Under the pieces are notes generated by a model that saw only the letters and a list, made by a program, of their open reading frames with translations, had not been told where the DNA came from and ran no database searches. This document shows positions 1 through 64,000 of a stretch of 64,000 bases of DNA, in pieces (within the stretch, counting starts at the first letter, position 1; every line of letters begins with the position of its first letter). This DNA is from an uncultured Rivularia sp. (GTDB lineage Bacteria > Cyanobacteriota > Cyanobacteriia > Cyanobacteriales > Nostocaceae): the NCBI GenBank assembly GCA_963665115.1, contig OY762007.1, positions 6,112,001-6,176,000 on the forward strand, written 5' to 3'. The position numbers and the translations under genes are program-made.

Positions 1-2187
1 AATATTATATGTAGCTGTATCGGGATTTAGCTGATGTATAAACCATAATCCCTGTTGGGCTAAAGATAAAGGAAAATCAGATGTATTTGTATTTTTTTCT
101 TGCTGGGTAAGAGATAGTAATGGTAGTCCATCTGTAGTCATCTGAGCCAGTATCTTAGTGACGAGCGACCGGGTACTCATTCCTTCAAAAAAGTCTGCTA
201 CCGATACCTCTACTTCCAAGTCAACCTCAACCCGGTTTTTCAACTCAAATACTTTCAGAGAATCAAGTCCAAGAGTAGTTAAGGGTTCTTCGGGATTAAT
301 ATCATCTGGTACGACATTTAAAACTCTCGCTTCCTGTTCTATCAAATATGTCTCTAAAACTGCTTGACATTGCCTTGGAGGAAGCTTTAAAAGTTGAGAA
401 CGCTTTATAATAGTTTCTTTTCTAGCAATATCGCTACTTTCGAGAATATTGCTTCCTACTACAGACAAGGTACCTTTTTCAAATCGAGCGCGAGTTTCAC
501 GTCTTTGAATTTTACCGCTAGAAGTTTTGGGGATACTACCTGGTTTAATTAATACAACTGCATATACTTGTACTTCATGTTCTTCGCTAACCGCTTGACG
601 AATTGCATTCGCTACTTCTGTCTTATCTGGTTTAGCACGAAACTCTAATTCTTGTACAACTACCAGCTTGTCTTCGTTATTATCTAAAACCGTAAATGCT
701 GCACTAGCACCCACACGCAATGAAGGATGACTGCGCTCTGCCGTTAATTCTATATCCTGCGGGTAAAGATTGCGACCTCGAATTATAATTAAATCTTTGG
801 CTCTACCTGTAATGAACAGCTCTCCAGACTGTAAAAAGCCTAAATCCCCAGTCCGCAGAAACGGTCCTTCTCCTGTATCTGATAAATAAGCATGGAAAGT
901 CTCCTGCGTATCTTGCTCCCGATTCCAATACCCTTGACCAACACTCAACCCCGAAGACCAAATTTCCCCAATCTCCGAGGTTTGACAGCTTTTGAGTGTT
1001 TCTGGATTGGCAACTACTACCTTCTGTCCTGGTATGACTCGACCACAACTAACAAAGTTATATACATCCTCATCGTCAATAGACGATTCAACAACTCGAC
1101 TAGATTCTAATGCAGATTTCTGTAATGCTTTTATCGTTGGAGATGTAGCTTTATCTACACCGGAAACCATTAGGGTAGTTTCAGCCATTCCGTAACAAGG
1201 GTAAAAAGCCTCTATACGGAAACCACACTCTGCAAAAGCCTCTGCAAACCGCTTTAAAGTTTCATCCCTAATGGGTTCAGCACCATTAAATGCTACATCC
1301 CAACTACTCAAATCAAGATTCGCTTTTTGTTCTGGAGTGATTTTTTGCACACATAGGTCATAGGCAAAATTTGGTCCTCCACTCGTTGTTCCTTTATACT
1401 TGGAGATAGCCTGCAACCAACGATAAGGACGCTGAAGAAACGACGTTGGAGGCATAATAATACACTGGAAACCTCCATACAGAGGCTGCAATATACCGCC
1501 AATTAGACCCATATCATGGTACATTGGCAGCCACGTCACAAATTTACTTTCTGGTGAATGCCCCATAAACTGATAAGTTGTTTGAGCATTGTGCAATAAA
1601 TTTCCATGACTAATCATTACACCCTTCGGTGTGCCGGTGGAACCCGAAGTATATTGTAGAAAAGCTAAAGTATCTTTATTAATAGAAGGTTCTTTCCAAC
1701 TATCTTCTATTCCTGGTGCAAGATTATCCGTAGTCAGCCACTGCAAAGATTTAACGTCAGTCTTTTCTGTCATTAAAGACTGCACTGTAGATAATTTTTC
1801 TGTTGTCGTCAGAGCTATGGTTGCTTGTGCATCATTAGAAATTGCTTTGATTCTCGGTGTATTGCGCTTATTTCGCGGAGGATATGCAGTTACAGCCACA
1901 ACTCCTGCATACAAACAACCGAAAAAAGCAATTAAAAAATCTAGCCCCGCAGGATAAAGCAGTAAAGCGCGTTCCCTAGTCAAACCTTGTGCTTGTAATT
2001 GAGCCGCGATTCGACGCGCACGTCTATCTAATTCAAGATATGTTAATCTTGTTTCCTCGGTTTCACCATCTAATAAAAAGGTGAAAGCATTTCCATTTGG
2101 TTGCTTAGAGCTTCTAAGACGCAGTAGTTCAACTACTGTAGAGCAGTTGCGAGCGTCTTCAGAAAAGCTGGAAGAGTGTTTATTCAT
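1..2187 (-). CDS. Fatty acyl-AMP ligase-ACP-condensation NRPS starter protein (5' part; runs off the window start)
   Basis: Manual translation from ATG at 2187 gives FLQYTSGSTGTPKG, YGMAETTL, FLRTGDLGF and IPKTSSGKIQR (FAAL), then LGLDSL (carrier serine), then PLSLAQQGLWF (start of a C domain). Absent from the ORF track because it has no stop inside the window. Confidence 0.92.
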   Translation of the reverse strand, partial: MNKHSSSFSEDARNCSTVVELLRLRSSKQPNGNAFTFLLDGETEETRLTYLELDRRARRIAAQLQAQGLTRERALLLYPAGLDFLIAFFGCLYAGVVAVTAYPPRNKRNTPRIKAISNDAQATIALTTTEKLSTVQSLMTEKTDVKSLQWLTTDNLAPGIEDSWKEPSINKDTLAFLQYTSGSTGTPKGVMISHGNLLHNAQTTYQFMGHSPESKFVTWLPMYHDMGLIGGILQPLYGGFQCIIMPPTSFLQRPYRWLQAISKYKGTTSGGPNFAYDLCVQKITPEQKANLDLSSWDVAFNGAEPIRDETLKRFAEAFAECGFRIEAFYPCYGMAETTLMVSGVDKATSPTIKALQKSALESSRVVESSIDDEDVYNFVSCGRVIPGQKVVVANPETLKSCQTSEIGEIWSSGLSVGQGYWNREQDTQETFHAYLSDTGEGPFLRTGDLGFLQSGELFITGRAKDLIIIRGRNLYPQDIELTAERSHPSLRVGASAAFTVLDNNEDKLVVVQELEFRAKPDKTEVANAIRQAVSEEHEVQVYAVVLIKPGSIPKTSSGKIQRRETRARFEKGTLSVVGSNILESSDIARKETIIKRSQLLKLPPRQCQAVLETYLIEQEARVLNVVPDDINPEEPLTTLGLDSLKVFELKNRVEVDLEVEVSVADFFEGMSTRSLVTKILAQMTTDGLPLLSLTQQEKNTNTSDFPLSLAQQGLWFIHQLNPDTATYNI

Positions 2188-3325
2188 TTGTTTGATAGAT
2201 ACACCTCATTAAAAGCTCCACCGCTGGCAATTTGATGGAGATTTAAACTGTTGACCCAATAAAGTTTGTTGCAAGATGCTTTAACAAAATGTTGCAAATT
2301 GCATCAAACCTTAGTATATTTATAAATACTTAAATCTCAAGTATTATTTAATTATTACCAATACATACTTAAGGGAATTTGAACAACTATCCTATAATCA
2401 AGAAAAATCTAGCAGAAGAATACTGTAGCCAAAATCGTTATAACTGGATGCAGTCATACCTAATCATCCCCTAAATCTAAGGTTTTACGACATTACTTAT
2501 AGGGCAAACTTATCTAAAAATTTAAAACGCAATAACAATAGTCAGCGGAAAGCAAGTAGGTATAGTCGAGTTTAAAACATATAAGTTTCCTTATTATTAA
2601 CTCCGACCGTTAAGTTTCAGTCCCGCCAAGTCTAAGTAAATCTTCGATAACAGTACTCAAAACCCACTTCTGTGAATTCATTTCCATACTGTTGCGGCTC
2701 AACTTAAATTCTTTAGCCTCTATTACACTAACGAAAATAAGTAGCATTAGCAACAGGCAAAGCATCAATAAATATTATTCTTCCACTCAGATTTATTAAT
2801 GTTGTCTATTACTACATTTTGTCTTTCTTCTGGTAGATGAAATATTTATGCTTTTCCTTTGTCTACCAAATCGTATAGGGTAGAAGCCTTTTATAAATGA
2901 TTTTTCGGGAATATTTAAAAATGTTTATGTGTAGCGTTATGGTAGTGAATTTAATTAGTATCATAGGGTCTAAGTGTATGTCAAGTAAAGACCTGGTTTG
3001 GGAATTAACGTTGATTGGCGTATAGTAGTTAGAACATTCTTACTAGCTCTAATTGTGTATTGAAATACTTGGCAGAAGTTGGTAATTCGGCGTTTTTTAT
3101 TAAGTAGTACTTAATTAACACGTAGATGCCAGGTTAGTGTACGCTTCTGGAGTGGAGGGATTAGGGGGAGCAGTCTTCATGAAAAATAACAAGGTACCAC
3201 CAATTATCCAGTGTAGAATTTTTCTCCCTTCACTCCTTCCGCTTCCCCATGCCCAACTTCACATTTTCTTCATAAAAAACACGTTTTCAAACTGAAATTT
3301 ATAGTAAAATTCACGTAAATAAGAA

Positions 3326-3345
3326 CTTGAGACTTATTTGCAATA
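3326..3345. promoter_or_regulatory. Possible Fur-type operator
   Basis: CTTGAGACTTATTTGCAATA resembles the cyanobacterial TTGAGA-N-TCTCAA-type Fur palindrome; lies in the divergent NRPS/surface-protein intergenic region. Pattern match only. Confidence 0.3.
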
Positions 3346-3692
3346 ACAGTGAATATACGTTAATCTCAGTTCATAATGTTTGCAATTTAAAATAACTTAT
3401 TCCAGCGATTTATCGTCAAAATTATCACTGAAAATGCTTGCGTGTTTAATCAAAATGCGCTGGCTTAATTTTGGTTGCAAACATATGAAGGGCAGTATTG
3501 TTGCAGGCACAGAACTATCTAGAAGGTTCTTTCTCGGCAGTGGTATCCCTTAAATCAATGTAGAGGTCGTAAGCAAGGAAGTATTTTTTATGCACTTTTT
3601 TCCGGAAAAAATATTATCTACTGCCGAATGCCACGGGTTAAGAGCCGACTGCCGACTGCCTTTTTCGGTAAACAATTATAAGGGTTTTATTC

Positions 3693-6600
3693 ATGGCGAT
3701 TAGTATAAGTTCAAGCCCAAACGTTTTGATTGAAGAAGAGGGAACTCTTCTAACGCTTACTATAAGTTCGGATGAACCAATTCCCGAAGGTGGTTTGATT
3801 TTGACGGTTAGTAGCGAGACAGTAAACGCTTTGGGACAATTCGATGTCCTAGCGACTCAATCCGAGAACGTTCAAATACTCGGCGTAAATGATGACACCA
3901 GCGGGTTTCGGGTTCGTTTGAACGAGCAAACCGGAACGATTACTTTACCTGTGTTTGACGACAGCGATGAAGATAGTCCGTTGGATTTGACGTTTAGTGT
4001 GGAACCTGGGGAAGGGTATACGGTTGATGAAAATGCGGGTTCGGTAACGCTGAGTATTGAAGATGCTGAAGGTGGAATGACTACACCACCGGATGAAACA
4101 CCGGATGAGACACCGGGAGCTGGTTCGGGTTTACCGTTGGTTAGTTTAAATACGGGACCGGATTATTTGGTGGAAGCGGATGGTACTGTTTCTGCTCATG
4201 TTTTTAATGTCACTGGAGCAACAATACCTGAAGGTGGAATAGTTGTTGGAGTTGATGCACCCAACTTGAGTAGCTTCCGTTTAGATGCAATTGAAGTGGG
4301 AGATGGTGGGGAAATTGTCAACGTCCGAGAGGATGGTTTTGATATTCGACTCACGGATTTTACGACTTTAATTAATCTTCCTGTTGCTGCTGATGGGGAA
4401 GCTGAGGGGTTAGAAACGGCTAGCTTTAGTTTGGAAGCGGGTGATGGGTATGAGGTGAATGATGATTTTAGTAGTGGTGAGTTCACTATTACCGATACTG
4501 CCGAAGAAGTTCCTGATAATATCAGCGAGCCTAACGATATTATTCCTTTAGCTAGCGATATTGGACTCAGTGCTGATAATTCAGTAGTTACGATTGTTGA
4601 AACCTTTGATTTTGATATTGGCAATCGCTACCAAAATGAAGATGGCAGCTTTACTTATGTTGATGCGGTAGAAAACGTAAACCTCTACAGATTTGACCTT
4701 AAAGCAGGAGACGTTATTTCTTCTGACATCGATTCTCGTGCTACAGATGGAGCAGCTTTTCCAAACGTTGAATTCGATACGGTTAATAGCATTGTAGGCA
4801 TACAACGCATATTTGACGCAGACGGTAACGAACTTACTGGAAGAGGTCTCAGTCCAGGGATAGGTGAAATTTTCAGATCGAGTGGAGATTCATACCTTGA
4901 ATTTGAAGCACCAGAAGATGGAACTTACTATCTAGGTCTTAGCTCTTTTTCCAACGGCGCGCCTCAAAGATTTGGTGCGCCCGATACTTGGGGTGGTCTG
5001 ACATACAACCCCTTCATTCCAGCTAGTGGAGATGGGTTTAATGCTTCCGAAGATTCTCTTAATATTGGTGAGTATGAACTAACAATTGCTCTTAATCCAG
5101 AAGAGCGAGCGTTTTTAGTGGAACAGCAAAATCGTAGTAATAACACACTTCCCCAAACAATCGATTTAGCTCAAGATGGTGAGCCAACGGTTTCTTTGAA
5201 CTTTAACAGTGCTACTTATGCTCAGTTTTCAGATCCCCGCGTTATTTCTGGGGAGCTTGGTTTAGACACCGTACTTTCAAACAATTTAATCGAAGGACTT
5301 GACCTAGAGGGTTCACTTTTAAACCTGGTATTAGAAACTGAAGGAGAAATTCCTGAAGAAGGTATTTTAGTTAATGTAAATAGCGACAGCTATCTAAGAG
5401 ACTACTTTTCAGTACGCTCTCTAATTCTTCCTCCTTTTACGCCTGGAGCAGAATTAGTAGATGTTCTAACCGATAACACTGGACGAGAAACGGGTTTTCA
5501 ACTTAGAATATTTGAGCCGGTTACTTTTGTCGGATTGAATGCAAGAACTCCTTATTGGGGTCAGCTATTAGAACCTGAAACTGATGGTCCAGAAGAAATA
5601 ACATTCTTTTTGGAAGGCGGTGAAGGCTACGGGGTATCTGAAACCGAAAATCGAGTCACACCGACGTTCTACGACAGTGAAGAGCAAGCTCGAGAACCTA
5701 ACGTTATTCCTGAAGTTAGCCTCACAATTACCGAAACCGAACTAATTGAATCCGAAGGAGACCGAACGACGCTTAACTTTAGCCTCAGTGAAGCTCCGTC
5801 AGAAGAAGGTGTGCTAGTTTTTGTCAAGGGTGATGCAGTAGGCATCCTACCTCAATTTGATATTCTCAATGCTGATGTTAGCGGAGGTGTTTATCCAACT
5901 CCTAATGGAGAATTTAACGGTTTCTTTTTCAAAATTACTGAACAAGAAGCATCTATTAGTTTATCTGCTTTTGAAGACCCCTTTGAAGAAGGTTTACAAA
6001 GCTTTAACCTTGCGCTTCAAGAAGGACCTCTGTATACGATTGATGAGAATGCAGGTGAAGTCAATTTCACTATTGCTGATAATCCAGATTCTGTCTTAGA
6101 AGTTAGCTTAAGGAGCGACGCTGTTGCGGTTGAGTCAGATAATACAGCAGGCGAGCTTACCTTTAATCTGACTGCATTTCCCACTGAATCAGGTGTTGAC
6201 GTAACAGTCAGTGCTGATGATTTATCGAAGTTTGATACCGAAGCATTCACCGTAACAGGAGGAGAAATAACAGAAGTTACAGACACGGGTTTCTCACTTA
6301 ATATTACCGATGCTACTGCTATCGTTGAGCTACCACCAATATCAGATGGTGAAGATGAGGGAGTAGAAACAACTACTTTCTCTTTGGTTGAAACTACAGA
6401 TTACCTAATCGACCCCGATGCACCCGAAGCCACAATTACGGTGGTAGATATTCCAGAACAAGTTCCTGCTCCAACCTCCGAATTTGATTCTAATGACACG
6501 ATTTCTGAAGCGGTCGATCTTAATATCAATCCCTTCAATCCTACTGCAACATTTACCGCTGCTCTGAGTAGTCGCGAACCAGGTGAATCCGCAAGAGTAG

Positions 6601-7520
6601 ATTCTAGCGTGGGTGAAATCGTAGAGGCTTCAGAAGATGTTGACTTCTACAGTTTCACTTTGGAAGCAGGAGATACGATTAAGCTTGATGTTGATTCTAT
6701 TCCCTTTGAGTCAGCAAAAGTTGAAGGAGTCGAACAACGTTTAGACTCCCAATTGCGCTTGTTTGATGCTTCGGGTAACGAGTTAGCCAGCGTTAATAAC
6801 GGTGCAGCCCCCGACGAAGAATTCAGCCGCGACCCCTATCTAGAATTTACAGCCTCAGAAGCAGGTACTTACTACGTCGGTGTTAGCCAGCTAGGTCACA
6901 ACAATTATAATCCCCTTGTAGAAGATAACCTAACCAGAGGTAGCGGTTGGATTTTCCCCGAAATCGGCGTTCTCTTCGGCGAATACGAACTCAACGTCGA
7001 ATTAGCATCCGATGGTGATGGTTTATTACCCACTACTGAATCAGTATTCGGCTCCCTTGAAGGAGATATTATTGAAGTCACCGGAACTAGTCAAATTATT
7101 TTCGGTGGAGATGAAAGCGATTTAATTGATGCTTCTATTGCTAGCGAAGGTGGAAACCGTATTTACGCGGGTAGCGGTGACGATACTTTGATTTTGGGAA
7201 GTGGCGATCGCCTTGTCGGTGGTGACGGCGCTGATAAGTTCTTCACAACTTCTGGTGGTGATAATATTCTTACCGGAGGTGCAGGTGCTGACCAATTCTG
7301 GATTGCTACAGCAGAAATTTCGGATTCAGCAAATATTATTACCGACTTTACCAGTGGTGAAGATGTTTTAGGTATCGCTGGTTTGGGTATCGGCTTTGAA
7401 GATTTGAGCATCACTCAGCAGAATGATAACACTTTGATTGCTGCGAATAGCTCGGATTTAGCGATATTGCGAGGAATTGGTGCTGATAGCTTGATTGCGG
7501 ATAACTTTGCTTTCGCTTAA
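3693..7520 (+). CDS. Large acidic secreted protein with PPC-like domains, beta-sandwich repeats and an RTX-like C-terminus
   Basis: 1275 aa. Two DxYxFxLxAGD...DPYLEF..GTYY PPC-like units; C-terminal GGxGxD repeats and ITDFTSGED, typical of type I secretion substrates. Confidence 0.75.
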   Translation: MAISISSSPNVLIEEEGTLLTLTISSDEPIPEGGLILTVSSETVNALGQFDVLATQSENVQILGVNDDTSGFRVRLNEQTGTITLPVFDDSDEDSPLDLTFSVEPGEGYTVDENAGSVTLSIEDAEGGMTTPPDETPDETPGAGSGLPLVSLNTGPDYLVEADGTVSAHVFNVTGATIPEGGIVVGVDAPNLSSFRLDAIEVGDGGEIVNVREDGFDIRLTDFTTLINLPVAADGEAEGLETASFSLEAGDGYEVNDDFSSGEFTITDTAEEVPDNISEPNDIIPLASDIGLSADNSVVTIVETFDFDIGNRYQNEDGSFTYVDAVENVNLYRFDLKAGDVISSDIDSRATDGAAFPNVEFDTVNSIVGIQRIFDADGNELTGRGLSPGIGEIFRSSGDSYLEFEAPEDGTYYLGLSSFSNGAPQRFGAPDTWGGLTYNPFIPASGDGFNASEDSLNIGEYELTIALNPEERAFLVEQQNRSNNTLPQTIDLAQDGEPTVSLNFNSATYAQFSDPRVISGELGLDTVLSNNLIEGLDLEGSLLNLVLETEGEIPEEGILVNVNSDSYLRDYFSVRSLILPPFTPGAELVDVLTDNTGRETGFQLRIFEPVTFVGLNARTPYWGQLLEPETDGPEEITFFLEGGEGYGVSETENRVTPTFYDSEEQAREPNVIPEVSLTITETELIESEGDRTTLNFSLSEAPSEEGVLVFVKGDAVGILPQFDILNADVSGGVYPTPNGEFNGFFFKITEQEASISLSAFEDPFEEGLQSFNLALQEGPLYTIDENAGEVNFTIADNPDSVLEVSLRSDAVAVESDNTAGELTFNLTAFPTESGVDVTVSADDLSKFDTEAFTVTGGEITEVTDTGFSLNITDATAIVELPPISDGEDEGVETTTFSLVETTDYLIDPDAPEATITVVDIPEQVPAPTSEFDSNDTISEAVDLNINPFNPTATFTAALSSREPGESARVDSSVGEIVEASEDVDFYSFTLEAGDTIKLDVDSIPFESAKVEGVEQRLDSQLRLFDASGNELASVNNGAAPDEEFSRDPYLEFTASEAGTYYVGVSQLGHNNYNPLVEDNLTRGSGWIFPEIGVLFGEYELNVELASDGDGLLPTTESVFGSLEGDIIEVTGTSQIIFGGDESDLIDASIASEGGNRIYAGSGDDTLILGSGDRLVGGDGADKFFTTSGGDNILTGGAGADQFWIATAEISDSANIITDFTSGEDVLGIAGLGIGFEDLSITQQNDNTLIAANSSDLAILRGIGADSLIADNFAFA

Positions 7521-7567
7521 GTTTCTAGCTATACATTATCATTCCAATTAGTTAAGGTTTGTAGAAT

Positions 7568-8065
7568 TTAAAGATTGTAAGGATGGCGTAATGCCATCCT
7601 TTTTTTATGATATTCAAGATGCAAAATTTGTACAGAGCGTAAGTATAATTCGGGTGGATGTCGCCTCCGGATCACCCTGCGGAGAGATCTTGCAAGGGTT
7701 TCAATGTATTTCCTTACGGTTTGAATCGCAGAAAACGCAATTCTTACTCTAGCATGATGATTCGTGGACGAGAAGATGCAATTTAAGCAATTAATTTTAA
7801 TAATTTGCTGATAGCCTTTTAAGCCTGCCCATTTTTTGAGGCTCCATCTCGGGGCTAACATGGGGGGGTAATGCGGTAATAATGTCGATTCCTGCCTTTT
7901 GAATTCGGAGGGTCGCGCACATCCTTGTAGATTGGTACACCGGGGAAACGTTTTTACAAAACGAGTCGATTTCACAGAGTCCGCATAATTGGACTTTTCC
8001 GGTGATAATTCCACAGAGGGGGAAACCGGCTCCAATTCCGCTGCACAAGTCAAAGCAATTCGCAA
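7568..8065 (-). pseudogene. Decayed C5 DNA cytosine methyltransferase fragment
   Basis: FDLCSGIGAGF (motif I) and LCEID (motif II), then a degenerate DIITA region, spread over several frames; 5' end abuts a repeat element. Confidence 0.6.
7579..7606 (+). terminator. Rho-independent terminator
   Basis: GGATGGC-gtaat-GCCATCC followed by a T run, about 60 nt after the stop at 7520. Confidence 0.8.
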
Positions 8066-8231
8066 TTACCAATGAGCAATTCGCAATTACAATCAGTGGT
8101 GGATTCAAGCCCCCACTGATTGCAGACCACTGAACTTCGTTTCAGTGGGGGCTTGTAACCCAAAATGGCGGCAAATATTCAATTCGTTTAATAAAGATAA
8201 GTATCAATTGCGAATTGCTCATTGCGAATTG
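8055..8231. repeat. MITE/REP-like element with heptamer-repeat inverted arms and an internal GC hairpin
   Basis: GCAATTC tandem units at 8055-8088 are inverted at 8206-8231; internal CAAGCCCCCACTGA...TCAGTGGGGGCTTG hairpin. Confidence 0.7.
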
Positions 8232-8675
8232 ACAATTATTTGGTCAAGCACTCGGAGTTTTCCTTTTCCCATTTCTCCCATGCCTCCTCGAATTCAGCTA
8301 AGGTGTCATAGTCATCTGGTTCTGGTGGTTCAATACTGTCATCCCAGAAAATTATTAATTAGGAGTGTGTCGCTTGAACACTTAGAAAAGTTAGGTTGAT
8401 ATCATAGTTTAAAACTTGAATTTATTCAGTGGGTGCAATAGTATTTAAGATTTTATCCTTTAAACAATTAAAAAAAAATCAATAGAGGATTTAGCATATA
8501 AGTATTTTTAACAACTCCAGAATAGAGGCGTTGCTGTTTTACCGTATCGATTATCTATACTAAATCGATACGTAATTGGTTGAAAAAATTTAATCCACTG
8601 AGTCATCAGCGGGCTTTTCCTTAAGAAGTTTTAATAGTTTCTGATGAGTTCGCCTGAGAGCTTCATTCTCCTCTC

Positions 8676-8939
8676 TCAGGCTGATAATTCCCCCAAGCAT
8701 TGCTGGTAATGGTTAATAATTTGTGAATGTTTATCAAGAGTTTGTTGCATTTCCTCAATCTTCTGCTGCAAGCTAATCACATTATTTTCTTGAGCTTCTG
8801 AAGTTGGTGTATTTAGATATTCGTTGACCATGCTTGAAATAACATCGGTAACGGTTTTTCCCTCCATGCCAGCTTTACGCTTCAAAGCTTCTTTTATTTC
8901 CTGTGTTGTTTCAACTGATATAAAGGTTCTTTTAGGCAT
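8676..8939 (-). CDS. RHH (CopG/ParG-like) DNA-binding protein with coiled coil; probable -1 frameshift extension to 8590
   Basis: N-terminal alternating beta strand (RTFISVET) plus two helices; see findings. Confidence 0.75.
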   Translation of the reverse strand: MPKRTFISVETTQEIKEALKRKAGMEGKTVTDVISSMVNEYLNTPTSEAQENNVISLQQKIEEMQQTLDKHSQIINHYQQCLGELSA

Positions 8940-9543
8940 ATCCTTCGATTATTCTATATCTCTAACTTAACTACATTTGAATTGTATTTACAACTGCATT
9001 GATTTTTGTATTGACTTATTTCCTATCAATCAATACAATAGATACAGAAACCACATTTGTGCGATCGCTATATGGCTAATTAATTTTTACTTACTTTCCC
9101 TTGTTTTTTGTGGATTTATTTCCCCACTTTCTTTGGCTTGCCTTATGGAAGTCTCTATCAAGAAAGCAGCAAGGTTAGCAGTTGGTCTTCCTTGAGAATC
9201 AGCCCACTGCTCTAGTTCTTCAAAAACTGAATCAGGCAAAGTTACAAAAACCCTTTTACTCACGGTGTTTTACATCAAGTCTCGTTTTCCCTCCCATAGT
9301 ACAGTCAAGCTTCACTAATTGAGCCATTTACTACGATTAAGTAGCGATAAGTTATAAATTAGTTACTAATAGTTAGCTTTTTTGGTAGAATAAGATTATC
9401 ATACTAAAAACAAGCACCACAATTTTTTAATCTTGCAGCGCTTGATACGACTATTTAATTTAAAAGCCAAAACCCCCCGCCCAGACTACCAATCAGTTCG
9501 GAGGGTATGGTTTCCCAATTACATCAAAGGGATACTTTATATT

Positions 9544-10984
9544 ATGCATAAGATAGCTTTAGACGACAATACCCAAAACGTCTACCCACCATTTGTATTC
9601 GCCACAAACTTTGATTATTCTCAATTCGAGAATCGAGAACTTCAAAGCAAAGCTAAAACCACGCTCAATCAATTTATCGGCTTTGTTCGGCAAACCTTCG
9701 ACGGCTTACTAGAAAACGGACAAGCATTAAATTCAATCTATCAAGACTGCATTGCTCATTGCCCAAAAGGTAAAAAAGTATTTGACAATTGGCTAGCATC
9801 CGATGACTTCGGAGCATCACGATACATAGCTAAAGCTGCAATTGAAATTTACAATTGGTTTTCAAAACTGCCGAAGCGTTTGCAGCGTCTAGTACGCGCT
9901 AATGTCCAAAAATGGAGCGTGTCAGCACTAAGACAACTAACTAAAGTCAGCCACGATTTAGTAAAGGAATTAGTGCGATCGTCAAAGAAAACAGCGGCAG
10001 AAATTAAGAAAGAGCGAGAGAAAGAGGAGCGGGAAAGGGGTAGAGAGGGAGGGAAGGAACAATCCCTCACTCCCACTTCCCTCACTCCCTCCCTCCTAAA
10101 GCCCGGAAACGCGAATCATAGTTACAAAATGTGACAGAGGTTGGGCTGGTTCTGCTGGAATCATTATGTCCGAGTGGAAGGGTGATTTTTGGGTATTACT
10201 TGACCACGTAGTTACTCAAGGAATGGAAACTAAGCAGCTGTTCAAACCTCATCAAATTCAGCCAGAATCCCAAAAAACAGCCATAAAACCAACTTCCTCA
10301 AAGCATATGTTTAGTGCTGCCGAAGTTGAAAAGAAAATCACTGAAGCTTTAGCACAGCGAGAGAAAGAGAAAACCGAAGAAGAACTAGGAAAATTTGTTG
10401 AAATTCGAGATGCAGCCCTCGAAGCAGCTAAAGAAGAGATAAGTGCTGCCAAAAAACACGCGGCTCAGATGGAACAAGCGAAACAAAAGTTAATCGAGCA
10501 ATTAATAGCCAAAGATAACGAATTAGACCATGTTCGTGGCTTATTAGAAGAAAATCAACGACTCGAACAAAGAATCCAAGATTTAGAAAAATCTCTCGAA
10601 GATTCCAATAGAGATAGCTGGGGTAATACATTTAACAAGCAAGCCGCGAAGGTAGTTAACAAGAATTTAGAAAAAACTATTGAGCCATTGATGTCAGAAG
10701 TTGAGCGTCTAAATAACGTACTTTCTGAAAAAGAGCAGGAATTAACTGAACTTCAAGATACGAGCAGGAAACAGCAGGAAGAATTGCAGCAAAAAATAAA
10801 TTCAAATTCGATTATTAATGAGTTTGGCGAGATTGGAGAGTACCTGGGATGGAATGGTTGGAGTAGTAAAGGGTATAGAGCGAAAAACGGGATGTTGTAT
10901 GGAGGGATTCACGCTCTAACTGCTTTTATTTGTGACTTGAAAGTTTCGCATCCGAATTATCAAGAACAGGAAATTCCGTTTTAA
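9544..10984 (+). CDS. Hypothetical coiled-coil protein, frameshifted near 10107
   Basis: ORFs 9433-10134 and 10166-10984 join (LKPGTRIIVTKCDRGWAG...) if one A is removed from GGAAAC. Likely start MHKIAL at 9544. Purine/pyrimidine repeat insert at about 10025-10096. Confidence 0.6.
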
Positions 10985-11082
10985 ACTGCGAACAAATTCT
11001 ATTTCCGTAAAACCTTGCTTTTAACTAAAAATTAATGGCACTTAGTTTGACATGACAAAATAACCTTTCACAAATAAGTAAT

Positions 11083-11439
11083 ATGCAATTATTAAAACAG
11101 CCGCAAGCTAATACTAAGAAAATTCCTCGGTGGTTCGCTAAATTTGTCTTGTATCAAACACAAAATGGTGCCAATCAACAAATATTGTTGAAACTGTTAG
11201 AACCGATGTCACCAGAAGAATGGTGCATAATTTGGATACCTATTCTTTATCCAGGAATAGAAGTACCAACTCCTGGAAAGCGAAGCCCTCGCGGTTATAT
11301 GAAAGCTTGTAATGCTACTCTTTCTTACTTAACTGGCTATAATGGAAGAGCTATCGAAGGCTGGTTTTATAGCAGGTCTTATCATTATTCGGTGGGGATT
11401 TTATTGCGGTGTTTTGATTTAATCTTGCAAATGAAATAA
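11083..11439 (+). CDS. Hypothetical protein (possible HTH; related to 16506-17108)
   Basis: 118 aa; the C..xLSxLxG...xxW pattern is shared with both halves of the 16506 protein. Confidence 0.55.
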   Translation: MQLLKQPQANTKKIPRWFAKFVLYQTQNGANQQILLKLLEPMSPEEWCIIWIPILYPGIEVPTPGKRSPRGYMKACNATLSYLTGYNGRAIEGWFYSRSYHYSVGILLRCFDLILQMK

Positions 11440-11589
11440 TATCAAATACAGTCAATTGCCTGCATACTATAAGAATAATATATTAAAATCTTGGTAAATC
11501 CAATATTGCAGCCTTTTTTAAATACTAACGTTCTTCAATCATATGTTTCCCATCGCGCCATTTATCAGTCTCTTAGACAGGAATTTGGC

Positions 11590-11823
11590 TTAAAATCTTG
11601 CTAATTCTGCCAAGATTTTTTCAACTTTTAGTAATCTTTTTTCTAGCTCTTCAATCTTCTGGGATTCACCCTTGTGAGGAGTCGCTAGATACTGCTTTAT
11701 GTACTTGATTAATAGTTCTGTTGCTGAAGTGTTATTTTTCCTCGATTTCTTAATAAAAGCGGAATTTAACTCGTCATCGATTCGGATGTTTAATTGACCC
11801 ATAGCATTTCTCATGCTTGACAT
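11590..11823 (-). CDS. RHH DNA-binding protein with coiled coil
   Basis: QLNIRIDDEL...ATELLIKYIKQYL; paralogue of the 8676 and 14120 genes. Confidence 0.75.
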   Translation of the reverse strand: MSSMRNAMGQLNIRIDDELNSAFIKKSRKNNTSATELLIKYIKQYLATPHKGESQKIEELEKRLLKVEKILAELARF

Positions 11824-12080
11824 ATTATATACGGAATATAGTGTATTTTTTTATTTTGTATATTCGATGCGATTGCTTTGCAGATGCCCGCTCGCCGCAC
11901 CTACGGTGAAAGGTCAAATCGCAACCTTTATTACCTAATTTTATAGATAACTGAACTATTTAATTGAGAATACTTACCCGTGTTCACCTTCCGGAGCGTT
12001 GCTCCCCTAAAACTTTTGACAAAATTCTCAACCAACTTACCGAAGTGAAAATTTTGCCCTTCGGTGGAGAAAAGGGAGTA

Positions 12081-13046
12081 TTACTCATGAAGTGGACATC
12101 GCTGCATCATCTCCTCAATCCTCACTACTTCACCTTCGGGCGTATAAACCACCCCTTCAGACATTGCAATTACTATTCTTTCCTTCCTCGCCCATTCAAA
12201 CCAAACACTCACATCGGAAGCTACAGTATTTTTGGGTTTTTCACCGCTTTTACAACTGTTGATAAATAAACCCGTGGGATTATCGCACCATCCTTCATGA
12301 ATTGCTTCTTTGACACGGGCGATCGCACTACTTACATTATCCCAATACTTCTTAATTACCCCCAAACAAGGGTCTGGATTAATTCGCAATCGCTTCAACT
12401 CAGCATAAACTTCTTTTATCTCTAACTTTACAGACTTCTCTGAAGTTGTAAGTACTTCGACTTGCGGCTGAGTAATTTTATCAACACTAGTATCTGGGTT
12501 TTGAGTCGAGTTAACTGGTTCTAATTGTTCATCGTAGCGGGGTATTTGGGTTTCTTGTTCTGCTTCATCAACTTTATCTTCCTCAGTAGCAGTATTGTTG
12601 TTTTCAGAAAACTTAATTGTAGTTTTATATGTTGGCGGATTATTTGCATATTCACCTGAAATATCTGGCGCATTTGTGTCAATATTTTCGCATTGACTAA
12701 ACTCTATAGTTTCCATGATATTTTCCAGGTTGAGTCTATATTCAGAAGCAGTATCTTTAGGGAATCGATGAGATGGTTTATCTTCTACCAATCCGTCAAA
12801 CACCAATTCCCTCATATGCTTACTAATTGTTTCTCGACAGTAGCCAAGAATATCAGCCAGATTCTCAAAAGTGATTCTAACCCAAGAGTTACCGTAATAA
12901 TGCTTTCCATCTAACCAAGACAGTATGGCTGCTTTGCACTTTTGGCGACGGTTGAATGTGGCAAGAAACTCTTTAAGGATGTTGATTGGGGGATTGATTT
13001 GTCCCAATGATGCGGAAGTGAAACTAGTCATTATCTCCTCCTTCAT
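12081..13046 (-). CDS. Putative replication initiator (N-terminal winged HTH)
   Basis: TFENLADILGYCRETISKHMRELVFDGLV wHTH, acidic linker, C-terminal NPTGLFINS helical domain. Architecture of phage/plasmid initiators (inference). Confidence 0.55.
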   Translation of the reverse strand: MKEEIMTSFTSASLGQINPPINILKEFLATFNRRQKCKAAILSWLDGKHYYGNSWVRITFENLADILGYCRETISKHMRELVFDGLVEDKPSHRFPKDTASEYRLNLENIMETIEFSQCENIDTNAPDISGEYANNPPTYKTTIKFSENNNTATEEDKVDEAEQETQIPRYDEQLEPVNSTQNPDTSVDKITQPQVEVLTTSEKSVKLEIKEVYAELKRLRINPDPCLGVIKKYWDNVSSAIARVKEAIHEGWCDNPTGLFINSCKSGEKPKNTVASDVSVWFEWARKERIVIAMSEGVVYTPEGEVVRIEEMMQRCPLHE

Positions 13047-13816
13047 TAAATTGTTTCAATGCCTCACGCTTTGCCACTTCGAGCCTTGCCTGTTCTTCCG
13101 GTGATACTTCTCCAACAACAGTTTTTAGTTCCGAATGCTGTTTTTGTTTAACTTGTTGTGTAAGTGCTTCTATAGGAACTGAATCTTCAGTTTTATAGCT
13201 AGGTTTAAACCCACGACGACGATATAAAAAACGAAAGTGCCGTTTGTCTTGTGGTGGTAATTCTTCCCATACTTCGGCATCCCATCCAGGCGGTATGTAG
13301 TTTGCTTTTGAAGCTGGTAGTAAATTTTGTATTTGGGATTGGAGCAATTGTATTTCTTCTCCTTGTTTCTCAATTATTTGATTCTGCTGCTTAAGTTTTT
13401 CAAGGATATTTGAAAGCAGTTTCTTGGTTTTGCAATCCGAGTTCTGCCTCACGAGTAAGGAGCGCAAAATAGGTTTGTGCTTCTGCTATTTCTGGCTTAC
13501 GTGGGTCGCCATTCATTGCAGTAATATAACAAGCATATCGAGATAGCTTATAATTTTTCAGCACTTCTCTAAATGCCTGAGAGTCCCCTATTCGCGCCAT
13601 TTGGACGACGTTGGTAAAATGGTCAGATACGTTTGCCCCGGAATTGCGAGCGCTAACTTTTGCTCTTTCTACAGTATCTTTAATTCTCTTCCAAGTTCTA
13701 TATCCCATCGACGCTAATAAATCTGTCGCCAACCAGTATTCGGTTCCTAATTCATCAATTTGTTTGATTTTGTCAAATGGACTGGTATCGCTTTTACTTA
13801 AATTAATCGAATCCAT
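13024..13816 (-). CDS. DinD/BRO-like antirepressor with coiled-coil C-terminus (frameshifted near 13420)
   Basis: SPFDKIKQ..GTEYWLATDL..GYRTW and YKLSRYACYITAMNGDPRKPEIAEAQTYF are DinD-family signatures; continues into ORF 13024-13467 after a 1-nt shift. Confidence 0.75.
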
Positions 13817-13974
13817 AATTCCTCCGTTGCAAATGCATGAGAAAATAGAGCGACGCTGCTACTACAACTCGCCACTGAGTAAAATTAATTTCTTTCATCG
13901 CCAAGATTGAGAACTATCAAGTATTAAGCAGCTACAGAGATGCAACTGTTTAATACTTAATAGAAGAAAATTAC

Positions 13975-14455
13975 TTGTTATCCCAAATAGTAACACATAG
14001 TTATCACAATAGATATTGAAGAATAAAAAGCAGTAAACCCGCCTAATGTTTAGCGGGTTTATCTTTAAGCATCTGCTTTAACTGTTCAAGCAATTGCCTG
14101 AGAGAATTATTTTCTTCTCTCAGGCGGCGGTTTCCCCCAGCAATACCTCTTCAAGTTTTTCAACTCGTTGTCTTAATTCTAAAATATCGCCACTTTCAGC
14201 ACTTACTCCAAGATACTGATCGATTAAATCTATAAGAACATCAGTGGCATTTTTACCTTCTGCCTTCACTTTATGGTAGAAAGCATCTTTTTTATCAGGT
14301 GAAATTCTAATATTTAGCCTTGACTCAGCCATAATAATTCCCTTTGCTAATTATTCTAGAGTTATTTCAAATTAGCAATTAAGCCACGGGATAACAAGTG
14401 TACATACGAATTACAGCTATTTGTTATCCCTCCGTGTTGACAAATGGGATAACAA
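13975..14455. promoter_or_regulatory. Four exact copies of GGGATAACAA, candidate RHH operators
   Basis: Copies at 13975-13984 (rc), 14388-14397, 14421-14430 (rc) and 14446-14455; the last two bracket a TTGACA -35 box at 14437. Confidence 0.6.
14120..14332 (-). CDS. RHH DNA-binding protein with coiled coil; probable -1 frameshift extension to 14043
   Basis: SRLNIRISPDKK...ATDVLIDLIDQYL; see findings. Confidence 0.75.
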   Translation of the reverse strand: MAESRLNIRISPDKKDAFYHKVKAEGKNATDVLIDLIDQYLGVSAESGDILELRQRVEKLEEVLLGETAA

Positions 14456-14565
14456 ACATTATTTTAGATAATAAGACAAATACAGCCATGCGTTCGCCTG
14501 TCCTGAGAAAACTAGTACGAACACATGGAGGTAAGCCAAACTCCTATAAAGTCAGGCATCTAATT

Positions 14566-15252
14566 ATGACGTATCTATGTACCAAGCAGCAAGCGCTTCA
14601 TAGTGATAAAAACCAACTAACTATTTCCACAGGCTCAAATGCAATCCCCCAAAGTGATATCACAACAGTAGAAATAAGTTTCTACGACCATGAAATTTAC
14701 GCTGGTGAAAAACTAATTGCTTGTATTGCTCATGACCATGATGATTTTGCGACTCAACGCTGGGTGGTGATGATAAATAGTGTTGAAGTCCACCGAGCAA
14801 ATACTTGGGCAAAATGCTACGACTACATCATATGGCATTACAAGCAAGGAACATTGCCTACACAACAGCAAGAAGAAATAGCTGCAACTTGTAATGAAGA
14901 AACAGCAGAAGTTACCCCAATATCCAAGTTTGAGTTTGACTTATGCAATGATGTTGCCAAACAGAACTTGGTGAAGCTCGACGAAATTGCTTGTAAATCC
15001 TGTAACCATTGGGTAGTGAGAGTCTACGCTCAAAACCAGTTAACACTAAGCTTTGATGGAATATGTCTAAAAGTTGAGTCTTTATGGTTAATAGAAATTT
15101 CTCCACTAGAAAGTAATCAAAGCACAAGTATAAGTGAGAGTTGTGAGGAATTATTAGATCAACCCTTCGATGAATTGATTAGCGAAGAATGGGAAAGATT
15201 AAAAAAGTACAAACCGATTGCTAAAAAGATTCAGACAGCAGCCTTGTACTAA
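14566..15252 (+). CDS. Hypothetical protein
   Basis: In-frame ATG at 14566 of ORF 14398-15252; the upstream part overlaps promoter and operator sequence. Confidence 0.6.
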   Translation: MTYLCTKQQALHSDKNQLTISTGSNAIPQSDITTVEISFYDHEIYAGEKLIACIAHDHDDFATQRWVVMINSVEVHRANTWAKCYDYIIWHYKQGTLPTQQQEEIAATCNEETAEVTPISKFEFDLCNDVAKQNLVKLDEIACKSCNHWVVRVYAQNQLTLSFDGICLKVESLWLIEISPLESNQSTSISESCEELLDQPFDELISEEWERLKKYKPIAKKIQTAALY

Positions 15253-15348
15253 AACCTATAGAACTAACAGTCATGCTTTTCTGCGGATTCTATAGAACGA
15301 ATTTCCATTCCATGAAATTAACAATCAACATATCGAAGGTTAATCAAA

Positions 15349-16393
15349 ATGTTCAAGAAAGCCACAAAATCCAACTTGAAAATAAGGCTTGCCTTAAGCG
15401 GAGCATCCGGTTCTGGCAAAACATACTCAGCACTTTCAATCGCTTCTAACCTTGGTAATCGCATTGCTCTGATTGACACCGAAAGAGGTAGTGCTTCTAA
15501 ATACGCTGATTTATTCAATTTTGACACCTGTGAACTTACGAACCATCACCCAGCGAAATACATAGAAGCAATTCGCCAAGCAGAGGATATGGGGTATGAC
15601 ATCATAATTATCGATTCGTTAACTCATGCATGGTTCAGTGAACTAGAGTTAGCAGGTGGTAGATTTGATGGATGGGCAAAAGTCCGCCCTTTGGAGCGTA
15701 AATTAATCGATGCGATGATTGGATCAAAATGCCATATAATTGCGACGATGCGAAGCAAAACTGAATGGCTGATTGAAGAAAATCAAAAGAAGGGTAAATC
15801 CTCTTATAGTCCCAAGAAAATAGGCACATCACCAATACAGGCAAGCGGAGTAGAATACGAGTTTGATGTCGCCGGAGAGCTTGATTATACGCACATTTTA
15901 ACCATTAGTAAGAGCCGTTGCCCTGCTGTTACGGATAAAACTTTTCTCAATCCTGGTAAGGAATTGGCGTTTGAATTAAAGTCCTGGTTAGCAACAGAAG
16001 AATCACAACCACAAACTATAGAATCTCCTCAAAAATTAGAATCAGCTTGGGTTGCAGATACTCAAGATTTGCGAGTCAAGCAAATTCGTACCTTGCTTGA
16101 TTATCCCATTGAATTAATTAAAGAATGGCTGCAATCCAATATTGTTCAGCGTCCCCAGTCAACTTGATAGTCACAAAGTTGATGAATTAGTAAAAACGAT
16201 GTGTCTTGCTTGGGCTTCCCCTCTGTCTGCTCATCCTAAGTACACTGCTGATTCCTACGATAAGAACGTAGTCAGAGCAGTGATTGAAGGTTATTCGGAA
16301 TTGGAGGCAATTCAAAATTGGATGAAGCAGGTTCAGCAATTTAAGAAGCAAGAGCAGAAGCAAGAAGCTGGAATTTTTTCATCCTTTAGTTGA
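15349..16393 (+). CDS. AAA_24 family (Sak4-like) ATPase, frameshifted near 16155
   Basis: Walker A GASGSGKT, IDTERGSA, Walker B IIIDSLTHAW, EYEFDV. Removing one C from CCCC joins ORF 16142-16393. Confidence 0.8.
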
Positions 16394-16505
16394 AAACCTG
16401 AAAAATAAGTAAATATTGCTAGACTCTTCCTTCAAAACTTACTTTATGCGAATGCAACATTGATTGTTGCATTCGTAACATTGATTTGTATTTTTTCTAA
16501 TCGCG

Positions 16506-17108
16506 TTGCAAATGTATCCAAATCAAATTATTCAGTTATTGCAATCAACACCTTTGGAAGCAAGACAGTTTCTCCGCTACAGTTTTGGCATAGATAAGTT
16601 ATCTCCCGAAGAGATTTTAGAAGAAGAATTAAATTTTAGCTATGGCACTAAATGCATTAATTTACTTTCAAAACTTTTAGGATTTAGAAAACAAACTATA
16701 CGAAGTTGGGGCGATAATCCTAACTTTTGGAATATGCCAAAACATTCACAAATTGCTTGTAGTTACGCGCAAATAGCTTTATCTCAACAAGAATTAAAGA
16801 GAGTGAGTAATGAAAAATATATTGCCCCAAGAACAACAGCACTGGAATTTATCGAAGAAACTCTTTTAAATGCTTCGTCACCATCACAAAGAATAAAGAT
16901 ATTAACCTCTACTAACTTTCGAGGAAGTTGTCTTAAATTGTTATCGGAAACTTTAGCTATATCAGAGCGGACAGTTTATGAATGGGGACGGGATATTGAG
17001 TTCAGTAATATGTCTAAATATCATCAACATACCCTTGCTTATGCGCTTGCTGCATATTGCAAAAGACAAAAATTCAATTTGAATAATAATTTTGTTTTGT
17101 ATTCTTAG
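16506..17108 (+). CDS. Hypothetical protein with two tandem HTH-like repeats
   Basis: CINLLSKLLG..QTIRSWG..NFWNMPKH is repeated as CLKLLSETLA..RTVYEWG..EFSNMSKY. Preceded by a palindrome at 16447-16477. Confidence 0.6.
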   Translation: MQMYPNQIIQLLQSTPLEARQFLRYSFGIDKLSPEEILEEELNFSYGTKCINLLSKLLGFRKQTIRSWGDNPNFWNMPKHSQIACSYAQIALSQQELKRVSNEKYIAPRTTALEFIEETLLNASSPSQRIKILTSTNFRGSCLKLLSETLAISERTVYEWGRDIEFSNMSKYHQHTLAYALAAYCKRQKFNLNNNFVLYS

Positions 17109-17619
17109 TTTATTTTATTGTCTTTGCGAGTGTTTTAGTAACTGAGGGAAGATTTGACGAAAACGGCAGAATATAAGATACGGATAATCACTATTTTCTA
17201 CATTCATAAATAGTTTTATAAACTCATACCTGTTACCTTCAAATCAGGGTAGCGGCTTTTTAATGAAGGTGCAATCGTAAGTAGTTAGTCGGCAGTCGTA
17301 ACCCCGTAAATTAATTTAGGGTTTTGGTAATGCTGTTTTTATCTACATAAAAATAACTGACAAAAAAGTTTACACAATTGTTTGGGAAAATTACTATTTA
17401 ACGAAAACCAGAAAGTTTGATTATATTTTGAAATTTAACTTGTAACGCTTCTGATTCTATGTCTATATAGACTGTGTAAAGAACAGCGACTTAAGCTCAA
17501 CTTTAATTTATCTCAAGTTGAATTGAAACGACAAGGCTTGTTAAGAAAAATCTACTTTACAAGCACTATCGTCAAACAATAACTGAATAAATATTTGTTT
17601 CAAGTAGTAATTAAACTGG

Positions 17620-18024
17620 ATGATGGTATGTGATGACAATGTTATATATACCCAGAAAAGCCTTGCCCAAAGATATGGAATAACTATCTCAGCTTTGCAA
17701 CAGTGGTATCCCTATGCCGGGATAGTAAAACCCAAGAAGCGAGGAGGATACTTTGATTTAGATGCTGTTCAAACTGCCGACTTTTTTTACGTAGCCACTA
17801 AGATAAGACGATTAACCAGAGACGAATATCTAGAAAGAGTAATTCCTTCTGGTGGTTTAGATGAATTTATGCGTCAAAATAACGGACTAAGCCTGTACGA
17901 TTTTTTGACGAAACATATTTCTGAAGATGAAAAACAAGACCCAATTGTTAAATCTGTTATTAGGAGGATTGAGAGATATGAAACACATCAACAAAGTAGC
18001 TCAAACTTTGCAAACTACACCTGA
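17620..18024 (+). CDS. MerR/excisionase-like HTH protein; first gene of the membrane operon
   Basis: YTQKSLAQRYGITISALQQW HTH pattern. Confidence 0.6.
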   Translation: MMVCDDNVIYTQKSLAQRYGITISALQQWYPYAGIVKPKKRGGYFDLDAVQTADFFYVATKIRRLTRDEYLERVIPSGGLDEFMRQNNGLSLYDFLTKHISEDEKQDPIVKSVIRRIERYETHQQSSSNFANYT

Positions 18025-18568
18025 AATAGTAATTAAGGTATGTAAAAAACTAAGCTTAGTTGTAAATAAAGATAGTACTATCAAGCCGGAAGTAGAGCGA
18101 CAATTAGTTCAATTAAAAGAAGTAGCTGCTGCTGAAAATATGTCATTAGAAGAAGCCGCTAACCATTTATTGGAAATGCGCCAAGAACGCTCCAGTTCTA
18201 ATAACGAACACACATTTGATGAAAACCAATATATCCAACAAAGATTTGGCGTAAATCCCGAAGAATCTGAATCTAATAGCTTCGTTAAAGTGTTGCATTC
18301 GGATGTTAAAAGAGGAAAGCAACTGGCAACATTACGACATAAAGTAGTTCTCGAAACTTCTACTTTGATGTTAGAAGATATGTTATTTAACGGTGTCCAA
18401 TAACCAACAACAGAATTAGAAGAAGTACAAGGTCGAGTTTACAAGCGTATCGACGATGATTTTTTCGGCAAAGTCAATTGGGGAGAGGAGCCGCATCCGT
18501 CGTTGGAAATGCAGCCTCAACAATTGAAATCAGTGTCGAAGACAAAATCCTTGCCCGAGAAGTCATAA
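17978..18568 (+). CDS. Hypothetical protein (internal TAA at 18401); probable -1 frameshift fusion to the membrane ORF ending at 18828
   Basis: ATG at 17978 overlaps the upstream gene; the frame stays open after the TAA until 18568; slippery site at 18460-18466. Confidence 0.5.
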
Positions 18569-18828
18569 CCTTGATGATGCCGTCAATAGAATCTTACCTT
18601 GGCGAGCAATCCCGACAACTTAGGATTGTAGCGATGCAGGGTATGGGAATTGTATTTTTGGGTAGCTTTTCGGGGATGGTAACGGGATTGGTCTTATCTC
18701 CTCCACAGCAGACGAACATACCAAAGGTAATTTACGGTTCTTTATTTGGTGGCTTAGTTGGAATTTCTGTTGCACTTACTTTGATTTTGAAGATAACCAG
18801 GGAGTTTAGTATTCATGAGAGCGATTAA
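18478..18828 (+). CDS. Two-TM membrane protein segment (no convincing start codon)
   Basis: Two hydrophobic Gly-rich helices; the frame opens exactly at the slippery site. Confidence 0.6.
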   Translation: MGRGAASVVGNAASTIEISVEDKILAREVITLMMPSIESYLGEQSRQLRIVAMQGMGIVFLGSFSGMVTGLVLSPPQQTNIPKVIYGSLFGGLVGISVALTLILKITREFSIHESD

Positions 18829-19042
18829 AGATTTTTTCATTAATATCGGTGGTGGAATATTGACCGGATGCGGTATTAGCGGATTTATCGGTCACGCAAT
18901 GGGAGTCGGTGCAGCCCTTGCAATTAATCCTTTGCTATTGCTCATGGGCGCGGTTTTTGGCGGCGCATGGGTGTGTATACTGCGTTCGACTTTTGTAAGT
19001 TATTCAAGGGAACCTTTGTACGTGATAGTTGATAACAGTTAA
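18815..19042 (+). CDS. Small glycine-rich membrane protein
   Basis: 75 aa with GxxxG hydrophobic helices; overlaps the upstream gene. Confidence 0.6.
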   Translation: MRAIKDFFINIGGGILTGCGISGFIGHAMGVGAALAINPLLLLMGAVFGGAWVCILRSTFVSYSREPLYVIVDNS

Positions 19043-19047
19043 TAGCC

Positions 19048-19884
19048 ATGCAGTTACTTCCTAAAAGGGATAAATTTAATTCGAGTAATACGAGTGCGAA
19101 TGATATACCCAAACTCAAAAAGCGCAGTCGAAAAATCGACATAGTGTTGTGGGTTTGTTGTGCAACGGTTGGATTGGGTTCGGTGTTGGCAGCCGCTGCA
19201 ATTATCATAGGTAGACGAGGTGAAGTACCATCCACTGTTTCTGCTATTACTCGCGCTAAAGAAATAACAGATTCCCGACGGCGTATTTATATCGAGAAGT
19301 TGACTCGCACCGACTTCAATCCCGACGAGTTACAAAACTTCAGTGTTGATGGAAGTGTTACTCTAACGGGTTGGCGGCAACTAGCTGCGGCACAATGGTC
19401 GGGAGAAATAGTGCAAAATATTAACAACCAGCAGAGTAATGAAAATTCACCCTTCTTTAGGCTGCATCATATAGCAGCATTAGCGATCACAAAACTTGAT
19501 ACGATGGATGCTTTGATTGAAGTAGCAGCCGGAAACAATAGTTTTACCTACAGCTATATCAAGACAGATGGTACTAAAGTTGAGCAAAAGTTAAGTACGG
19601 GTGGTGCTGCGGTATTGCTTTTAGGTAAGTTAGAGGCTATTGACTATGCCGAGAATTTACAGAATCGTCCGATAGTGGATTTGAATCAAATGGTAACGCA
19701 AATCCAGACGGTACAAGAGCCATACGCTCTATCCCAAGCGAACTATTTGCGGGTTCAGGGCTATAAAGACCCCGTGCGGCAGTTATCAGAAGTACCAATA
19801 ATACGTCAGAGTATAGCTGAATCATTGCGTAAGAGAAAGCTGAAACTAGAGCAGTTGAAAAAATCCAAACAAGGAGTTGATTAA
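19048..19884 (+). CDS. Membrane-anchored hypothetical protein
   Basis: 278 aa; basic N-terminus followed by a single TM helix. Confidence 0.7.
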   Translation: MQLLPKRDKFNSSNTSANDIPKLKKRSRKIDIVLWVCCATVGLGSVLAAAAIIIGRRGEVPSTVSAITRAKEITDSRRRIYIEKLTRTDFNPDELQNFSVDGSVTLTGWRQLAAAQWSGEIVQNINNQQSNENSPFFRLHHIAALAITKLDTMDALIEVAAGNNSFTYSYIKTDGTKVEQKLSTGGAAVLLLGKLEAIDYAENLQNRPIVDLNQMVTQIQTVQEPYALSQANYLRVQGYKDPVRQLSEVPIIRQSIAESLRKRKLKLEQLKKSKQGVD

Positions 19885-22526
19885 TGTGTATGTCAAATTT
19901 ATTGGCGCGGGTGTATGCTTTTTGCTCTCATTATTTAACGTATTGGGAGCGGTGCGGCAGATTCCGGTGAAGACTACTAATGGTAATTCTTCGCGTCCTA
20001 CTGTCACTCAGATGAAACCTCCGGGAACTAGCTTGCATTGGTTGTCGGGTGGAGTCTTTTTTGCAGCAAGTATCAGTTTAATTGCCTGGGCTATTTGGGA
20101 ATATAACTCCAATATCGACCTCGGTGTTGATTCCACTGAGGCTCCTGCACCTGTTGTGCCACCGATGCCCGACACCGATACCCAAATGCCCCAATTTTTA
20201 GATGAAGGTGCAATCCAATCACAGCAATTTGAGGGTGTTAAACCCGAATTTCAAAACTTAGTTCCGTTTCGTCGCCCTACTGCCGATGGTAGCGTGCCGA
20301 TAACCCCCGAACAATTCAAAAATGCGTGCGACTTGTTAGAACTAGGAGCCAAGCGGTCGGCAGATTACCGACGCAAGCCGGGGTATGAGTTCTGGAGTAT
20401 GCGGGGTAAAATCCTCAAAATACTTTAACTGTTTCAAAGATGTGGGTGAAAGTCCCACCCGTCCGGGATGACGTGACTCCCTATCTGACCACACCGAGCG
20501 GCAACGACCGTAACCGTAGAGTGAAGCTGGTGACAGGGCACAATCAGAAGTAAAGCAGGTAACTACACTGGTGCTAATGGGGATGAAATATGGGTAAACA
20601 GGTTCTAGAAAAGTGTCTTATGAATAAGCCATAACCTGGTCAACAAATATGGACTTCAACATCGTTTATTCCCGCAATCTTATTGCATTTGAGAATTGCA
20701 ATCCTGGGAAGATGTTAGGCAAAATGAACCGCCCTAAGTTTCATAAAAGCTTTCAAATGAAGGTATCTTTGTTACGGAACAAGAAAAAACACTATACAGG
20801 TCTAGGGAAAGGTCGAACCCCTGGTAAGCTAGGTTGAACTTAATTCCTGATAGTGGGTAGGATGTTAGCGGAAACTGCTAACGGGTATTCAGAAAATATT
20901 CAAAGGAAGAGAGCATGGTTAGACATACCCCCCTGGGAAATGAACTTTGGAAAGGGTTACCTTGGAAGAAATTTCGTAAAAACCTATTCCGCCTACAACG
21001 GAGAATATTTAAAGCTGTTAGAGAAGGTGACATGGCGAAAGTCCGAAATCTTCAGAAGCTAATCTTGAAATCCACGTCAGCAAAGCTGTTAGCAATTAGA
21101 CAAATAACGCAATTAAATAAAGGCAAGAGAACTGCCGGAGTGGATGGGAGAAAAACACTGAATTTCATCCAAAGGTTCCAAACACTTTTTCAATTAGGAA
21201 ACATAAATAAATGGATACCACAGGAATTAAGGAGGATTCCTATACGGAAAAAGAATGGAAAAGTTAGAATTTTAAGTGTTCCAACTATAACCGATAGAAT
21301 CTGGCAATGCTTAATAAAATTCGCCTTGGAACCCGCCCACGAAGCAACCTTTCATGCCAATAGTTATGGGTTCAGAACAGGTAGAAGCGCCCACGATGCC
21401 CAGAAGATGGTCTTCCAAAGATTAAATTCGAGAGTCAAGGGATATGATAAGAGAATAATTGAACTCGATATCAAAAAATGCTTCGACCGCACAAGTCATG
21501 AAACAATCATGACTCAACTAATTGCCACATCCGGAATAAAACAGGGAATATTCAGATCACTTAAAGCCGGAACATTCCCGGAATTCCCTGAGCAAGGATG
21601 CCCGCAAGGAGGAGTTTTTAGCCCATTACTTGCTAACATTGCTTTAAACGGTACACAATAGCATACGATATGCGGATGACATGGTGTTGTTTCTTAAGCC
21701 AAATGAGGACGCAGGAAAAATACTTCAAAAAGTTAAGACATTCTTGGCCCAAAGAGGTATGCAAATTAGTGAAGAAAAGACAAAGATAAGGCCATCGACA
21801 ACAGGATTCAACTTTCTAGGTTGGAACTTTAAAGTCCAGAAAAACGGTAAGTTTAGAAGCACTCCATCGAAGGAGAACTTTGAAGCTATGCGTGAGAAAG
21901 TAAAATTCATAGTCAACAACTCTAATTATGGGGCTGAAGTAAAAGCACAAAAGCTGGCACCTATTATACGAGGATGGAGAAACTACCACCGCTTCTGCAA
22001 CATGAATAACGTGAGAGATTCCTTATGGTTCATAGCCAAAAGAACTTTTCGAGTATTCAACAAGCAGAAAAAGCTTAACCGATATCAAGCCGAATCGCTA
22101 GTAAAGAAAGCTTTCCCATCGGTTAAATGGGCAGAAAGTAAATTTGTCAATGTAAAAGGTGAGAAATCGCCTTACGACGGAGACATAGTTTATTGGAGTC
22201 AACGGGAATCCAAACTGTATGACGGAATTTCAGCCAAGCTTCTCAAGAAGCAAAACCATACATGTGCTAGATGTGGGATGAAGTTTCTCCCAGGAGAAGA
22301 TGTTCACCTACATCACATAGATGGAAACCACGATAACTGGAAACCAAAGAACTTAGAAATGGTTCACCAGTCGTGTCACCAGTATACGCACATGAGCAAA
22401 GCGAAAGCTCAGAATATCTAGGAGCCGGATGCGGCTAAAGTCGCACGTCCGGATCTGAAGGAGAGGTGCGGAGCGTAATAGCTCTCATCGACTCTAACTT
22501 TAGAAGACGATGTTTGGTCTGATTAA
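19877..22526 (+). CDS. Membrane protein split by group II intron 1 (exons 19877-20325 and 22499-22526)
   Basis: Joined exons read ...PEQFKN-GC|T-TTA GAA GAC GAT GTT TGG TCT GAT TAA (ALEDDVWSD*); the next gene starts at 22538. Confidence 0.75.
20326..22498 (+). mobile_element. Group II intron 1
   Basis: 5' GTGCG at 20326; domain V GAGCCGGATGCGGCTAAAGTCGCACGTCCGGATCT; domain VI ending CTCTAAC at 22498. Confidence 0.92.
20915..22421 (+). pseudogene. ltrA: Group II intron RT/maturase/HNH, frameshifted by an 11-nt deletion before YADD
   Basis: PQGG motif; YADD present at about 21670 in the shifted frame; C-terminal CxxC-HNH. Alignment with intron 2 shows the deletion. Confidence 0.88.
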
Positions 22527-22537
22527 AGAGGTAAATT

Positions 22538-23035
22538 ATGGCAAATAATAGACGTAGAGATTTTGGTGTTGACTATTCTCAACCCGGTCAATTAGCGACA
22601 CAACAACAATTAGCGCAAATGTTACATAACGCTCAACAACAGCAATATCCGACTCAACAACCAACTACTATTAACGTCGAGCCGACTTCAATACACCGCG
22701 AACAAGGTATTAGCGTACATCACGTAAATTCTCAGAATAAACCGGCGGTTAATCGAGTGCCAGAGATTTATGTCCCCGTAACAGATTATTGGAAAGCTCA
22801 TAGATTCCATCCTCACAACAATTTACGTTACTTTTGGTATATCTTCTATTGGCTCAAAGATGCGATTTCATCCCCCGTAGGTATTGCCATTGTGATGTTG
22901 TGGTTGGGCATTGGTGGAATTAATTTCTTGCTAAATGGTAATTATTCTGGTCCTGGTTACGTACAGAATAAAGAAATTAAACTAACACCGGAAAATGTAC
23001 CTAATTTAACTCCGGTTGTCGATTTGGTGGATTGA
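22538..23035 (+). CDS. Hypothetical membrane protein (Gln-rich N-terminus)
   Basis: 165 aa, RBS AGAGGT, hydrophobic segment near the C-terminus. Confidence 0.7.
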   Translation: MANNRRRDFGVDYSQPGQLATQQQLAQMLHNAQQQQYPTQQPTTINVEPTSIHREQGISVHHVNSQNKPAVNRVPEIYVPVTDYWKAHRFHPHNNLRYFWYIFYWLKDAISSPVGIAIVMLWLGIGGINFLLNGNYSGPGYVQNKEIKLTPENVPNLTPVVDLVD

Positions 23036-23286
23036 TGTTTGTCCGCATAACCTTTTGGTTGGTGCTATGTTTGTTCGTAGCAGATATAGCCCAACCTGGA
23101 TACTTAAAGTTTTGGCAACCTAAGATTACCTTGACCAATATCGATATCAGGTTGCCAAGACTAAATAATAAAGAAACTAGTCCAACAGTATCCCCTCCGC
23201 AACCTTCTTCTTGCCCCCTGCCTGATAATGACTTAGAAGTAGTTATTCGAGCTAGATTTGGCTGCCACAATGCGACTTCTAATTGA
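23035..23286 (+). CDS. Small exported or membrane protein
   Basis: Hydrophobic N-terminus, Pro-rich linker; TGATG overlap with the upstream stop. Confidence 0.55.
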   Translation: MFVRITFWLVLCLFVADIAQPGYLKFWQPKITLTNIDIRLPRLNNKETSPTVSPPQPSSCPLPDNDLEVVIRARFGCHNATSN

Positions 23287-23884
23287 TTTTAGTACTACCG
23301 AAACGAATAAAAGAGATGCATCAATAGTAAAACCAATTTCTCCTAATTGGAAATATGGTTTTTCTACGTTGGTTCTATGTACGGCGATCGCACTTCCTCA
23401 ATTTTCTGGATGGGTTGAGTCCCAACTCCCAATTCGATTACTCCAACGACTCGCAAAAACTACGAACAACGTGACCAAATCACAAAGTACAGCTTTTCCC
23501 ACAATAAAAGGTTCACCTATGACCAGTGGTTTTGGTTGGAGAATTCATCCCCTTACTGGAAAACGTCAATTTCATTCTGGTCTTGATTTTGGTGCTTCCA
23601 AAGGTTCTCCAATTTATGCTTTTGAAGCAGGTAAGGTCGAGTTTGCTGGCTCCAAAGGTGGTTATGGTAAAGCTGTTATTATCAATCACGGTGCCCGAAA
23701 GTCAACCCTTTACGGTCATGCGAAGGCGCTTTCTGTAAGAAAAGGAGAAAGAGTTGCAACAGGACAAATGATTGGGGAGGTCGGAAGTACGGGATTTTCC
23801 ACCGGACCGCATTTACATTTTGAGGTGAGGCTAAATAATAAGCCAGTAAACCCGCGTCCCTATCTACAGCAACGCGGGAGATAA
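23258..23884 (+). CDS. M23 family peptidoglycan endopeptidase
   Basis: TSGFGWRIHP, HSGLD, YGH and STGPHLHFEV zinc motifs; N-terminal TM. Confidence 0.93.
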   Translation: MAATMRLLIDFSTTETNKRDASIVKPISPNWKYGFSTLVLCTAIALPQFSGWVESQLPIRLLQRLAKTTNNVTKSQSTAFPTIKGSPMTSGFGWRIHPLTGKRQFHSGLDFGASKGSPIYAFEAGKVEFAGSKGGYGKAVIINHGARKSTLYGHAKALSVRKGERVATGQMIGEVGSTGFSTGPHLHFEVRLNNKPVNPRPYLQQRGR

Positions 23885-23887
23885 AAA

Positions 23888-24598
23888 ATGATTCGCCCCT
23901 ATCACCTCACAATCTTGTCTTTACTAATTCTATCTTCCCCTTTATTTGGATTATCAATCAATCAAGGTTTCAGCTACATAGATAGGAATAATGCTGAAAA
24001 ACTGTTTGCTAATATTGAAAGTCCCGGTAATCTTGCTATCTGCCGCGCTGAAGGAAATTGTGACAAAAATGGTCAATTTACCTCATTATATTATGGTCAC
24101 ATTGACCCATCAAAAATAGGAGGTAAGCGAGTATTAAATCAAGGATTTTGTAGCGACTACGGTAAAAGTAAAGCGGGTGATATTGATGGTGCAAATCGCG
24201 GCTGTTTGCGTCGAATAAAATCTCGTTTACCGCGATTAACTAAATTATTTCAACAGCATAATATTGATGTAAATGAACATACTGCTGCCTATATTAATGC
24301 CGTAGATTTATGGAATCAAGCTGCACCTAAAGTTAGCGATAATTTTCCTCAAATTTATGCAAATAATATATCTTTTGGATTATCTATTGATGATGCTATT
24401 CGTCGCTCCCGAATTGATGCATTCAATTTAAGCGCGTCCGGCTTGTTTAATATTTGTAGCAGAGAACCATATTACATCTCAAGACTTGCTGCTTATCGTC
24501 AAAATTCAACACAATGGAAGCGTGGATGCATTGACATTGACCAAAACCGCAGACGATTGGCAATCAATGAAATATTAACTCATCGGGGAGTAATTTAG
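23888..24598 (+). CDS. Secreted protein, possible lysozyme-like cell-wall hydrolase
   Basis: Signal peptide; AICRAEG...YYGHIDP...NQG resembles lysozyme-fold enzymes (inference). Confidence 0.45.
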   Translation: MIRPYHLTILSLLILSSPLFGLSINQGFSYIDRNNAEKLFANIESPGNLAICRAEGNCDKNGQFTSLYYGHIDPSKIGGKRVLNQGFCSDYGKSKAGDIDGANRGCLRRIKSRLPRLTKLFQQHNIDVNEHTAAYINAVDLWNQAAPKVSDNFPQIYANNISFGLSIDDAIRRSRIDAFNLSASGLFNICSREPYYISRLAAYRQNSTQWKRGCIDIDQNRRRLAINEILTHRGVI

Positions 24599-24600
24599 TA

Positions 24601-24762
24601 ATGGAACTCGATAATTTTATATATAAAGCTATTGTTCATGCTCGTGATGGGGGAATGGGTAAAGATGAAATATTAGAAACAACTAAAGAAAATTTACCTG
24701 ATAGTTTACACGACAATGCGATTGCTATTGTTAATAATTTAGATTTTGATGTTAAGCAATGA
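24601..24762 (+). CDS. Small hypothetical protein (53 aa)
   Basis: MELDNFIYKAIVHARDGG...KQ*; fills the operon gap and its TGA overlaps the next ATG. Below the ORF-track cutoff. Confidence 0.55.
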   Translation: MELDNFIYKAIVHARDGGMGKDEILETTKENLPDSLHDNAIAIVNNLDFDVKQ

Positions 24763-25983
24763 GAGCCTTATTTTTCCCATTTGTCGGAATTATTCAACTA
24801 TATCTTTTATTTAGTAAATCAAAATAAGAAGGATGAAGCAATATTAAATCAATTATCAAATAGCTGCAACTTGGAGCAATTCGAGTTTGTTAAATACGCA
24901 CTGCGTTATATCAATATCAATCGCATTCCTTCTGCATGGGAACTAGATAACGTACATAGCGAACTAGTCGAGCTTGATGTTGATGAACTAATAAAAAGAT
25001 GCGAAACTCTTAAAAACTTTGCATATAAGGAAGTTGCATATCGGATAATACTGCAACATCTTTACACGGCATTTTGTGAGAATAAACCGATTAAGTGGTT
25101 CATTGATATTGCCCGCTCAACTACTGATGAAACGATTATAAAATATTGCGATCGCGCAGCTGTAATGATATCTAAAGCTCAAGGTGTGGAGCCAATTAAC
25201 GCATTGGAATCAGCGAAAACAGATATTGAACAAACAAGCATATCAACAACTGAGTCCGGAAAGCTGATTATAGATACCCTAGCTGAATTTAAGATAGCAG
25301 CAGAATATATTGACGCACAATGCGGTCCCACATTTAACCGCATCAAAATCAAACTTGGTAAAGGAGTTTCATTTAAGAAAATCCAAGATTTTGGTAACGA
25401 CTTTGTGCAGCAGCTCGGAGACACTTTAAATATGGATACTGCACCAATGGTGTCCGTTGTTCCTGGTGGTGCTGCTATTGATGTCCCTCGCAGCGATAGA
25501 GAAATTGTTTATTTCAAAAATTATGCTGATTTTTCATTACCTATAGATATACATAATGTTGTGATTCCCGGTGGTGTTGGTGTTGATGGAAAATACGTGG
25601 ATATTCCCCTCTCAGATGAAAACGTGACTCATATCCTTGGTGGTGGAAGAACTCGTGGGGGTAAGTCGCAATTTGAGAAAGCAGCAATACTTTATCTGGC
25701 GCGTCGTTATCCCCCGTCAGTAGTCAAGCTAGCTTTATCCGATGTTAAACGAGTGACTTTTAGCAAATTTTCTAAGTTACCCCATCTAATTGCACCCGTA
25801 GCAAAGGATGCAGCTTCGAGTGCAGAATTATTTAGTTTGTTAGTACAGCAAATGGAAGCCCGGTATCGGGAGTTTGAGAAAGTCGGTTGTGAGACGATAG
25901 CCGAATTTAACCGCAAGCATTACCCCGAATTGATTATGCCTCGGATAGCAAGTTTTACAGACGAATGTACCACACAAAGATGA
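24759..25983 (+). CDS. FtsK/SpoIIIE-family DNA translocase (N-terminal TM; C-terminally damaged)
   Basis: Alpha-domain GPTFNRIKIKLGKGV; Walker A GGRTRGGKS, DVKRV, QMEARY; Walker B FTDE followed immediately by TQR*. A start at 24759 needs removal of one A near 24823. Confidence 0.85.
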
Positions 25984-26326
25984 AATATGCTGTAAAGCAT
26001 TATGCTAATACTACAAATTGGGGAATCATATCCAGCTATGGTCACAAAAAAACTAATAGATGGGTAGGAGAAGGGGAAGGAGTAGAACTCGCTTCTATAT
26101 GCTTTAAGGAAAATAGAATTAATTTTAAACAATGAATAGGCAATTCTGGTGATAAGAGCAAGTTCGATTCTTACTATTGCTATTGGAAGTTTTTATATGC
26201 CGAATTCGAACTAATTGCTATTTAAAATCTTGCATTTTTAGTAGATAGTAGGTTTAACAAAAAGCTTTCAATATCCTGCGTTGTGCGGGGCTAAGTAATT
26301 AGTTTAAACACAATGTATGGAGGTTT

Positions 26327-29300
26327 ATGATGTTACGAAGAAGATTATCGAAGTTAACAAGTGTTCTATCAGATGTTAACTGTGTAATTGGGGGGTTATC
26401 TTTTCTTGCTGTATTTACTGGTTCGTTAGCTGCCATAATTGGTGTTGGAGGATATTCTTTAGAAAAGCTTGGCGTTCTTAAAGAAGAAGATACTTGGGAA
26501 CAAGCTTGGGCTTTTGCTATTGTTTCTTCCACTGTCGGTTTAGCAGGTACTAGCGTTGCAGCTACAACGGGAGCATTTTTAAGTCGCCGGAACATACAAG
26601 CAGAAGATAATAAATGTACAGAAGCATCTAATAATCTTGATTCATCTACAAGCTTCAAGTTAGGTGCGGCTCGTTCTAACTAAGAGCTTCTAGAAACTAG
26701 AAGGGTAAGAGTTAGGTAGATTCGCGGGGAACACCCCAAAATCTATAATCGTTTCAAAGATGTGAGTGAAAAACTCACCCGTCAGGGATGACGTGACTCC
26801 CTATCTGCCCACACCGAGTAGTGACAACCATCCTACAGAGTGAAGCTGGGAACAGGGCGCAATCAGTTGTAAAACAAGCAGGTAACAACACTGGCGCTAA
26901 TGGGGGGAGAATATGAGTAAAAAGATTCTAGAAAAGTGTCTCAGAAGCAAGCCATAACCTGAATAAAAGAATATGGACTTCAGTATCGTAACTCCCGCAT
27001 CATTATCTAACTGATAGATGCAATTCCCTGGGAAGATACTAGGCAAAGTGAATCGCTCTAAGTTCTCATAATATCTTTGTTACGGAACGAGTAAAAACGC
27101 TGTCTAAGGTCTGAAGCGTAGTCGAAACTTCAGTAAGCCAGGTTGGGACGAATCCCTTACAGCGGGTAGGATGACAGCGGAAACTGCTGTCGGGTATTCG
27201 GAAAATATTCAATGGAGCAGAGCATGATTAGACACAGTGGCAACGCTAGTGAATCTTGGAAAAAGTTACCTTGGAAGAAATTCCGTAAGAACTTATTCCG
27301 CCTACAAAAGAGAATATTCAAAGCTATTAGAGTTGGCAACATAGCTCAAGCCAAGTCACTTCAAAAGCTAGTTCTGAAATCGACATCGGCTAAGTTGTTA
27401 GCAATCCGGCAGGTTACGCAACTAAATAAAGGACGTAAAACTGCGGGTATTGACGGTAAGAAGTCCTTAAACTTCAAAGAAAGATTTGAACTTTATAGAC
27501 TACTTTCACAGGTTAACAATTGGAAACACCAAGGACTAAGGGAAGTACCGATTCCCAAAAAGAACGGAAAAACCAGAATACTTAAGGTACCAACAATTCA
27601 AGATCGAGCATGGCAATGTTTAATTAAATACGCTCTAGAACCTGCCCATGAAGCTACTTTCCACGCGAGAAGCTACGGCTTCAGAACAGGACGCTCGGCT
27701 CATGACGCACAAAAGATTATTTTTCTCAATCTTAAATCTGACCGAGATGGGAAGAATAAAAAAGTAATCGAATTAGACATCAAAAAATGCTTTGATCGAA
27801 TTAGCCACAAGTCAATAATGGACGAGGTGATAATACCCAAAGGAGCAAAACTAGGAATATTCCGCTGCCTTAAAGCCGGAATAAACCCAGAATTTCCCGA
27901 ACAAGGAACTCCCCAAGGTGGAATCGTGAGTCCACTGCTAGCAAATATAGCATTAAACGGAATTGAGGATATACACTCCAGCGTTCGCTATGCCGACGAC
28001 ATGATTATATTCTTAAAACCGGGTGAAGATGAAGTAACAATACTAGAAAAAATATCTCAGTTCCTTAAAGAACGAGATATGGAACTAAGCCAAGAAAAAA
28101 CTAAAGTAACAGCTACGACAGATGGATTTGACTTTCTGGGCTGGAGATTTTCAGTACAGAAAAACGGAAAATTTAGAAGCACTCCCTCAGAGGATAACTT
28201 CAAAGCTTTCCGCGACAAAGTTAAATTCATAGTTAATAACTCTAATTATGGGGCTGAAACAAAGGTCACGAAACTAGCTCCCATCGTAAGAGGCTGGCGT
28301 AATTATCACAAATACTGTGACATGAATAACACCAGACACTCACTGTGGTTCATTAGCTACAGAACATTTAAAGTCTTTTTGAAACAAAAGAAAATTAGCA
28401 GATACAAGGCACAAGCACTAGTCAAGAAAGCTTTTCCTGCTGTTAAATTCACCCAGAATAAATTCGTCAACGTCAAAGGAACAAAATCCCCATACGACGG
28501 TGATGTGACTTACTGGAGTCAAAGAGAATCTAAACTTTATGACGGGAAATCAGCCAAGCTTCTCAAGAAGCAAAACCATACTTGTACTCATTGCGGTATG
28601 AAGTTCTTACCAGGTGAAGATATTCAACTCCACCATAAGGATGGAAACCACGATAACTGGAAAGACAACAATCTCGAAGTCATCCACCAATCGTGCCACC
28701 AATATAAGCACATGAGCAAAGAGCCTCAAATTATTGAATTGCAGAATAAAACCTGGTTTTTCAAGAAAGAGGACTCAAAGGATATCTAGGAGCCGAGTGC
28801 CGGGAAACTGGCACGCTCGGTTCTGAAGGAGAGGTGCCCCGGATAATACCGGGCATCGACTCTAACCAATGACTCGCGATATGTTTGTGATGTGTCGCGA
28901 TAATGATAAGGAGGAAGAAAATAAACCATTAGTTTACACATATTATTTTGTGGAAATCAAAGGTAATCCATCGATTAGCGGATTGATGGTATCAAGAATG
29001 CAATCAAATTCAATCGCTGTATGCGACTGCATTTCTCTAGAAGATGAAGAAAGACTAATGCTAATCCATGAAAATCCTGGGGAAAGTCCCAGGTTAATTG
29101 GAAAAACCTTTTCTAGCTATCAACCATTACCGACAGAAGCGTTACGCGAACACTTGGATATTTACAATCCATACCTATATGCACTTCAAAGCAAAGACTT
29201 TGAACCATGCAATTTAGAATCTTGCAAAGGCTGTCAGCATTTGCACGGCAAGGATAGGATAGTTTGTGGGATATATGCTTATGGATGGAATGGTATTGAC

Positions 29301-29816
29301 TGCCCAGATAAGGTTTGGGATAAAAGAAGTGCAATTCGTAGGTTTGAAGACGAAGCTGCTATCGCATCCTTGTCCGAAGGACTCAATGAATGGAAAATCT
29401 TTAAATATGACTATTTAATTAGTCTCTTTCATCCAAAAACATACCGCCAATTTAGCTTTGATTTTGATGGTAAGCTTCTTTCTTATTCCAAAACGCTAGA
29501 TGGGCTTGAAGAAGGCAATATTGTTGATTACGTCTACTTCTTACGTCGCTCTCGACAATTTCAGTATGATTATTCACATGCTGATTTTATCGAACAAGCA
29601 AGTTTCTTTCTTGACGAAGTAGATGCAATAATTAGTGTGGATGACTTTAAGATATTTGTAAAAGAGAAAGACTCAAATGTTGTCCATACTTTTTTACATA
29701 ATGGCGAACCATTTTTTGCCCTGAACCCTGCTTGTCCTCCAAAGCTTAAAGACAACTACAATTTATCTACGTTAATTGACTATTTATATAATGACGTGGA
29801 TGAATTGGATTCTTAG
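26327..29816 (+). CDS. Membrane protein with a Cys-rich motif, split by group II intron 2 (exons 26327-26663 and 28867-29816; 428 aa)
   Basis: Exon join TTA G|CA ATG ACT fuses ORF 26327 and ORF 28869 in frame; CKGC...C...C motif. Confidence 0.78.
26664..28866 (+). mobile_element. Group II intron 2
   Basis: 5' GTGCG at 26664; domain V GAGCCGAGTGCCGGGAAACTGGCACGCTCGGTTCT; ends CTCTAAC. RNA domains clearly homologous to intron 1. Confidence 0.95.
27212..28789 (+). CDS. ltrA: Group II intron RT/maturase/HNH endonuclease (intact)
   Basis: 525 aa; GTPQGG, RYADD, X domain GWRNY, CTHC...HHKDGNH HNH. Confidence 0.95.
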   Translation: MEQSMIRHSGNASESWKKLPWKKFRKNLFRLQKRIFKAIRVGNIAQAKSLQKLVLKSTSAKLLAIRQVTQLNKGRKTAGIDGKKSLNFKERFELYRLLSQVNNWKHQGLREVPIPKKNGKTRILKVPTIQDRAWQCLIKYALEPAHEATFHARSYGFRTGRSAHDAQKIIFLNLKSDRDGKNKKVIELDIKKCFDRISHKSIMDEVIIPKGAKLGIFRCLKAGINPEFPEQGTPQGGIVSPLLANIALNGIEDIHSSVRYADDMIIFLKPGEDEVTILEKISQFLKERDMELSQEKTKVTATTDGFDFLGWRFSVQKNGKFRSTPSEDNFKAFRDKVKFIVNNSNYGAETKVTKLAPIVRGWRNYHKYCDMNNTRHSLWFISYRTFKVFLKQKKISRYKAQALVKKAFPAVKFTQNKFVNVKGTKSPYDGDVTYWSQRESKLYDGKSAKLLKKQNHTCTHCGMKFLPGEDIQLHHKDGNHDNWKDNNLEVIHQSCHQYKHMSKEPQIIELQNKTWFFKKEDSKDI

Positions 29817-29969
29817 CTTGAATTTTCTGATTGAATCTTTTAAAACCTCCACCTTTAATTTCTAATTATTAGTGGCGGTACGGAACTACTCAGTACGGGG
29901 GATTTTCCCCCACTACTGGGTAGTAATCGATAACCGCTACCCAATTGTTATTAATTAAAGGAAATCGCA

Positions 29970-30389
29970 ATGTTTACAACCCAATTTGTTACAACTCCCG
30001 AAATTGTTTGTACTATCAACGATTTATTGTTTCCCCTCTTCTTGTTTTGTTTGATATTTGGGTTTTTATGCTATTTAACTTACGATTATGAACAACATCA
30101 TAAATCCTCCGAAATTGATAGCAAGTCCGATTGCGTTGAAGTGACTAAAATGCAATCTGAATCGAAAATAATTCAAGTAATAAAAGAAGAAGCAATGACA
30201 ATTGTGGAGAAGGATAAGCAAGCTAAGTTGTTAATTGATTTGGGTATCCGAAACCTACGCTTGTTTTGTAAGCAACAGCAAATTAAAGGTTATTCCACTG
30301 CTTATAAAAGAGGAAAGATGAAAGGTTTAGCTGAGTTTTTGCTTAGTCAAGGATACTTTTATTCGGATATTGCAATTGCGTTGAAATAA
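29970..30389 (+). CDS. Hypothetical membrane-anchored protein
   Basis: 139 aa, RBS AAGGA, one TM helix. Confidence 0.6.
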   Translation: MFTTQFVTTPEIVCTINDLLFPLFLFCLIFGFLCYLTYDYEQHHKSSEIDSKSDCVEVTKMQSESKIIQVIKEEAMTIVEKDKQAKLLIDLGIRNLRLFCKQQQIKGYSTAYKRGKMKGLAEFLLSQGYFYSDIAIALK

Positions 30390-30555
30390 ACGATTTTTAA
30401 ATTAGCCCCGTAAGACGAAGGATAAATTTAATGCATCAACTATTCAAATTTCCGATTATTCATTGGATTTCAATCAAGATGCCTTCATATTATACTGAAT
30501 ATAAAAAGCTAAGTGCCCAATATTATCGCTATAATGCTTACAGATAGAGCATTTC

Positions 30556-30583
30556 ACCATATTATCTGAAATGATAATGTGGT
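30556..30583. other. 11-6-11 inverted-repeat recombination-like site (copy 1)
   Basis: ACCATATTATC-tgaaat-GATAATGTGGT. Confidence 0.6.
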
Positions 30584-30714
30584 AATACAACACTCATAAA
30601 ACCACTATTACTTACCTAGACAATTATGCTCGTGGCAGATAAAAAATTAAATGAAAATCAATACGGCAATTTGCCGTACATCATATTTAATTTTGCATTC
30701 ATTTTTACACTTCC

Positions 30715-31351
30715 CTAAGATGCTGTAATAATTCTTCCTAAATATTTGAGTATTTTTAAAACTTCGTTCAAATTATTTCGATACTGTGACCCTAGTTGAA
30801 AATAAATCAGAAACACCATACTGTTTACCTAAAGCTTTGACAAACAAATGACTGCTACCATTCGTTATCATTCCGTACAGGGGCTGTTCTGGTTTTGGAT
30901 GAGCCGCCATATAAGCTAGTGTCTGAGGAATTGCTAACTCCAAATCAAAGGTTGTCTTCTTTGATTCAATTAGTACAATCCACAATTTACCCTGTAAAAC
31001 TAAAGCATCAATACGTCCTCGTAAAATTTCTTCGTTATCTCCTAATGCTTCAATTTCCACAGATACTTCGGTTTTAAATCTGTAAGGTGACTGATAGAAA
31101 CCTGCAAGTTCTAGTAGCGGTGAAAGCACCACCATTTTAATAGTTTCTTCTAAAAGGCTTCCATCCGAAATTTGATAAAGATAATTTTGTCGAACTTGTT
31201 CTAATCTTATTTCTTCTGCTTCACTTAATTGAGGTAAATCTGCCATCCATTCATTAAAAAACTGGCTTTCATCGCTAAGTTTTAAACCCAGTTTCTCTTC
31301 AACTTGACGAAGAGTAGTAATTTTTTCTGCAATAGCTATATTAGTTGTCAT
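30715..31351 (-). CDS. Type I restriction HsdR N-terminal-like PD-(D/E)xK protein (copy 1; 1-nt frameshift near the 3' end)
   Basis: GRIDALV...IESKK, YGMITNG; near-identical to 54256-54891 once one extra G is removed. Confidence 0.8.
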
Positions 31352-31411
31352 ATTTATGTTTCAACTGCTTATTATTTATTGAATTGAAATTTTTTACCGT
31401 CTTTGAATAAC

Positions 31412-32289
31412 TTAAAACTCCGGCACAAATAATTCCTTACTTGCTCCAGCATAATGCTCGTAAATCATCTTAGGACTCGTCCCAACTAACTTCGCTACAT
31501 CCTTTGCATCAAGCATCTTGGTTCTTCCATCTGGGGTAGGAATTGGTGTTTCTAAGGCTGCTGTAATAAAAGTATGCCTGGTTTGATAAAGTTTACGATA
31601 CTCTATGGTGCCATTTAATTCTTGAAGCACAGAACGCCATACTCTATTCGTAAGGTTATGGACATCAATCCATTTACCTTTGGGAGAAGGAAATACTTTA
31701 GTCTCACCAGTAGCACCTTCTGGTTTGATTGACTCTAGAAGTGCTGCGAGTTTCTTGTTTGCTGGAAACGAACGTTTTTTCTGAGTCTTCAATCCTTTTT
31801 TACATACCAGTCCGTTTTCTGCTTCAACTACCGCTTGTTCAAATCGTATTGTTCTGAAGTCATCTGAAATATGCTTCCATTGCAAAGCAACAGCTTCAGA
31901 TGGCGAGCAATTTTAGTATAATCCTTTGCCAAAGTACTCGGCGATAGGCTAGAACGCTTAAAATCAGTATATTTCTCCCACAACTTCACCAATGTTGGTT
32001 GAGACGCAGATGGTGTAGAAGATGGTGTAAATGGTGTAATTTCTCCTGAATCGACTTGTGACTTGTATTTATCCAAATCCTTGGGGTCAAACCGCTCAAA
32101 CAAAATATCTTTTTCAATTTCCGAAGCCTTTAATTTAGCTAACTTCCGATGATGCGGCGTATCGGGATAGCCAGTAGAAATATAATACCGCTTGCGGGCA
32201 AAGTGAAATCTTAGCTGCAAACGACCATTAGAAAGAATTACCGATACAGAACCTTTAGAAGCCCTGCCAGTTGGTGTTTTAGAAGCCAT
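31412..32289 (-). pseudogene. Tyrosine integrase with an arm-binding domain, internally deleted
   Basis: N-terminal GRLQLRF...YISTGYPDT arm-binding domain; YTKIAR is joined directly to PSEAVALQWKHI in another frame; C-terminal YQTRHTF and IYEHY retained. Confidence 0.85.
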
Positions 32290-32457
32290 GAATTAAGAAG
32301 GTGTAATCTACCTTCTAGTTTACACAAGGATTACACCATCTTTACACCATTTTTTTATCCAAATCGACCTAAAGATATCCAATAATTTGATTACACCTTC
32401 TTTAAGTCGTCCTCCGAAACCCTTGCTCCACAGGTGAGAACGTCGGAATTTCGGTAA

Positions 32458-32501
32458 TGCCAGGAACGAGACTTGAACTCGTGACACGAGGATTTTCAGT
32501 C
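32458..32501 (-). other. att core: 3' 44 nt of tRNA-Phe(GAA)
   Basis: Reverse complement GACTGAAAATCCTCGTGTCACGAGTTCAAGTCTCGTTCCTGGCA = anticodon arm to discriminator. The 5' half of the tRNA is absent. Confidence 0.9.
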
Positions 32502-32722
32502 TGACTTCAACCACATAAACACAGTACTTTCACCCTTTTCATACCCTATTACCCCCAATTTACCCCCATTTCTACTGACACGGGGACTAACGGCAAAATT
32601 AGTCCTCCCTCTAGATTCGTATGACTGTTCGGACTAACAATAAAGGCAGTCCCCCTTCTGGATGTTTTTATAAATTGAAAACACCTTGATATTTACTTGA
32701 AATGAGTGCGAAATTAAAAGTG

Positions 32723-33233
32723 TTAATCCCCGAAGTTTTCAGCTATTAATTTGGTGGGTAAATAGAGTTTAGTGGGGTACTGTTTAAACTGCTCAAAACC
32801 ATATTTTTGGTAAAATCTGACTGCATTCTCATCTATTGCTTCTACTACAACAGCTAGCGATGCAACCTGCGAGGTAGCATCTAAAATCCTTTTAAGAGCA
32901 TCAATTAAAACCAACTCACCGATACCTTTACCTTGATGACTCTGCGAGACAGCAAGACGACCCTAGTAAAGTAGCAGGAAGTAAAGGATAACGCGGTACA
33001 GTTTTTGCAAAATCCTCATTTAAATTAGAAGCATCCACTGTATAGGAAGAAAGCGTGTAGTAAGCAATAATATCAATGTTCGGGGAATCAATTAATACAA
33101 AAACTGTAGAAACTTTTTTCTTAAGCTCCTGAGATGCGCCTTTACGAATATAATTGTCTAAACTATCATTTCCGCTAATAAACGCCGAACGGTTATGCCT
33201 CTTTTTATCAAGCAATTCAATCGTTAATGCCAT
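32723..33233 (-). CDS. GNAT acetyltransferase toxin (TacT-like), 1-nt frameshift
   Basis: HNRSAFISG..LDNYI, YYTLS, PATLLG then RLAV..QGKGIG after removing one G near 32962; FYQKYGF. Confidence 0.85.
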
Positions 33234-33519
33234 TGTTTTCCATTACTTGCTTGTAACGTGAAGTTGCTTCTCGCAAAGCATCCGAGGGCTTGGGTGGATT
33301 TAAAATTGCTTCAACAAAAGCTTCTGCATCCTCTGTACTCAATTTTAAAGTTTGTTGCTGTTCGATAACTTTACACGCAGCTGCTTGAACGCTGGCTATG
33401 ACGAAATCCGTTAAGGTTACTCCTTGTAAATCAGCGGCTTTCTGCCATAAAGCTTTGATTTCTGGATTCACGCGAGCTTCTAAACGAGCCATTGATTTCG
33501 GAACGTTAGTGTTGCTCAT
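33217..33519 (-). CDS. DUF1778 (TacA-like) RHH antitoxin
   Basis: ARLEARV...KAADLQGVTLTDFV...LS.ED...F...LNPPKP; overlaps the GNAT gene. Confidence 0.9.
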   Translation of the reverse strand: MSNTNVPKSMARLEARVNPEIKALWQKAADLQGVTLTDFVIASVQAAACKVIEQQQTLKLSTEDAEAFVEAILNPPKPSDALREATSRYKQVMENNGIND

Positions 33520-33552
33520 AGATTATATGTAAATAACTAACTTTTATATTAT

Positions 33553-33571
33553 ATACGGCAAATTGCCGTAT
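33553..33571. promoter_or_regulatory. Palindromic operator of the TA operon
   Basis: ATACGGCAAATTGCCGTAT, about 35 nt upstream of the antitoxin start. Confidence 0.65.
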
Positions 33572-33683
33572 TTGTAAAAGTAGATTTTTTATCTGTTACG
33601 AGCATAACCGTCTAGCTCGCGGTGATAGCGGTTTTATAAATGTTATCTTGCCACATTTTTAATGATGAATTAATACGTTAACC

Positions 33684-34241
33684 ATGAAAGTTACACTAGA
33701 AGATGCTCCAATCATCAAAAATATAGAACCACTAGAACTGAGGAATTATTTGCAATCTCACGGTTGGTATGAAGATGGACAATTTCTTGATAATGCTACA
33801 ATTTGGCACAAGCAAGTAGCAGAAGAAGGTGTTCACCGTAGGTGCGGCTTATTTGAAATCTTGCTTCCAAATACAAAAAATGTAAGAGATTATATTCCAA
33901 GAATTCGTGAAGCTATTGAAATGCTAGCAGCTTCAGAAAATCTTTCTCAACTTGAAATTTTAAGCGATTTTATTAATAATTATCCGAATTTAAAACTACA
34001 AGGTTTTGTCACACAAATTGCAACTCCTCACGAATATAAATTAAGCGGTGAAATTACAATTGTTTGTCCAGTATTTGATCAATTACACAAAATAAGAACT
34101 GAACTTAAAGACCATAATTATATTTTGGCAATCAAAGCTTATCAAGAAAGACTACCTATTGTTTGTGTGGGAGATTTATCAAAAGAAAGTAATATTTTTG
34201 TTTTGAAAAGTCCCCGTGGTTTTCAAATTGAGAATATTTGA
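33684..34241 (+). CDS. Hypothetical protein with an 18-nt in-frame micro-insertion
   Basis: 185 aa; GTTCACCGTAGGTGCGGC at 33831-33848 matches a dispersed repeat. Confidence 0.65.
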   Translation: MKVTLEDAPIIKNIEPLELRNYLQSHGWYEDGQFLDNATIWHKQVAEEGVHRRCGLFEILLPNTKNVRDYIPRIREAIEMLAASENLSQLEILSDFINNYPNLKLQGFVTQIATPHEYKLSGEITIVCPVFDQLHKIRTELKDHNYILAIKAYQERLPIVCVGDLSKESNIFVLKSPRGFQIENI

Positions 34242-34296
34242 ATTTTTTCTAATTAATTAGGGCTTGCTGAATCAAATTCAAGATATCGTTTCCACG

Positions 34297-35150
34297 TTAT
34301 GCAAACAGAACCTCAGAATTAATATGATGGCGGTTTAAAAAACAACGAACTGAGCATTGTAGCCGGAAGTAAGTGGCATCTTGCCACATTATCTAAAATG
34401 ATAATGTGGTTAAAAGCTTTCGCTGCAATGGTTACAGCTTTAACCTTAATAATGTGGAGAACTATTTTTCGCTATTCATGTTTTCTAACTGAATCGCTCT
34501 TATTATCGCTTGTTTCAATATTACTCAAATGAGCGTTTTTTCGCGTCTAAGCAAAATATTCTAAATTAACTTGGCTATCAACGGAACTATAATTCTGCAA
34601 TTTATTAAGTGATAACACTTATGTAAATAGTTTTATTATTAACAAAATAGTTAAAGGTAAATTTTTATTACATTTTAATAATTTTGTTTAAGTAGTTACT
34701 ATTTATCCATTGTTTTACGAAGCTAAGTTAATAATTGCTTATTTTAATGCAATGGATAGATTTCGGATACCCAAATCAATTAATAACTTTGCTCACTTCT
34801 TCTATTGCTTGAATTATTTCCGAAAGAATCAATAATTATATAGGTGCTCTAAAACTGCCACTATGTCTCGTCCAGCTTTTTCCATTTTGGCTCAACAATA
34901 TCTCTCGGTTCTACTCAATGATTTTGGAACTGTTTACCTAAACGAAACCAATACCCCGAGTGCCTTCCTTGAAAGTTTTTAAGCTTCCGTCTCGATTTAA
35001 CTGGGGAACTGAGTATTTGAAGGAAATTACTCAAGGTAAAAATCAGGTGATGGTTAGTCCAGAAGTGATTGGAGAAGCGGAACTCGTAGATATTTTGTTT
35101 GAACCCAACTCCCAAAAATCTCGAACATATGAACGGATTATTAGGACTTT
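34297..35150 (+). repeat. Direct duplication (copy A) of 38785-39640, with a truncated gene copy from 34863
   Basis: Colinear similarity including a near-identical stretch (about 34715-34945 vs 39212-39440); the MSRPAFSI... gene is frameshifted and truncated here. Confidence 0.85.
34383..34410. other. 11-6-11 inverted-repeat recombination-like site (copy 2)
   Basis: GCCACATTATC-taaaat-GATAATGTGGT, with a third arm TAATGTGG near 34450. Confidence 0.65.
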
Positions 35151-35343
35151 CACCTACATCTTTATTACAGTTAAAAGCTTCAGAGGTTTTACTCCGCGTG
35201 CTTTCTGAGTTCATACACCAGCTTACGTTAGTAATCTGCTGAGCGCTTGGTTCCTAACTCAAACGAGCCGCACAATTTCTAATGCTATTTTCTTTCCCGC
35301 TTTTAGAGCAACTAAAACTTTTTCTGCTTTAATTCATTGCTTG

Positions 35344-35679
35344 CTAACCCATAGCAAAATCTGTAAATTGCCTTTTTAATGGTGAATGAAATCCTATAAC
35401 AATATCTTGTTTAGGAATCCCCATCGAAACTAATTCTTCAGCAATATTTATTTCTGTTCCATTCCACTGAATCCAAATTTTTTCATTTTTGATATCTATA
35501 TGTATCGAACAACCATAAACACGATGTTTATTTTCCCAGCCTACATTAACAAGTTGATAATGGTCGCGTACTGTATCAAATATCTGTTCAACCTCTACAT
35601 CTCCGTAGGAAGGTTTGTAACTGCCATATTTAACCAAAAGTTGCTGAACGTATTCTCTATATTTTTCTAATTTATCCAT
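35344..35679 (-). CDS. xisI: XisI family protein
   Basis: DTVRDHYQLVNVGWENKHRVYGCSIHIDIKNEKIWIQ...IAEELVSMGIPKQDIVIGFH. Confidence 0.95.
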   Translation of the reverse strand: MDKLEKYREYVQQLLVKYGSYKPSYGDVEVEQIFDTVRDHYQLVNVGWENKHRVYGCSIHIDIKNEKIWIQWNGTEINIAEELVSMGIPKQDIVIGFHSPLKRQFTDFAMG

Positions 35680-36095
35680 CTTACTACTTCCTCTATTTCA
35701 GTATCGTAAACTACTAGCTTTAATTGAAATTCTTGAAGTTGAAGCTGTAGAAATGGAAGCTTAAAAAAATCATTATAGGTTTCTATATCAACAGCTAAAT
35801 ATAGTTTGCGTTCTGGTTCTTTTGCTCGAAGAGCAGTTCGGTAGTTAAGGAATTGTCCTAGAGCTACATGAAAATCAGTGATAGCTGATGGATTAAGAAA
35901 ACTTTTTATTTCAACAGCGATTTTTTCTCCTTCCTTCTCAGCTGCAAGTAACTTTTCTGCTCCCAAATCGATACGCATCTGAACTTGACCAAAGTCAATA
36001 TACAGGGGGTCGTTTGTAATACTCCACCCATCTTTTTCCAAAGCTAATCTCACGATATCGTGAAATTTATCTTTTGCTGACATAACTTCTAACAT
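35667..36095 (-). CDS. xisH: XisH family protein
   Basis: AKDKFHDIVRLALEKDGWSITNDP, IDLGAEKLLAAE, IAVEIKSF, ALGQFLNY. Confidence 0.95.
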   Translation of the reverse strand: MLEVMSAKDKFHDIVRLALEKDGWSITNDPLYIDFGQVQMRIDLGAEKLLAAEKEGEKIAVEIKSFLNPSAITDFHVALGQFLNYRTALRAKEPERKLYLAVDIETYNDFFKLPFLQLQLQEFQLKLVVYDTEIEEVVRWIN

Positions 36096-36340
36096 CCGAA
36101 GGGAGTATTACGATTTTACATCACAGCCAGAGTGTATAATTAGAAGGCTATTAGCGATAGGCGCTTATTGCAGGCACTGTGCAACTATACTACACCTAAA
36201 AGCACGCGGTAAAAAGGTAGCCCCGCATTTTTAAATCGGGGCGGAATTTTGCCACGGGCGCAAAGCTCGCCGGAAGAATCTTCTTCCGGCAGACTTTGCA
36301 ATTTTAATTGCCGTGAAATGATATAATTGCATCATGGCGT

Positions 36341-36568
36341 TTAAGCCAAGAAAATTGTCCATTCTAGTTCAGCAGTTTCTTCTGTTGTTAACGAGTCTGC
36401 TTTTTTCTTATGGAGAAGTTCTTGCATACGCAACCCTAGTTTTTCTGTAAATTTAAAGAGATTGATATTGTTAATTCTCTCCACACGAATTCCTTCTGTC
36501 AATAAAGATGAAGGCTTGATTACCACATTAGTTATGGGGTTTAATGCAATATTACTATAATTAGTCAT
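36341..36568 (-). CDS. Small hypothetical protein, probably C-terminally truncated
   Basis: RMQELLHKKKADSLTTEETAEL resembles the motif in the 49816 protein. Confidence 0.45.
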   Translation of the reverse strand: MTNYSNIALNPITNVVIKPSSLLTEGIRVERINNINLFKFTEKLGLRMQELLHKKKADSLTTEETAELEWTIFLA

Positions 36569-36987
36569 TATTTTAGCGTTACTTTAATTGTATCCCCTCA
36601 AAATTTCGGGGTATCGGCTGTCTTGAATGTCAACTACGATAAAAAAAAGCAGCGGCGCAACTGGGGAACCGCTACGCTGATTTGACGGTACCAGGTAGGG
36701 GCAGATAGATTTTACATAGGCACAGAAAATAATCGTGCCCCCACCTGGCACTCCGCTGTCGCCGCCAAATCTTCCCCAGTTGCTGGATCTCTCGTGAGAG
36801 CAACAAATAAATAAAAATAATCAAAATCAAGAAATTGATTAATAGCGGAAGTTGCAAATAAGGTAAATTGTAAATATGCTATCAAAGTAACTAAAAAAGT
36901 TTCAATCGCTTATAAAAACTATGAAGAAATAGATGTGGTTAATCCATGCACTTTACAGTATTCTACAACCAAGGATATGAGGGTTTA

Positions 36988-38755
36988 GCACAGTCTTAAT
37001 ATACAGGGGTGTTATTGAGGCATCCATGACCAACCATAGGAATTAGAAGAAGATTTCTTCCGAATAATTGTCCCCAAAGATGGAATATTTTCAACTTGAG
37101 AAATGCGGTCACGCATATACTCATAAAAACTGATACCCAACTTACGAGTAGTGTCAACAAGGGACATAAAAACATCCCACGCTTTTGTGCCTTGTTTTGT
37201 CTGGGTTGCGTAACTGATGTTACGTCGTTGTACCATAGTCCTAGCAGCTAATTCGGCAGGGTTGTTATGCAATAGTAATTCTGGATGCTCCAACACGAGA
37301 AGCAACTCGTTTACTTTCAAAGTAGTTAATCGTTTTCGCTCATCTAACTGTTGATAACCACTTTTTTCTGTAAAAAGTGTCCAAAATTCCATTTCTAGTT
37401 CGTGAGCTTTATCCCAACTTGGAGAATCTCGATAAGATAATAATTTTCTGTAATATTCCCAGAATCTTTCTAGAAAATTATCTAAAAGTTTTTGATGGCA
37501 AGGTATAAGCGGACTTAATTTCTTATAATGTCGTCCTTCATGCACCCAACAAAGAGCCAAATCCGATGTTATTAACTTGAACTGCGGAGCATCATCGCAT
37601 ACTAGAGTTGTAATTACTGGTACAGTTGATTGCTGATGATAAAAAGCAATTGCTGCCGATTCATATATGCGAGAACGGTGTTGAGAACCAAGTCTACTTA
37701 AGTACTCACCAATCAAAAAATTAAACTCAGTTTCGGTAAAAGCCTTCTGTTGAGATAGTAATTTTAGTTTATTAACCCACTTAATTGGAACTTTAAAAGT
37801 CTCCAAAAGTTCATAGGTCATCTCGTTGAGAACAAAGGAGAGTTCGGTTGTGTTTTGAAATACTTTTAATACAGTCAAACGGTCTTTGTATCGCGTTGTT
37901 TGGTAAATTGTGTACAAGGGGTTACAAATCACATTTGTTGTATGGTTCACTCCTGCAACACGCGCACCTGTTTGGTCAAAGTGTTGCCAAGGACTGCTGG
38001 CTAACCCTTCCTTGTATACTTCTTCGTATTCAGCTTCAAAATATTCTTGGTTTTTAATTAATAAATTTGATATTGTTCCTGCACTAATCGAGATACCAAT
38101 ATCTTCTAAAAATTCTAATAACTTCCCTTGGGTCATGTTTCCACCATAATATAGACTCATGACCAAAGCTTTTACTCCTGGACCAAATTCACCTTCGTAA
38201 CCTGTTGGTAGTTCCGCTAAATAAGTTTTTCCTGTTTCTGGTGAGTAGTATTTTTGCTTGCGGAACAGTATGTTATCTGGCTTAAGTAAAATGTCTTGGA
38301 CTACTACTTCCTCATAACCCTTGAACTGTGCGTCTGCTGGTAATTGTTCTTGTGGGTAAACTACAATCTCTTCTCGGTTTATCTTGATAGACTCGTTTTT
38401 ACTTGCTTTACTGTGTTCTTTTGCTATTTTTCGTTCTTTTTCTGATGAATAGTTTTTCTTAAACCCTTTGTTTTTATTCGCTTTGATGTCTGGTTTACCT
38501 TGTTCACCTTTTAAGCGGTTGTTTTCATCACGTAGTTTTTGATTTTCTTCTTCTAATTCTTTGATTTTTACATTTAGCTGTTCTATTAAGTTGAGTAATA
38601 CTTCTACCGTTTGACGCACGTCCTCGTCTGCAATCTGTTTTGGGTCGATTGATTGCAATAATGCTGTGACTAATTTTTTAGATGATCGTTTTTGCGTCAT
38701 GCTTCATATTCTACGACGCAAGGTGTACCTTTACCCCATTTTTTTGAGCGGATAC
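36988..38755 (-). mobile_element. IS66-family insertion sequence (single-ORF type)
   Basis: Transposase flanked by imperfect terminal inverted repeats (GTATCCGCTCAAAAAAATGGGGT vs GCACAGTCTTAATATACAGGGGT); no clear target duplication. Confidence 0.6.
37012..38700 (-). CDS. IS66-family transposase
   Basis: Leucine-zipper N-terminus, HFDQTG, LVCDDAPQF, LCWVHEGR, HNNPAELAAR. Confidence 0.9.
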   Translation of the reverse strand: MTQKRSSKKLVTALLQSIDPKQIADEDVRQTVEVLLNLIEQLNVKIKELEEENQKLRDENNRLKGEQGKPDIKANKNKGFKKNYSSEKERKIAKEHSKASKNESIKINREEIVVYPQEQLPADAQFKGYEEVVVQDILLKPDNILFRKQKYYSPETGKTYLAELPTGYEGEFGPGVKALVMSLYYGGNMTQGKLLEFLEDIGISISAGTISNLLIKNQEYFEAEYEEVYKEGLASSPWQHFDQTGARVAGVNHTTNVICNPLYTIYQTTRYKDRLTVLKVFQNTTELSFVLNEMTYELLETFKVPIKWVNKLKLLSQQKAFTETEFNFLIGEYLSRLGSQHRSRIYESAAIAFYHQQSTVPVITTLVCDDAPQFKLITSDLALCWVHEGRHYKKLSPLIPCHQKLLDNFLERFWEYYRKLLSYRDSPSWDKAHELEMEFWTLFTEKSGYQQLDERKRLTTLKVNELLLVLEHPELLLHNNPAELAARTMVQRRNISYATQTKQGTKAWDVFMSLVDTTRKLGISFYEYMRDRISQVENIPSLGTIIRKKSSSNSYGWSWMPQ

Positions 38756-38867
38756 CTTTAATTGTCTACTTGTTTTTGTCTTTATTATGCAAACAGAAGC
38801 GATTGATTAATATGGCGGTTTATAAAGCAACGACCCGAGTATTTTAGCCGGAAGCAAGGGATACCTC

Positions 38868-38896
38868 GCCACATTATCCGTTTAGGTTAATATGGT
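38868..38896. other. Degenerate copy 3 of the inverted-repeat site
   Basis: GCCACATTATC-cgtttag-GTTAATATGGT (7-nt spacer). Confidence 0.5.
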
Positions 38897-39358
38897 TAAA
38901 AGCTTTTGCAGCAATGATTACAGCTTTAACCTCGACGTGAAGAACTGTTTCTCGCTATTCATATTTTCTGACTCAAAGCTAGATTTATCTCTTGTTTCAA
39001 TATTGTTCAAATAAGCATTTTTCGCGCTTAAACAAAACATTCTAAATGAACTTGCTATTAACATGACTTTAATTACACATAATTCTGTAAATCATAATTA
39101 TTCAGTGAGAATACTTATAAAGTTAGTGCAATTATTAACAATTTATGCAAAAGTAAATTTTTATTACATTTTTAGGAGTTTATTTAAGAAACTAATATTT
39201 ATCTTTTTTTTTACGAAGCTAAGTTAATAATTGCTTATTTTAATGCAATGGATAGATTTCGGATACCCAAATCAATTAATAACTTTGCTCACTTCTTCTA
39301 TTGCTTGAATTATTTCCAAAAGAATCAATAATTATATAGGTGCTCTAAAACTGCCACT

Positions 39359-40168
39359 ATGTCTCGTCCAGCTTTTTCTATTTTTGCTCAACAATATCTC
39401 TCAGTTCTACTTAATGATTTTGGAACTGTTTACCTAAACGAACCAATTCCCCGAGATGCTAATTTGAGAGTTTTTAAACTTCCATCTCGATTTAACCTGG
39501 GAACTGAGTATTTAAAGGAAATTACTCAAGGTAACAATCGAGTGATGATTAGTCCAGAGGTTATTGGAGAAGCGGAGTTGGTCGATATTCTGTTTGAACC
39601 AAACTCCCAAAAATCTCGAACATCTTTAGGACTATTAGGAGAGTTTTTGTCAGTTCCGTGTATTATTGAAATTCTGCGTTGGGCACCAAATGTATTGGAG
39701 CTAGAAGATTGTTTGCGCCATTGGTTAACCTGGAAAAGTGAAGCCAGTAAAAGCATTATGAGTGCAAATGAAACGAGTGTCAGTACTTCAGAAGTAAGCA
39801 GCGTTGTAAGGGAAGAAATTAACAAAACTCTACTTATAATTGTGCCTTCAATTGCATCTCAACACCTCCAAGGATTTGCATCTCGTCGGGACATTAATAT
39901 TTCAGGTATTTACCATTTCGCACCAGCTTTTTGTACAACTATCATTGTAACTAGCGAACTTCCTCAAAATATTTCAACACTTTGGCTTAGACTTTTAGGA
40001 CGCGGACCAACTCAACGAGCAGCAATAATGGAATTTAATGCTTTAGATGATAATCATCCACACTGCGCTGTAGTTCGGCAACAATTACGTGAATGGTATC
40101 AACTTTTATCTAATAGTCAAATGTTTAACGAAGGTAAACTACTGATGCAAACATTAGCCAGTATTTAA
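39359..40168 (+). CDS. Conserved-looking hypothetical protein
   Basis: 269 aa; intact copy of the duplicated gene; VDILFEP, ELPQNISTLWLRLLGRG. Confidence 0.75.
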   Translation: MSRPAFSIFAQQYLSVLLNDFGTVYLNEPIPRDANLRVFKLPSRFNLGTEYLKEITQGNNRVMISPEVIGEAELVDILFEPNSQKSRTSLGLLGEFLSVPCIIEILRWAPNVLELEDCLRHWLTWKSEASKSIMSANETSVSTSEVSSVVREEINKTLLIIVPSIASQHLQGFASRRDINISGIYHFAPAFCTTIIVTSELPQNISTLWLRLLGRGPTQRAAIMEFNALDDNHPHCAVVRQQLREWYQLLSNSQMFNEGKLLMQTLASI

Positions 40169-40283
40169 ACTTCAGCCGTTTCAAAAAGTTGCTTATAAAA
40201 AGTACTTTATATGAGATATTTAATTATAGTTTATAGCACGCGCTATGGCTTTTCTCGTGTAAAAAAGTACCGAGTAAATCAAA

Positions 40284-41171
40284 ATGCAGCTATCCCAAGT
40301 AGAAGCAGACCATTTCTTTAACCTGTTCAAACCTTTACTAATTTATACCAATCAAAAATTTCAGATAACTCCTGGTATGAAAGAACCAGAAGATATAGAA
40401 GGATATCCCTTTGAAGAAACCGTTAAAGTTAGGGATAAACTGTATCAAAATCCTGGCATTTTTGATGAGTTTATTCAAGAAAATATAGAAAAGCTATCAA
40501 CTGAAGATATTTCGATTATCGAGAGTTGGAAAGGTTTTATTCAAAGTAATTTTTTTGTGTTTCGCTACTTAAAAAAGTATACAATTTTCCTAACTGCTGA
40601 TGAACCTTACAAAGCTTATGGGGTTCTATCACTATATAGTCCGTTTAAGGAAATCATTGGTTCTAATATACCTACATTAGTTGAGACAGTTTTATTACCC
40701 TTTAAAGATAAAATTGTCTCAGATGGAATATTTAAGTCTTCTAATGTATTGTTTGGAAGCGGTATTCGCAATAGCCTTAAAGAAAGTTATGAAGAAGCAA
40801 AAACAAGATTTGGTATAATTGCTTCTTTGAATGCACCAGTTGAAGAGGTTGAAACGGCAGACACAGCAAAGTTAAAAACTTATCTCAAAAGCCAAAGAAA
40901 TTTAGAAGAATATTGGTATGAAATTCAAACTCTGAAAGATAAAAACTTTGAATTAAAACAGATTTATTATCAGGGAGTAGCTAAAATTTATGCAAAAAAA
41001 TATAGTAAGCAGTGGCGAGATATCGGCATAAAGAATGTTTGGTTTGCTTTCTTTGAAGCTGTACCAATTGCTAGTGGAAAAACAAAAGTAGAGCTTGAGA
41101 ATATAGTAGAACAAATTCTTCCCCAATCTCAAATAAATTTCGTCTACTATTTCCACCTCAAAGGTAAATAA
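40284..41171 (+). CDS. Hypothetical protein
   Basis: 295 aa ORF with ATG. Confidence 0.75.
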   Translation: MQLSQVEADHFFNLFKPLLIYTNQKFQITPGMKEPEDIEGYPFEETVKVRDKLYQNPGIFDEFIQENIEKLSTEDISIIESWKGFIQSNFFVFRYLKKYTIFLTADEPYKAYGVLSLYSPFKEIIGSNIPTLVETVLLPFKDKIVSDGIFKSSNVLFGSGIRNSLKESYEEAKTRFGIIASLNAPVEEVETADTAKLKTYLKSQRNLEEYWYEIQTLKDKNFELKQIYYQGVAKIYAKKYSKQWRDIGIKNVWFAFFEAVPIASGKTKVELENIVEQILPQSQINFVYYFHLKGK

Positions 41172-41225
41172 CAATTTTCGTTAATCAAAATTTTTTAGTA
41201 TTTTTCTCAAAGGAAATTTTGGAAT

Positions 41226-42125
41226 ATGCAATTAGAAGAAATCTTATCGGAGTTAGAAAATAGTACTGGTCAGTTTCCCTATCAAGCTTTAGATAAAGCT
41301 ATCGAAGAAAGGGAAGCGATTACTCCTCTTTTATTGACTACTTTGTCATAATGCAAAAATAACTTAGAGGAAATATATAATAAACCCGAATATATTTTAC
41401 ATATTTATGCCTTATTTTTACTGGCACAATTTAGGGAATCAAAAGCTTATCCTCTTATTATTGAATTTTTCTCTATCCCTGGAGAGAAGCCAATGGAAGT
41501 AACTGGGGATGTAGTTACTGAGGATTTATCTAGAATTATTGCTTCTGTTTATGATGGGGATATTGAACCAATTAAAAGACTCATAGAAAATCGAGAAGCC
41601 AATGAATATGTCAGAGGTGCTGCTCTCCAGTCTTTAGTCATTTTAGTAGTTCAAGGAATTATTTCTAGAGAGCAAGTTATTGAATATTTTAAGCAACTTT
41701 TTTCACTTCTGTTTAAAAATCAATCCTCTACAAGTGCAGCAGAAGAAGAACCGGATTATATTTGGACTGAATTAGTTATTAATGCTTCTATAATAGCTCC
41801 TTTAGAGCTTCAAGAATATATTGAGCGAAGTCTTGATCAGGATTTACTTGAACCGTTCTTCTTTGGAAAAGATGATTTTGACAATTGTCTTCAGGCAGGT
41901 TTTGAGGATAATTTGAAAAAACTTCGTGACAATCCTCATTATTCTTTGATTGAAGATACTGTTTCTGAAATGAAAATTTGGTATAGCTTTGATATGAATA
42001 AGACAAAATTTTATGTAGAGAAAGAAGGGTTTTCTTCATCTCCTAAAAAAGCTCGAAGTAAAGCCAAGAAGAAGAAAAAAATGCAAAAGGAATCTCGGCG
42101 AAAAAATCGCACAAATAAAAAATAA
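41226..42125 (+). pseudogene. DUF1186-like protein with a premature TAA at 41349
   Basis: ATG at 41226 is in frame with ORF 41493; YALFLLAQFRE and NEYVRGAAL motifs. Confidence 0.7.
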
Positions 42126-42163
42126 TTGCTTTACTAAGTGCAGTGTATTTTTATTATAAAAAG

Positions 42164-42767
42164 CTACATTTCATTTTGAATAGTTATTTCTAGCATTAAT
42201 GCTTTACGTAACTCTAGTGCATGAAATATACTCAAAACATCACACTGCCAAATTGGTAATAACAATGTCATAGCAATTTCTTCTAAACTATTAATCCAAC
42301 AAAATATAATCGGGAGCCTTCATAGTATTCGCATAACTAAAACCAAATAACCCTACAGTGGCTACCAATAAAGTTAATCCCCATGCTTTAGCAGTATAGG
42401 TATGGAAACTAGGAAATTTTTGGAATTTAATTAAGCTTATCGCAAATAATATTAATTGGATAGCAATTGCAGATAATAAAGGTAATCGAAAATTAATGAT
42501 TACTTGGGGATAAACTAACCAAGCGCTAATCGCTACGCAAAAATATAAACAAATATCAGCCCAGCTATCTGCTTGACGAAGTTGAGTAGTACTTACTTTT
42601 AACCGACGAGCAATAATGCCATCAAAAATATCTGAAAGTACGGCAATAACATAACCGATGATAAACCAATGACTGGTTTGATGGTTTAAAGCATCAAAAA
42701 CCAATAAAGGAGCAATCGTAAAGCGCATTCCTATTAAAAGACTGGGGATATGTGATAGTTTTATCAT
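42164..42767 (-). CDS. CDP-alcohol phosphatidyltransferase family protein (frameshift near 42320)
   Basis: DIFDGIIARR...DSWAD signature; NSLEEIAMTLLLP continues in another frame. Confidence 0.8.
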
Positions 42768-42835
42768 TTATGTTTGGAAGATTACTTATAAATTCCTATT
42801 TACTGTTGTAATCTACATAAAAAAGATTTGCTTTT

Positions 42836-45800
42836 GTGATGCCAAACCATCTAGATTTATTGTTTAAGGTATTAACCAGTATTGCCAGTCCAATCAAAGG
42901 CAAGTTAGAGCGCAATGAAACGGTAATCAAAATATTAAAACAATTTAATTTGGTTCCAGAGCATCCCCCAACAGATTTTAGTGGAGTTTATATTTATGCT
43001 TTGGTTGAATACGGTGTTGGTAAACCAAAGTGTTTGTTAGAATTTTTTCGTCAAGAGGATATTAAAAAAGCTTTTCGCAAAGCCTTTGACCACTATAATC
43101 CTTCGATTTTACTAGGTGAAGTGGAAGCTTTTGTTGATGCTTACGCTTTGGGGGATGAAATTAAAGAGTTGCAATTAGATGTAATGCGAGAGATAGCAGC
43201 TTTCGCTACGATTTTTATTGAAGTTGCGAAAAATTCTCGTACTACTGCGGAGGTTTTAACTTCTCATCAAATAGCTTCTCTACATCAAAGAATTATTCTC
43301 GTCCAAGAACAATTAGATAGATTACCGACGCTGGAAGGAATTCGCACCGAAATGGCTCGGTTAGCAGCAGAAGAGGACAAGGGGAGTGGGGGAGGGGGAG
43401 AGGGGGAGAATGTATACTCTCAATCTCCTAAATCTTCTACTTCAATTGCATTAGCTCAAGAAATGCGTGGTTGGTTTGAAACTTTGGGTTATCGGCTTGA
43501 ACGTTATGAAGTTTGGCAGAATGACTACTTTGAGTGGATTATCAACATTCCGGTAAGGCGTAACCGATATGACCGCGTTCTTGTACGTGGAATGACTGGG
43601 GAAGTAGGGCTTAAAGATGTGCAAGCTTTGGATTCCAAAGTGTCGGAACAAAAAACCGATGAAGGTTGGTTAGTAACAGATAGACGTATTAGTAAAATTG
43701 CACGGGATGAAATTGAGAAGCAAGAAAACGAACATTTGGAGTGCTTTACTTTTGATGAACTTGTAGCAATTGATGCGGATTTTAGCGGTTATCTTGATTG
43801 GTTAGAAGCAGAAGTTAAACGGCGGGGTATTGATAAAAATTACGTACCTTTGGCTTGTAATAAAGAAGAATTAGACGCGGTAAGCAAGCGTCCGATTGGG
43901 GTTAGTCGTTATACAGAAGAAGATGGTTGGATTGAAGGCTATATTGACCGCTGGTTGGATGATCCAGCTAAGGAACACATTTCAATTTTAGGTGAGTTTG
44001 GTACTGGTAAAACTTGGTTTGCTTTACATTATGCTTGGATAGCACTGCAACGATACAAAGACGCGCAGAGCAGGGGTGTGCAACTTCCTCGTTTACCTTT
44101 GGTGATTCCGTTGCGAGACTATGCCAAAGCGGTAAGCGTTGAGTCGCTGTTTTCCGAGTTTTTCTTTCGTCAATATGAAATTCCCATTCCCGGATATTCA
44201 GCTTTTGAACAACTCAACCGTATGGGTAAATTATTGCTGATATTCGATGGTTTTGATGAGATGGCTGCTCGGATAAACCGTCAGGAGATGATTAATAATT
44301 TTTGGGAATTAGCGAAAGTGGTAGTTCCTGGTGCCAAGGTGATTTTAACTTGTCGCACCGAACATTTTCCCGAAGCACAGGAAGGAAGGGCTTTATTAAA
44401 TGCGGAATTACAAGCTTCCATTGCGAATTTAACGGGAGAGACACCACAATTTGAAGTGTTGGAACTGGAGAAGTTTGACGATAACCAAATCCGTCAGGTG
44501 CTGTCACTGCAAACAGAAACCACGGACTGTTGAACTTGTTATGGGTAATTCCCAACTGCTGGATTTAGCTCGTCGTCCAGTTTTAACCGAATTAATTTTA
44601 GAAGCATTACCAGATATTGCAGCGGGTAAACCTGTGGATATGTCGCGGGTTTATTTGTATGCAGTGCAGCGGAAAATGGAACGGGATATTAAAGCAGAGC
44701 GTACTTTTACTTCCTTAGCAGATAAGATGTATTTCCTTTGTGAATTAGCTTGGGAAATGCTTTCTACCGAACAGATGAGTTTGAATTATCGCTTGTTTCC
44801 CGATAGGATTCGACGGTTATTTGGTTCCGTGGTGCAGGAAGAAAAAGATTTAGACCACTGGCATTATGACATGATGGGGCAGACGATGTTGATTCGTAAT
44901 GCCGACGGTGATTATACTCCAGCCCACCGTTCGCTATTGGAATTTTTTGTTGCATATAAGTTTGCAGCAGAATTGGGAGTTTTAGCGGATGATTTTACTG
45001 AGTTGGTAAAAGCGCAATCTTGTTTGGATGGGAATACTGCACCTGTTGACTATACTTGGTCTGGTTATTTTGAGCGTCAGTTGGATGAGAGTGGGAGTAG
45101 TTTGGCTATAGCTCCACTAGGGAAGTTTATTAGCGAACCGTTGGAGAAATTGAAGGATACTTTTGGGCGTTAAGCGAAGCTCTACCGAAGGTAATCGCCA
45201 TTAACGAAAGCGGTGATGGATTTGATTTTGGGGATGGTTGATTTAGAAAATGGTTGTGAGAAGTTGCTAGAAGTTATTCAAGCTACGAAGGGGAAGAGTG
45301 AAGCTCTTGTTGGTTATGTTGGGGGAAATGCAGCAACTTTGGCTGTGAAGATTGATAATGCGAGTTTGGAAAAGAAGGATTTATCTGCTGCCGTGGTTAA
45401 GGGAGCAGATTTTAGTGACGCGAGTTTGAGCGGTGTTGATTTTGTGGGAGCAAATTTAGGTGAAAGTGTTTTTATTAAAGCTTTAGGGGAGGTTCTATCG
45501 GTAGCATTTAGTCCAGATGGTAAATTGTTAGCTACAGCTAGTGATGATGGTGTGGTTCGGCTGTGGGAAACTATAGGTGGATGCTTGATTATGTCCTTAA
45601 AAGAACATATCAATCTAGTACTTTCAATTGCTTTTAGTCCGGATGGTGCAACTATTGTTACTGGTAGTTATGACAAAACAATTAAAATATGGGACATTAA
45701 AAATCGGCAATGTCTAATAACTTTACAAGCACATAAGAGTGGTGTAAGCTCACTTTCTTTTAGTCCAGATGGTAAGACTATTGCTACTGGTAGTTATGAC

Positions 45801-47340
45801 AAAACAATTAAAATATGGGACATCAAAACTCGGCAATGTCTGATAACTTTACAAGCACATAATAGTAGGGTACGCTCACTTTCTTTTAGCCCAGATGGAA
45901 AAATTATTGCTAGTGGTAGTCACGACAAGACCATAAAATTATGGGATGTTCAAACTGGCAAATGCATCCAAATTTTAAAAGGGCATAAATTTAGAGTTAA
46001 ATCAGTTTCTTTTAGTCGTGATGCTCAGATGCTTGCGAGTAATGGAGAACAAGCAATGAAGTTTTGGAATGTCCAAACTGGTGAATGTCTTCAAACGATA
46101 AAAGCGCACAACATTGAAATATCTTCTGTAAGTTTCAGCCCCCAAAGTCAAATAGTGGCAAGTGTCGGTAATGACTCAAAAGTTAGATTGTGGGATACTT
46201 TGACAGGTGAATGTCTCAACACTTTCCACGGACATAATGTTGAGGTGTTTTCAGTTGCATTTAGTCCTGATGGTCAAAAACTTGCTAGTGGTAGCCGCGA
46301 TCATACAGTAAAGCTATGGAATGTTCAAACTGGTGAATGTCTTAAAACTTTACAAGGATATGATGTTGAGATATTCTCTGTGGCATTTAGTTTCAAAAAT
46401 ACAATACTTGCTAGTGGTGGTCGTGATAAGACAATAAAACTATGGAATGTCCAAAGTGGTGAGTGTTTGAAAACTTTAAAAGGACATACAAAATGGGTAA
46501 GGTCAGTAACGTTTAGTCCCAATGCTAATATACTTGCCAGTTGCAGTCATGACGAAACCGTAAAATTGTGGAATACTGAGACTGGAGAATGTCTCAAAAC
46601 CCTAAAAGGGCATACTAAACGTATTTATCGAGTAAGATTCAGTCCCAATGGTGAGATAATTGCTAGTTGTGGACGTGACCAAACAGTAAAACTGTGGAAT
46701 GTTGAGACTGGTGAATGCTTAAAAACCTTAGAAGGGCATACAAAATGGGTAAGGGTCAGTAGCATTTAGTCCTGATGGAAAATTACTTGCAAGTGGAAGT
46801 AACGACCAAACAATAAAAATTTGGGATTTAGAGACTTGCGAATGCCTTCAAATCTTACAAGGACATACAGATCAGCTACAAGAGATTGCATTTAGTTCTG
46901 ATAGTAAGGTACTTGTCAGTGGAAGTTTTGACCAAGATATAAGACTATGGGAAGTTCAAACTGGAAAATGTCTTAATACTTTGCAAGGACATAATAATAA
47001 TGTAAATTCTGTGGCAATTACTCCTGATGGTAGTACTTTAGCCAGTGCTAGTTCTGACCAAACAATCAAAATTTGGGATATTAACAGCGGTAAATGTCTC
47101 AATACTCTACAGGGACACACTCGTTGGATAAATTCAGTTAACTTCAATGCAAATGGTGAAATACTTGCTAGTGGTAGTGCGGATGAAACTATCAAAATTT
47201 GGGACATCAAAACCGGCAAATGTCTAAAAACATTGAAACGCGATCGCCCTTATGAAAACATGAATATCACCAGCGTTACAGGTTTAACCGAAGTTGAAAA
47301 AAGTACACTCAAAGCATTAGGTGCTGTGGAAGATAATTGA
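42836..47340 (+). pseudogene. NACHT NTPase-pentapeptide-WD40 repeat protein, interrupted
   Basis: Walker A GEFGTGKT, Walker B LLIFDGFDE, VILTCR; about 14 WD40 repeats; terminal [15 protein letters not shown]. 1-nt shifts near 44520 and 46753, plus a 24-nt stop-bearing insertion at 45170. Confidence 0.88.
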
Positions 47341-47437
47341 AACTGAAATTATTATTAGTTTTTATGTACTACTTTGTGATATTATTCAGTTAATCTATTC
47401 AATTTCCGTGCCAAGCATTAAAACTGGAGAAGGTTTT

Positions 47438-47692
47438 ATGTCAAATCATACTGGCAGTTATATGCTCAACGATATTATTCAACTGTTGAATAATGAAGAA
47501 GTTTTAAATACTATTGGACTGCAAAAATCTCAGCAAGTGATTACCCAAATCGTTAAAATTGCATCTAGAGAATATGATTGTAACCCTGGGGAAATTCTAG
47601 AAGGTCATACGGATTATCTGAATCTTTGCTACTGTTGTCTTTCTATTACGACCAATCTCGATAATGGTTTGTGCCATTCCTGTCGAAGTTAG
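47438..47692 (+). CDS. Small Cys-rich hypothetical protein
   Basis: MSNHTGSYML... after RBS; CYCC and CHSC motifs. Confidence 0.6.
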   Translation: MSNHTGSYMLNDIIQLLNNEEVLNTIGLQKSQQVITQIVKIASREYDCNPGEILEGHTDYLNLCYCCLSITTNLDNGLCHSCRS

Positions 47693-47921
47693 CGATTATC
47701 TCAACCCCATACCCGACGCAAATTCAAGACGAAACCTGGTAACACTTTATCACCGGATAGCGAATCGGGATTTTCTAATACTTCCACAGCAGAACCTGGT
47801 CGATAAATTTCTAATTAACACATTCTATCGCCCCAGAAGCCGATTAAAATACTCAACCCGTTTTAGCTATTAGTATATTTGTATTGTAATATTGATAAGG
47901 TGAAGCCTCTATCATTCATCT

Positions 47922-48434
47922 ATGCTGGAATTAACTAAAATCCAAACGATAGCCGAATCATATTCTCCTCAAGAACTATTTGCTGCGTTGGTTTGGCAGC
48001 GTCAATTCAATAATTTTGATGGGGAACAAGTTATTACTGACTTATTACAGCATAATAATTTATGGGAAAGCTTTTTATTTACCAAACCGATTTTTGCCCC
48101 AGACGAAAATGGTTTGAGTTTTGGTGGTGTTATTGATACTCTTGCTGCAATGGCTAACTATCGTCCGATGCCAGAAACCAGTATGATCCATTTCGTGGCT
48201 TATCCCGCAGATACCTTATATGTTTTGAGTGAAAATCAGGACTCCAAAGTATCTCAACTTGTAGATTTGGGTAAAAAGTGGCAAGCAGATTGCGTAGAAG
48301 TAACCGATGGTACTGATACGCAATACACTTATCGACTCAAGCGTATGCTGAGATATCGATTTGAAGAAGCGTTATGGGGAAATGAGAATAAGGAACAGCG
48401 GGATGCGGTTGTTGTTTCTTATTGGTGGGATTAA
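47922..48434 (+). CDS. Hypothetical protein
   Basis: 170 aa; QFNNFDG near the start, ends YWWD. Confidence 0.7.
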   Translation: MLELTKIQTIAESYSPQELFAALVWQRQFNNFDGEQVITDLLQHNNLWESFLFTKPIFAPDENGLSFGGVIDTLAAMANYRPMPETSMIHFVAYPADTLYVLSENQDSKVSQLVDLGKKWQADCVEVTDGTDTQYTYRLKRMLRYRFEEALWGNENKEQRDAVVVSYWWD

Positions 48435-48591
48435 ATTTTAAAAGACTGTGTATATTGGAAAGTAAAAAATTCAGAGTTACACATCAAGCAGTAGCACAAA
48501 AAAGCTCAAAATATCTTCCACCATTTTTCCATCTCGGAATACATCTAACCTTTAAAATTAAATTAAAAAGGATTAATTTTGGAAGGGTGCT

Positions 48592-49716
48592 ATGAGCGAA
48601 TACCAATCAGACCGAATTCTTAGCATTAGAGAAACCGCTAACTGCTACAGAAAAGCGATTCATTGAAAGTCTTTCTAGTAGAGTACAAATAACATCTAAC
48701 CAAGCAATATTTGTTTATAATTACGGAGATTTTCGTGGTAATCCCCAAGAAGTTTTAGATAAATGCTTCGATATGATGCTGTATATGGCTAATTGGGGTT
48801 CTCGTCAATTAATGTTTCGTTTTCCCAAATCTTTAATTAATTTGGCAGTATTACAATCTTATTGTGTAGAAGATTTTATTACAGTTTCAACAAAGCACGA
48901 TTCTGTAATTTTAGACATAAATATTAGTGAAGAAGATGGTGGTGGTTGGATAGAAACTGGTGAAGGTTATTCCAGACGGCATGGTATCGCTACGAGAAAA
49001 AGTATTGCAAGATGATTATCGGTGTTTATATCTTGCTTGGCTAAAAGCTGCAACAATTTATTTTGGCTTTGAAGAAGAAGATTTACTTGAACCTCCCGTA
49101 CCTCCCAATTTAAGTAATTTATCAGCTTCACTTTCATCTTTCCCAACCGTTTTTTTAGATTGATGAAGACTTGGTTTCAGTTGCAACTTCAGGTAGTGAT
49201 TTCCAGGGAGAGGAAGAAGAACATTTAGAGGATTTGATAACAGAATTGAGCGAACAAGAAAGAAATGATTTATTAATTCGACTTCTTAAAGGTGAATCGC
49301 ATCTCGCCCTACAATTAACTCATAGACTACGGGAATTATCTGGTAAAAATTCAATAAATATTGACAGTAATACAAACAGACGTACTTTGTCCCAATTATT
49401 AAGATTGGCAGAAGAAAAAAACAATCAACGACTTGAAGAAGAAAGAGAATTAGAACGTCAAGCCAGAATAGAAAAATTAGAAGTATTAGCAAAGAAAAAA
49501 GATAAAGTTTGGGAGCAAGTATTTGAAGCGATTGCACTCAAACAAGCCAAACCATTAGACCAAGCTGTTGCTAGTTTGATTGATTTACGGGACTTGGCTG
49601 AGTACCAAGGAAAGTTAGAAGAGTTTCAAGCTAGTATAAATCAAATACAAAAAGATTATAGTAAATGTCCTAGTTTAATATCGCGATTAAAGAAAGCGAG
49701 GTTGTTAAATAAGTAG
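48592..49716 (+). pseudogene. Hypothetical protein broken by several frameshifts
   Basis: MSEYQ...SLSSRV...YNYGDFRG...LYMANWG...DYRCLYLAWL...EPPVPP runs across ORFs 48773, 48960 and 49171. Confidence 0.7.
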
Positions 49717-49815
49717 AAATATTTACACGCCTATTTTTTGATTGAAATATAATTAGAAGTAATGTTTACTCGTTGCGTTTGAAAGCTCTTGTTTTTAATA
49801 AAATCATCATATGTT

Positions 49816-50031
49816 CTAACTGTTCGTAAACATCGGTTCTTCAGCTAATTCCATTGAATTAAGCGTAGTGGAGCGGTTTCTTTCTAATAATTCCTCTAAC
49901 CTCGACTGAGCTTGAGGTGAAACTTTAAAAGCAATTATTTCTTCTGGTGTTGGGCGCTTGATTAATAAATCAAGAACTTCTTGATAAACTATGGGGATAT
50001 CTGTAGGCTCAGTTTGAACTGTCTTACTCAT
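49816..50031 (-). CDS. Small hypothetical protein (frameshifted C-terminus)
   Basis: MSKTVQ...PTPEEIIAFKVSPQAQSRLEELLERNR. Confidence 0.55.
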   Translation of the reverse strand: MSKTVQTEPTDIPIVYQEVLDLLIKRPTPEEIIAFKVSPQAQSRLEELLERNRSTTLNSMELAEEPMFTNS

Positions 50032-50386
50032 GTTTTTCGGTACATTTGCAACATCTAACAATTGCCTGTCTTCAATTCGGGTAAACGATTTTGCGCCATG
50101 TTCCAGACCTGTTCGCATGTTCCGTACTAAATTTGAATTGTTAATTCTGCCATTGCATGGGGTTTTGTCCTGTCAGCTTATCTCAACTATGCTAATTATA
50201 GCTTTAGCTTTTATGCAGGGCGCTATGTGAAGTCAATCCGGCTCCCGGAACTCCATCAAAGCGCATTGCGTTAAATTATTCTTCTATAATTCACTTTTTA
50301 ATAAGACAAACTATTCTTAAGAAGAACAGATAGTTTTAGCAATGTTAGTATTAAAAGTAATAAAAACAAGCAATATCTAACAACCA

Positions 50387-50875
50387 ATGGCAACGCAAAA
50401 AGTCACGGTTGAACTCCCACAAGCTATTTTTCAACAATTGGCTCGTATTGCCTCGGCAACTCAGCAGCCTTTGGAAGTCTTGGTAGCTCAAAGCATCATC
50501 AGTAACTTACCTCCTACACCCGACAATGCACCATTAGAAATTCAGGAAGAACTTCTGCAAATGCAAATTTGGGATGATGAGGAATTATTGGCGATTACCT
50601 CCGGTAGAGCTATCTCTTTCAGAGACGCTGAGCCGCACGCTTTCGCGTGAACGCGAACGCTTAACGCCAAGAGTCAAATTACATCCGAACAGCAAAAACG
50701 TCACGTAGAATTATTAGAGAAAAATAGCGGTAACGAAGAGCTAAACAAGAGCGAACGTCAAGAACTTAGTGAGTTAAGAATAAAAGCAGACCGTTTAATG
50801 TTACAAAAAGCTTATGCTTGGTCAGTTCTTCGCTGGCGAGGACACAAACCAAATTTAAATGAAATGCCCCTCTAG
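50387..50875 (+). pseudogene. RHH-like protein interrupted by a 69-nt nested insertion in a HIP1 site
   Basis: Removing 50596-50664 restores ELLAIAKSQ...AYAWSVLRWRGH...* (139 aa). Confidence 0.8.
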
Positions 50876-50925
50876 TTCCATTCTATTATTAAGTAAATTG
50901 CTATAAGAGTGTTTATTTTTATAAA

Positions 50926-51329
50926 TTATTTACTCTTCAAAATTAAAGCATTAATTTTTTCATTATCAATATTTATTCCATTACGTTCTAAATATGGACG
51001 CAAATTAATTTGAATAAATAAATCTTTTAATTCTGAGCGCAATTTCTTCAGGAGGATTTCCTGATAAAGCTGTTGCTATTAAACGTTCTGCTGCTTTGAA
51101 TTCTCCACAATCTACCGCGCCTTGTTGCCGCGCTGCGATGTAAAATTGAACGGCTCGGTTCTGCATCTAATTGGTGAGCAATTAATTCTGCGGCTGCTTG
51201 CTCGTTTTCAAATGCTTCTCGAATCAGTTGCGAGGCTTGTTCTAAGTTACCTCGAAGCTTTGCACTAAAAGCTGCTTCCGCCAAATCCATTGCTGTGGTA
51301 TGTTTTTCTTGAATTTGACTCATTTGCAT
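50926..51329 (-). CDS. Hypothetical helical protein (1-nt frameshift near 51120)
   Basis: HTTAMDLAE...EPSRSILHRSAA continues as VDCGEFKAAERLIATALSGNPPEEIA in a shifted frame. Confidence 0.65.
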
Positions 51330-51407
51330 TCTACATAAGATAGGGGTGTGCTGAATTCTACAACGATAATGTATGCCGGAAATTGACCATCAGAAACTTT
51401 GGTTTGT

Positions 51408-53978
51408 GTCGGGTAAGGTAGGATATGTTGCCATATCCCCCTCCCCTAAGAACCGGACTTGAGACTTTCACACTCATCCGGCTCAAGCATACCGACTACT
51501 GGGACTTGTAGTGCAAGTCACGATGCTTAGATTTGTGGCAATTTTTATGTAGAATAACGAGATTCTTTTCATGGTTATTGCCTCCATCTTTTATGGGTAG
51601 GATATGGTGTACTTCGTAAAGGTCATCGGCAAGGATGTGTTCACCACATACTGGACAAACACCTTTTTGTCGTTTATAGACCCCTTTCGTATTTACTACC
51701 TTCAGCGAACCTAGTTTTTCCGGAACTAGTATTTCGTTTTTCCCAGTATTTCGCAAGATTAGGGTCAAGTGGACTATTTCTGTCTTTAACCTTAGTGTGG
51801 CGTATTATTGGGATATCCTTGGCTATGTTAACAAGATGCAGTTTGGTTTGTTTGCCTGTCCGGTCAGTTACACTGGCGTAAGGCACCCACTGGTCTTTGT
51901 TAACAGTCGTGTAATACTTAGCTTTTATCCATTTTGTCGATTTCTGGGGATGTTTTCTCTTTAACATTCTAAAGATAGCCAGGAATATTTCACTTCTAAT
52001 CTTGTCAAATGTTTTCCTCGAAACTACAAATCTGTAGTACATTCCCCATCCTCGAATCTTGGTGTTCAGAGTCCTTATTAAGTTTTCCCAACTCGTTGTC
52101 GAGCCGTTTTTCTTTATATAAGTTCTAATTTCCCGGAGAAATTCAGTAACCTCCTGTTTACCAGGTTTAATAATGGAACTGTAGACAATTTCATTATCTT
52201 CTTTGGCGTTAGGAGTGCTTTTTCGTTTGGCGTTAGGTTTCAGGTTTAACTCCATTTTCCTAGCCTCACGTTTGTAGCGGTTACTGTTCCTACGAAGTGT
52301 TTTGCCTTTAAATTGCCTAACATTAAACCCTAGAAAGGAAAAGCCTTCTTTTTGGATGTTTCGGATTTTTGTCTTCTCGCTGTTAAACTCTAGACCGTGT
52401 AATCCTAGCCACTTTTCGATTATGGAGAGAATTTCTTCTAACCATTCTTTTCGAGGGGAAAGAACTACAAAATCATCCGCATATCGTATAAAATCGAACT
52501 TTTCGACTTGTCTTTTCTTGGTAACTTTCTTGCCTCCATTAACTGACAAGTATTTTATTTCTCCTTTGTAGGAGGCTAGTAAATCTTGCAAGCCATTGAG
52601 GGCAATATTTGCCAAGAGCGGGCTAATTATGCCACCTTGCGGCGTTCCAGCCTTTGTGTCATGGAAGGTGAAGTCTTCCATGTACCCGGCTTTTAACCAT
52701 CGCAAAATAACATTTCTGTTAGGTAATCCAGATATCTTGTCCATAACAAATTGATGGGATATGTTATCAAAAGCACCTTTTATATCCGCATCTAACACCC
52801 ACTTATTTGTGCTGCCCTTACGGGTGTGTACAAAGATATCTTGTATGGCATCATGGCAGCTTCTTCCAGGACGAAAACCATAGCTGGATGCCTCAAACGT
52901 CGTCTCGAACACAGGTTCATATGCGAGCAACATAATTGCTTGTGCTATCCTATCAACTATAGAAGGGATTCCCAAGGGACGCTTTTTGCCATTAGATTTA
53001 GGTATATATGCACGTTTTGTTGGTATTGCCTCAACCATCCCCCAGTTCCATTTCTTAGTTAGGGTATTTCTTTTTGCGTTTGTAGTGGCTTTATAGCCAT
53101 CTACACCTGCTGTTTTCTTACCTTGATTAAGATATGTAACTTTGCGGATGGCGAGAAGGAGAGCGTTAAAGCTTTTCAAAAGTAGCTTCATTAGGCTTCT
53201 TACTGTATTCCAACTGCCTATACCCGTTCGAGCATCGTTTGTAGCCTTAAATATTCTTTGCCGTAACTTTCGTACCTGTGTGTTAACAACTTTCCAGTCG
53301 ATATCACACCAGTCGATTGCTCCGATACTATTTCTAGTTCTATCTTTCACGTTCGTAATTACTACAATTATGGTTTTAGGAATATTATTGGTACACCTTC
53401 TAGAAGTGGGCAGTCTTTCGACTTAGTTCACTTGGAACCTATACGCTCAGTTATGTCCGTGGATTTTTCTGTTATCTTTCGACGTAGAGTCATTAGCTTT
53501 TTCTAGAATCCTTTATCCCGTTATCTCTCGGCTTTCCTTGCGGATTGCTTTGCTATAGAATCGACCTTCACATAGCAGATAAATCATCAGGACTTACCGT
53601 GTTCATCAAAACGAAGTTTTACGATAGACGTTAGATTCAACCCATACCCCGGAGACCTTATAATTCGTCAGATAAGCGAAAAAGACGCGCTTATCCTTGG
53701 TACTCGTTACCTTTTGGTTACGGTGCATCGTCCAGTTTTCACCGTTCAACAATAACGAGGCGGCAGTTGTTCACTTTCGTTAATCATTGTCTATCTCCCC
53801 ACAAGCTCCCTTGGCAATCTGGATTTGTTTCGGGCTACCGTTCCATCTCTGGACTTTATCGAGAATCTGCACTCAGGTTCGGATTACTCCTACACCCCTG
53901 ATCTCGGTGGGCTGGGGGACGAATTCCCCAGGAAACCATTGCAGGTTTCGGTTCGTTCAGACGCTTTACACGTTGCAC
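51408..53978 (-). mobile_element. Group II intron 3
   Basis: Domain V GAGCCGGATGAGTGTGAAAGTCTCAAGTCCGGTTCT and 3' end TTACCCGAC at 51408; inferred 5' end GTGCAACG at 53978. Confidence 0.85.
51496..53350 (-). CDS. ltrA: Group II intron RT/maturase/HNH (1-nt frameshift near 51683)
   Basis: GTPQGG, RYADDF, GWGMYY; CPVC...HHILP HNH in ORF 51496-51768 joins after removing one G. Confidence 0.9.
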
Positions 53979-54030
53979 TCCTTTTCTGTTTTATTCTAGC
54001 TTTGACACGACTTGAATCACCATGCATCGT

Positions 54031-54195
54031 ATACTTTTAATACAGCAGCCTTAGAAACACCAATTCCGACCCCAGACGGAAGAACAAAGATGCTTGATGC
54101 AAAGGATGTAGCCTGCGTTAGTTGGAACTAGTCCTAAAATGATTTACGAGCATTATCCCTGAGCAAGTAAGGAATTGTTTGTTCCAGGATTTTAG
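54031..54195 (+). pseudogene. 3' remnant of a tyrosine integrase
   Basis: Inverted, diverged copy of 31412-31575 (TAALETPIPTPDGRTKMLDAKDVA...YEHY). Confidence 0.85.
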
Positions 54196-54255
54196 ATTGC
54201 TCAAAGACAGTTAAAGAAATCAAGAGCATTCTTAAATTAAATTTTGAAGTGAAAT

Positions 54256-54891
54256 ATGACAACCAATGTAGCCATTGCAGAGAACATAACCACCCTCACT
54301 CAAGTAGAGGAAAAACTGGGGTTAAAACTTAGTGACGAACGCCAGTTTTTTAACGAATGGATTGCTGCAAAACCTCAATTAAGTGAAGCAGAAGAAATAA
54401 GATTAGAACAAGTTCGACAAAATTATCTTTATCAAATTTCGGATGGAAGTCTTTTAGAAGAAACTGTCAAAATGGTGGTGCTTTCACCGTTACTCGAACT
54501 TGCAGGTTTCTATCAGTCACCTTATAGGTTTAAAACCGAAGTATCTGTGGAAATTGAAGCATTAGGAGATAAGGAAGAAATTCTACGAGGACGTATTGAT
54601 GCTTTAGTTATACAAGGTAAACTGTGGATTGTACTAATAGAATCGAAGAAGACGACTTTTGATTTGGAGTTAGCACTTCCTCAGACACTAGCTTATATGG
54701 CGGCTCATCCAAAACCAGAACAACGTCTTTACGGAATGATAACCAATGGTAGCAGCCATTTGTTTGTTAAAACTTTCGGTAAACAGTATGGTGTTTCCGA
54801 TTTGTTTTCAACTAGGTCGCAGTATCGAAATGATCTGAACGAAGTTTTAAAAATACTCAAATACTTAGGGAGAATTATTACAGCATCTTAG
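54256..54891 (+). CDS. Type I restriction HsdR N-terminal-like protein (copy 2)
   Basis: 211 aa; GRIDALV..IESKK, YGMITNG. Confidence 0.8.
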   Translation: MTTNVAIAENITTLTQVEEKLGLKLSDERQFFNEWIAAKPQLSEAEEIRLEQVRQNYLYQISDGSLLEETVKMVVLSPLLELAGFYQSPYRFKTEVSVEIEALGDKEEILRGRIDALVIQGKLWIVLIESKKTTFDLELALPQTLAYMAAHPKPEQRLYGMITNGSSHLFVKTFGKQYGVSDLFSTRSQYRNDLNEVLKILKYLGRIITAS

Positions 54892-54949
54892 AAAAGAGTA
54901 AGATGATATGTCGGTTAGAAATTCAACTGTTTTGGAACAATTTCAAGTG

Positions 54950-56566
54950 TTACCTTTTACTCACATATTTATTATATCGAGTTATATTTTTACGTTTAAA
55001 TAAAACTGCACCAAAAATAGCTGATGTTAATATACCTAATATAGAAGAAGGTTCTGGAACTTTTTTAACTGGCTTGCCACCGTTAATATAATATTGTGAT
55101 TTATCCCAAACTGCTGCACCTACTTTACGTCCCAATACCCTACCGTTGATATCCCCATCCTGGAAGTGAATACCTCCGTAAAGTCTAGAAATTCCGGCTT
55201 CATCAGCAGCACTCGTAAAGGTATCCCAGCAAAGTTTTATTGGGTTGGAAGGTGTGTTGGTTTCAAAGGTAGAGGTGTTAGGTAATTGGGTATGACACGC
55301 TCCTAATTCATCGCTGTTTGTAAATTGTTTGAGTATTTCTGCACCAGCAGCGCTAAAGGTGCTGTGTCCGGATACATATTCGGCAAAGGGAGGGGTAACA
55401 AAGGATATGTCTTGGTAGGGTAGCCAGGTTGTACCATCTATCCATTGAGTACCTTTATCGGGACCAGCCCATGCATAGATTTCTTGTACGTTATTTTGTG
55501 GGTTGGTACGGACTAAGGGATGGTCGTTTGGTAATAAATTATTTGCTGCTAGGTATTGGATGGCTGTGACGGGACGGACGTAATCATAATGTTCTTTTGC
55601 ACCCCAAGCTGCAATTCCTGCATCGGATACTGCGTTACCCAAGCTAAAGAAGAGTTTGACGTTATCATCTAGGCTTAAATTATCTCTGGTGGAGACATAT
55701 TCGGCGAACAAATGCCAGTGACCTGGTGGTAGTATGGTTTGTGGTCCGTCTGCCCAGTACTCTGCAATTACTTTTTGTTCGTCTGTAAGGGAAGCGCTGT
55801 ATTCAATTACTTCCAGAGCTTGGTCTATATAGGATTGTGTACCGAATTCTGCGGGTGCTGGTGGTAGGTATTGATTCCCCGATTTTAAAGCAAAGGGGGT
55901 AACGTCTCCCCATTGCGGTGTGAGGAATTCTTGAATGTTATTGCCGTTATCTATACTAATTGGTTGCCAGTGATTGGGGTCGGTTATTTTATCCCAGGTG
56001 TTGACTGGTTTGTAATTAGTGGTGTCAGTGTAATTATTTAATTGGTTGGAGCCGTCGGTATATTTATTATTAAGTAATGTTTTAGCTGCTAAGTTACCTA
56101 TTCCTGCTGCGGTGTTTGGGTTGGTGGTTGTAGTGGTGGAATCTATTCCCAGTAGCTGCATGAGGTAAGTGAATGCGGGTTCCTGGGTGGGGAATAAGTC
56201 TAATAGCGTGGTGTATGCAGCGTAGTTGATTGCGGTGCTTTTATTTTCTAGGTTGATTTCTTGGTTTGAAACTTGGAGAGAATTGCCCAATTGAGTGCCG
56301 AAAGAAACTGGGTCGTAGGCTGCCCAGGCATCGTAAATACTGGTATTAACTAAGCCCAAAGCACGAGATGTGGGAGTGGGACCCATGTTGGTGTTGCTGA
56401 TGGCTTCTAATGTTGCTTGGTTCCACAGCAGTACGGGGTCTTCTGTGTGGAGGGAGAAGTCCATTGCTTGGGAAGGGAGGTTGAAGAGGATACTGACTGT
56501 GGAAGATAGGAATAAGAAGACTTTGAGTTTTAAGTTCTTTTGTTGAAGGGATTTTGGAGTTTTCAT
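54950..56566 (-). CDS. Vanadium-dependent haloperoxidase/PAP2-superfamily protein with a PEP-CTERM sorting signal
   Basis: KEHYDYVRP, TPPFAEYVSGHS, SRLYGGIHF; signal peptide; VPEP-TM-KRK tail. Confidence 0.88.
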   Translation of the reverse strand: MKTPKSLQQKNLKLKVFLFLSSTVSILFNLPSQAMDFSLHTEDPVLLWNQATLEAISNTNMGPTPTSRALGLVNTSIYDAWAAYDPVSFGTQLGNSLQVSNQEINLENKSTAINYAAYTTLLDLFPTQEPAFTYLMQLLGIDSTTTTTNPNTAAGIGNLAAKTLLNNKYTDGSNQLNNYTDTTNYKPVNTWDKITDPNHWQPISIDNGNNIQEFLTPQWGDVTPFALKSGNQYLPPAPAEFGTQSYIDQALEVIEYSASLTDEQKVIAEYWADGPQTILPPGHWHLFAEYVSTRDNLSLDDNVKLFFSLGNAVSDAGIAAWGAKEHYDYVRPVTAIQYLAANNLLPNDHPLVRTNPQNNVQEIYAWAGPDKGTQWIDGTTWLPYQDISFVTPPFAEYVSGHSTFSAAGAEILKQFTNSDELGACHTQLPNTSTFETNTPSNPIKLCWDTFTSAADEAGISRLYGGIHFQDGDINGRVLGRKVGAAVWDKSQYYINGGKPVKKVPEPSSILGILTSAIFGAVLFKRKNITRYNKYVSKR

Positions 56567-56776
56567 TATATTAATTGAGAAGTCAAGAGTAAAATGTTTA
56601 CAGTTAATATTGTTTTTATTTTTCGCAAAGATAGCTGATATTTATAAGTCCTAAATATTGAGAAATAAGACTACATATAAATAGGAGTGTATTGTGCTTT
56701 ATTCTAGCGATAAACGTACATTTTTTTAGTTTTGTTTAACACAATAATTTTGTTCATTAGTAATTTTATAGAACTT

Positions 56777-56820
56777 TAAAAAACGACTGCGTTTGAGGAT
56801 ATAAACGCAATCGCTTTTTA
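56777..56820. terminator. Hairpin terminator downstream of the giant surface protein gene
   Basis: AAAAAACGACTGCGTTT-gaggatat-AAACGCAATCGCTTTTT. Confidence 0.6.
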
Positions 56821-56923
56821 ATTTATTCTATTTAGGCTAATTATGAAGACGCTACTTTTTGTAAGATGAAAGCATTTTGTACTTCAAAAATCGCCTCATC
56901 ACTTAAGTCCGCAGTTTTGATAA

Positions 56924-59900
56924 TTAACTAACTCGGAAACTGTAATTTACCTCTTCATTGCTGTTAGTTTGCACTGCTAAGAAATAAATTCCATCACCGG
57001 GTAAAGTTGCTTGAAAATCAAACCCTAAACTGCGGGAGGTAATAAATTGATTATCAGAATTATAAAGTACATAGGAACCACCTCTTTGACTTCCTAAATC
57101 TTCAAAGGATAATTGTTGACCTGCTGTTCCCTCGAATTTGTAAAATACGGTTTTTTGTCCAGAGTCAAGACTACCGCTAATAGTGCTGTCCAAAGTTAGG
57201 TCAATAGCAGAAGCAGTATCTAGCAATTGAAAGCTGTAATCTCCTGTTATGTTACTACTACCATCTACAATCAATTGATAAGTTCCAGTTTCTATTAAAG
57301 TGAAGGGTTGACCATTGGAAGCGGTATTAATGAAAAATACTTGCTCACCACTAGGACTAATTAAGCTAGTGTCAATTCGGGAGTTACCACTAATTCCGTC
57401 GTAGTAGAGAGTTTGACCTGCTGTTCCGCTAAAGGTGTAAATATCTTCTTCTCCTGTTTTGGAAATATTGCTATTTACTATTTCTCCTAAAGTTAATTCT
57501 GTGGTAGTGATAGAGGATGTAATTAGCGAAAAACTGTATGAGAGGGTTTCTTCGTTACTAAAACCTTGCACTGCTAAAATGTAGGTTCCATTTCCTGGGA
57601 GGATGATTTCTCTATTACTTCTAAAATTCACGGAAGTAACTGATTGATTTTCAGGACTGTAAAGTGTGAAAGAACTACCACTTTCACTTCCTTTATCCTC
57701 TAGGAAAAGTTTTTGATTTGCTGTTCCTTCAAATTTGTAGAGTTGTGTTTCTTGTCCCGGTTCTAAACTTCCACTAATAGTGCTGTCCAAAGTTAAATCA
57801 ATAGCAGAAGCAGTATCTAGCAATTGGAAGCTGTAATCTCCTGTTATGTTACTACTAGCATCCACTATTAATTGATAGGTTCCGGTTTCTAATAAAGTGA
57901 AGGGTTGGCGGTTGGAAGCGGTATTTCTGAAGGACAACACTTGCTCACCACTAGGACTAATTAAGCGAGTGTCAATTCGGGAGTCACTACTAATTCCGTC
58001 GTAGTAGAGACTTTGACCTACTGTTCCTTCAAAGGTGTAAATATCTTCTTCTCCTGGTTTGGAAATATTACTATTTACTATTTCTCCTAAAGTTAACTCG
58101 GTAGTAGTATTTTCTGATGTAGTTAGCGAAAAACTGTATGAGCGGGTTTCTCCGTTACTAAAGCCTTGTACCGCTAAAACGTAGGTTCCGTTTTCTGGGA
58201 GAGTGATTTCTCTATTACCTCTAAAATTCACAGAAGTTACTTGTTGATTTCCAGGACTGTAAAGTCTGAAAGAGCCACCACTTTCACTTCCTTTATCCTC
58301 TAAGAAAAGCTTTTGATTTTCCGTTCCTTCAAATTTGTAAAGGAAGGTTTCTTGTACGGGTTCGAGACTACCGTTAATAGTGGTATCCAAAGTTAGGTCA
58401 GTAGCATTAGCTAAATCTAGCAATTGGAAACTGTAATCTCCTGTTACGTTCGCAAAAGCATCTACAATCAATTGATAGGTTCCGGTTTCTAATAAAGCGA
58501 ACGGTTGACGGTCGGAAGCAATATTATTGTTGACAAATACTCGCTCACCACTAGGACTTATTAAGCTAGTGTCAATTCGGAGATCACCACTAATTCCGTT
58601 GTAGTAGAGACTTTGACCTACTGTTCCTTCAAAAGTGTAAATATCTTCTTCACCTGTTTTGGAAATATTGCTACTTACTATTTTCGATAAGGTTAATTCA
58701 GTAGTGTTGATTTCTGATGTAACTAAGGAAAAACTGTAATTTAAGATTTCTCTGTTACTAAAACCTTCTAGCGCTAAAACGTAGGTTCCGTTTTCTGGTA
58801 GGTTGATTTCTCTAATACGTCCAGCAACTGTAAAGATTTGTAAAGTAAGTAATTGATTGTCAGGACTGTAAAGTTTATAAAATCCACCAGTTTGACTTCC
58901 TTTATCTTCTAAGAAAAGCTTTTGATTTGCTGTTCCTTCAAATTTGTAGAGTTGTGTTTCTTGTCCGGGTTCAAGACTACCGCTAATAGTGGTATCAAAG
59001 GTTAAATCAGTAGCATTGGGTAAATCTAACAATTGGAAACTGTAATCACCTGTAATATTACCACTACCATCCACTATTAATTGATAAGTTCCGGTTTCTA
59101 GTAAAGTGAAAGGTTGAAGATTGTCAGCAGTATTTCTGTTAAACAATACTTGCTCTCCACTAGGACTAATTAAGCGAGTGTTAATTCCAAATTGACCACT
59201 AATACCGTCGTAGTAAAGACGTTGACCTGCTGTTCCTTCAAAGGTGTAAACTTCATCTTCTCCAGCTTCAAAAATACTACCCGTAACTGTTTCTCCCAAA
59301 GTTAGGGATGTAACCAGAGGACGTTTGGTAAAGTCTAAAGTAAAGTCTTCCGTTAAAGCATTACCAGCGCGGTCAGTAATAATACTAGAGTCAATTTTCA
59401 GTTGATATTTACCAGGAACTAACTCTGCTGGTGGTAATACAAACAAACTCCTTCCGGTTTCGCTGGTTTGGAATCCTTGCAAATTAACAGTAGTATCGTC
59501 ATCTCCACCGACTGCTTCATCAGCACCCAAATTCGTTAAAGTTATACCGCTCAAATCTAAGAGTTCGGTGTCAATGGGTTCGTCAAAGCGGACTGAGATA
59601 CCAGAAATATTCTTGCGTCTTCCATCAGCTTTGGGAGATGTGCTGGTAACGTTAGGTGCAAAAGTATCCGGTACTAAATTAAAGGTGAGGGTATTGGAGA
59701 TAGTGCTGTTACCACCAGTATCCGTAGCTCGAACTTGGACATCTACCCTAGTCGCTTCTGGGTCGTCATTGAGTGCTGTAGCTGTTAAATCAAATGGGAA
59801 GGAAACATCATTACTAACCACTTCACCATTAACTAAAAGTTCTACATTACGGATTTGTACGTCGTCTTCAACGTCAACTTGGATGGGAAGCGAAGAACCT

Positions 59901-62900
59901 TCCAACACTTGAATACCATCCACGTCAGCATCTAAATCTGCTTCCGGACTGGTAATTATTACCGTCGGAGCTTGACCTTGATTATCGAAACCCAGGTAGT
60001 TGATGACCTGTAACCCGCTCGAACCATCTGCTACAAAAGCAATTCCCGACGCGATCGCAATATCGTTGGTAAATCCAGGAGTATCAATTTGGGTGATAAA
60101 ATTATCCGTGTCTGCAGGGTCGCTGACGTTGTAAATTCCTAATCCTTGACCTTCAGTAGCTACTAAAGCCAAACCGGAACCGTTTAATGTCACATCCCTA
60201 GCAGTAAAGAATTGTTCTGCATTACCAATTAAAGTAGGATTGCTGGGGTCAGAAATATCAACCGTCCGCAGACCACTACCACCCAAGTAAGCAACTCCAT
60301 TACCAACAGATATACCTACAGCAGAAGAAGCAACAGAAACATTTATCTGACCTTGTACCGTTGCGGCTGTGGGATTTGTGATATCAACTACAGAGAATGT
60401 ATCGGAACCGCTGGTATAAGCGTAAAGATTATTTCCTTCCCTTGCTAAGTCGGTAACGGTACCCGAACCCGATAGAGTTAATTGTTGTAACTCATCTCCC
60501 GTCAATAGGTCAATAGCTTTGAGGTTCGTACCAACTGTTGCGTAACCGATACCGTCAACAACTTCTACTTTATTGGCAGAAATATTAACAGTTTGGCTGA
60601 GGGTTGGAAGCATGGGGTCAGATACATCTACCAATTGCAATCCACCGTTATTAGTAGCTACTGCTGCAATTTGTAAATTAGTGTCAACCGCTACATCTGT
60701 TGCATCTCCTAGTAAATCAAGTTGACCGAGGATAATGGGGTTATTGAATTGGGAAGCGTTTATAATTGCTAAACCGTGGGAACCTGTAGCGACGTAAGCG
60801 GTTTGGGTTTGGGTGTCGGTGGTTGAGCCTTTTACAGTTATTGCATTGGCTTCACCTTGTAGCGGTAAGCTGGAAATGATTCCTGTGGGGAAACCTTGTC
60901 CTCCTAGTGGGTCTAATCCTTGTTCAATTTCGGCTGTGTCGGATATTCCGTCATTGTCCGTGTCAATTTTTTCGTAATCTGTACCAATGGTAAACTCACC
61001 AAAGTCAGGGATACCATCACCATCTGCATCTGGACCACCGACCTGAGAAAGAGTTGTTGTACGTTCAGTAGAAGTACCGCTTGCACCTGATGTACCAGAA
61101 ATAATTTCAAATCTATTGGTACGAGGACTATATATGAAAAGATTAAAGTCTGTGTTAGGTGGTAATACCGTACTATATTTACCTTTCTCGTTTGTACGTC
61201 CTGTAATTTCACTTCCATTAGCCAAGACGTAACGGTAGAAAGCACGCGGGTCGTTGCCGAAACCAGATGCAGTAGAAAGTTGAGCTTCTGTGATTAATGC
61301 ATTAGACAATTGTGCTTCGCTTCTTACCGGAGAGGAATCCGTATTCAAAGATGAAGACAAGGGGGTGATATTGCTGGGTGGTAAATTGGAAGATGCTGGA
61401 GAGGGTGTAGTGCTGAGTGCTGAATTTAAAGATACTTGAGAACTGCTATCAACTTCTCTAAGGAAAATACGCGGTGAAAGCTTTAGTTGTGTGCCTACAG
61501 AAATCTCTGCAATTGGTCCAATAGTTTCATTAAAATCAACTATCGGTGTTATTAGGAAAGGATATTCATATTTACGAATTTTTATTGTTGGTGATCCAAA
61601 GAGCGTAATTTCAGGAAGCTTATGCTTTTTACACAGGAAATTCCCAACACCAAAAGGAATATTGCATATTGGGCTATTCTTGATCTGACCTGAAACTTCA
61701 GTAACAATATTAAGGGCAATATCACCACTTATCTCACCTACTGGATTAAAACCAGTACCTTTAATTTTCGCTTGAGCTTTTGCTTGTCCTTTAATTGCTG
61801 CATTTCCCACTGCATCAAAAAGCGTGTAGTCAAACTCTGGAACAAATCTAGCAACGAATTCAGAGACAGTGAATTCAAAACTTGCTGACCCACCAAAATC
61901 TAATGAATCGAATGGTTTATATTTCGGTTCCCATAATAATGATTTAAGTTTATCATCACCAGGAACTACATTTTTAAAAAAATTGTTTGATACTTGAAAC
62001 CCAAATTTTCCGGAAATCTCTAGCGGTGTCCATTCTCCATCAAAGCTAATCCCAGCTTCAAAAGTTACGTCACCCTCGTCTTCTTCTTCTTCGTCATCAT
62101 TATCATCAACATCTCCTTCATCAGTAGTACCCGGATTAGTAAAATGCCAACCTGGCGCTCTTATCCCCACTCCTTCATCAGAAACAATACTCTTCCCATC
62201 TTCACTCACCGTACCAGTACCAATAATCTCCCAATCACCAGCATCGTGATTGAAAGTCCAAATCAAACTTTTCTCACCAGGTTCTAATCCTTCCAAGTTC
62301 GGGAAAGTAACGGGTGCTGGAACATCAAAATTAGTCGCTCCACCTCCAGCTTCCCGGTTAAACCCATTTTCGTTACCTGCTTGAATCGAAATCACCAATC
62401 CAGGGTCAGAACCTGGTGGTAAAGGTGCTGGTAATCGATTTGGATCTACAGGTACAATCATCGCTTGAGTTGCGGGATTTCCTGCATCATCGGTCGCCGA
62501 ACCCGCAACAAATGTTACCTGTGTTTGCTGCCATATTTCTGGGTCAATATCGGGGAATTCTCTTTGTAAGAATTCTAAAGAAGCTTCTCCCAATCCCACA
62601 TCTGTATCTTCTGTATCCGACAATTCCACAACGTCACCCGCAGCCATTACAGGTAAGTAGACATCAAATGGTTCCCCATCCATTTCTAATTGAACTTCTT
62701 GTCCCGGTACGCTGTGGAATGCTTTTCCTAAACTCGCGTACTGAGTACCTTCTGGAGTATTATTAACCTTAGAACCATCAATATATACGTAAAAATCTGG
62801 TGCGGGAACGTCTTCTAATTTGAAGTAACCATTTTCATCAGTTACCGCAAATACATCGGGTAAAGAATCTAAGCGAATTACTACCCCTTCTAAAGGAATA

Positions 62901-64000
62901 TCAGAACCATCTTCGTTTTTGTTGTAGGAATCGTAAACATAACCCCAAACATCAGTTCCTTCAATTCTGGTTAAAGGTAAGGTAGTAAAATCAGCAGTCG
63001 CAATTCCACCAGCTATTCCATCACTATTTCCATCAATTGCAACTCCACTACGAGATTTAATTTTGTCACCATCCACAACTACCCGTACTTCTGTAGATTG
63101 GGGTAAAGGTTGGTCGTAGAAGAATGTTGCAAATTTCTCGGTGCTAGAAACAACAATTCTTCCTTCAAGTCGTTCCCCATTCGCTATTACATAGAAGGAT
63201 TCCTCATTAACCGTGCTGGGGTCAACTTTACTATTGAAGCGGACAATGGTTTCCCTGGTTAAAGCAACCATTTCCTCACCGTTTGTGGGAGAAATTGTTA
63301 CAGCAGGAGGAGCGACGGAGAAATCTAGAATCGTATTTTCAGCAATAGTATTACCTGCTAAATCTTTAATTTCTGTACCCAGAGCTAACTGATAGCTTGT
63401 TTGGGTTAATGGTGCGGCTAATGTCAATTTAGCAACTGTATTACTGATTTTTTCAATCGAAGAAATTTCTACAGTTTTACCGTCATTATCTCCACCGGAA
63501 ATAGTCAGCGTATAATTACCACTTGCAAAAGCTTCATCGGATACCGCTTCGTTGTAAGTTACTTCAAAAGATGAAGGTGTATCGATTAAATTGCTGGAAA
63601 TAATTGCTGTGGGTGGTGTTGTATCTACCACTCCAATATTGACGTTTATTTCACTACTGCTGGTATTTCCTGCTAAATCAGTAGAAGTAATAGTCAAAGT
63701 TTGAGAACCATTACTCAAACCAGTTAAATCCAATTCAACATCAAATTCCCCATTATCGGTAACGGGAACTGTAATTTCAGAACCACCACTAAATTGATAA
63801 GTTAAACTCGCAATTTCAGAACCAGTTCCATCCAAACTACCAGTTAATTTTGCACCTTCGGTTAAAATTTCACTAGCGCTAGGGTTATTAACTGTTAAAG
63901 CAGGTAATTGAGTATCTAGAGTAAATTGAAATTCTAGAACTTCAGAAACATTACCAACCGCATCAGTAGCAATTAATTTAAGAGTATGTTCACTTTCATT
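56924..64000 (-). CDS. Giant surface/adhesin-like protein (Ig-like, TSP3-like, LVIVD, tandem PPC repeats); 5' end outside the window
   Basis: Frame is open to 64000. TDLAGN Ig repeats, DADGDG/DTDNDG, GLQLVDVSDP, and four roughly 200-aa EDIYTFEGT...GTYQL/QLYKFEGT units. Confidence 0.88.
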   Translation of the reverse strand, partial: NESEHTLKLIATDAVGNVSEVLEFQFTLDTQLPALTVNNPSASEILTEGAKLTGSLDGTGSEIASLTYQFSGGSEITVPVTDNGEFDVELDLTGLSNGSQTLTITSTDLAGNTSSSEINVNIGVVDTTPPTAIISSNLIDTPSSFEVTYNEAVSDEAFASGNYTLTISGGDNDGKTVEISSIEKISNTVAKLTLAAPLTQTSYQLALGTEIKDLAGNTIAENTILDFSVAPPAVTISPTNGEEMVALTRETIVRFNSKVDPSTVNEESFYVIANGERLEGRIVVSSTEKFATFFYDQPLPQSTEVRVVVDGDKIKSRSGVAIDGNSDGIAGGIATADFTTLPLTRIEGTDVWGYVYDSYNKNEDGSDIPLEGVVIRLDSLPDVFAVTDENGYFKLEDVPAPDFYVYIDGSKVNNTPEGTQYASLGKAFHSVPGQEVQLEMDGEPFDVYLPVMAAGDVVELSDTEDTDVGLGEASLEFLQREFPDIDPEIWQQTQVTFVAGSATDDAGNPATQAMIVPVDPNRLPAPLPPGSDPGLVISIQAGNENGFNREAGGGATNFDVPAPVTFPNLEGLEPGEKSLIWTFNHDAGDWEIIGTGTVSEDGKSIVSDEGVGIRAPGWHFTNPGTTDEGDVDDNDDEEEEDEGDVTFEAGISFDGEWTPLEISGKFGFQVSNNFFKNVVPGDDKLKSLLWEPKYKPFDSLDFGGSASFEFTVSEFVARFVPEFDYTLFDAVGNAAIKGQAKAQAKIKGTGFNPVGEISGDIALNIVTEVSGQIKNSPICNIPFGVGNFLCKKHKLPEITLFGSPTIKIRKYEYPFLITPIVDFNETIGPIAEISVGTQLKLSPRIFLREVDSSSQVSLNSALSTTPSPASSNLPPSNITPLSSSLNTDSSPVRSEAQLSNALITEAQLSTASGFGNDPRAFYRYVLANGSEITGRTNEKGKYSTVLPPNTDFNLFIYSPRTNRFEIISGTSGASGTSTERTTTLSQVGGPDADGDGIPDFGEFTIGTDYEKIDTDNDGISDTAEIEQGLDPLGGQGFPTGIISSLPLQGEANAITVKGSTTDTQTQTAYVATGSHGLAIINASQFNNPIILGQLDLLGDATDVAVDTNLQIAAVATNNGGLQLVDVSDPMLPTLSQTVNISANKVEVVDGIGYATVGTNLKAIDLLTGDELQQLTLSGSGTVTDLAREGNNLYAYTSGSDTFSVVDITNPTAATVQGQINVSVASSAVGISVGNGVAYLGGSGLRTVDISDPSNPTLIGNAEQFFTARDVTLNGSGLALVATEGQGLGIYNVSDPADTDNFITQIDTPGFTNDIAIASGIAFVADGSSGLQVINYLGFDNQGQAPTVIITSPEADLDADVDGIQVLEGSSLPIQVDVEDDVQIRNVELLVNGEVVSNDVSFPFDLTATALNDDPEATRVDVQVRATDTGGNSTISNTLTFNLVPDTFAPNVTSTSPKADGRRKNISGISVRFDEPIDTELLDLSGITLTNLGADEAVGGDDDTTVNLQGFQTSETGRSLFVLPPAELVPGKYQLKIDSSIITDRAGNALTEDFTLDFTKRPLVTSLTLGETVTGSIFEAGEDEVYTFEGTAGQRLYYDGISGQFGINTRLISPSGEQVLFNRNTADNLQPFTLLETGTYQLIVDGSGNITGDYSFQLLDLPNATDLTFDTTISGSLEPGQETQLYKFEGTANQKLFLEDKGSQTGGFYKLYSPDNQLLTLQIFTVAGRIREINLPENGTYVLALEGFSNREILNYSFSLVTSEINTTELTLSKIVSSNISKTGEEDIYTFEGTVGQSLYYNGISGDLRIDTSLISPSGERVFVNNNIASDRQPFALLETGTYQLIVDAFANVTGDYSFQLLDLANATDLTLDTTINGSLEPVQETFLYKFEGTENQKLFLEDKGSESGGSFRLYSPGNQQVTSVNFRGNREITLPENGTYVLAVQGFSNGETRSYSFSLTTSENTTTELTLGEIVNSNISKPGEEDIYTFEGTVGQSLYYDGISSDSRIDTRLISPSGEQVLSFRNTASNRQPFTLLETGTYQLIVDASSNITGDYSFQLLDTASAIDLTLDSTISGSLEPGQETQLYKFEGTANQKLFLEDKGSESGSSFTLYSPENQSVTSVNFRSNREIILPGNGTYILAVQGFSNEETLSYSFSLITSSITTTELTLGEIVNSNISKTGEEDIYTFSGTAGQTLYYDGISGNSRIDTSLISPSGEQVFFINTASNGQPFTLIETGTYQLIVDGSSNITGDYSFQLLDTASAIDLTLDSTISGSLDSGQKTVFYKFEGTAGQQLSFEDLGSQRGGSYVLYNSDNQFITSRSLGFDFQATLPGDGIYFLAVQTNSNEEVNYSFRVS

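Follow-up and report, generated by a model that had tools for sequence, protein, structure and literature searches.

In Escherichia coli, dnaX yields tau and gamma through the heptamer A_AAA_AAG, which is assisted by an upstream Shine-Dalgarno-like stimulator and belongs to a cassette whose spacing is 6 nt; there, the shifted frame meets a stop immediately and yields the shorter of the two proteins. In IS911, the shift falls within a leucine zipper, and it is the last heptad that distinguishes the two products; in the repressor Mnt a C-terminal coiled coil makes the protein a tetramer. In the IS3 family, a small DNA-binding regulator ORF (OrfA) is fused to the following part (OrfAB) by -1 frameshifting (Atkins et al. 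2016, PMC5009743). The same article also covers FseA of ICEMlSymR7A (msi172/msi171), which belongs to the regulatory circuit of an integrative element and is produced solely through +1 ribosomal frameshifting, and cro of Lactobacillus phage A2, a lysis/lysogeny regulator in whose decoding -1 frameshifting takes part; the latter shift was seen in E. coli, is apparently irrelevant in the natural host and gives a product shorter by 12 aa (PMC5009743).

The heptamer GGGGGAA itself has precedents in phages. According to the PRFect paper, about a thousand of the annotated -1 sites of SEA-PHAGES tail genes have this 'fivetwo' motif, whose slip is attributed to the second tRNA re-pairing with GGA through a G:U pair (PMC10885494); for corynephage phi16, GGGGGAA is likewise named, alongside an internal SD and a pseudoknot (PMC5506516). 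The slip at G_GGG_GAA, which the initial annotation of the locus under study had regarded as non-canonical and undescribed, is therefore a documented -1 heptamer. What is new is its host, namely a large unannotated family of predicted ribbon-helix-helix (RHH) regulators, carried by plasmids and integrated elements in heterocystous cyanobacteria.

Two members of this family lie on the minus strand of the 64-kb stretch of DNA analysed here (the window; features in Table 1). Judging from their sequence and that of their relatives, both regulator genes very probably carry a conserved, predicted -1 programmed ribosomal frameshift cassette leading to two isoforms, one short and one long at the C-terminus, and the comparative data strongly support programmed -1 ribosomal frameshifting. 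The same proposal, including its oversight by annotation, had been made from the window alone; it was supported by all the comparative tests run, and its coordinates proved right at each one checked.

Table 1. Positions in the window of the two predicted cassettes, their surrounding elements and the third paralogue.
Feature	Position	Strand	Details
Gene 1 0-frame CDS (predicted RHH regulator, short isoform)	8676..8939	-	87 aa; ORF list; ends QQCLGELSA, then stop
Gene 1 slippery heptamer	8688..8694	-	G_GGG_GAA; sequence
Gene 1 putative stimulatory hairpin	8652..8681	-	9-bp stem, 12-nt loop, 6 nt past heptamer
Gene 1 -1 frame extension	8590..8694	-	Heptamer to TAA, 34 codons + stop; GGIISLREENEALRRTHQKLLKLLKEKPADDSVD, then stop
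Gene 1 intrinsic-terminator-like hairpin	8595..8612	-	Followed by T run; within -1 ORF end
Operator-like inverted repeat	9006..9038	.	TTGTATTGA..TCAATACAA; divergent promoter region upstream of gene 1
Related palindrome	8544..8571	.	GTATCGATT..AATCGATAC; just past gene 1 terminator
Gene 2 0-frame CDS (predicted RHH regulator, short isoform)	14120..14332	-	70 aa; ends LLGETAA, then stop
Gene 2 slippery heptamer	14132..14138	-	G_GGG_GAA; sequence
Gene 2 putative stimulatory hairpin	14096..14125	-	Holds 0-frame TGA; fold energy, covariation
Gene 2 -1 frame extension	14043..14138	-	31 codons + TAG; GGNRRLREENNSLRQLLEQLKQMLKDKPAKH, then stop
Gene 2 intrinsic-terminator-like hairpin	14034..14061	-	-1 stop TAG in loop
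Three exact TTGTTATCCC copies, operator-like	14388..14455	.	14388-, 14421+, 14446-; divergent promoter region upstream of gene 2
Fourth exact TTGTTATCCC copy	13975..13984	+	About 50 nt past gene 2 terminator
Third RHH paralogue without cassette	11590..11823	-	Ends KILAELARF, then stop; comparison

The 3' end of gene 1 reads TTG GGG GAA TTA TCA GCC TGA, its QQCLGELSA ending being common to 23 of 23 database homologues, and that of gene 2 reads CTG GGG GAA ACC GCC GCC TGA; the corresponding -1 frames stop at 8590-8592 and 14043-14045. The third paralogue, in turn, ends in TTG GCA GAA TTA GCA AGA TTT TAA and has neither the G run nor the hairpin, in agreement with the earlier remark that it holds GCA GAA and lacks an extension. 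In the predicted cassette, the heptamer G_GGG_GAA is followed, after a spacer of 6 nt, by a hairpin of 9 bp that holds the 0-frame stop (at gene 1, the TGA is inside the 5' arm), and a fraction of the ribosomes would slip back one base. The slip would be a tandem one, with the P-site tRNA-Gly moving from GGG to GGG and the A-site tRNA-Glu from GAA to GGA through a central G:U pair. Ribosomes that do not slip would stop five codons on, yielding the short protein of 87 or 70 aa, and those that do would translate 31-34 further codons into an amphipathic, leucine-zipper-like helix (LREENxSLRQ...LLKEKPA), ending within the gene's own predicted transcription terminator. The efficiency of this predicted frameshift could be very low.

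The conservation of the heptamer was followed in 60 relatives, which were loci fetched by protein similarity only (49 gene-2-type and 11 gene-1-type). It was found at the expected place in 58 of them, with a spacer of 6 nt, which falls within the 5-9 nt expected ahead of a stimulatory RNA structure, in all 58 as well as at both window sites. In a set of 60 cassettes picked by pattern, the 0-frame stop always lies five codons past the heptamer. Metagenome contigs were scanned by the hairpin alone (47 of 64 parts), which gave at least 107 loci, 101 of them unique, at least 70 of which pass a family-membership cut of 22 bits against the extension profile. In all 70 passing loci the heptamer keeps the same phase, reading GGGGGAA in 33, GGGGGAG in 19, AAAAAAA in 12, GGGAAAA in five and GGGGAAG in one, with the reservation that the profile starts with GG and the cut thus favours G-rich heptamers. 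These exchanges change the amino acids in both frames and preserve re-pairing. In the 31 lower-scoring metagenome loci, seven have GGGGGAG or GGGGGAA, three have GGGAAAG, GGAAAAG or GGTAAAG, and the other 21 are mostly arbitrary at this place. Across 4307 long ORFs of this genome, in-frame NNG GGG GAA was observed 128 times against 199 expected (O/E 0.64), the neighbouring controls having values of 0.75-0.89; by itself, the heptamer is not strongly avoided in the genome.

A homopolymer exactly at a frame change could also point to a sequencing or assembly error, the site really holding six G in a continuous ORF, or to a decaying pseudogene. This is almost certainly not the case. Assembled Logan contigs from two runs of the source organism, which may be the genome's own data, cover both sites and hold five G at each, with 0 differences and 0 gaps relative to the window. 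Since the same five G are also shared by 58 of the 60 relatives, from many independent assemblies, the count is not an assembly slip; moreover, all 23 database homologues of gene 1 have the same end residue, and purifying selection acts on both frames. Contigs assembled from RNA also have five G and cover the extension without a break, and are uninformative on slippage.

RNA polymerase slippage on G5 or A7 would lead to an equal outcome, as a minority of transcripts with one additional base would give the long, -1 frame product by standard translation, and a homopolymer (G5, A7) is indeed found at the shift site in most members. We consider this highly improbable. The known cases of productive bacterial transcriptional slippage use longer runs, with any stimulatory stem-loop lying upstream, whereas the hairpin here lies 6 nt downstream, which is the ribosomal arrangement; in addition, the variants GGGAAAA (five loci), GGGGAAG (one) and GGGAAAG are not homopolymers, and no indel was seen at the run in RNA-library contigs of the relatives, although contigs hide rare variants.

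With regard to the hairpin, the pattern GCCTGAGAG-N12-CTCTCAGGC has exactly two occurrences in the window (8652-8681 and 14096-14125; 0 expected from 100 shuffles) and two in the whole 8.69-Mb genome. The observation that both genes have the same 30-nt hairpin burying the stop was thus correct in its coordinates, and covariation was found in the relatives. At least eight of the nine pairs of the stem are formed in 59 of the 60 loci fetched by protein similarity; pairing is kept in 99.3% of 405 cells, with both-side changes in four of the nine pairs, a result reached by 0 of 500 shuffles. Arm variants seen were, for example, GCTTAAGGAG/CTCCTTAAGC, GCCTAAGAA/TTCTTAGGC and GCCTGAGGG/CCCTCAGGC. 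The gene 2 hairpin has a fold energy of -25.3 kcal/mol (z -4.9); the gene 1 hairpin region folds only marginally better than shuffles (z -1.4), and in its minimum-energy fold the slip site is paired with the 3' arm instead. The arms use rare codons, as CTG, CTC and AGG, conserved in 56, 55 and 56 of 59 unique cassettes, represent 7%, 5.6% and 6.3%, respectively, of their amino acid's codons genome-wide; past the hairpin, Leu codons show the usual mix. In the gene-2 family, third positions are invariant at one of 17 sites in the body, six of nine in the slip site, spacer and 5' arm, and two of 11 in the later extension. The terminator-like hairpin that had been noticed at the extended stop of gene 2 is present and has a counterpart at gene 1 (Table 1), and a strict hairpin followed by a T run, i.e., a predicted intrinsic terminator, was found in 51 of the 59 unique cassettes.

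The extensions themselves show the signature of a coding region. GGIISLREENEALRRTHQKLLKLLKEKPADDSVD and GGNRRLREENNSLRQLLEQLKQMLKDKPAKH are identical at 13 of 29 positions, a previously given figure that we obtained again on recounting both strings. The -1 ORF spans at least 24 codons, with no earlier stop, in 60/60 relatives, and reaches 50 to more than 87 codons in metagenome relatives. Past the hairpin, the pN/pS of the -1 frame was 0.11-0.19 in the gene-2 family (31 sequences, 20-22 unique) and 0.18-0.32 in the gene-1 family (nine sequences), compared with 0.21 for the 0 frame of the gene bodies and 0.7-13.6 overall (1.3-4.0 for gene 1) for the other two sense frames. From hairpin to terminator, substitutions at -1 frame codon positions 1/2/3 numbered 9/1/16 and 5/3/13. 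A similarly low pN/pS was obtained for one antisense frame, which has no stop in the 12 codons tested in the gene-2 family; in nine sequences of the gene-1 family, the same frame is interrupted by 17 stops. The initial annotation had proposed to check homologues for -1 frame conservation, dN/dS and hairpin covariation; -1 frame conservation, low pN/pS and hairpin covariation were all found.

These data also bear on whether the conserved 3' region might be an RNA or DNA element only, serving processing, binding or attenuation, with the -1 frame as an untranslated by-product. The packing of hairpin, terminator and operator-like repeats within about 130 nt would fit such an element, as would the terminal K-P-A residues, which are dictated by the terminator stem. 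However, a nucleotide element does not account for substitutions falling mainly at -1-frame third positions, for a pN/pS (0.11-0.18) as low as that of the gene body, for the lack of an early -1 stop in every relative or for the longer metagenome extensions, and we regard this explanation as extremely improbable.

Initiation within the -1 frame was considered as well, since the extension might be a separate gene of 36-45 aa, translated unfused from its own start or by termination coupling to the RHH gene. In 11/11 gene-1-type loci, an ATG (10) or GTG (1) is present in the -1 frame four codons ahead of the heptamer, so that the gene-1 subfamily leaves room for independent initiation, and gene callers have independently called ORFs of 36-45 aa (P0025-P0029). 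By contrast, ATG, GTG and TTG are absent from the open -1 window upstream in 49 of the 60 loci, i.e., all those of the gene-2 type, this window being 3-4 codons long in several; at gene 2 itself, the four open codons upstream hold no start codon. A separate gene would also leave unexplained both a shift-prone heptamer kept at one phase through five sequences and a hairpin 6 nt past it, which makes it very unlikely. In-frame fusions of the two parts were found neither in proteins of 71-2000 aa that have sequence words in common with the gene-1 -1 ORF, nor in the 60 relative loci, nor with the extension profile in 1.84 billion cluster representatives, where it matched only separately called 36-45 aa ORFs and repetitive coiled-coil proteins. 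Two suspicious long frames were examined as in-frame fusions, and neither proved to be one.

Regarding the protein family, the AF2 model of gene 1 (pLDDT 82) has an extended N-terminus, helices at 13-26 and 30-43, and a long helix at 48-86. The top Foldseek rows were the RHH proteins CopG, ParG, Arc and omega (rmsd 0.8-1.4 A over about 40 residues, TM(target) 0.84), all with E>0.1, and the Pfam matches to RHH_1, RHH_9, TacA1 and ParD were all under the curated cut-offs. Gene 2 has weak Pfam matches to RHH_9 and TacA1. No fitting family was found in NCBIfam or PHROG, and no match to the gene 2 region in the INPHARED phage records. Of the neighbours, one is an RHH_5 gene and one a Bro-N gene, and the others encode proteins that fall into no family. 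A type II antitoxin (TacA/ParD/RelB-like RHH) was considered and rejected, given the predicted terminator after both genes and no adjacent toxin-family match.

Candidate operator sites surround both genes. At gene 1 they are GTATYGATT palindromes: the TTGTATTGA..TCAATACAA repeat is at -97/-75 in six of the 11 gene-1-type loci, with a variant form in three more, and the GTATCGATT..AATCGATAC palindrome is at about +368/+390 in 10 of 11, L003 being without it. At gene 2, TTGTTATCCC has four occurrences, all around this gene; the upstream positions -110/-87/-52 are kept in 30/30 unique gene-2-type loci, and the downstream copy is at +347/348 in 28 of the 30.

The extension profile has matches in 155 of 389 genomes of the host's family, distributed over 36 of 68 genera, a single genome having up to 10 copies, and the gene 2 protein has matches in 150 of the 389. 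The expectation that standard annotation would miss the extension was borne out by two Nostoc plasmid records in RefSeq, in which the short ORF alone is annotated; a predicted second protein form is overlooked by annotation in hundreds of related genes.

As to the role of the predicted long form, we infer that it likely differs from the short form in oligomeric state or C-terminal fate, which would alter repressor occupancy of the operator-like repeats upstream of the gene and just past its terminator; in line with the initial proposal, it might be an oligomerisation isoform that tunes repression or partition. A broader idea, tentative and on balance unlikely, sees more in the cassette than the lengthening of a helix: it would act as a portable recoding switch in the control regions of mobile elements, combining read-through, DNA looping and domain grafting. 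As the end of the shifted frame always falls within the terminator hairpin, this hairpin would, if the idea is true, be melted by frameshifted ribosomes, and transcription would continue into the following gene, which in the window is the one for Bro-N. The long repressor would then bridge the operator copies upstream and just past the terminator, the frameshift rate would set both read-through and looping, and in relatives the cassette would graft whole extra domains (such as MerR-like helix-turn-helix, long coiled coils) onto the regulator.

Compared with the known systems, the predicted cassettes resemble dnaX in the slippery heptamer, the spacer of about 6 nt, the downstream hairpin and the two proteins with a common N-terminal part and differing C-termini; unlike in dnaX, the unshifted frame stops after five codons, the shifted frame gives the longer protein, and the protein family is another. 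The heptamer GGGGGAA is identical to that in published descriptions of the G/GT-type tail assembly chaperone frameshift (actinobacteriophages, phi16). Those, however, are structural phage genes of high-GC hosts, whereas here small, predicted DNA-binding regulators of cyanobacterial plasmids and integrated elements are concerned, with a simple hairpin enclosing the 0-frame stop. As in the accounts of the IS3 family, a mobile element has a small, here predicted, DNA-binding regulator as its upstream ORF; there, a transposase catalytic domain is fused, whereas here no transposase is involved and about 30 residues of helix would be added, the extension having 50 to more than 87 codons in some of the metagenome relatives. 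FseA differs in its +1 shift, protein type and single essential fused product, as opposed to a -1 shift and two predicted isoforms of one DNA-binding protein. With the Arc/Mnt/CopG repressors, the two regulators may share an N-terminal strand and two helices, and their genes likewise sit at a divergent promoter with inverted repeats; in the known repressors, the oligomerisation helix is encoded in frame. Finally, phage A2 cro has no conserved family-wide cassette, whereas the cassette described here is conserved across its family.

The 3′ ends of the two predicted RHH regulator genes, gene 1 and gene 2, carried all the features described in the initial annotation (gene ends, G runs, hairpins and −1 frame peptides). 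In both genes, an in-phase heptamer (G_GGG_GAA) is followed by a 6-nt spacer, by a 9-bp hairpin enclosing the 0-frame stop and by a coding extension. The sequence, taken together with the comparison of relatives, shows these elements to form a predicted −1 frameshift cassette. The terminator-like hairpin anticipated at the extended stop of gene 2 was located, and gene 1 has a counterpart. The third paralogue (11590..11823, minus strand), said to have GCA GAA and no extension, indeed ends in TTG GCA GAA TTA GCA AGA TTT TAA and lacks the cassette. The hairpin motif was present in two copies in the window, compared to none expected from 100 shuffles, and the whole 8.69-Mb genome contained only these two.

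Features of the two cassette-bearing RHH genes and their surroundings, in window coordinates
Feature	Position	Strand	Remarks
Gene 1	8676-8939	minus	87 aa; 3′ end TTG GGG GAA TTA TCA GCC TGA
Gene 2	14120-14332	minus	70 aa; 3′ end CTG GGG GAA ACC GCC GCC TGA
G5AA runs	8688-8694 (gene 1), 14132-14138 (gene 2)	minus	from sequence
Hairpin GCCTGAGAG-N12-CTCTCAGGC	8652-8681 and 14096-14125	minus	6 nt past each G5AA run
−1 frame ends	8590 (gene 1), 14043 (gene 2)	minus	from sequence
Terminator-like hairpins	8612-8595 (gene 1), 14061-14034 (gene 2)	minus	from sequence
Gene 2 operator-like repeats	14388-14455, 13975-13984		divergent promoter region; after terminator
Gene 1 operator-like repeats	9006-9038, 8544-8571		divergent promoter region; after terminator

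The initial annotation had called for the reads at both G runs to be checked, and contigs from the sequencing runs showed five G there, not six. Those of run X1 had no differences and no gaps relative to the window across 8400-10089 and 10615-14700. Both runs come from the same organism and may be the genome's own data, and independent support for the five-G count was therefore taken from relatives. A contig of run X2 was one base short at 10107 and at 13420, where X1 matched the window. Assembled contigs from two metatranscriptomes of relatives, which are silent on expression level and slippage, spanned 8603-8941 and 14057-14254 with no indel.

A protein search with gene 1 retrieved 23 homologues (22 relatives plus its own entry; 64–95% identity), all 23 with the QQCLGELSA end. 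At the DNA level, 11 gene-1-type, 30 close gene-2-type and 20 distant gene-2-type loci (40–76% identity) were read; leaving out L018, the window's own genome, gave 60 loci, picked by protein similarity alone. GGGGGAA stood at the expected place in 58 of these, at least eight of the nine stem pairs form in 59, and the −1 frame was open for at least 24 codons in all 60. The end shared by the gene 1 homologues, the agreement of the run contigs at both G runs and the recurrence of the heptamer among relatives exclude an assembly error in the G run or a pseudogene. As for exceptions, L013 has GGGAGAA instead of the G run and a 1-nt insertion that also disrupts the extension, L009 has an additional G 3′ of the hairpin that truncates it, L048 has lost the cassette, with the 0 frame continuing, and the 3′ end of L003 is divergent; copy decay or faulty assembly may account for L013 and L009. 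L006 and L008 have another ...AAAGAAAGCCCGCC..GGCGGGTTAA terminator of this type about 60–140 nt upstream of the gene-1 homologue, which suggests that tandem pairs of cassette-bearing genes can occur.

Across 45 distinct cassettes, 99.3% of the 405 cells of the hairpin alignment were paired, as opposed to 25–47% in slid controls, and four of the nine stem pairs showed compensatory double changes, equalled by 0 of 500 shuffles. Variant stems included GCTTAAGGAG/CTCCTTAAGC (with stop TAA), GCCTAAGAA/TTCTTAGGC and GCCTGAGGG/CCCTCAGGC. The stem arm codons CTG, CTC and AGG, which are rare genome-wide (7%, 5.6% and 6.3% of the codons for Leu or Arg), were found in 55–56 of 59 unique cassettes; Leu codons later in the extension are an ordinary mix. 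Invariant third positions in the gene-2 family amounted to 1/17 in the gene body, 6/9 in the slip site, spacer and 5′ arm, 6/11 in the hairpin region and 2/11 in the later extension. The computed fold of gene 2 reached −25.3 kcal/mol (z −4.9). The 61-nt region of gene 1 (8640-8700, minus strand) was only slightly more stable than shuffles (z −1.4); in place of the conserved hairpin, the fold of lowest energy there pairs slip-site GCUUGGGGG with CUCUCAGGC of the 3′ arm.

The strongest test of the putative slip site was a scan of metagenome contigs (47 of the 64 parts of the collection) with the hairpin alone, the heptamer being left free. It returned at least 107 loci, at least 101 of them unique, from which about 160 stretches are estimated for the whole collection. 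At least 70 unique loci reached 22 bits or more with the extension profile, and the 70 listed had five heptamers only, all in one phase: GGGGGAA (33), GGGGGAG (19), AAAAAAA (12), GGGAAAA (5) and GGGGAAG (1). As the profile begins with GG, this cut favours G-rich sites; the A7 and G3A4 members still pass. The residues encoded at these sites vary (GE, KK or GK in the 0 frame; GG, KK, GK or GE in the −1 frame) and, as judged from the sites, it is the capacity for re-pairing that is preserved across the heptamer exchange. Transcriptional slippage on the run does not fit, because some heptamer variants are non-homopolymeric and because the hairpin is located downstream. Among the 31 listed loci below 22 bits, seven had GGGGGAG or GGGGGAA and three GGGAAAG, GGAAAAG or GGTAAAG; we class these ten as divergent cassette members. 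The remaining 21 mostly had arbitrary heptamers (CGATCGC, TCACCGT), one high-GC locus having GGGGGGC. Within the 4307 long ORFs of the genome, in-frame NNG GGG GAA occurred 128 times against 199 expected (O/E 0.64; controls, 0.75–0.89), an avoidance of in-frame G_GGG_GAA that may count as weak support.

Substitutions between hairpin and terminator fell on codon positions 1/2/3 of the −1 frame in the proportions 9/1/16 (gene-2 family) and 5/3/13 (gene-1 family), with pN/pS values of 0.11 and 0.18, respectively. Over the whole extension these values were 0.19 and 0.32; the gene bodies gave 0.21 in the 0 frame, and the remaining two sense frames contained stops and gave 0.7–13.6. Given the third-position bias and the low ratios, the extension is, on this comparative evidence, under protein-level selection in the −1 frame. 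An element acting as RNA only does not fit substitutions that are codon-periodic. Frame conservation, low pN/pS and stem covariation, which the initial annotation had proposed to look for in homologues, were thus all observed. An antisense gene beneath the extension was also considered and rejected: the one antisense frame with a low ratio, expected because wobble positions coincide, has 17 stops in nine gene-1-type sequences, and for the gene-2 family its openness holds only for the 12 codons that the test covered.

With regard to initiation, the stretch of open −1 frame that precedes the heptamer contained no ATG, GTG or TTG in 49/49 gene-2-type loci, where it often comprises 3–7 codons only; all 11 gene-1-type loci have an ATG or GTG in it. 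In most loci the extension is unable to start independently. A separate small gene in the −1 frame is possible only for the gene-1 subfamily, on account of those codons, and would leave the slippery site unexplained. A word-index search, itself weak evidence, found the gene-1 extension in none of the proteins of 71–2000 aa, and in-frame fusions were absent from the 60 loci and from two loci with suspicious long frames. A profile search of 1.84 billion cluster representatives matched four stand-alone ORFs of 36–45 aa; the other nine matches were unrelated, repetitive or low-complexity coiled-coil proteins, with no RHH fusion. Were only the long form (the predicted frameshift product) needed, a one-base insertion should have become fixed in some lineage; we infer from its upkeep that the cassette is retained so that the short (0-frame) and long forms are both made.

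According to the mechanism proposed, the hairpin would make a ribosome pause while GGG occupies its P site and GAA its A site, and a fraction of ribosomes would slip one base back and read 31–34 more codons. The long form would comprise the RHH domain, a long helix, a junction reading Gly-Gly or Gly-Glu, and the helix LREENxSLRQxLExLKxMLKEKPA, in which, as read from the peptides, hydrophobic residues have a heptad-like spacing. The role of this extra helix is less certain. The C-terminal tail of the short forms is small and hydrophobic (-TAA, -SAA, -LAA, -LSA or -LVA; window 8679-8687 and 14123-14131, and relatives). We take these tails to resemble ssrA-like C-terminal degradation signals, and frameshifting would replace them by the extension.

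Among 59 unique cassettes, 47 have the −1 stop within the terminator hairpin (loop, 37; 3′ arm, 8; 5′ arm, 2), three up to 7 nt past it and one before the stem; a strict search found no terminator in eight. In most cassettes the 0-frame stop is 57–63 nt upstream of the terminator stem, which encodes the conserved K-P-A tail of the extension. With the −1 stop inside the terminator hairpin, frameshifted ribosomes would enter the terminator, where they could influence how transcription terminates or how stable the 3′ end of the mRNA is. Operator-like repeats flank each RHH gene at distances fixed among relatives. The window holds exactly four copies of TTGTTATCCC, three upstream of gene 2 (14388, 14421 and 14446) and one past its terminator (13975). 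In 30 unique gene-2-type loci, the 8-mer was present upstream in all 30 and at +347/348 in 28, so that 28 have sites on both sides; gene-1-type loci carry TTGTATTGA/TCAATACAA at −97/−75 and, near +368/+390, a related site. The upstream and post-terminator candidate sites could be bridged by a repressor that is longer and oligomerises differently.

Genes 1 and 2 gave only sub-threshold RHH-type matches in Pfam (RHH_1, RHH_9, TacA1, ParD) and no fitting family in NCBIfam or PHROGs. In the AlphaFold2 model of the gene 1 product (pLDDT 82), an extended N-terminus precedes two helices (13-26 and 30-43), and a long helix (48-86) then reaches the frameshift site. Foldseek returned no match at E ≤ 0.001 for this model, and its top rows, all above that value, were CopG, ParG, Arc, omega and RHH antitoxins (about 40 residues, 0.8–1.4 Å). 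On these results, the RHH assignment is likely rather than proven. The RHH repressor of the TrcR paper was discarded as unrelated. Judged by gene content, with RHH_5, Bro-N, AAA_24/Sak4-like and replication-initiator-O-like genes nearby, the RHH genes lie in that part of an integrated mobile element which serves its control and replication. The setting also includes an M23 peptidase gene, a gene for an FtsK/SpoIIIE-like translocase and a fragment with integrase arm-binding similarity (23258-25980 and 31831-32289), which suggest that the integrated element holding the RHH genes spans about 24 kb and may be transferable. The window also contains two group II intron reverse transcriptase/maturase genes, one split into RVT_N+RVT_1 and RVT_1+GIIM ORFs (20915-22418) and one intact (27212-28786; 525 aa), as well as a TacA-like antitoxin ORF (33220-33519, minus strand) adjoining a familyless ORF (32931-33233, minus strand), close to an XisI/XisH pair (35347-36095, minus strand).

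Within the cyanobacterial family to which the window belongs, the extension-peptide profile matched 155 of 389 genomes and 36 of 68 genera, at about 330 places (150 listed and 177 unlisted), with at most 10 per genome. Relatives of gene 2 were found on large conjugative Nostoc plasmids (six records) and in two IMG/VR contigs, with no match in INPHARED phage records. A phylum-wide search for fixed GGGGGAA with a 12-nt loop was positive for 4 of the 45 genomes sampled from this family and for none of 355 from elsewhere (controls, 0), these zeros applying to that pattern and not to other variants outside the family.

The listed metagenome members with G_GGG_GAG have longer −1 ORFs: 11 close at 30–66 codons, and eight are still open at the edge of the 220-nt flank (seven after 87 codons, one after 40). 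A C-terminal ...VGKQSPEYKRTKAVIDRFI... motif recurs in several members, and others lead into long coiled coils. At L083, L090, L088, L118 and L121 (metagenome loci with G_GGG_GAG or G_GAA_AAG), the −1 ORFs span 50 to more than 87 codons, 220-nt flanks hiding their ends. Two long extensions matched a MerR-type helix-turn-helix below threshold (23.1 bits; cut-off, 28.2), which is a hint only of such a domain. With such varied extensions on one cassette, the latter looks like a portable connector by which an N-terminal regulator is joined to C-terminal modules of varying kind.

The initial annotation had held that the long form is missed by annotation and that no description of it was known. In line with this, the RefSeq records of two Nostoc plasmids list the short ORF alone, as a 'hypothetical protein', and full-text literature searches, covering material outside subscription journals and supplements, revealed no description of such a cassette on cyanobacterial mobile-element RHH regulators; the passages of Atkins 2016 and Antonov 2013 retrieved by term mention no such case. 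If true, a family of mobile-element transcription regulators gains a second, hidden C-terminus, and, with the inspected annotations listing the short form only, the proteome of these elements is systematically incomplete. The cassette is suited to experiment, being about 45 nt long with naturally existing slip-site and stem variants, and Nostoc punctiforme PCC 73102 (plasmid pNPUN02, NPUN_RS35390) is a tractable carrier; the finding is relevant to recoding and cyanobacterial plasmid research.

To our knowledge, conserved bacterial ribosomal frameshifting outside insertion sequences and phage structural genes comprises a handful of cases (dnaX, copA, csoS2), to which the cassette, if functional, would add a large family spread over Nostoc conjugative plasmids, IMG/VR contigs and metagenomes. 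The predicted mechanism is itself classical −1 frameshifting at a documented heptamer, and the initial label of 'non-canonical' for the G_GGG_GAA slip has to be withdrawn. According to excerpts of the PRFect paper, GGGGGAA alone makes up the 'fivetwo' motif across some thousand −1 sites annotated in SEA-PHAGES genomes, and the second tRNA can re-pair on GGA given G:U (PMC10885494); similarly, an excerpt on the tail assembly genes of corynephage phi16 names GGGGGAA as the slippery sequence (PMC5506516).

Follow-up and report, generated by a model that had tools for sequence, protein, structure and literature searches.

FtsK-type motors take part in several described DNA transfer systems. In Streptomyces, TraB and the Spd proteins mediate conjugation of double-stranded plasmid DNA and its intramycelial spreading (PMC4447253). 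The system combines an FtsK-type dsDNA motor with several small membrane proteins, encoded together on a mobile element whose host is multicellular and grows as filaments. The cyanobacterial operon analysed here shares this combination, and spread along the filament is likewise a proposed role for it. The two differ in that the cyanobacterial pump has no transmembrane (TM) segment, clt-like repeats were not found and the wall hydrolases are separate genes; furthermore, the cyanobacterial host elements also carry a type IV secretion system (T4SS) and, on pCC7120beta, a relaxase. The MPF_FA systems of Firmicutes (pCW3 Tcp, ICEBs1, Tn916) resemble the operon in that an FtsK-like ATPase (TcpA) is combined, on conjugative elements, with small membrane proteins and with peptidoglycan hydrolases anchored in the membrane; there, the ATPase is described as the coupling protein, with VirB4 in the same locus (PMC4027160). 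By contrast, the cyanobacterial operon contains no VirB4-like gene and is located tens of kb from a T4SS with its own VirD4-type coupling protein, and its pump is only weakly similar to the solved coupling protein 6O1W (2.6e-12). That T4SS, of the cyanobacterial MPF_C type (PMC4027160), occurs in the same hosts and on the same elements, the pCC7120beta-like block including TrbI/VirB10, a coupling protein and a 942-aa ATPase, but it forms a separate gene block, and no operon protein matched T4SS families.

Compared to cellular FtsK/SpoIIIE, the pump shares the alpha and beta motor domains with conserved Walker A, Walker B and arginine-finger regions, but lacks the N-terminal membrane domain and a detectable gamma domain, has instead an N-terminal domain (~190 aa) and a C-terminal region (~55 aa) that are private to it, and is encoded on plasmids and ICEs with a patchy distribution among species. 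In its make-up, the operon also resembles that of a transferable Firmicute plasmid which combines an ftsK-like ATPase gene with about ten genes outside the known conjugation families; however, that replicon is linear and its transfer was demonstrated by mutants, whereas a transfer function of the cyanobacterial operon is a prediction. TdtA of Thermus thermophilus, which we take to belong to the FtsK/HerA class, is to our knowledge not accompanied by a comparable set of membrane and wall proteins. Like the pump, it is an ICE-borne ATPase; it is reported to push DNA out of the donor in ‘transjugation’ and works with the competence system of the recipient (PMC5365140).

Organization and state of the operon

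The window, that is, the whole stretch of 64,000 nucleotides that was analysed, originates from an uncultured Rivularia sp. (GCA_963665115.1 OY762007.1:6112001-6176000). Positions 17620-30389 of its plus strand encompass 14 co-oriented, tightly packed genes (Table 1), with overlaps or gaps of at most 12 nt between neighbours across 18815-24601. The initial annotation had delineated a compact operon at 17620..25983. Its start, orientation and packing hold, but the operon does not end in FtsK at 25983; a 428-aa gene (c13, in two exons) and a 139-aa gene (c14) also belong to it and move its end to 30389. Hydrophobic segments are present in at least eight of the ORFs, in agreement with the several TM or exported proteins recognized at the outset.

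The operon genes are not chance ORFs, as indicated by their shared order in 80 loci and by dN/dS values below 1 in all 28 finite comparisons (range 0.05-0.62; two further comparisons were saturated). The window copy (17620-30389), however, is a decayed representative of this conserved 14-gene operon and the module is predicted to be dead here: the pump gene is interrupted by a stop codon, its C-terminal third is missing, and the adjoining integrase gene is internally deleted. Decay is common among the copies. FtsK is truncated in copy B as well as in the window, the G242 copy carries an IS inside FtsK, and in the pCC7120beta copy an IS separates c10 from FtsK.

Beyond the FtsK, M23 and lysozyme domains, the operon ORFs yielded no T4SS, T7SS, defence or phage structural family, and Pfam, PHROGs, NCBIfam, PADLOC and structure searches linked none of the ~9 operon proteins outside known families to any known component of a transport system. 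Relaxase, VirB4, capsid and terminase families were not detected among window ORFs of at least 90 aa (Pfam) or among the ORFs of 9433-32289 (PHROGs, NCBIfam), nor was a clt/KOPS-like repeat set found in five intergenic stretches.

The first gene, c01 (o17620), had been annotated as encoding an HTH protein; only weak HTH_17 and mad1 matches back this assignment. The dN/dS values of the gene are 0.05-0.08. The c02 product is shorter in the window than in relatives (158 versus 201-210 aa) and matched no family in Pfam, PHROGs, NCBIfam or PADLOC. For c05, the AF2 model (pLDDT 82.5) is mainly helical, with prefoldin as the best Foldseek match (E 0.029) and a best VIA Z score of 7.4, reflecting generic helices only. 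The label ‘phage terminase large subunit’ attached to c05 homologues in databases is unsupported, with no Pfam match even at E 10. The soluble domain encoded by c13 exon 2 was modelled at pLDDT 70; no known fold was found for it and no specific match in PDB or viral libraries. Upstream of the operon, a candidate HTH-like regulator gene has homologues close to copy B, copy C and the G144 and G242 copies of the operon, within 10 kb of it in 21 of the 80 loci, and a relative on pCC7120beta (ORF 183152-183739).

Table 1. Features of the operon and its surroundings; positions are counted from the first letter of the window, and loci are out of 80
Feature	Position	Strand	Evidence or occurrence
HTH-like regulator candidate, 200 aa, travels with operon	16506..17108	+	weak HTH matches
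c01, 134 aa, first operon gene, possible HTH	17620..18024	+	73/80 loci
c02, 158 aa, soluble	17927..18403	+	77/80 loci
c03, 116 aa, two hydrophobic segments	18478..18828	+	66/80 loci (G144 form as query)
c04, 75-aa membrane protein	18815..19042	+	80/80 loci
c05, 278 aa, N-terminal TM helix, then helical-hairpin domain	19048..19884	+	80/80 loci
c06 exon 1, two TM segments	19877..20325	+	spliced product compared with L027 and L018
Group II intron 1, GTGCG 5' end	20326..22498	+	Rfam RF00029, 53.3 bits at 22420-22498
c06 exon 2, last 9 codons and stop	22499..22526	+	exon joining
c07, 165 aa, Q-rich N-terminus, one TM segment	22538..23035	+	76/80 loci
c08, 84 aa, N-terminal TM or signal segment	23032..23286	+	75/80 loci
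c09, M23 metallo-endopeptidase (peptidoglycan)	23258..23884	+	PF01551, 1.6e-35
c10w, 236-aa exported protein	23888..24598	+	signal-like N-terminus; 11/80 loci
FtsK-type translocase pseudogene	24601..25968	+	single tblastn alignment spans 24619-25968
24-nt filler at deletion junction, then 3' remnant of 73-aa gene	25969..26135	+	comparison with relatives
c13 exon 1, two-helix membrane hairpin	26327..26663	+	family alignment
Group II intron 2, GTGCG 5' end	26664..28866	+	RF00029, 59.1 bits
c13 exon 2, soluble domain, four invariant Cys (CxGC...C...C)	28867..29816	+	family alignment
c14, 139-aa membrane protein, last operon gene	29970..30389	+	43-44/80 loci
Tyrosine integrase, broken by 334-bp deletion	31412..32289	-	Arm-DNA-bind_2 and integrase matches

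Group II introns and integrase

Two group II introns, initially placed between genes, are in fact inserted inside c06 and c13. Intron 1 encodes a reverse transcriptase (RT)/maturase which is split in two (20915-21661 and 21681-22421), with RT, maturase and HNH domains; it is absent from relatives L018, L027 and L028, and an intron-less allele is present in metagenome DNA. Intron 2, which is absent from L018 and L027, encodes an intact 525-aa protein (27212-28789) with RT and maturase domains, and metagenome DNA contigs join 26663 directly to 28867. Both introns are in the sense orientation and exon joining restores both host frames, so that they are likely to be harmless if they splice. Spliced c06 ends in ...PEQFKNALEDDVWSD, as in intron-free L027 and L018, whereas spliced c13 is a 428-aa ORF with no internal stop and 408 of 428 residues identical to L027.

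The intact form of the tyrosine integrase has 403 aa (L027:16531-17742). Homology to the relatives stops at about 32501, which is likely to correspond to the right end of the integrated element.

The FtsK-type pump

FtsK alpha and beta ATPase domains were recognized at 24781-25983 (PF01580, 2.5e-17; PF17854, 5e-08). The suspicion that this FtsK copy is damaged was borne out: an in-frame TGA (24760-24762) replaces a codon which is CGA in L018, and a 689-bp deletion cuts the gene just after Walker B, eliminating the C-terminus. The separate ‘53-aa protein’ of the initial annotation (24601-24762) is the FtsK N-terminus, in the same frame and cut off by the TGA. The intact form has 665 aa (L027:11269-13266), and 57 of 65 FtsK ORFs have at least 615 aa. 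Across the family alignment, there is little or no variation in the Walker A, Walker B, TQRPD and IRSN motifs; the conserved C-terminal 55 residues could not be assigned to a DNA-binding domain. Contrary to the TM anchor assigned earlier, no TM segment is found here or in the intact relatives, and the only other FtsK-like ORF in the genome of the window likewise has none.

The nearest solved relative of the pump is the FtsK motor of Pseudomonas aeruginosa (2IUU, 3.6e-41), ahead of EssC-type ATPases (1.3e-14) and the conjugative ‘DNA translocase coupling protein’. Judging from its domains and these comparisons, the module has a true FtsK-type dsDNA translocase at its core, which speaks for a pump of DNA rather than of protein. 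The dsDNA motor proposed initially stands in this respect, but not the stand-alone system that was to go with it. A contig from a mat metatranscriptome is identical to 25111-25646, a weak hint of transcription that may also reflect DNA carry-over.

Wall hydrolases

The M23 endopeptidase assignment of c09 was corroborated by matches in Pfam, PHROGs and NCBIfam, and the gene is found in 71 of the 80 loci. For its neighbour c10w (o23888), by contrast, the initial assignment as a secreted lysozyme-like protein could not be substantiated: it has no Pfam or PDB match and is unrelated to the A4 family by hhalign. In most relatives, the same position is occupied by a different, lambda-lysozyme-like protein with a hydrophobic N-terminal region, as exemplified by the G144 protein, which matches 1AM7 at 4.6e-18.

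Distribution and association with conjugative elements

The same gene order was found in 80 loci of heterocystous cyanobacteria (retained from 92 relatives among species genomes, with flanks cut at 10 kb) and on 14 plasmids, 11 of which were typed as conjugative. Within these flanks, each core operon gene is present in 41-80 of the 80 loci, and nearly all named records with the operon are from Nostocales. Plasmid pCC7120beta of Nostoc sp. PCC 7120 carries the operon, with All7666 as the pump, alongside a MOBP relaxase, a TrbI/VirB10 protein, a coupling protein and the 942-aa T4SS ATPase. The distribution is patchy: c05 was detected in 3 of 45 genomes of the same family and in none of 355 from other cyanobacterial families.

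The genome of the window contains three operon copies, all in integrated pCC7120beta-like elements that are arranged alike, from the T4SS block through a ParM-like gene, cargo and an HTH gene to the operon. The initial description of the locus as free of relaxase and VirB4 is accurate within the 64-kb window, and neither was found within 10 kb of the operon in the 80 loci (45 neighbour clusters scanned). Further out, however, a T4SS block with a VirB4-like ATPase and a VirD4-type coupling protein is located 43-139 kb upstream in 12 of the 13 operon copies on chromosomes or large contigs, the exception being L082, with no VirB4-like gene within 290 kb of the operon. No relaxase was detected in the genome of the window with PF03432, PF08751 and PF03389. 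Homologues of the pCC7120beta T4SS ATPase and coupling protein were present in all five genomes or records tested; the synteny and co-occurrence check proposed in the initial annotation came out largely against its own reading. Given this T4SS linkage, the operon is better described as an accessory backbone module of conjugative elements than as a stand-alone TraB-like system. The module is optional on these elements, considering that two of the five VirB4-like clusters in the genome of the window have no operon copy nearby and that c05 is confined to 3 of 45 family genomes. Our confidence is high for the anatomy of the operon, for the family and for its association with conjugative elements.

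Possible functions

The operon might be part of T4SS conjugation proper, as a wall-crossing and mating-junction module that the thick wall of cyanobacteria would require, perhaps with a second ATPase feeding DNA, and not as a separate spreading system. This would account for the fact that 12 of 13 copies share their replicon or element with a T4SS block and that 11 of 14 plasmids are typed as conjugative, and would parallel monoderm T4SSs, in which membrane-anchored wall hydrolases and the FtsK-like coupling protein TcpA are parts of the machine (PMC4027160). Nevertheless, it seems unlikely, given that the operon is not contained in the T4SS block but located 31-139 kb from it, that the block has its own VirD4-type coupling protein, that T4SS clusters without the operon exist, and that the pump resembles FtsK more closely than it does the solved conjugative coupling protein. 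A TraB/Spd-like system acting in place of a relaxase and T4SS, the main proposal of the initial annotation, is consistent with the lack of relaxase and VirB4 in the window and within 10 kb of the operon, of relaxase in the genome by three Pfam families, and of a VirB4-like gene around the L082 copy, but the long-range linkage to the T4SS block and the presence of both relaxase and T4SS on pCC7120beta render it very improbable. The pump could also serve segregation: as the element's own FtsK, it would clear or partition the DNA of the large plasmid or ICE while septa close, in a phylum that is said to have no canonical FtsK. Chromosomal FtsK is the closest relative of the motor, TM segments are also missing from the only other FtsK-like ORF of the genome, and reviews and BACTH studies of Anabaena already list All7666 as a putative (divisome) FtsK (PMC7766704, PMC9426583, PMC9705863). 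We consider this role distinctly unlikely for a gene that is mobile, being borne by plasmids and ICEs, has a scattered occurrence (3 of 45 family genomes), is broken in an otherwise complete genome, and is accompanied by two wall hydrolases and at least eight membrane proteins, superfluous for a septum-clearing pump.

Membrane-containing phages combine many small membrane proteins with an FtsK/HerA-class ATPase and wall hydrolases, and the operon make-up recalls them. It might represent a module for the morphogenesis, extrusion or lysis functions of such a membrane-containing, non-tailed virus-like element, in which the ATPase would package DNA and the unrecognized proteins would form the capsid or envelope. 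Phage-like genes upstream in the window (encoding a Bro-N protein, a Sak4-like ATPase and an O-like replication protein) and an ImmA/IrrE-type protease gene near the pCC7120beta copy would fit such an origin. Yet, searches of the loci detected no capsid, portal or terminase family, neither a jelly-roll nor a specific viral match is seen for the c05 and c13 models, replication genes are not conserved alongside the operon (the rep-like genes of the window occur in only 2-3 of the 80 loci), and, whereas packaging ATPases are short, that of the operon has an FtsK alpha domain and 620-860 aa. The extrusion module envisaged initially is, therefore, improbable. FtsK-family ATPases also drive T7SSs, the ATPase domain matches the PADLOC SspH and mad8 models, and defence genes are frequent among the neighbours; a T7SS-like protein secretion or anti-phage defence module is nonetheless extremely improbable, because only the ATPase domain matches, the pump combines a single motor domain with an FtsK alpha domain and is devoid of TM segments, and the other 13 proteins have no PADLOC match except for one weak hit to mad1 (2.6e-4).

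Tentatively, and with the mechanism included, we favour a backbone module of pCC7120beta-like conjugative elements which would function as an accessory dsDNA-passage device beside the T4SS. That the operon passes dsDNA through septal or cell walls, and that the element spreads along the filament, is in itself a possibility about which we are rather doubtful; cell-to-cell or along-filament spread, as suggested initially, is viable as an accessory to the T4SS but not independently of it. The membrane proteins would assemble into a complex in the envelope or septum, local opening of the peptidoglycan would fall to the membrane-anchored hydrolases, and an FtsK hexamer, docked on the complex via its own N-terminal domain, would pump the double-stranded DNA of the element across. 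The most plausible route would lead into neighbouring filament cells, once the T4SS has delivered the element into one cell. The complete-looking T4SS with its own coupling protein could by itself explain all transfer, and the missing membrane anchor of the pump is a counterpoint to the accessory-pump reading. Passage through the wall, on the other hand, is supported by the M23 peptidase and the lambda-lysozyme-like protein encoded in most relatives.

Gene content of the operon

The gene row that starts at position 17620 is packed, runs in one orientation on the plus strand and comprises 14 genes, c01 to c14, extending to 30389. Only two products of the window operon are matched by Pfam, an M23 peptidase (c09) and an FtsK ATPase, hereafter the pump (see table); the remaining products yielded no family from PHROGs, NCBIfam or PADLOC, one weak mad1 match aside, and the small membrane proteins c03 to c08 were blank in Pfam, PHROGs and NCBIfam. 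In a hydropathy scan, eight operon ORFs, named here by start position (o18478, o18815, o19048, o19877, o22538, o23032, o23888 and o29970), showed membrane or signal segments, as did o26327. Overall, the initial annotation of the row as a membrane operon with cell-wall hydrolases and an FtsK ATPase was borne out in part.

Features of the operon, its relatives and the linked conjugation genes
Feature	Location	Strand	Nearest VirB4-like gene	Remarks
M23 peptidase	window 23258-23884	plus		Pfam 1.6e-35
FtsK ATPase	window 24781-25983	plus		Pfam FtsK_SpoIIIE 2.5e-17, FtsK_alpha 5e-08
O-like/DnaD-like protein	window 12081-13046	minus
Bro-N/DinD-like protein	window 13400-13816	minus
AAA_24 Sak4-like ATPase	window 15349-16167
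Third group II intron	window 51413-53900	minus		RF00029 at 51413-51486; 558-aa RT/maturase at 51674-53350
Operon, window copy	G000		95 kb
Operon, copy B	G000 1,651,943-1,660,189	minus	96 kb	syntenic; FtsK truncated, 506 aa
Operon, copy C (L007)	G000:C1 4,357,577-4,364,462		119 kb	divergent; no FtsK or M23 domain by Pfam
Operon	G144		101 kb
Operon	G242:C2		43 kb
Operon L022	G401		78 kb
Operon L026	G401		105 kb
Operon L088	G402		139 kb
Operon L082	G402		none within 290 kb
Operon L056	G403		61 kb
Operon L085	G404		63 kb
Operon L025	G405		113 kb
Operon L075	G405		137 kb	only with circular chromosome
Operon	pCC7120beta 165-180 kb			pump = All7666 (WP_010993994)
T4SS block	pCC7120beta 21-39 kb			TrbI/VirB10, coupling protein, 942-aa ATPase with weak P-loop matches
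MOBP relaxase and NikA-like partner	pCC7120beta 145 kb

Group II introns within operon genes

DNA comparison with three relatives (L018, L027 and L028) delimits two insertions in the window, 20326-22498 and 26664-28866, which split c06 and c13. Both open with GTGCG, and Rfam RF00029 (domains V/VI) ends at 22498 and 28866 with 53-59 bits. The reverse transcriptase of the first insertion is in two pieces, and that of the second is whole, with RT and maturase domains recognized by Pfam. After exon joining, the C-terminus of c06 agrees with that of its L027 and L018 counterparts, and c13 encodes 428 aa, 408 of which are identical to the L027 protein. Intron-less alleles were found in metagenome DNA contigs joining 26663 to 28867 and roughly 20325 to 22504, these joins being DNA alleles rather than evidence on splicing. 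The two insertions are group II introns, with the RNA domain, the 5' end, the RT/maturase and the exact empty sites all fitting this assignment. Two earlier readings, namely intergenic introns with GTGGG and GTGAG starts and a frame-broken 428-aa gene, were overturned by the intron-free relatives. Selfish inserts often hit the operon region (L045, L066 and others among the 80 related loci retained): group II intron RT genes are found in five loci, a LAGLIDADG/Myb-like ORF is found in five, and both G242 and pCC7120beta have an IS element within FtsK or close to it.

Decay and intact form of the FtsK pump

The suspicion that this FtsK copy is damaged proved justified. An in-frame TGA separates 24601-24762 from 24781-25983 and reads CGA in L018, and a 689-bp stretch of L018 (14752-15440) is replaced in the window by 24 nt at 25969-25992, a loss that takes all of FtsK beyond Walker B together with the 5' end of a 73-aa gene. 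The window gene is a pseudogene. Two further points of the initial annotation did not survive: the separate 53-aa protein corresponds to 24601-24762, which aligns with the FtsK N-terminus in the same frame as the main ORF, and the proposed transmembrane anchor is contradicted by the hydropathy scan, which found no membrane segment in the window ORF or in three intact forms of the pump. Several contigs stop or branch exactly at the 24-nt filler (window 25962-25995; run X1, with 99% of the words of the stretch, and X4), and the filler may belong to a short repeat present elsewhere.

The intact pump is 665 aa long in L027, and FtsK ORFs reach at least 615 aa in 57 of 65 cases (median 724). The motor motifs are invariant or nearly so in intact relatives (alignment A6). 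Against solved structures, the full-length pump scores 3.6e-41 with the FtsK motor 2IUU, 1.3e-14 with the EssC type and 2.6e-12 with 6O1W, a conjugative 'DNA translocase coupling protein'; by these comparisons, the predicted protein resembles solved FtsK motors far more than the other classes. Its C-terminus forms a conserved block (A7) with no match in PDB or Protein Atlas. In Streptomyces TraB, a C-terminal winged-helix domain binds repeated 8-bp motifs (clt). Convincing clt-like repeats were absent from five intergenic stretches, where the search turned up nothing beyond weak AT-rich repeats in two copies. In G000, the genome containing the window, a canonical FtsK with a membrane anchor was not seen; its only other FtsK-like ORF (L003, G000:C1 ~744,342-746,500, minus strand) encodes 722 aa without a transmembrane segment and, by eye only, resembles a 3'-5' exonuclease at its N-terminus.

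Other operon proteins

At operon position 10, 61 of the 80 loci carry a protein with a hydrophobic N-terminal region and a C-terminal half matching lambda lysozyme (1AM7, 4.6e-18). The window type at this position, the exported protein o23888, is present in 11 of the 80 loci. It had been described as lysozyme-like, a label that finds no backing in PDB sequence and profile searches, which gave no match; kinship with the lambda-lysozyme-like family was rejected at an hhalign probability of 0.4%.

NCBI and JGI records label homologues of c05 (19048-19884) as 'phage terminase large subunit'. The 278-aa protein contains no terminase ATPase or nuclease domain and has no match in Pfam or NCBIfam even at E 10. 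Its model (pLDDT 82.5) consists of one N-terminal transmembrane helix followed by helical hairpins and one small beta hairpin; fold matches (Foldseek, VIA) were generic helical only, with no terminase and no T4SS chain among them. The size, the transmembrane helix, the helical model and the absent domains speak against a GpA-like terminase large subunit. PDB sequence and profile searches with the c05 alignment (A1) were blank, as were those with alignment A3, and Protein Atlas gave no usable lead for c05. The c13 product combines a two-helix membrane hairpin with a 330-aa domain carrying four invariant cysteines; its model (pLDDT 70) retrieved nothing specific from PDB or viral libraries (Foldseek PDB, BFVD, VIA wide) in a fold search that effectively covered residues 1-98. 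Between c12 and c13, 36 of the 80 loci contain an ORF of ~160 aa with a weak, sub-threshold AAA_22 P-loop match (e.g. L098 16576-17055), which is typical of Nostoc-type operons and absent from the window type.

Distribution and conservation

A search of 401 cyanobacterial genomes with c05 gave matches in 3 of the 45 genomes that share the taxonomic family of G000 and in 0 of 355 from other families. The species-genome collection yielded 92 relatives, of which 80 loci were kept, and an HMMER profile run against 1.84 billion representatives retrieved 31 proteins. By record label, nearly all 80 loci belong to Nostocales (Nostoc, Calothrix, Rivularia, Scytonema, Tolypothrix and others), and one MAG is labelled Chroococcales. 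With the most complete gene set, that of G144, as the query, genes 1 to 7 were found in 73, 77, 66, 80, 80, 78 and 76 loci, and genes 8 to 14 in 75, 71, 61, 68, 41, 47 and 44, the counts for the last four genes being lowered by the 10-kb flank limit and short contigs. The dN/dS ratio between the window and three relatives ranges from 0.05 to 0.62 in 28 finite comparisons (two were saturated), and the operon genes are under purifying selection. Because dS varies strongly between genes, the operon is a mosaic.

G000 contains two further copies, B and C. In the divergent copy C, c01/c02-like and o23888-like genes are recognizable, and 321-aa and 461-aa ORFs stand in place of others. The idea that copy C interrupts a hydrogenase gene was dropped, the matches to the NiFe large subunit being located elsewhere: they form two halves ~9 kb apart on one strand (G000:C1 4,216,726-4,217,529 and 4,226,594-4,226,830), an arrangement that would fit insertion of an element into the gene.

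In a metatranscriptome from a mat, one contig matches 25111-25646 exactly, and parts of c02, c03, c04 and c14 are present in near-identical form, a weak sign of expression for which DNA in the library may account; the metagenome and metatranscriptome comparisons used contigs only, and operon stretches not covered by RNA are uninformative. Among these contigs, none from RNA bridged the exon junction of either intron.

The operon belongs to conjugative elements

Taken at the scale of the window, the operon looks free of conjugation genes. Relaxase, VirB4, capsid and terminase genes are absent within 10 kb (45 representatives, most of the top 70 neighbour clusters), and the neighbours at this distance are defence genes, IS elements, homing endonucleases and group II introns. 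However, the description of the operon as VirB4-free holds only within the window and 10 kb of the operon, and not at the larger scale, where a T4SS is linked 43-139 kb upstream of 12 of 13 copies. Of 14 plasmids carrying the operon, 11 are typed as conjugative, two as mobilizable and one as non-mobilizable. The Pfam family PF03135 is blind even to the T4SS ATPase of pCC7120beta, the operon-bearing plasmid of Nostoc/Anabaena sp. PCC 7120, so that its negatives carry no weight and the 942-aa protein itself, which has no match in PDB sequence and profile searches, served as the VirB4-like query. All five genomes or records searched contain homologues of this ATPase as well as PF02534 coupling proteins. 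For 12 of 13 operon copies, a VirB4-like gene lies upstream in the operon's own orientation (see table; distances for G401-G405 assume that contig C1 is the operon-bearing record). With five VirB4-like genes in 8.69 Mb, simple arithmetic puts the chance that a given side of a copy has one within 120 kb at ~7%; related genomes are not independent. G000 has two more VirB4-like clusters, neither of which is accompanied by an operon copy, and no relaxase was found in this genome with PF03432, PF08751 or PF03389.

When pCC7120beta ORFs were compared with G000 by tblastn, all three operon regions displayed the same gene order: T4SS block, ParM-like gene, pb_159244-like gene, cargo, HTH gene and operon. 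In copy C, the cargo consists of heavy-metal genes up to 92% identical to those of pCC7120beta. Given the shared order, the window contains the right-hand third of a pCC7120beta-like element that is integrated in G000 and spans about 112 kb, with borders that we infer to lie roughly at G000 6,032,000 and 6,144,500. Compared with the 403-aa gene of L027, 334 bp are missing from the integrase gene downstream of the operon (31412-32289, minus strand), and homology to L027 and L028 ends at 32501.

Possible role of the module

The module unites a dsDNA-translocase-type motor, wall hydrolases (M23 in the window, joined in most relatives by the lambda-lysozyme-like protein) and at least eight membrane proteins with a fixed place in the conjugative-element backbone of filamentous hosts. 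Its proteins could form one envelope or septal machine passing double-stranded element DNA; after conjugative entry into one cell, this machine would pump dsDNA copies through the septal wall to the neighbours. Along-filament spread following T4SS-mediated entry seems to us the best-fitting role for an optional, T4SS-linked module, and we propose it tentatively, as one possibility. We are more doubtful still that FtsK, hydrolases and membrane proteins constitute a second, T4SS-independent DNA highway in multicellular cyanobacteria, used by elements of the pCC7120beta family. It seems similarly unlikely, if conceivable, that this highway arose by convergence as an equivalent of TraB/Spd spreading in Streptomyces, out of some ten protein families without known relatives. 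Against DNA passage speak the pump's missing membrane anchor, the failure to find recognition repeats in the five intergenic stretches, the conserved pump C-terminus without an assignable domain, the frequent decay of copies and the rarity of the module among relatives.

Other roles compete with spread along the filament. The likeness to Streptomyces TraB/Spd lies in a single FtsK-like motor with conserved ATPase motifs (in intact relatives, the window copy being broken), and the initial annotation took the operon for a stand-alone TraB-like system. The cyanobacterial elements differ in also carrying a T4SS and, on pCC7120beta, a relaxase, and the stand-alone reading fails on this long-range linkage: a VirB4-like gene upstream of 12 of 13 copies, a coupling protein in all five genomes or records and the MOBP relaxase. 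The same linkage bears on the proposal that the operon is part of conjugation proper; the operon differs from T4SS in the lack of a VirB4-class ATPase, FtsK being its only clear ATPase and the VirB4-like homologues being located outside it. Compared with VirB8, a bitopic protein with an NTF2-like periplasmic domain, c05 shows bitopic topology and a model mainly made of helical hairpins.

Plasmid segregation at septa is another candidate role. All7666 is listed as a putative Anabaena FtsK and was included in two-hybrid tests with divisome proteins (PMC7766704, PMC9426583, PMC9705863); the surrounding operon is not mentioned in the accessible parts of these reports. As to a virus-like module of the kind in membrane-containing non-tailed phages, which combine a packaging ATPase with a jelly-roll capsid, no capsid family was found with any library in the operon or the neighbour clusters scanned, and jelly-rolls are absent from the two proteins modelled, c05 and c13. 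As to secretion or defence, Type VII EssC/EccC ATPases are membrane-anchored with several FtsK-like domains, whereas the operon pump has one motor domain after FtsK_alpha and no transmembrane segment, and EssC-type chains score far below FtsK; among 24 proteins scanned with PADLOC, SspH and mad8 were matched by the ATPase domain only, besides the weak mad1 match, and no defence system was matched by several operon components.

What remains is an FtsK-based module that is new, conserved and within reach of experiments, carried by cyanobacterial conjugative elements and putative in its role. No published description of the operon was found in the literature outside subscription journals and supplements, and the MPF_C class of cyanobacterial T4SS was defined, in the accessible text, without reference to the module (PMC4027160). 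The conserved 14-gene module occurs on pCC7120beta in a genetically tractable model, and the hypothesis of DNA passage is therefore testable at once. If DNA is indeed passed between filament cells, actinomycetes would no longer be the only bacteria with such a system, and mobile elements would have a new way to colonise multicellular bacteria. Two annotations need correction: 'phage terminase large subunit' on the c05 family is unfounded, and All7666, which Anabaena studies use as the putative FtsK of the divisome, belongs to an operon of mobile elements that is missing from many relatives. Furthermore, with conjugative elements longer than 100 kb, a window of 64 kb can yield a 'T4SS-free' verdict simply through its limited size.

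Genes flanking the operon

Upstream of the operon, a phage-like or replication-like block (9433-17108) encodes the O-like/DnaD-like, Bro-N/DinD-like and Sak4-like proteins (see table) and an HTH protein. Because only 2-3 of the 80 loci share this block, we regard it as a variable neighbour rather than part of the core. Between the operon and the integrase gene lies one of three copies (93-100% identical) of a small HSDR_N-like ORF, at 30773-31351 (minus), 54256-54891 (plus) and G000 5,976,931-5,977,491. Just past the inferred right end of the element, a TacA-like antitoxin gene with a small partner ORF and a XisH/XisI pair are encoded on the minus strand (32928-33519 and 35344-36095). Farther downstream, 42836-47692 contains a NACHT gene (NNH5, inactive REase, NACHT) followed by WD40-repeat ORFs in several pieces, which may together represent a broken NACHT-WD40 gene.
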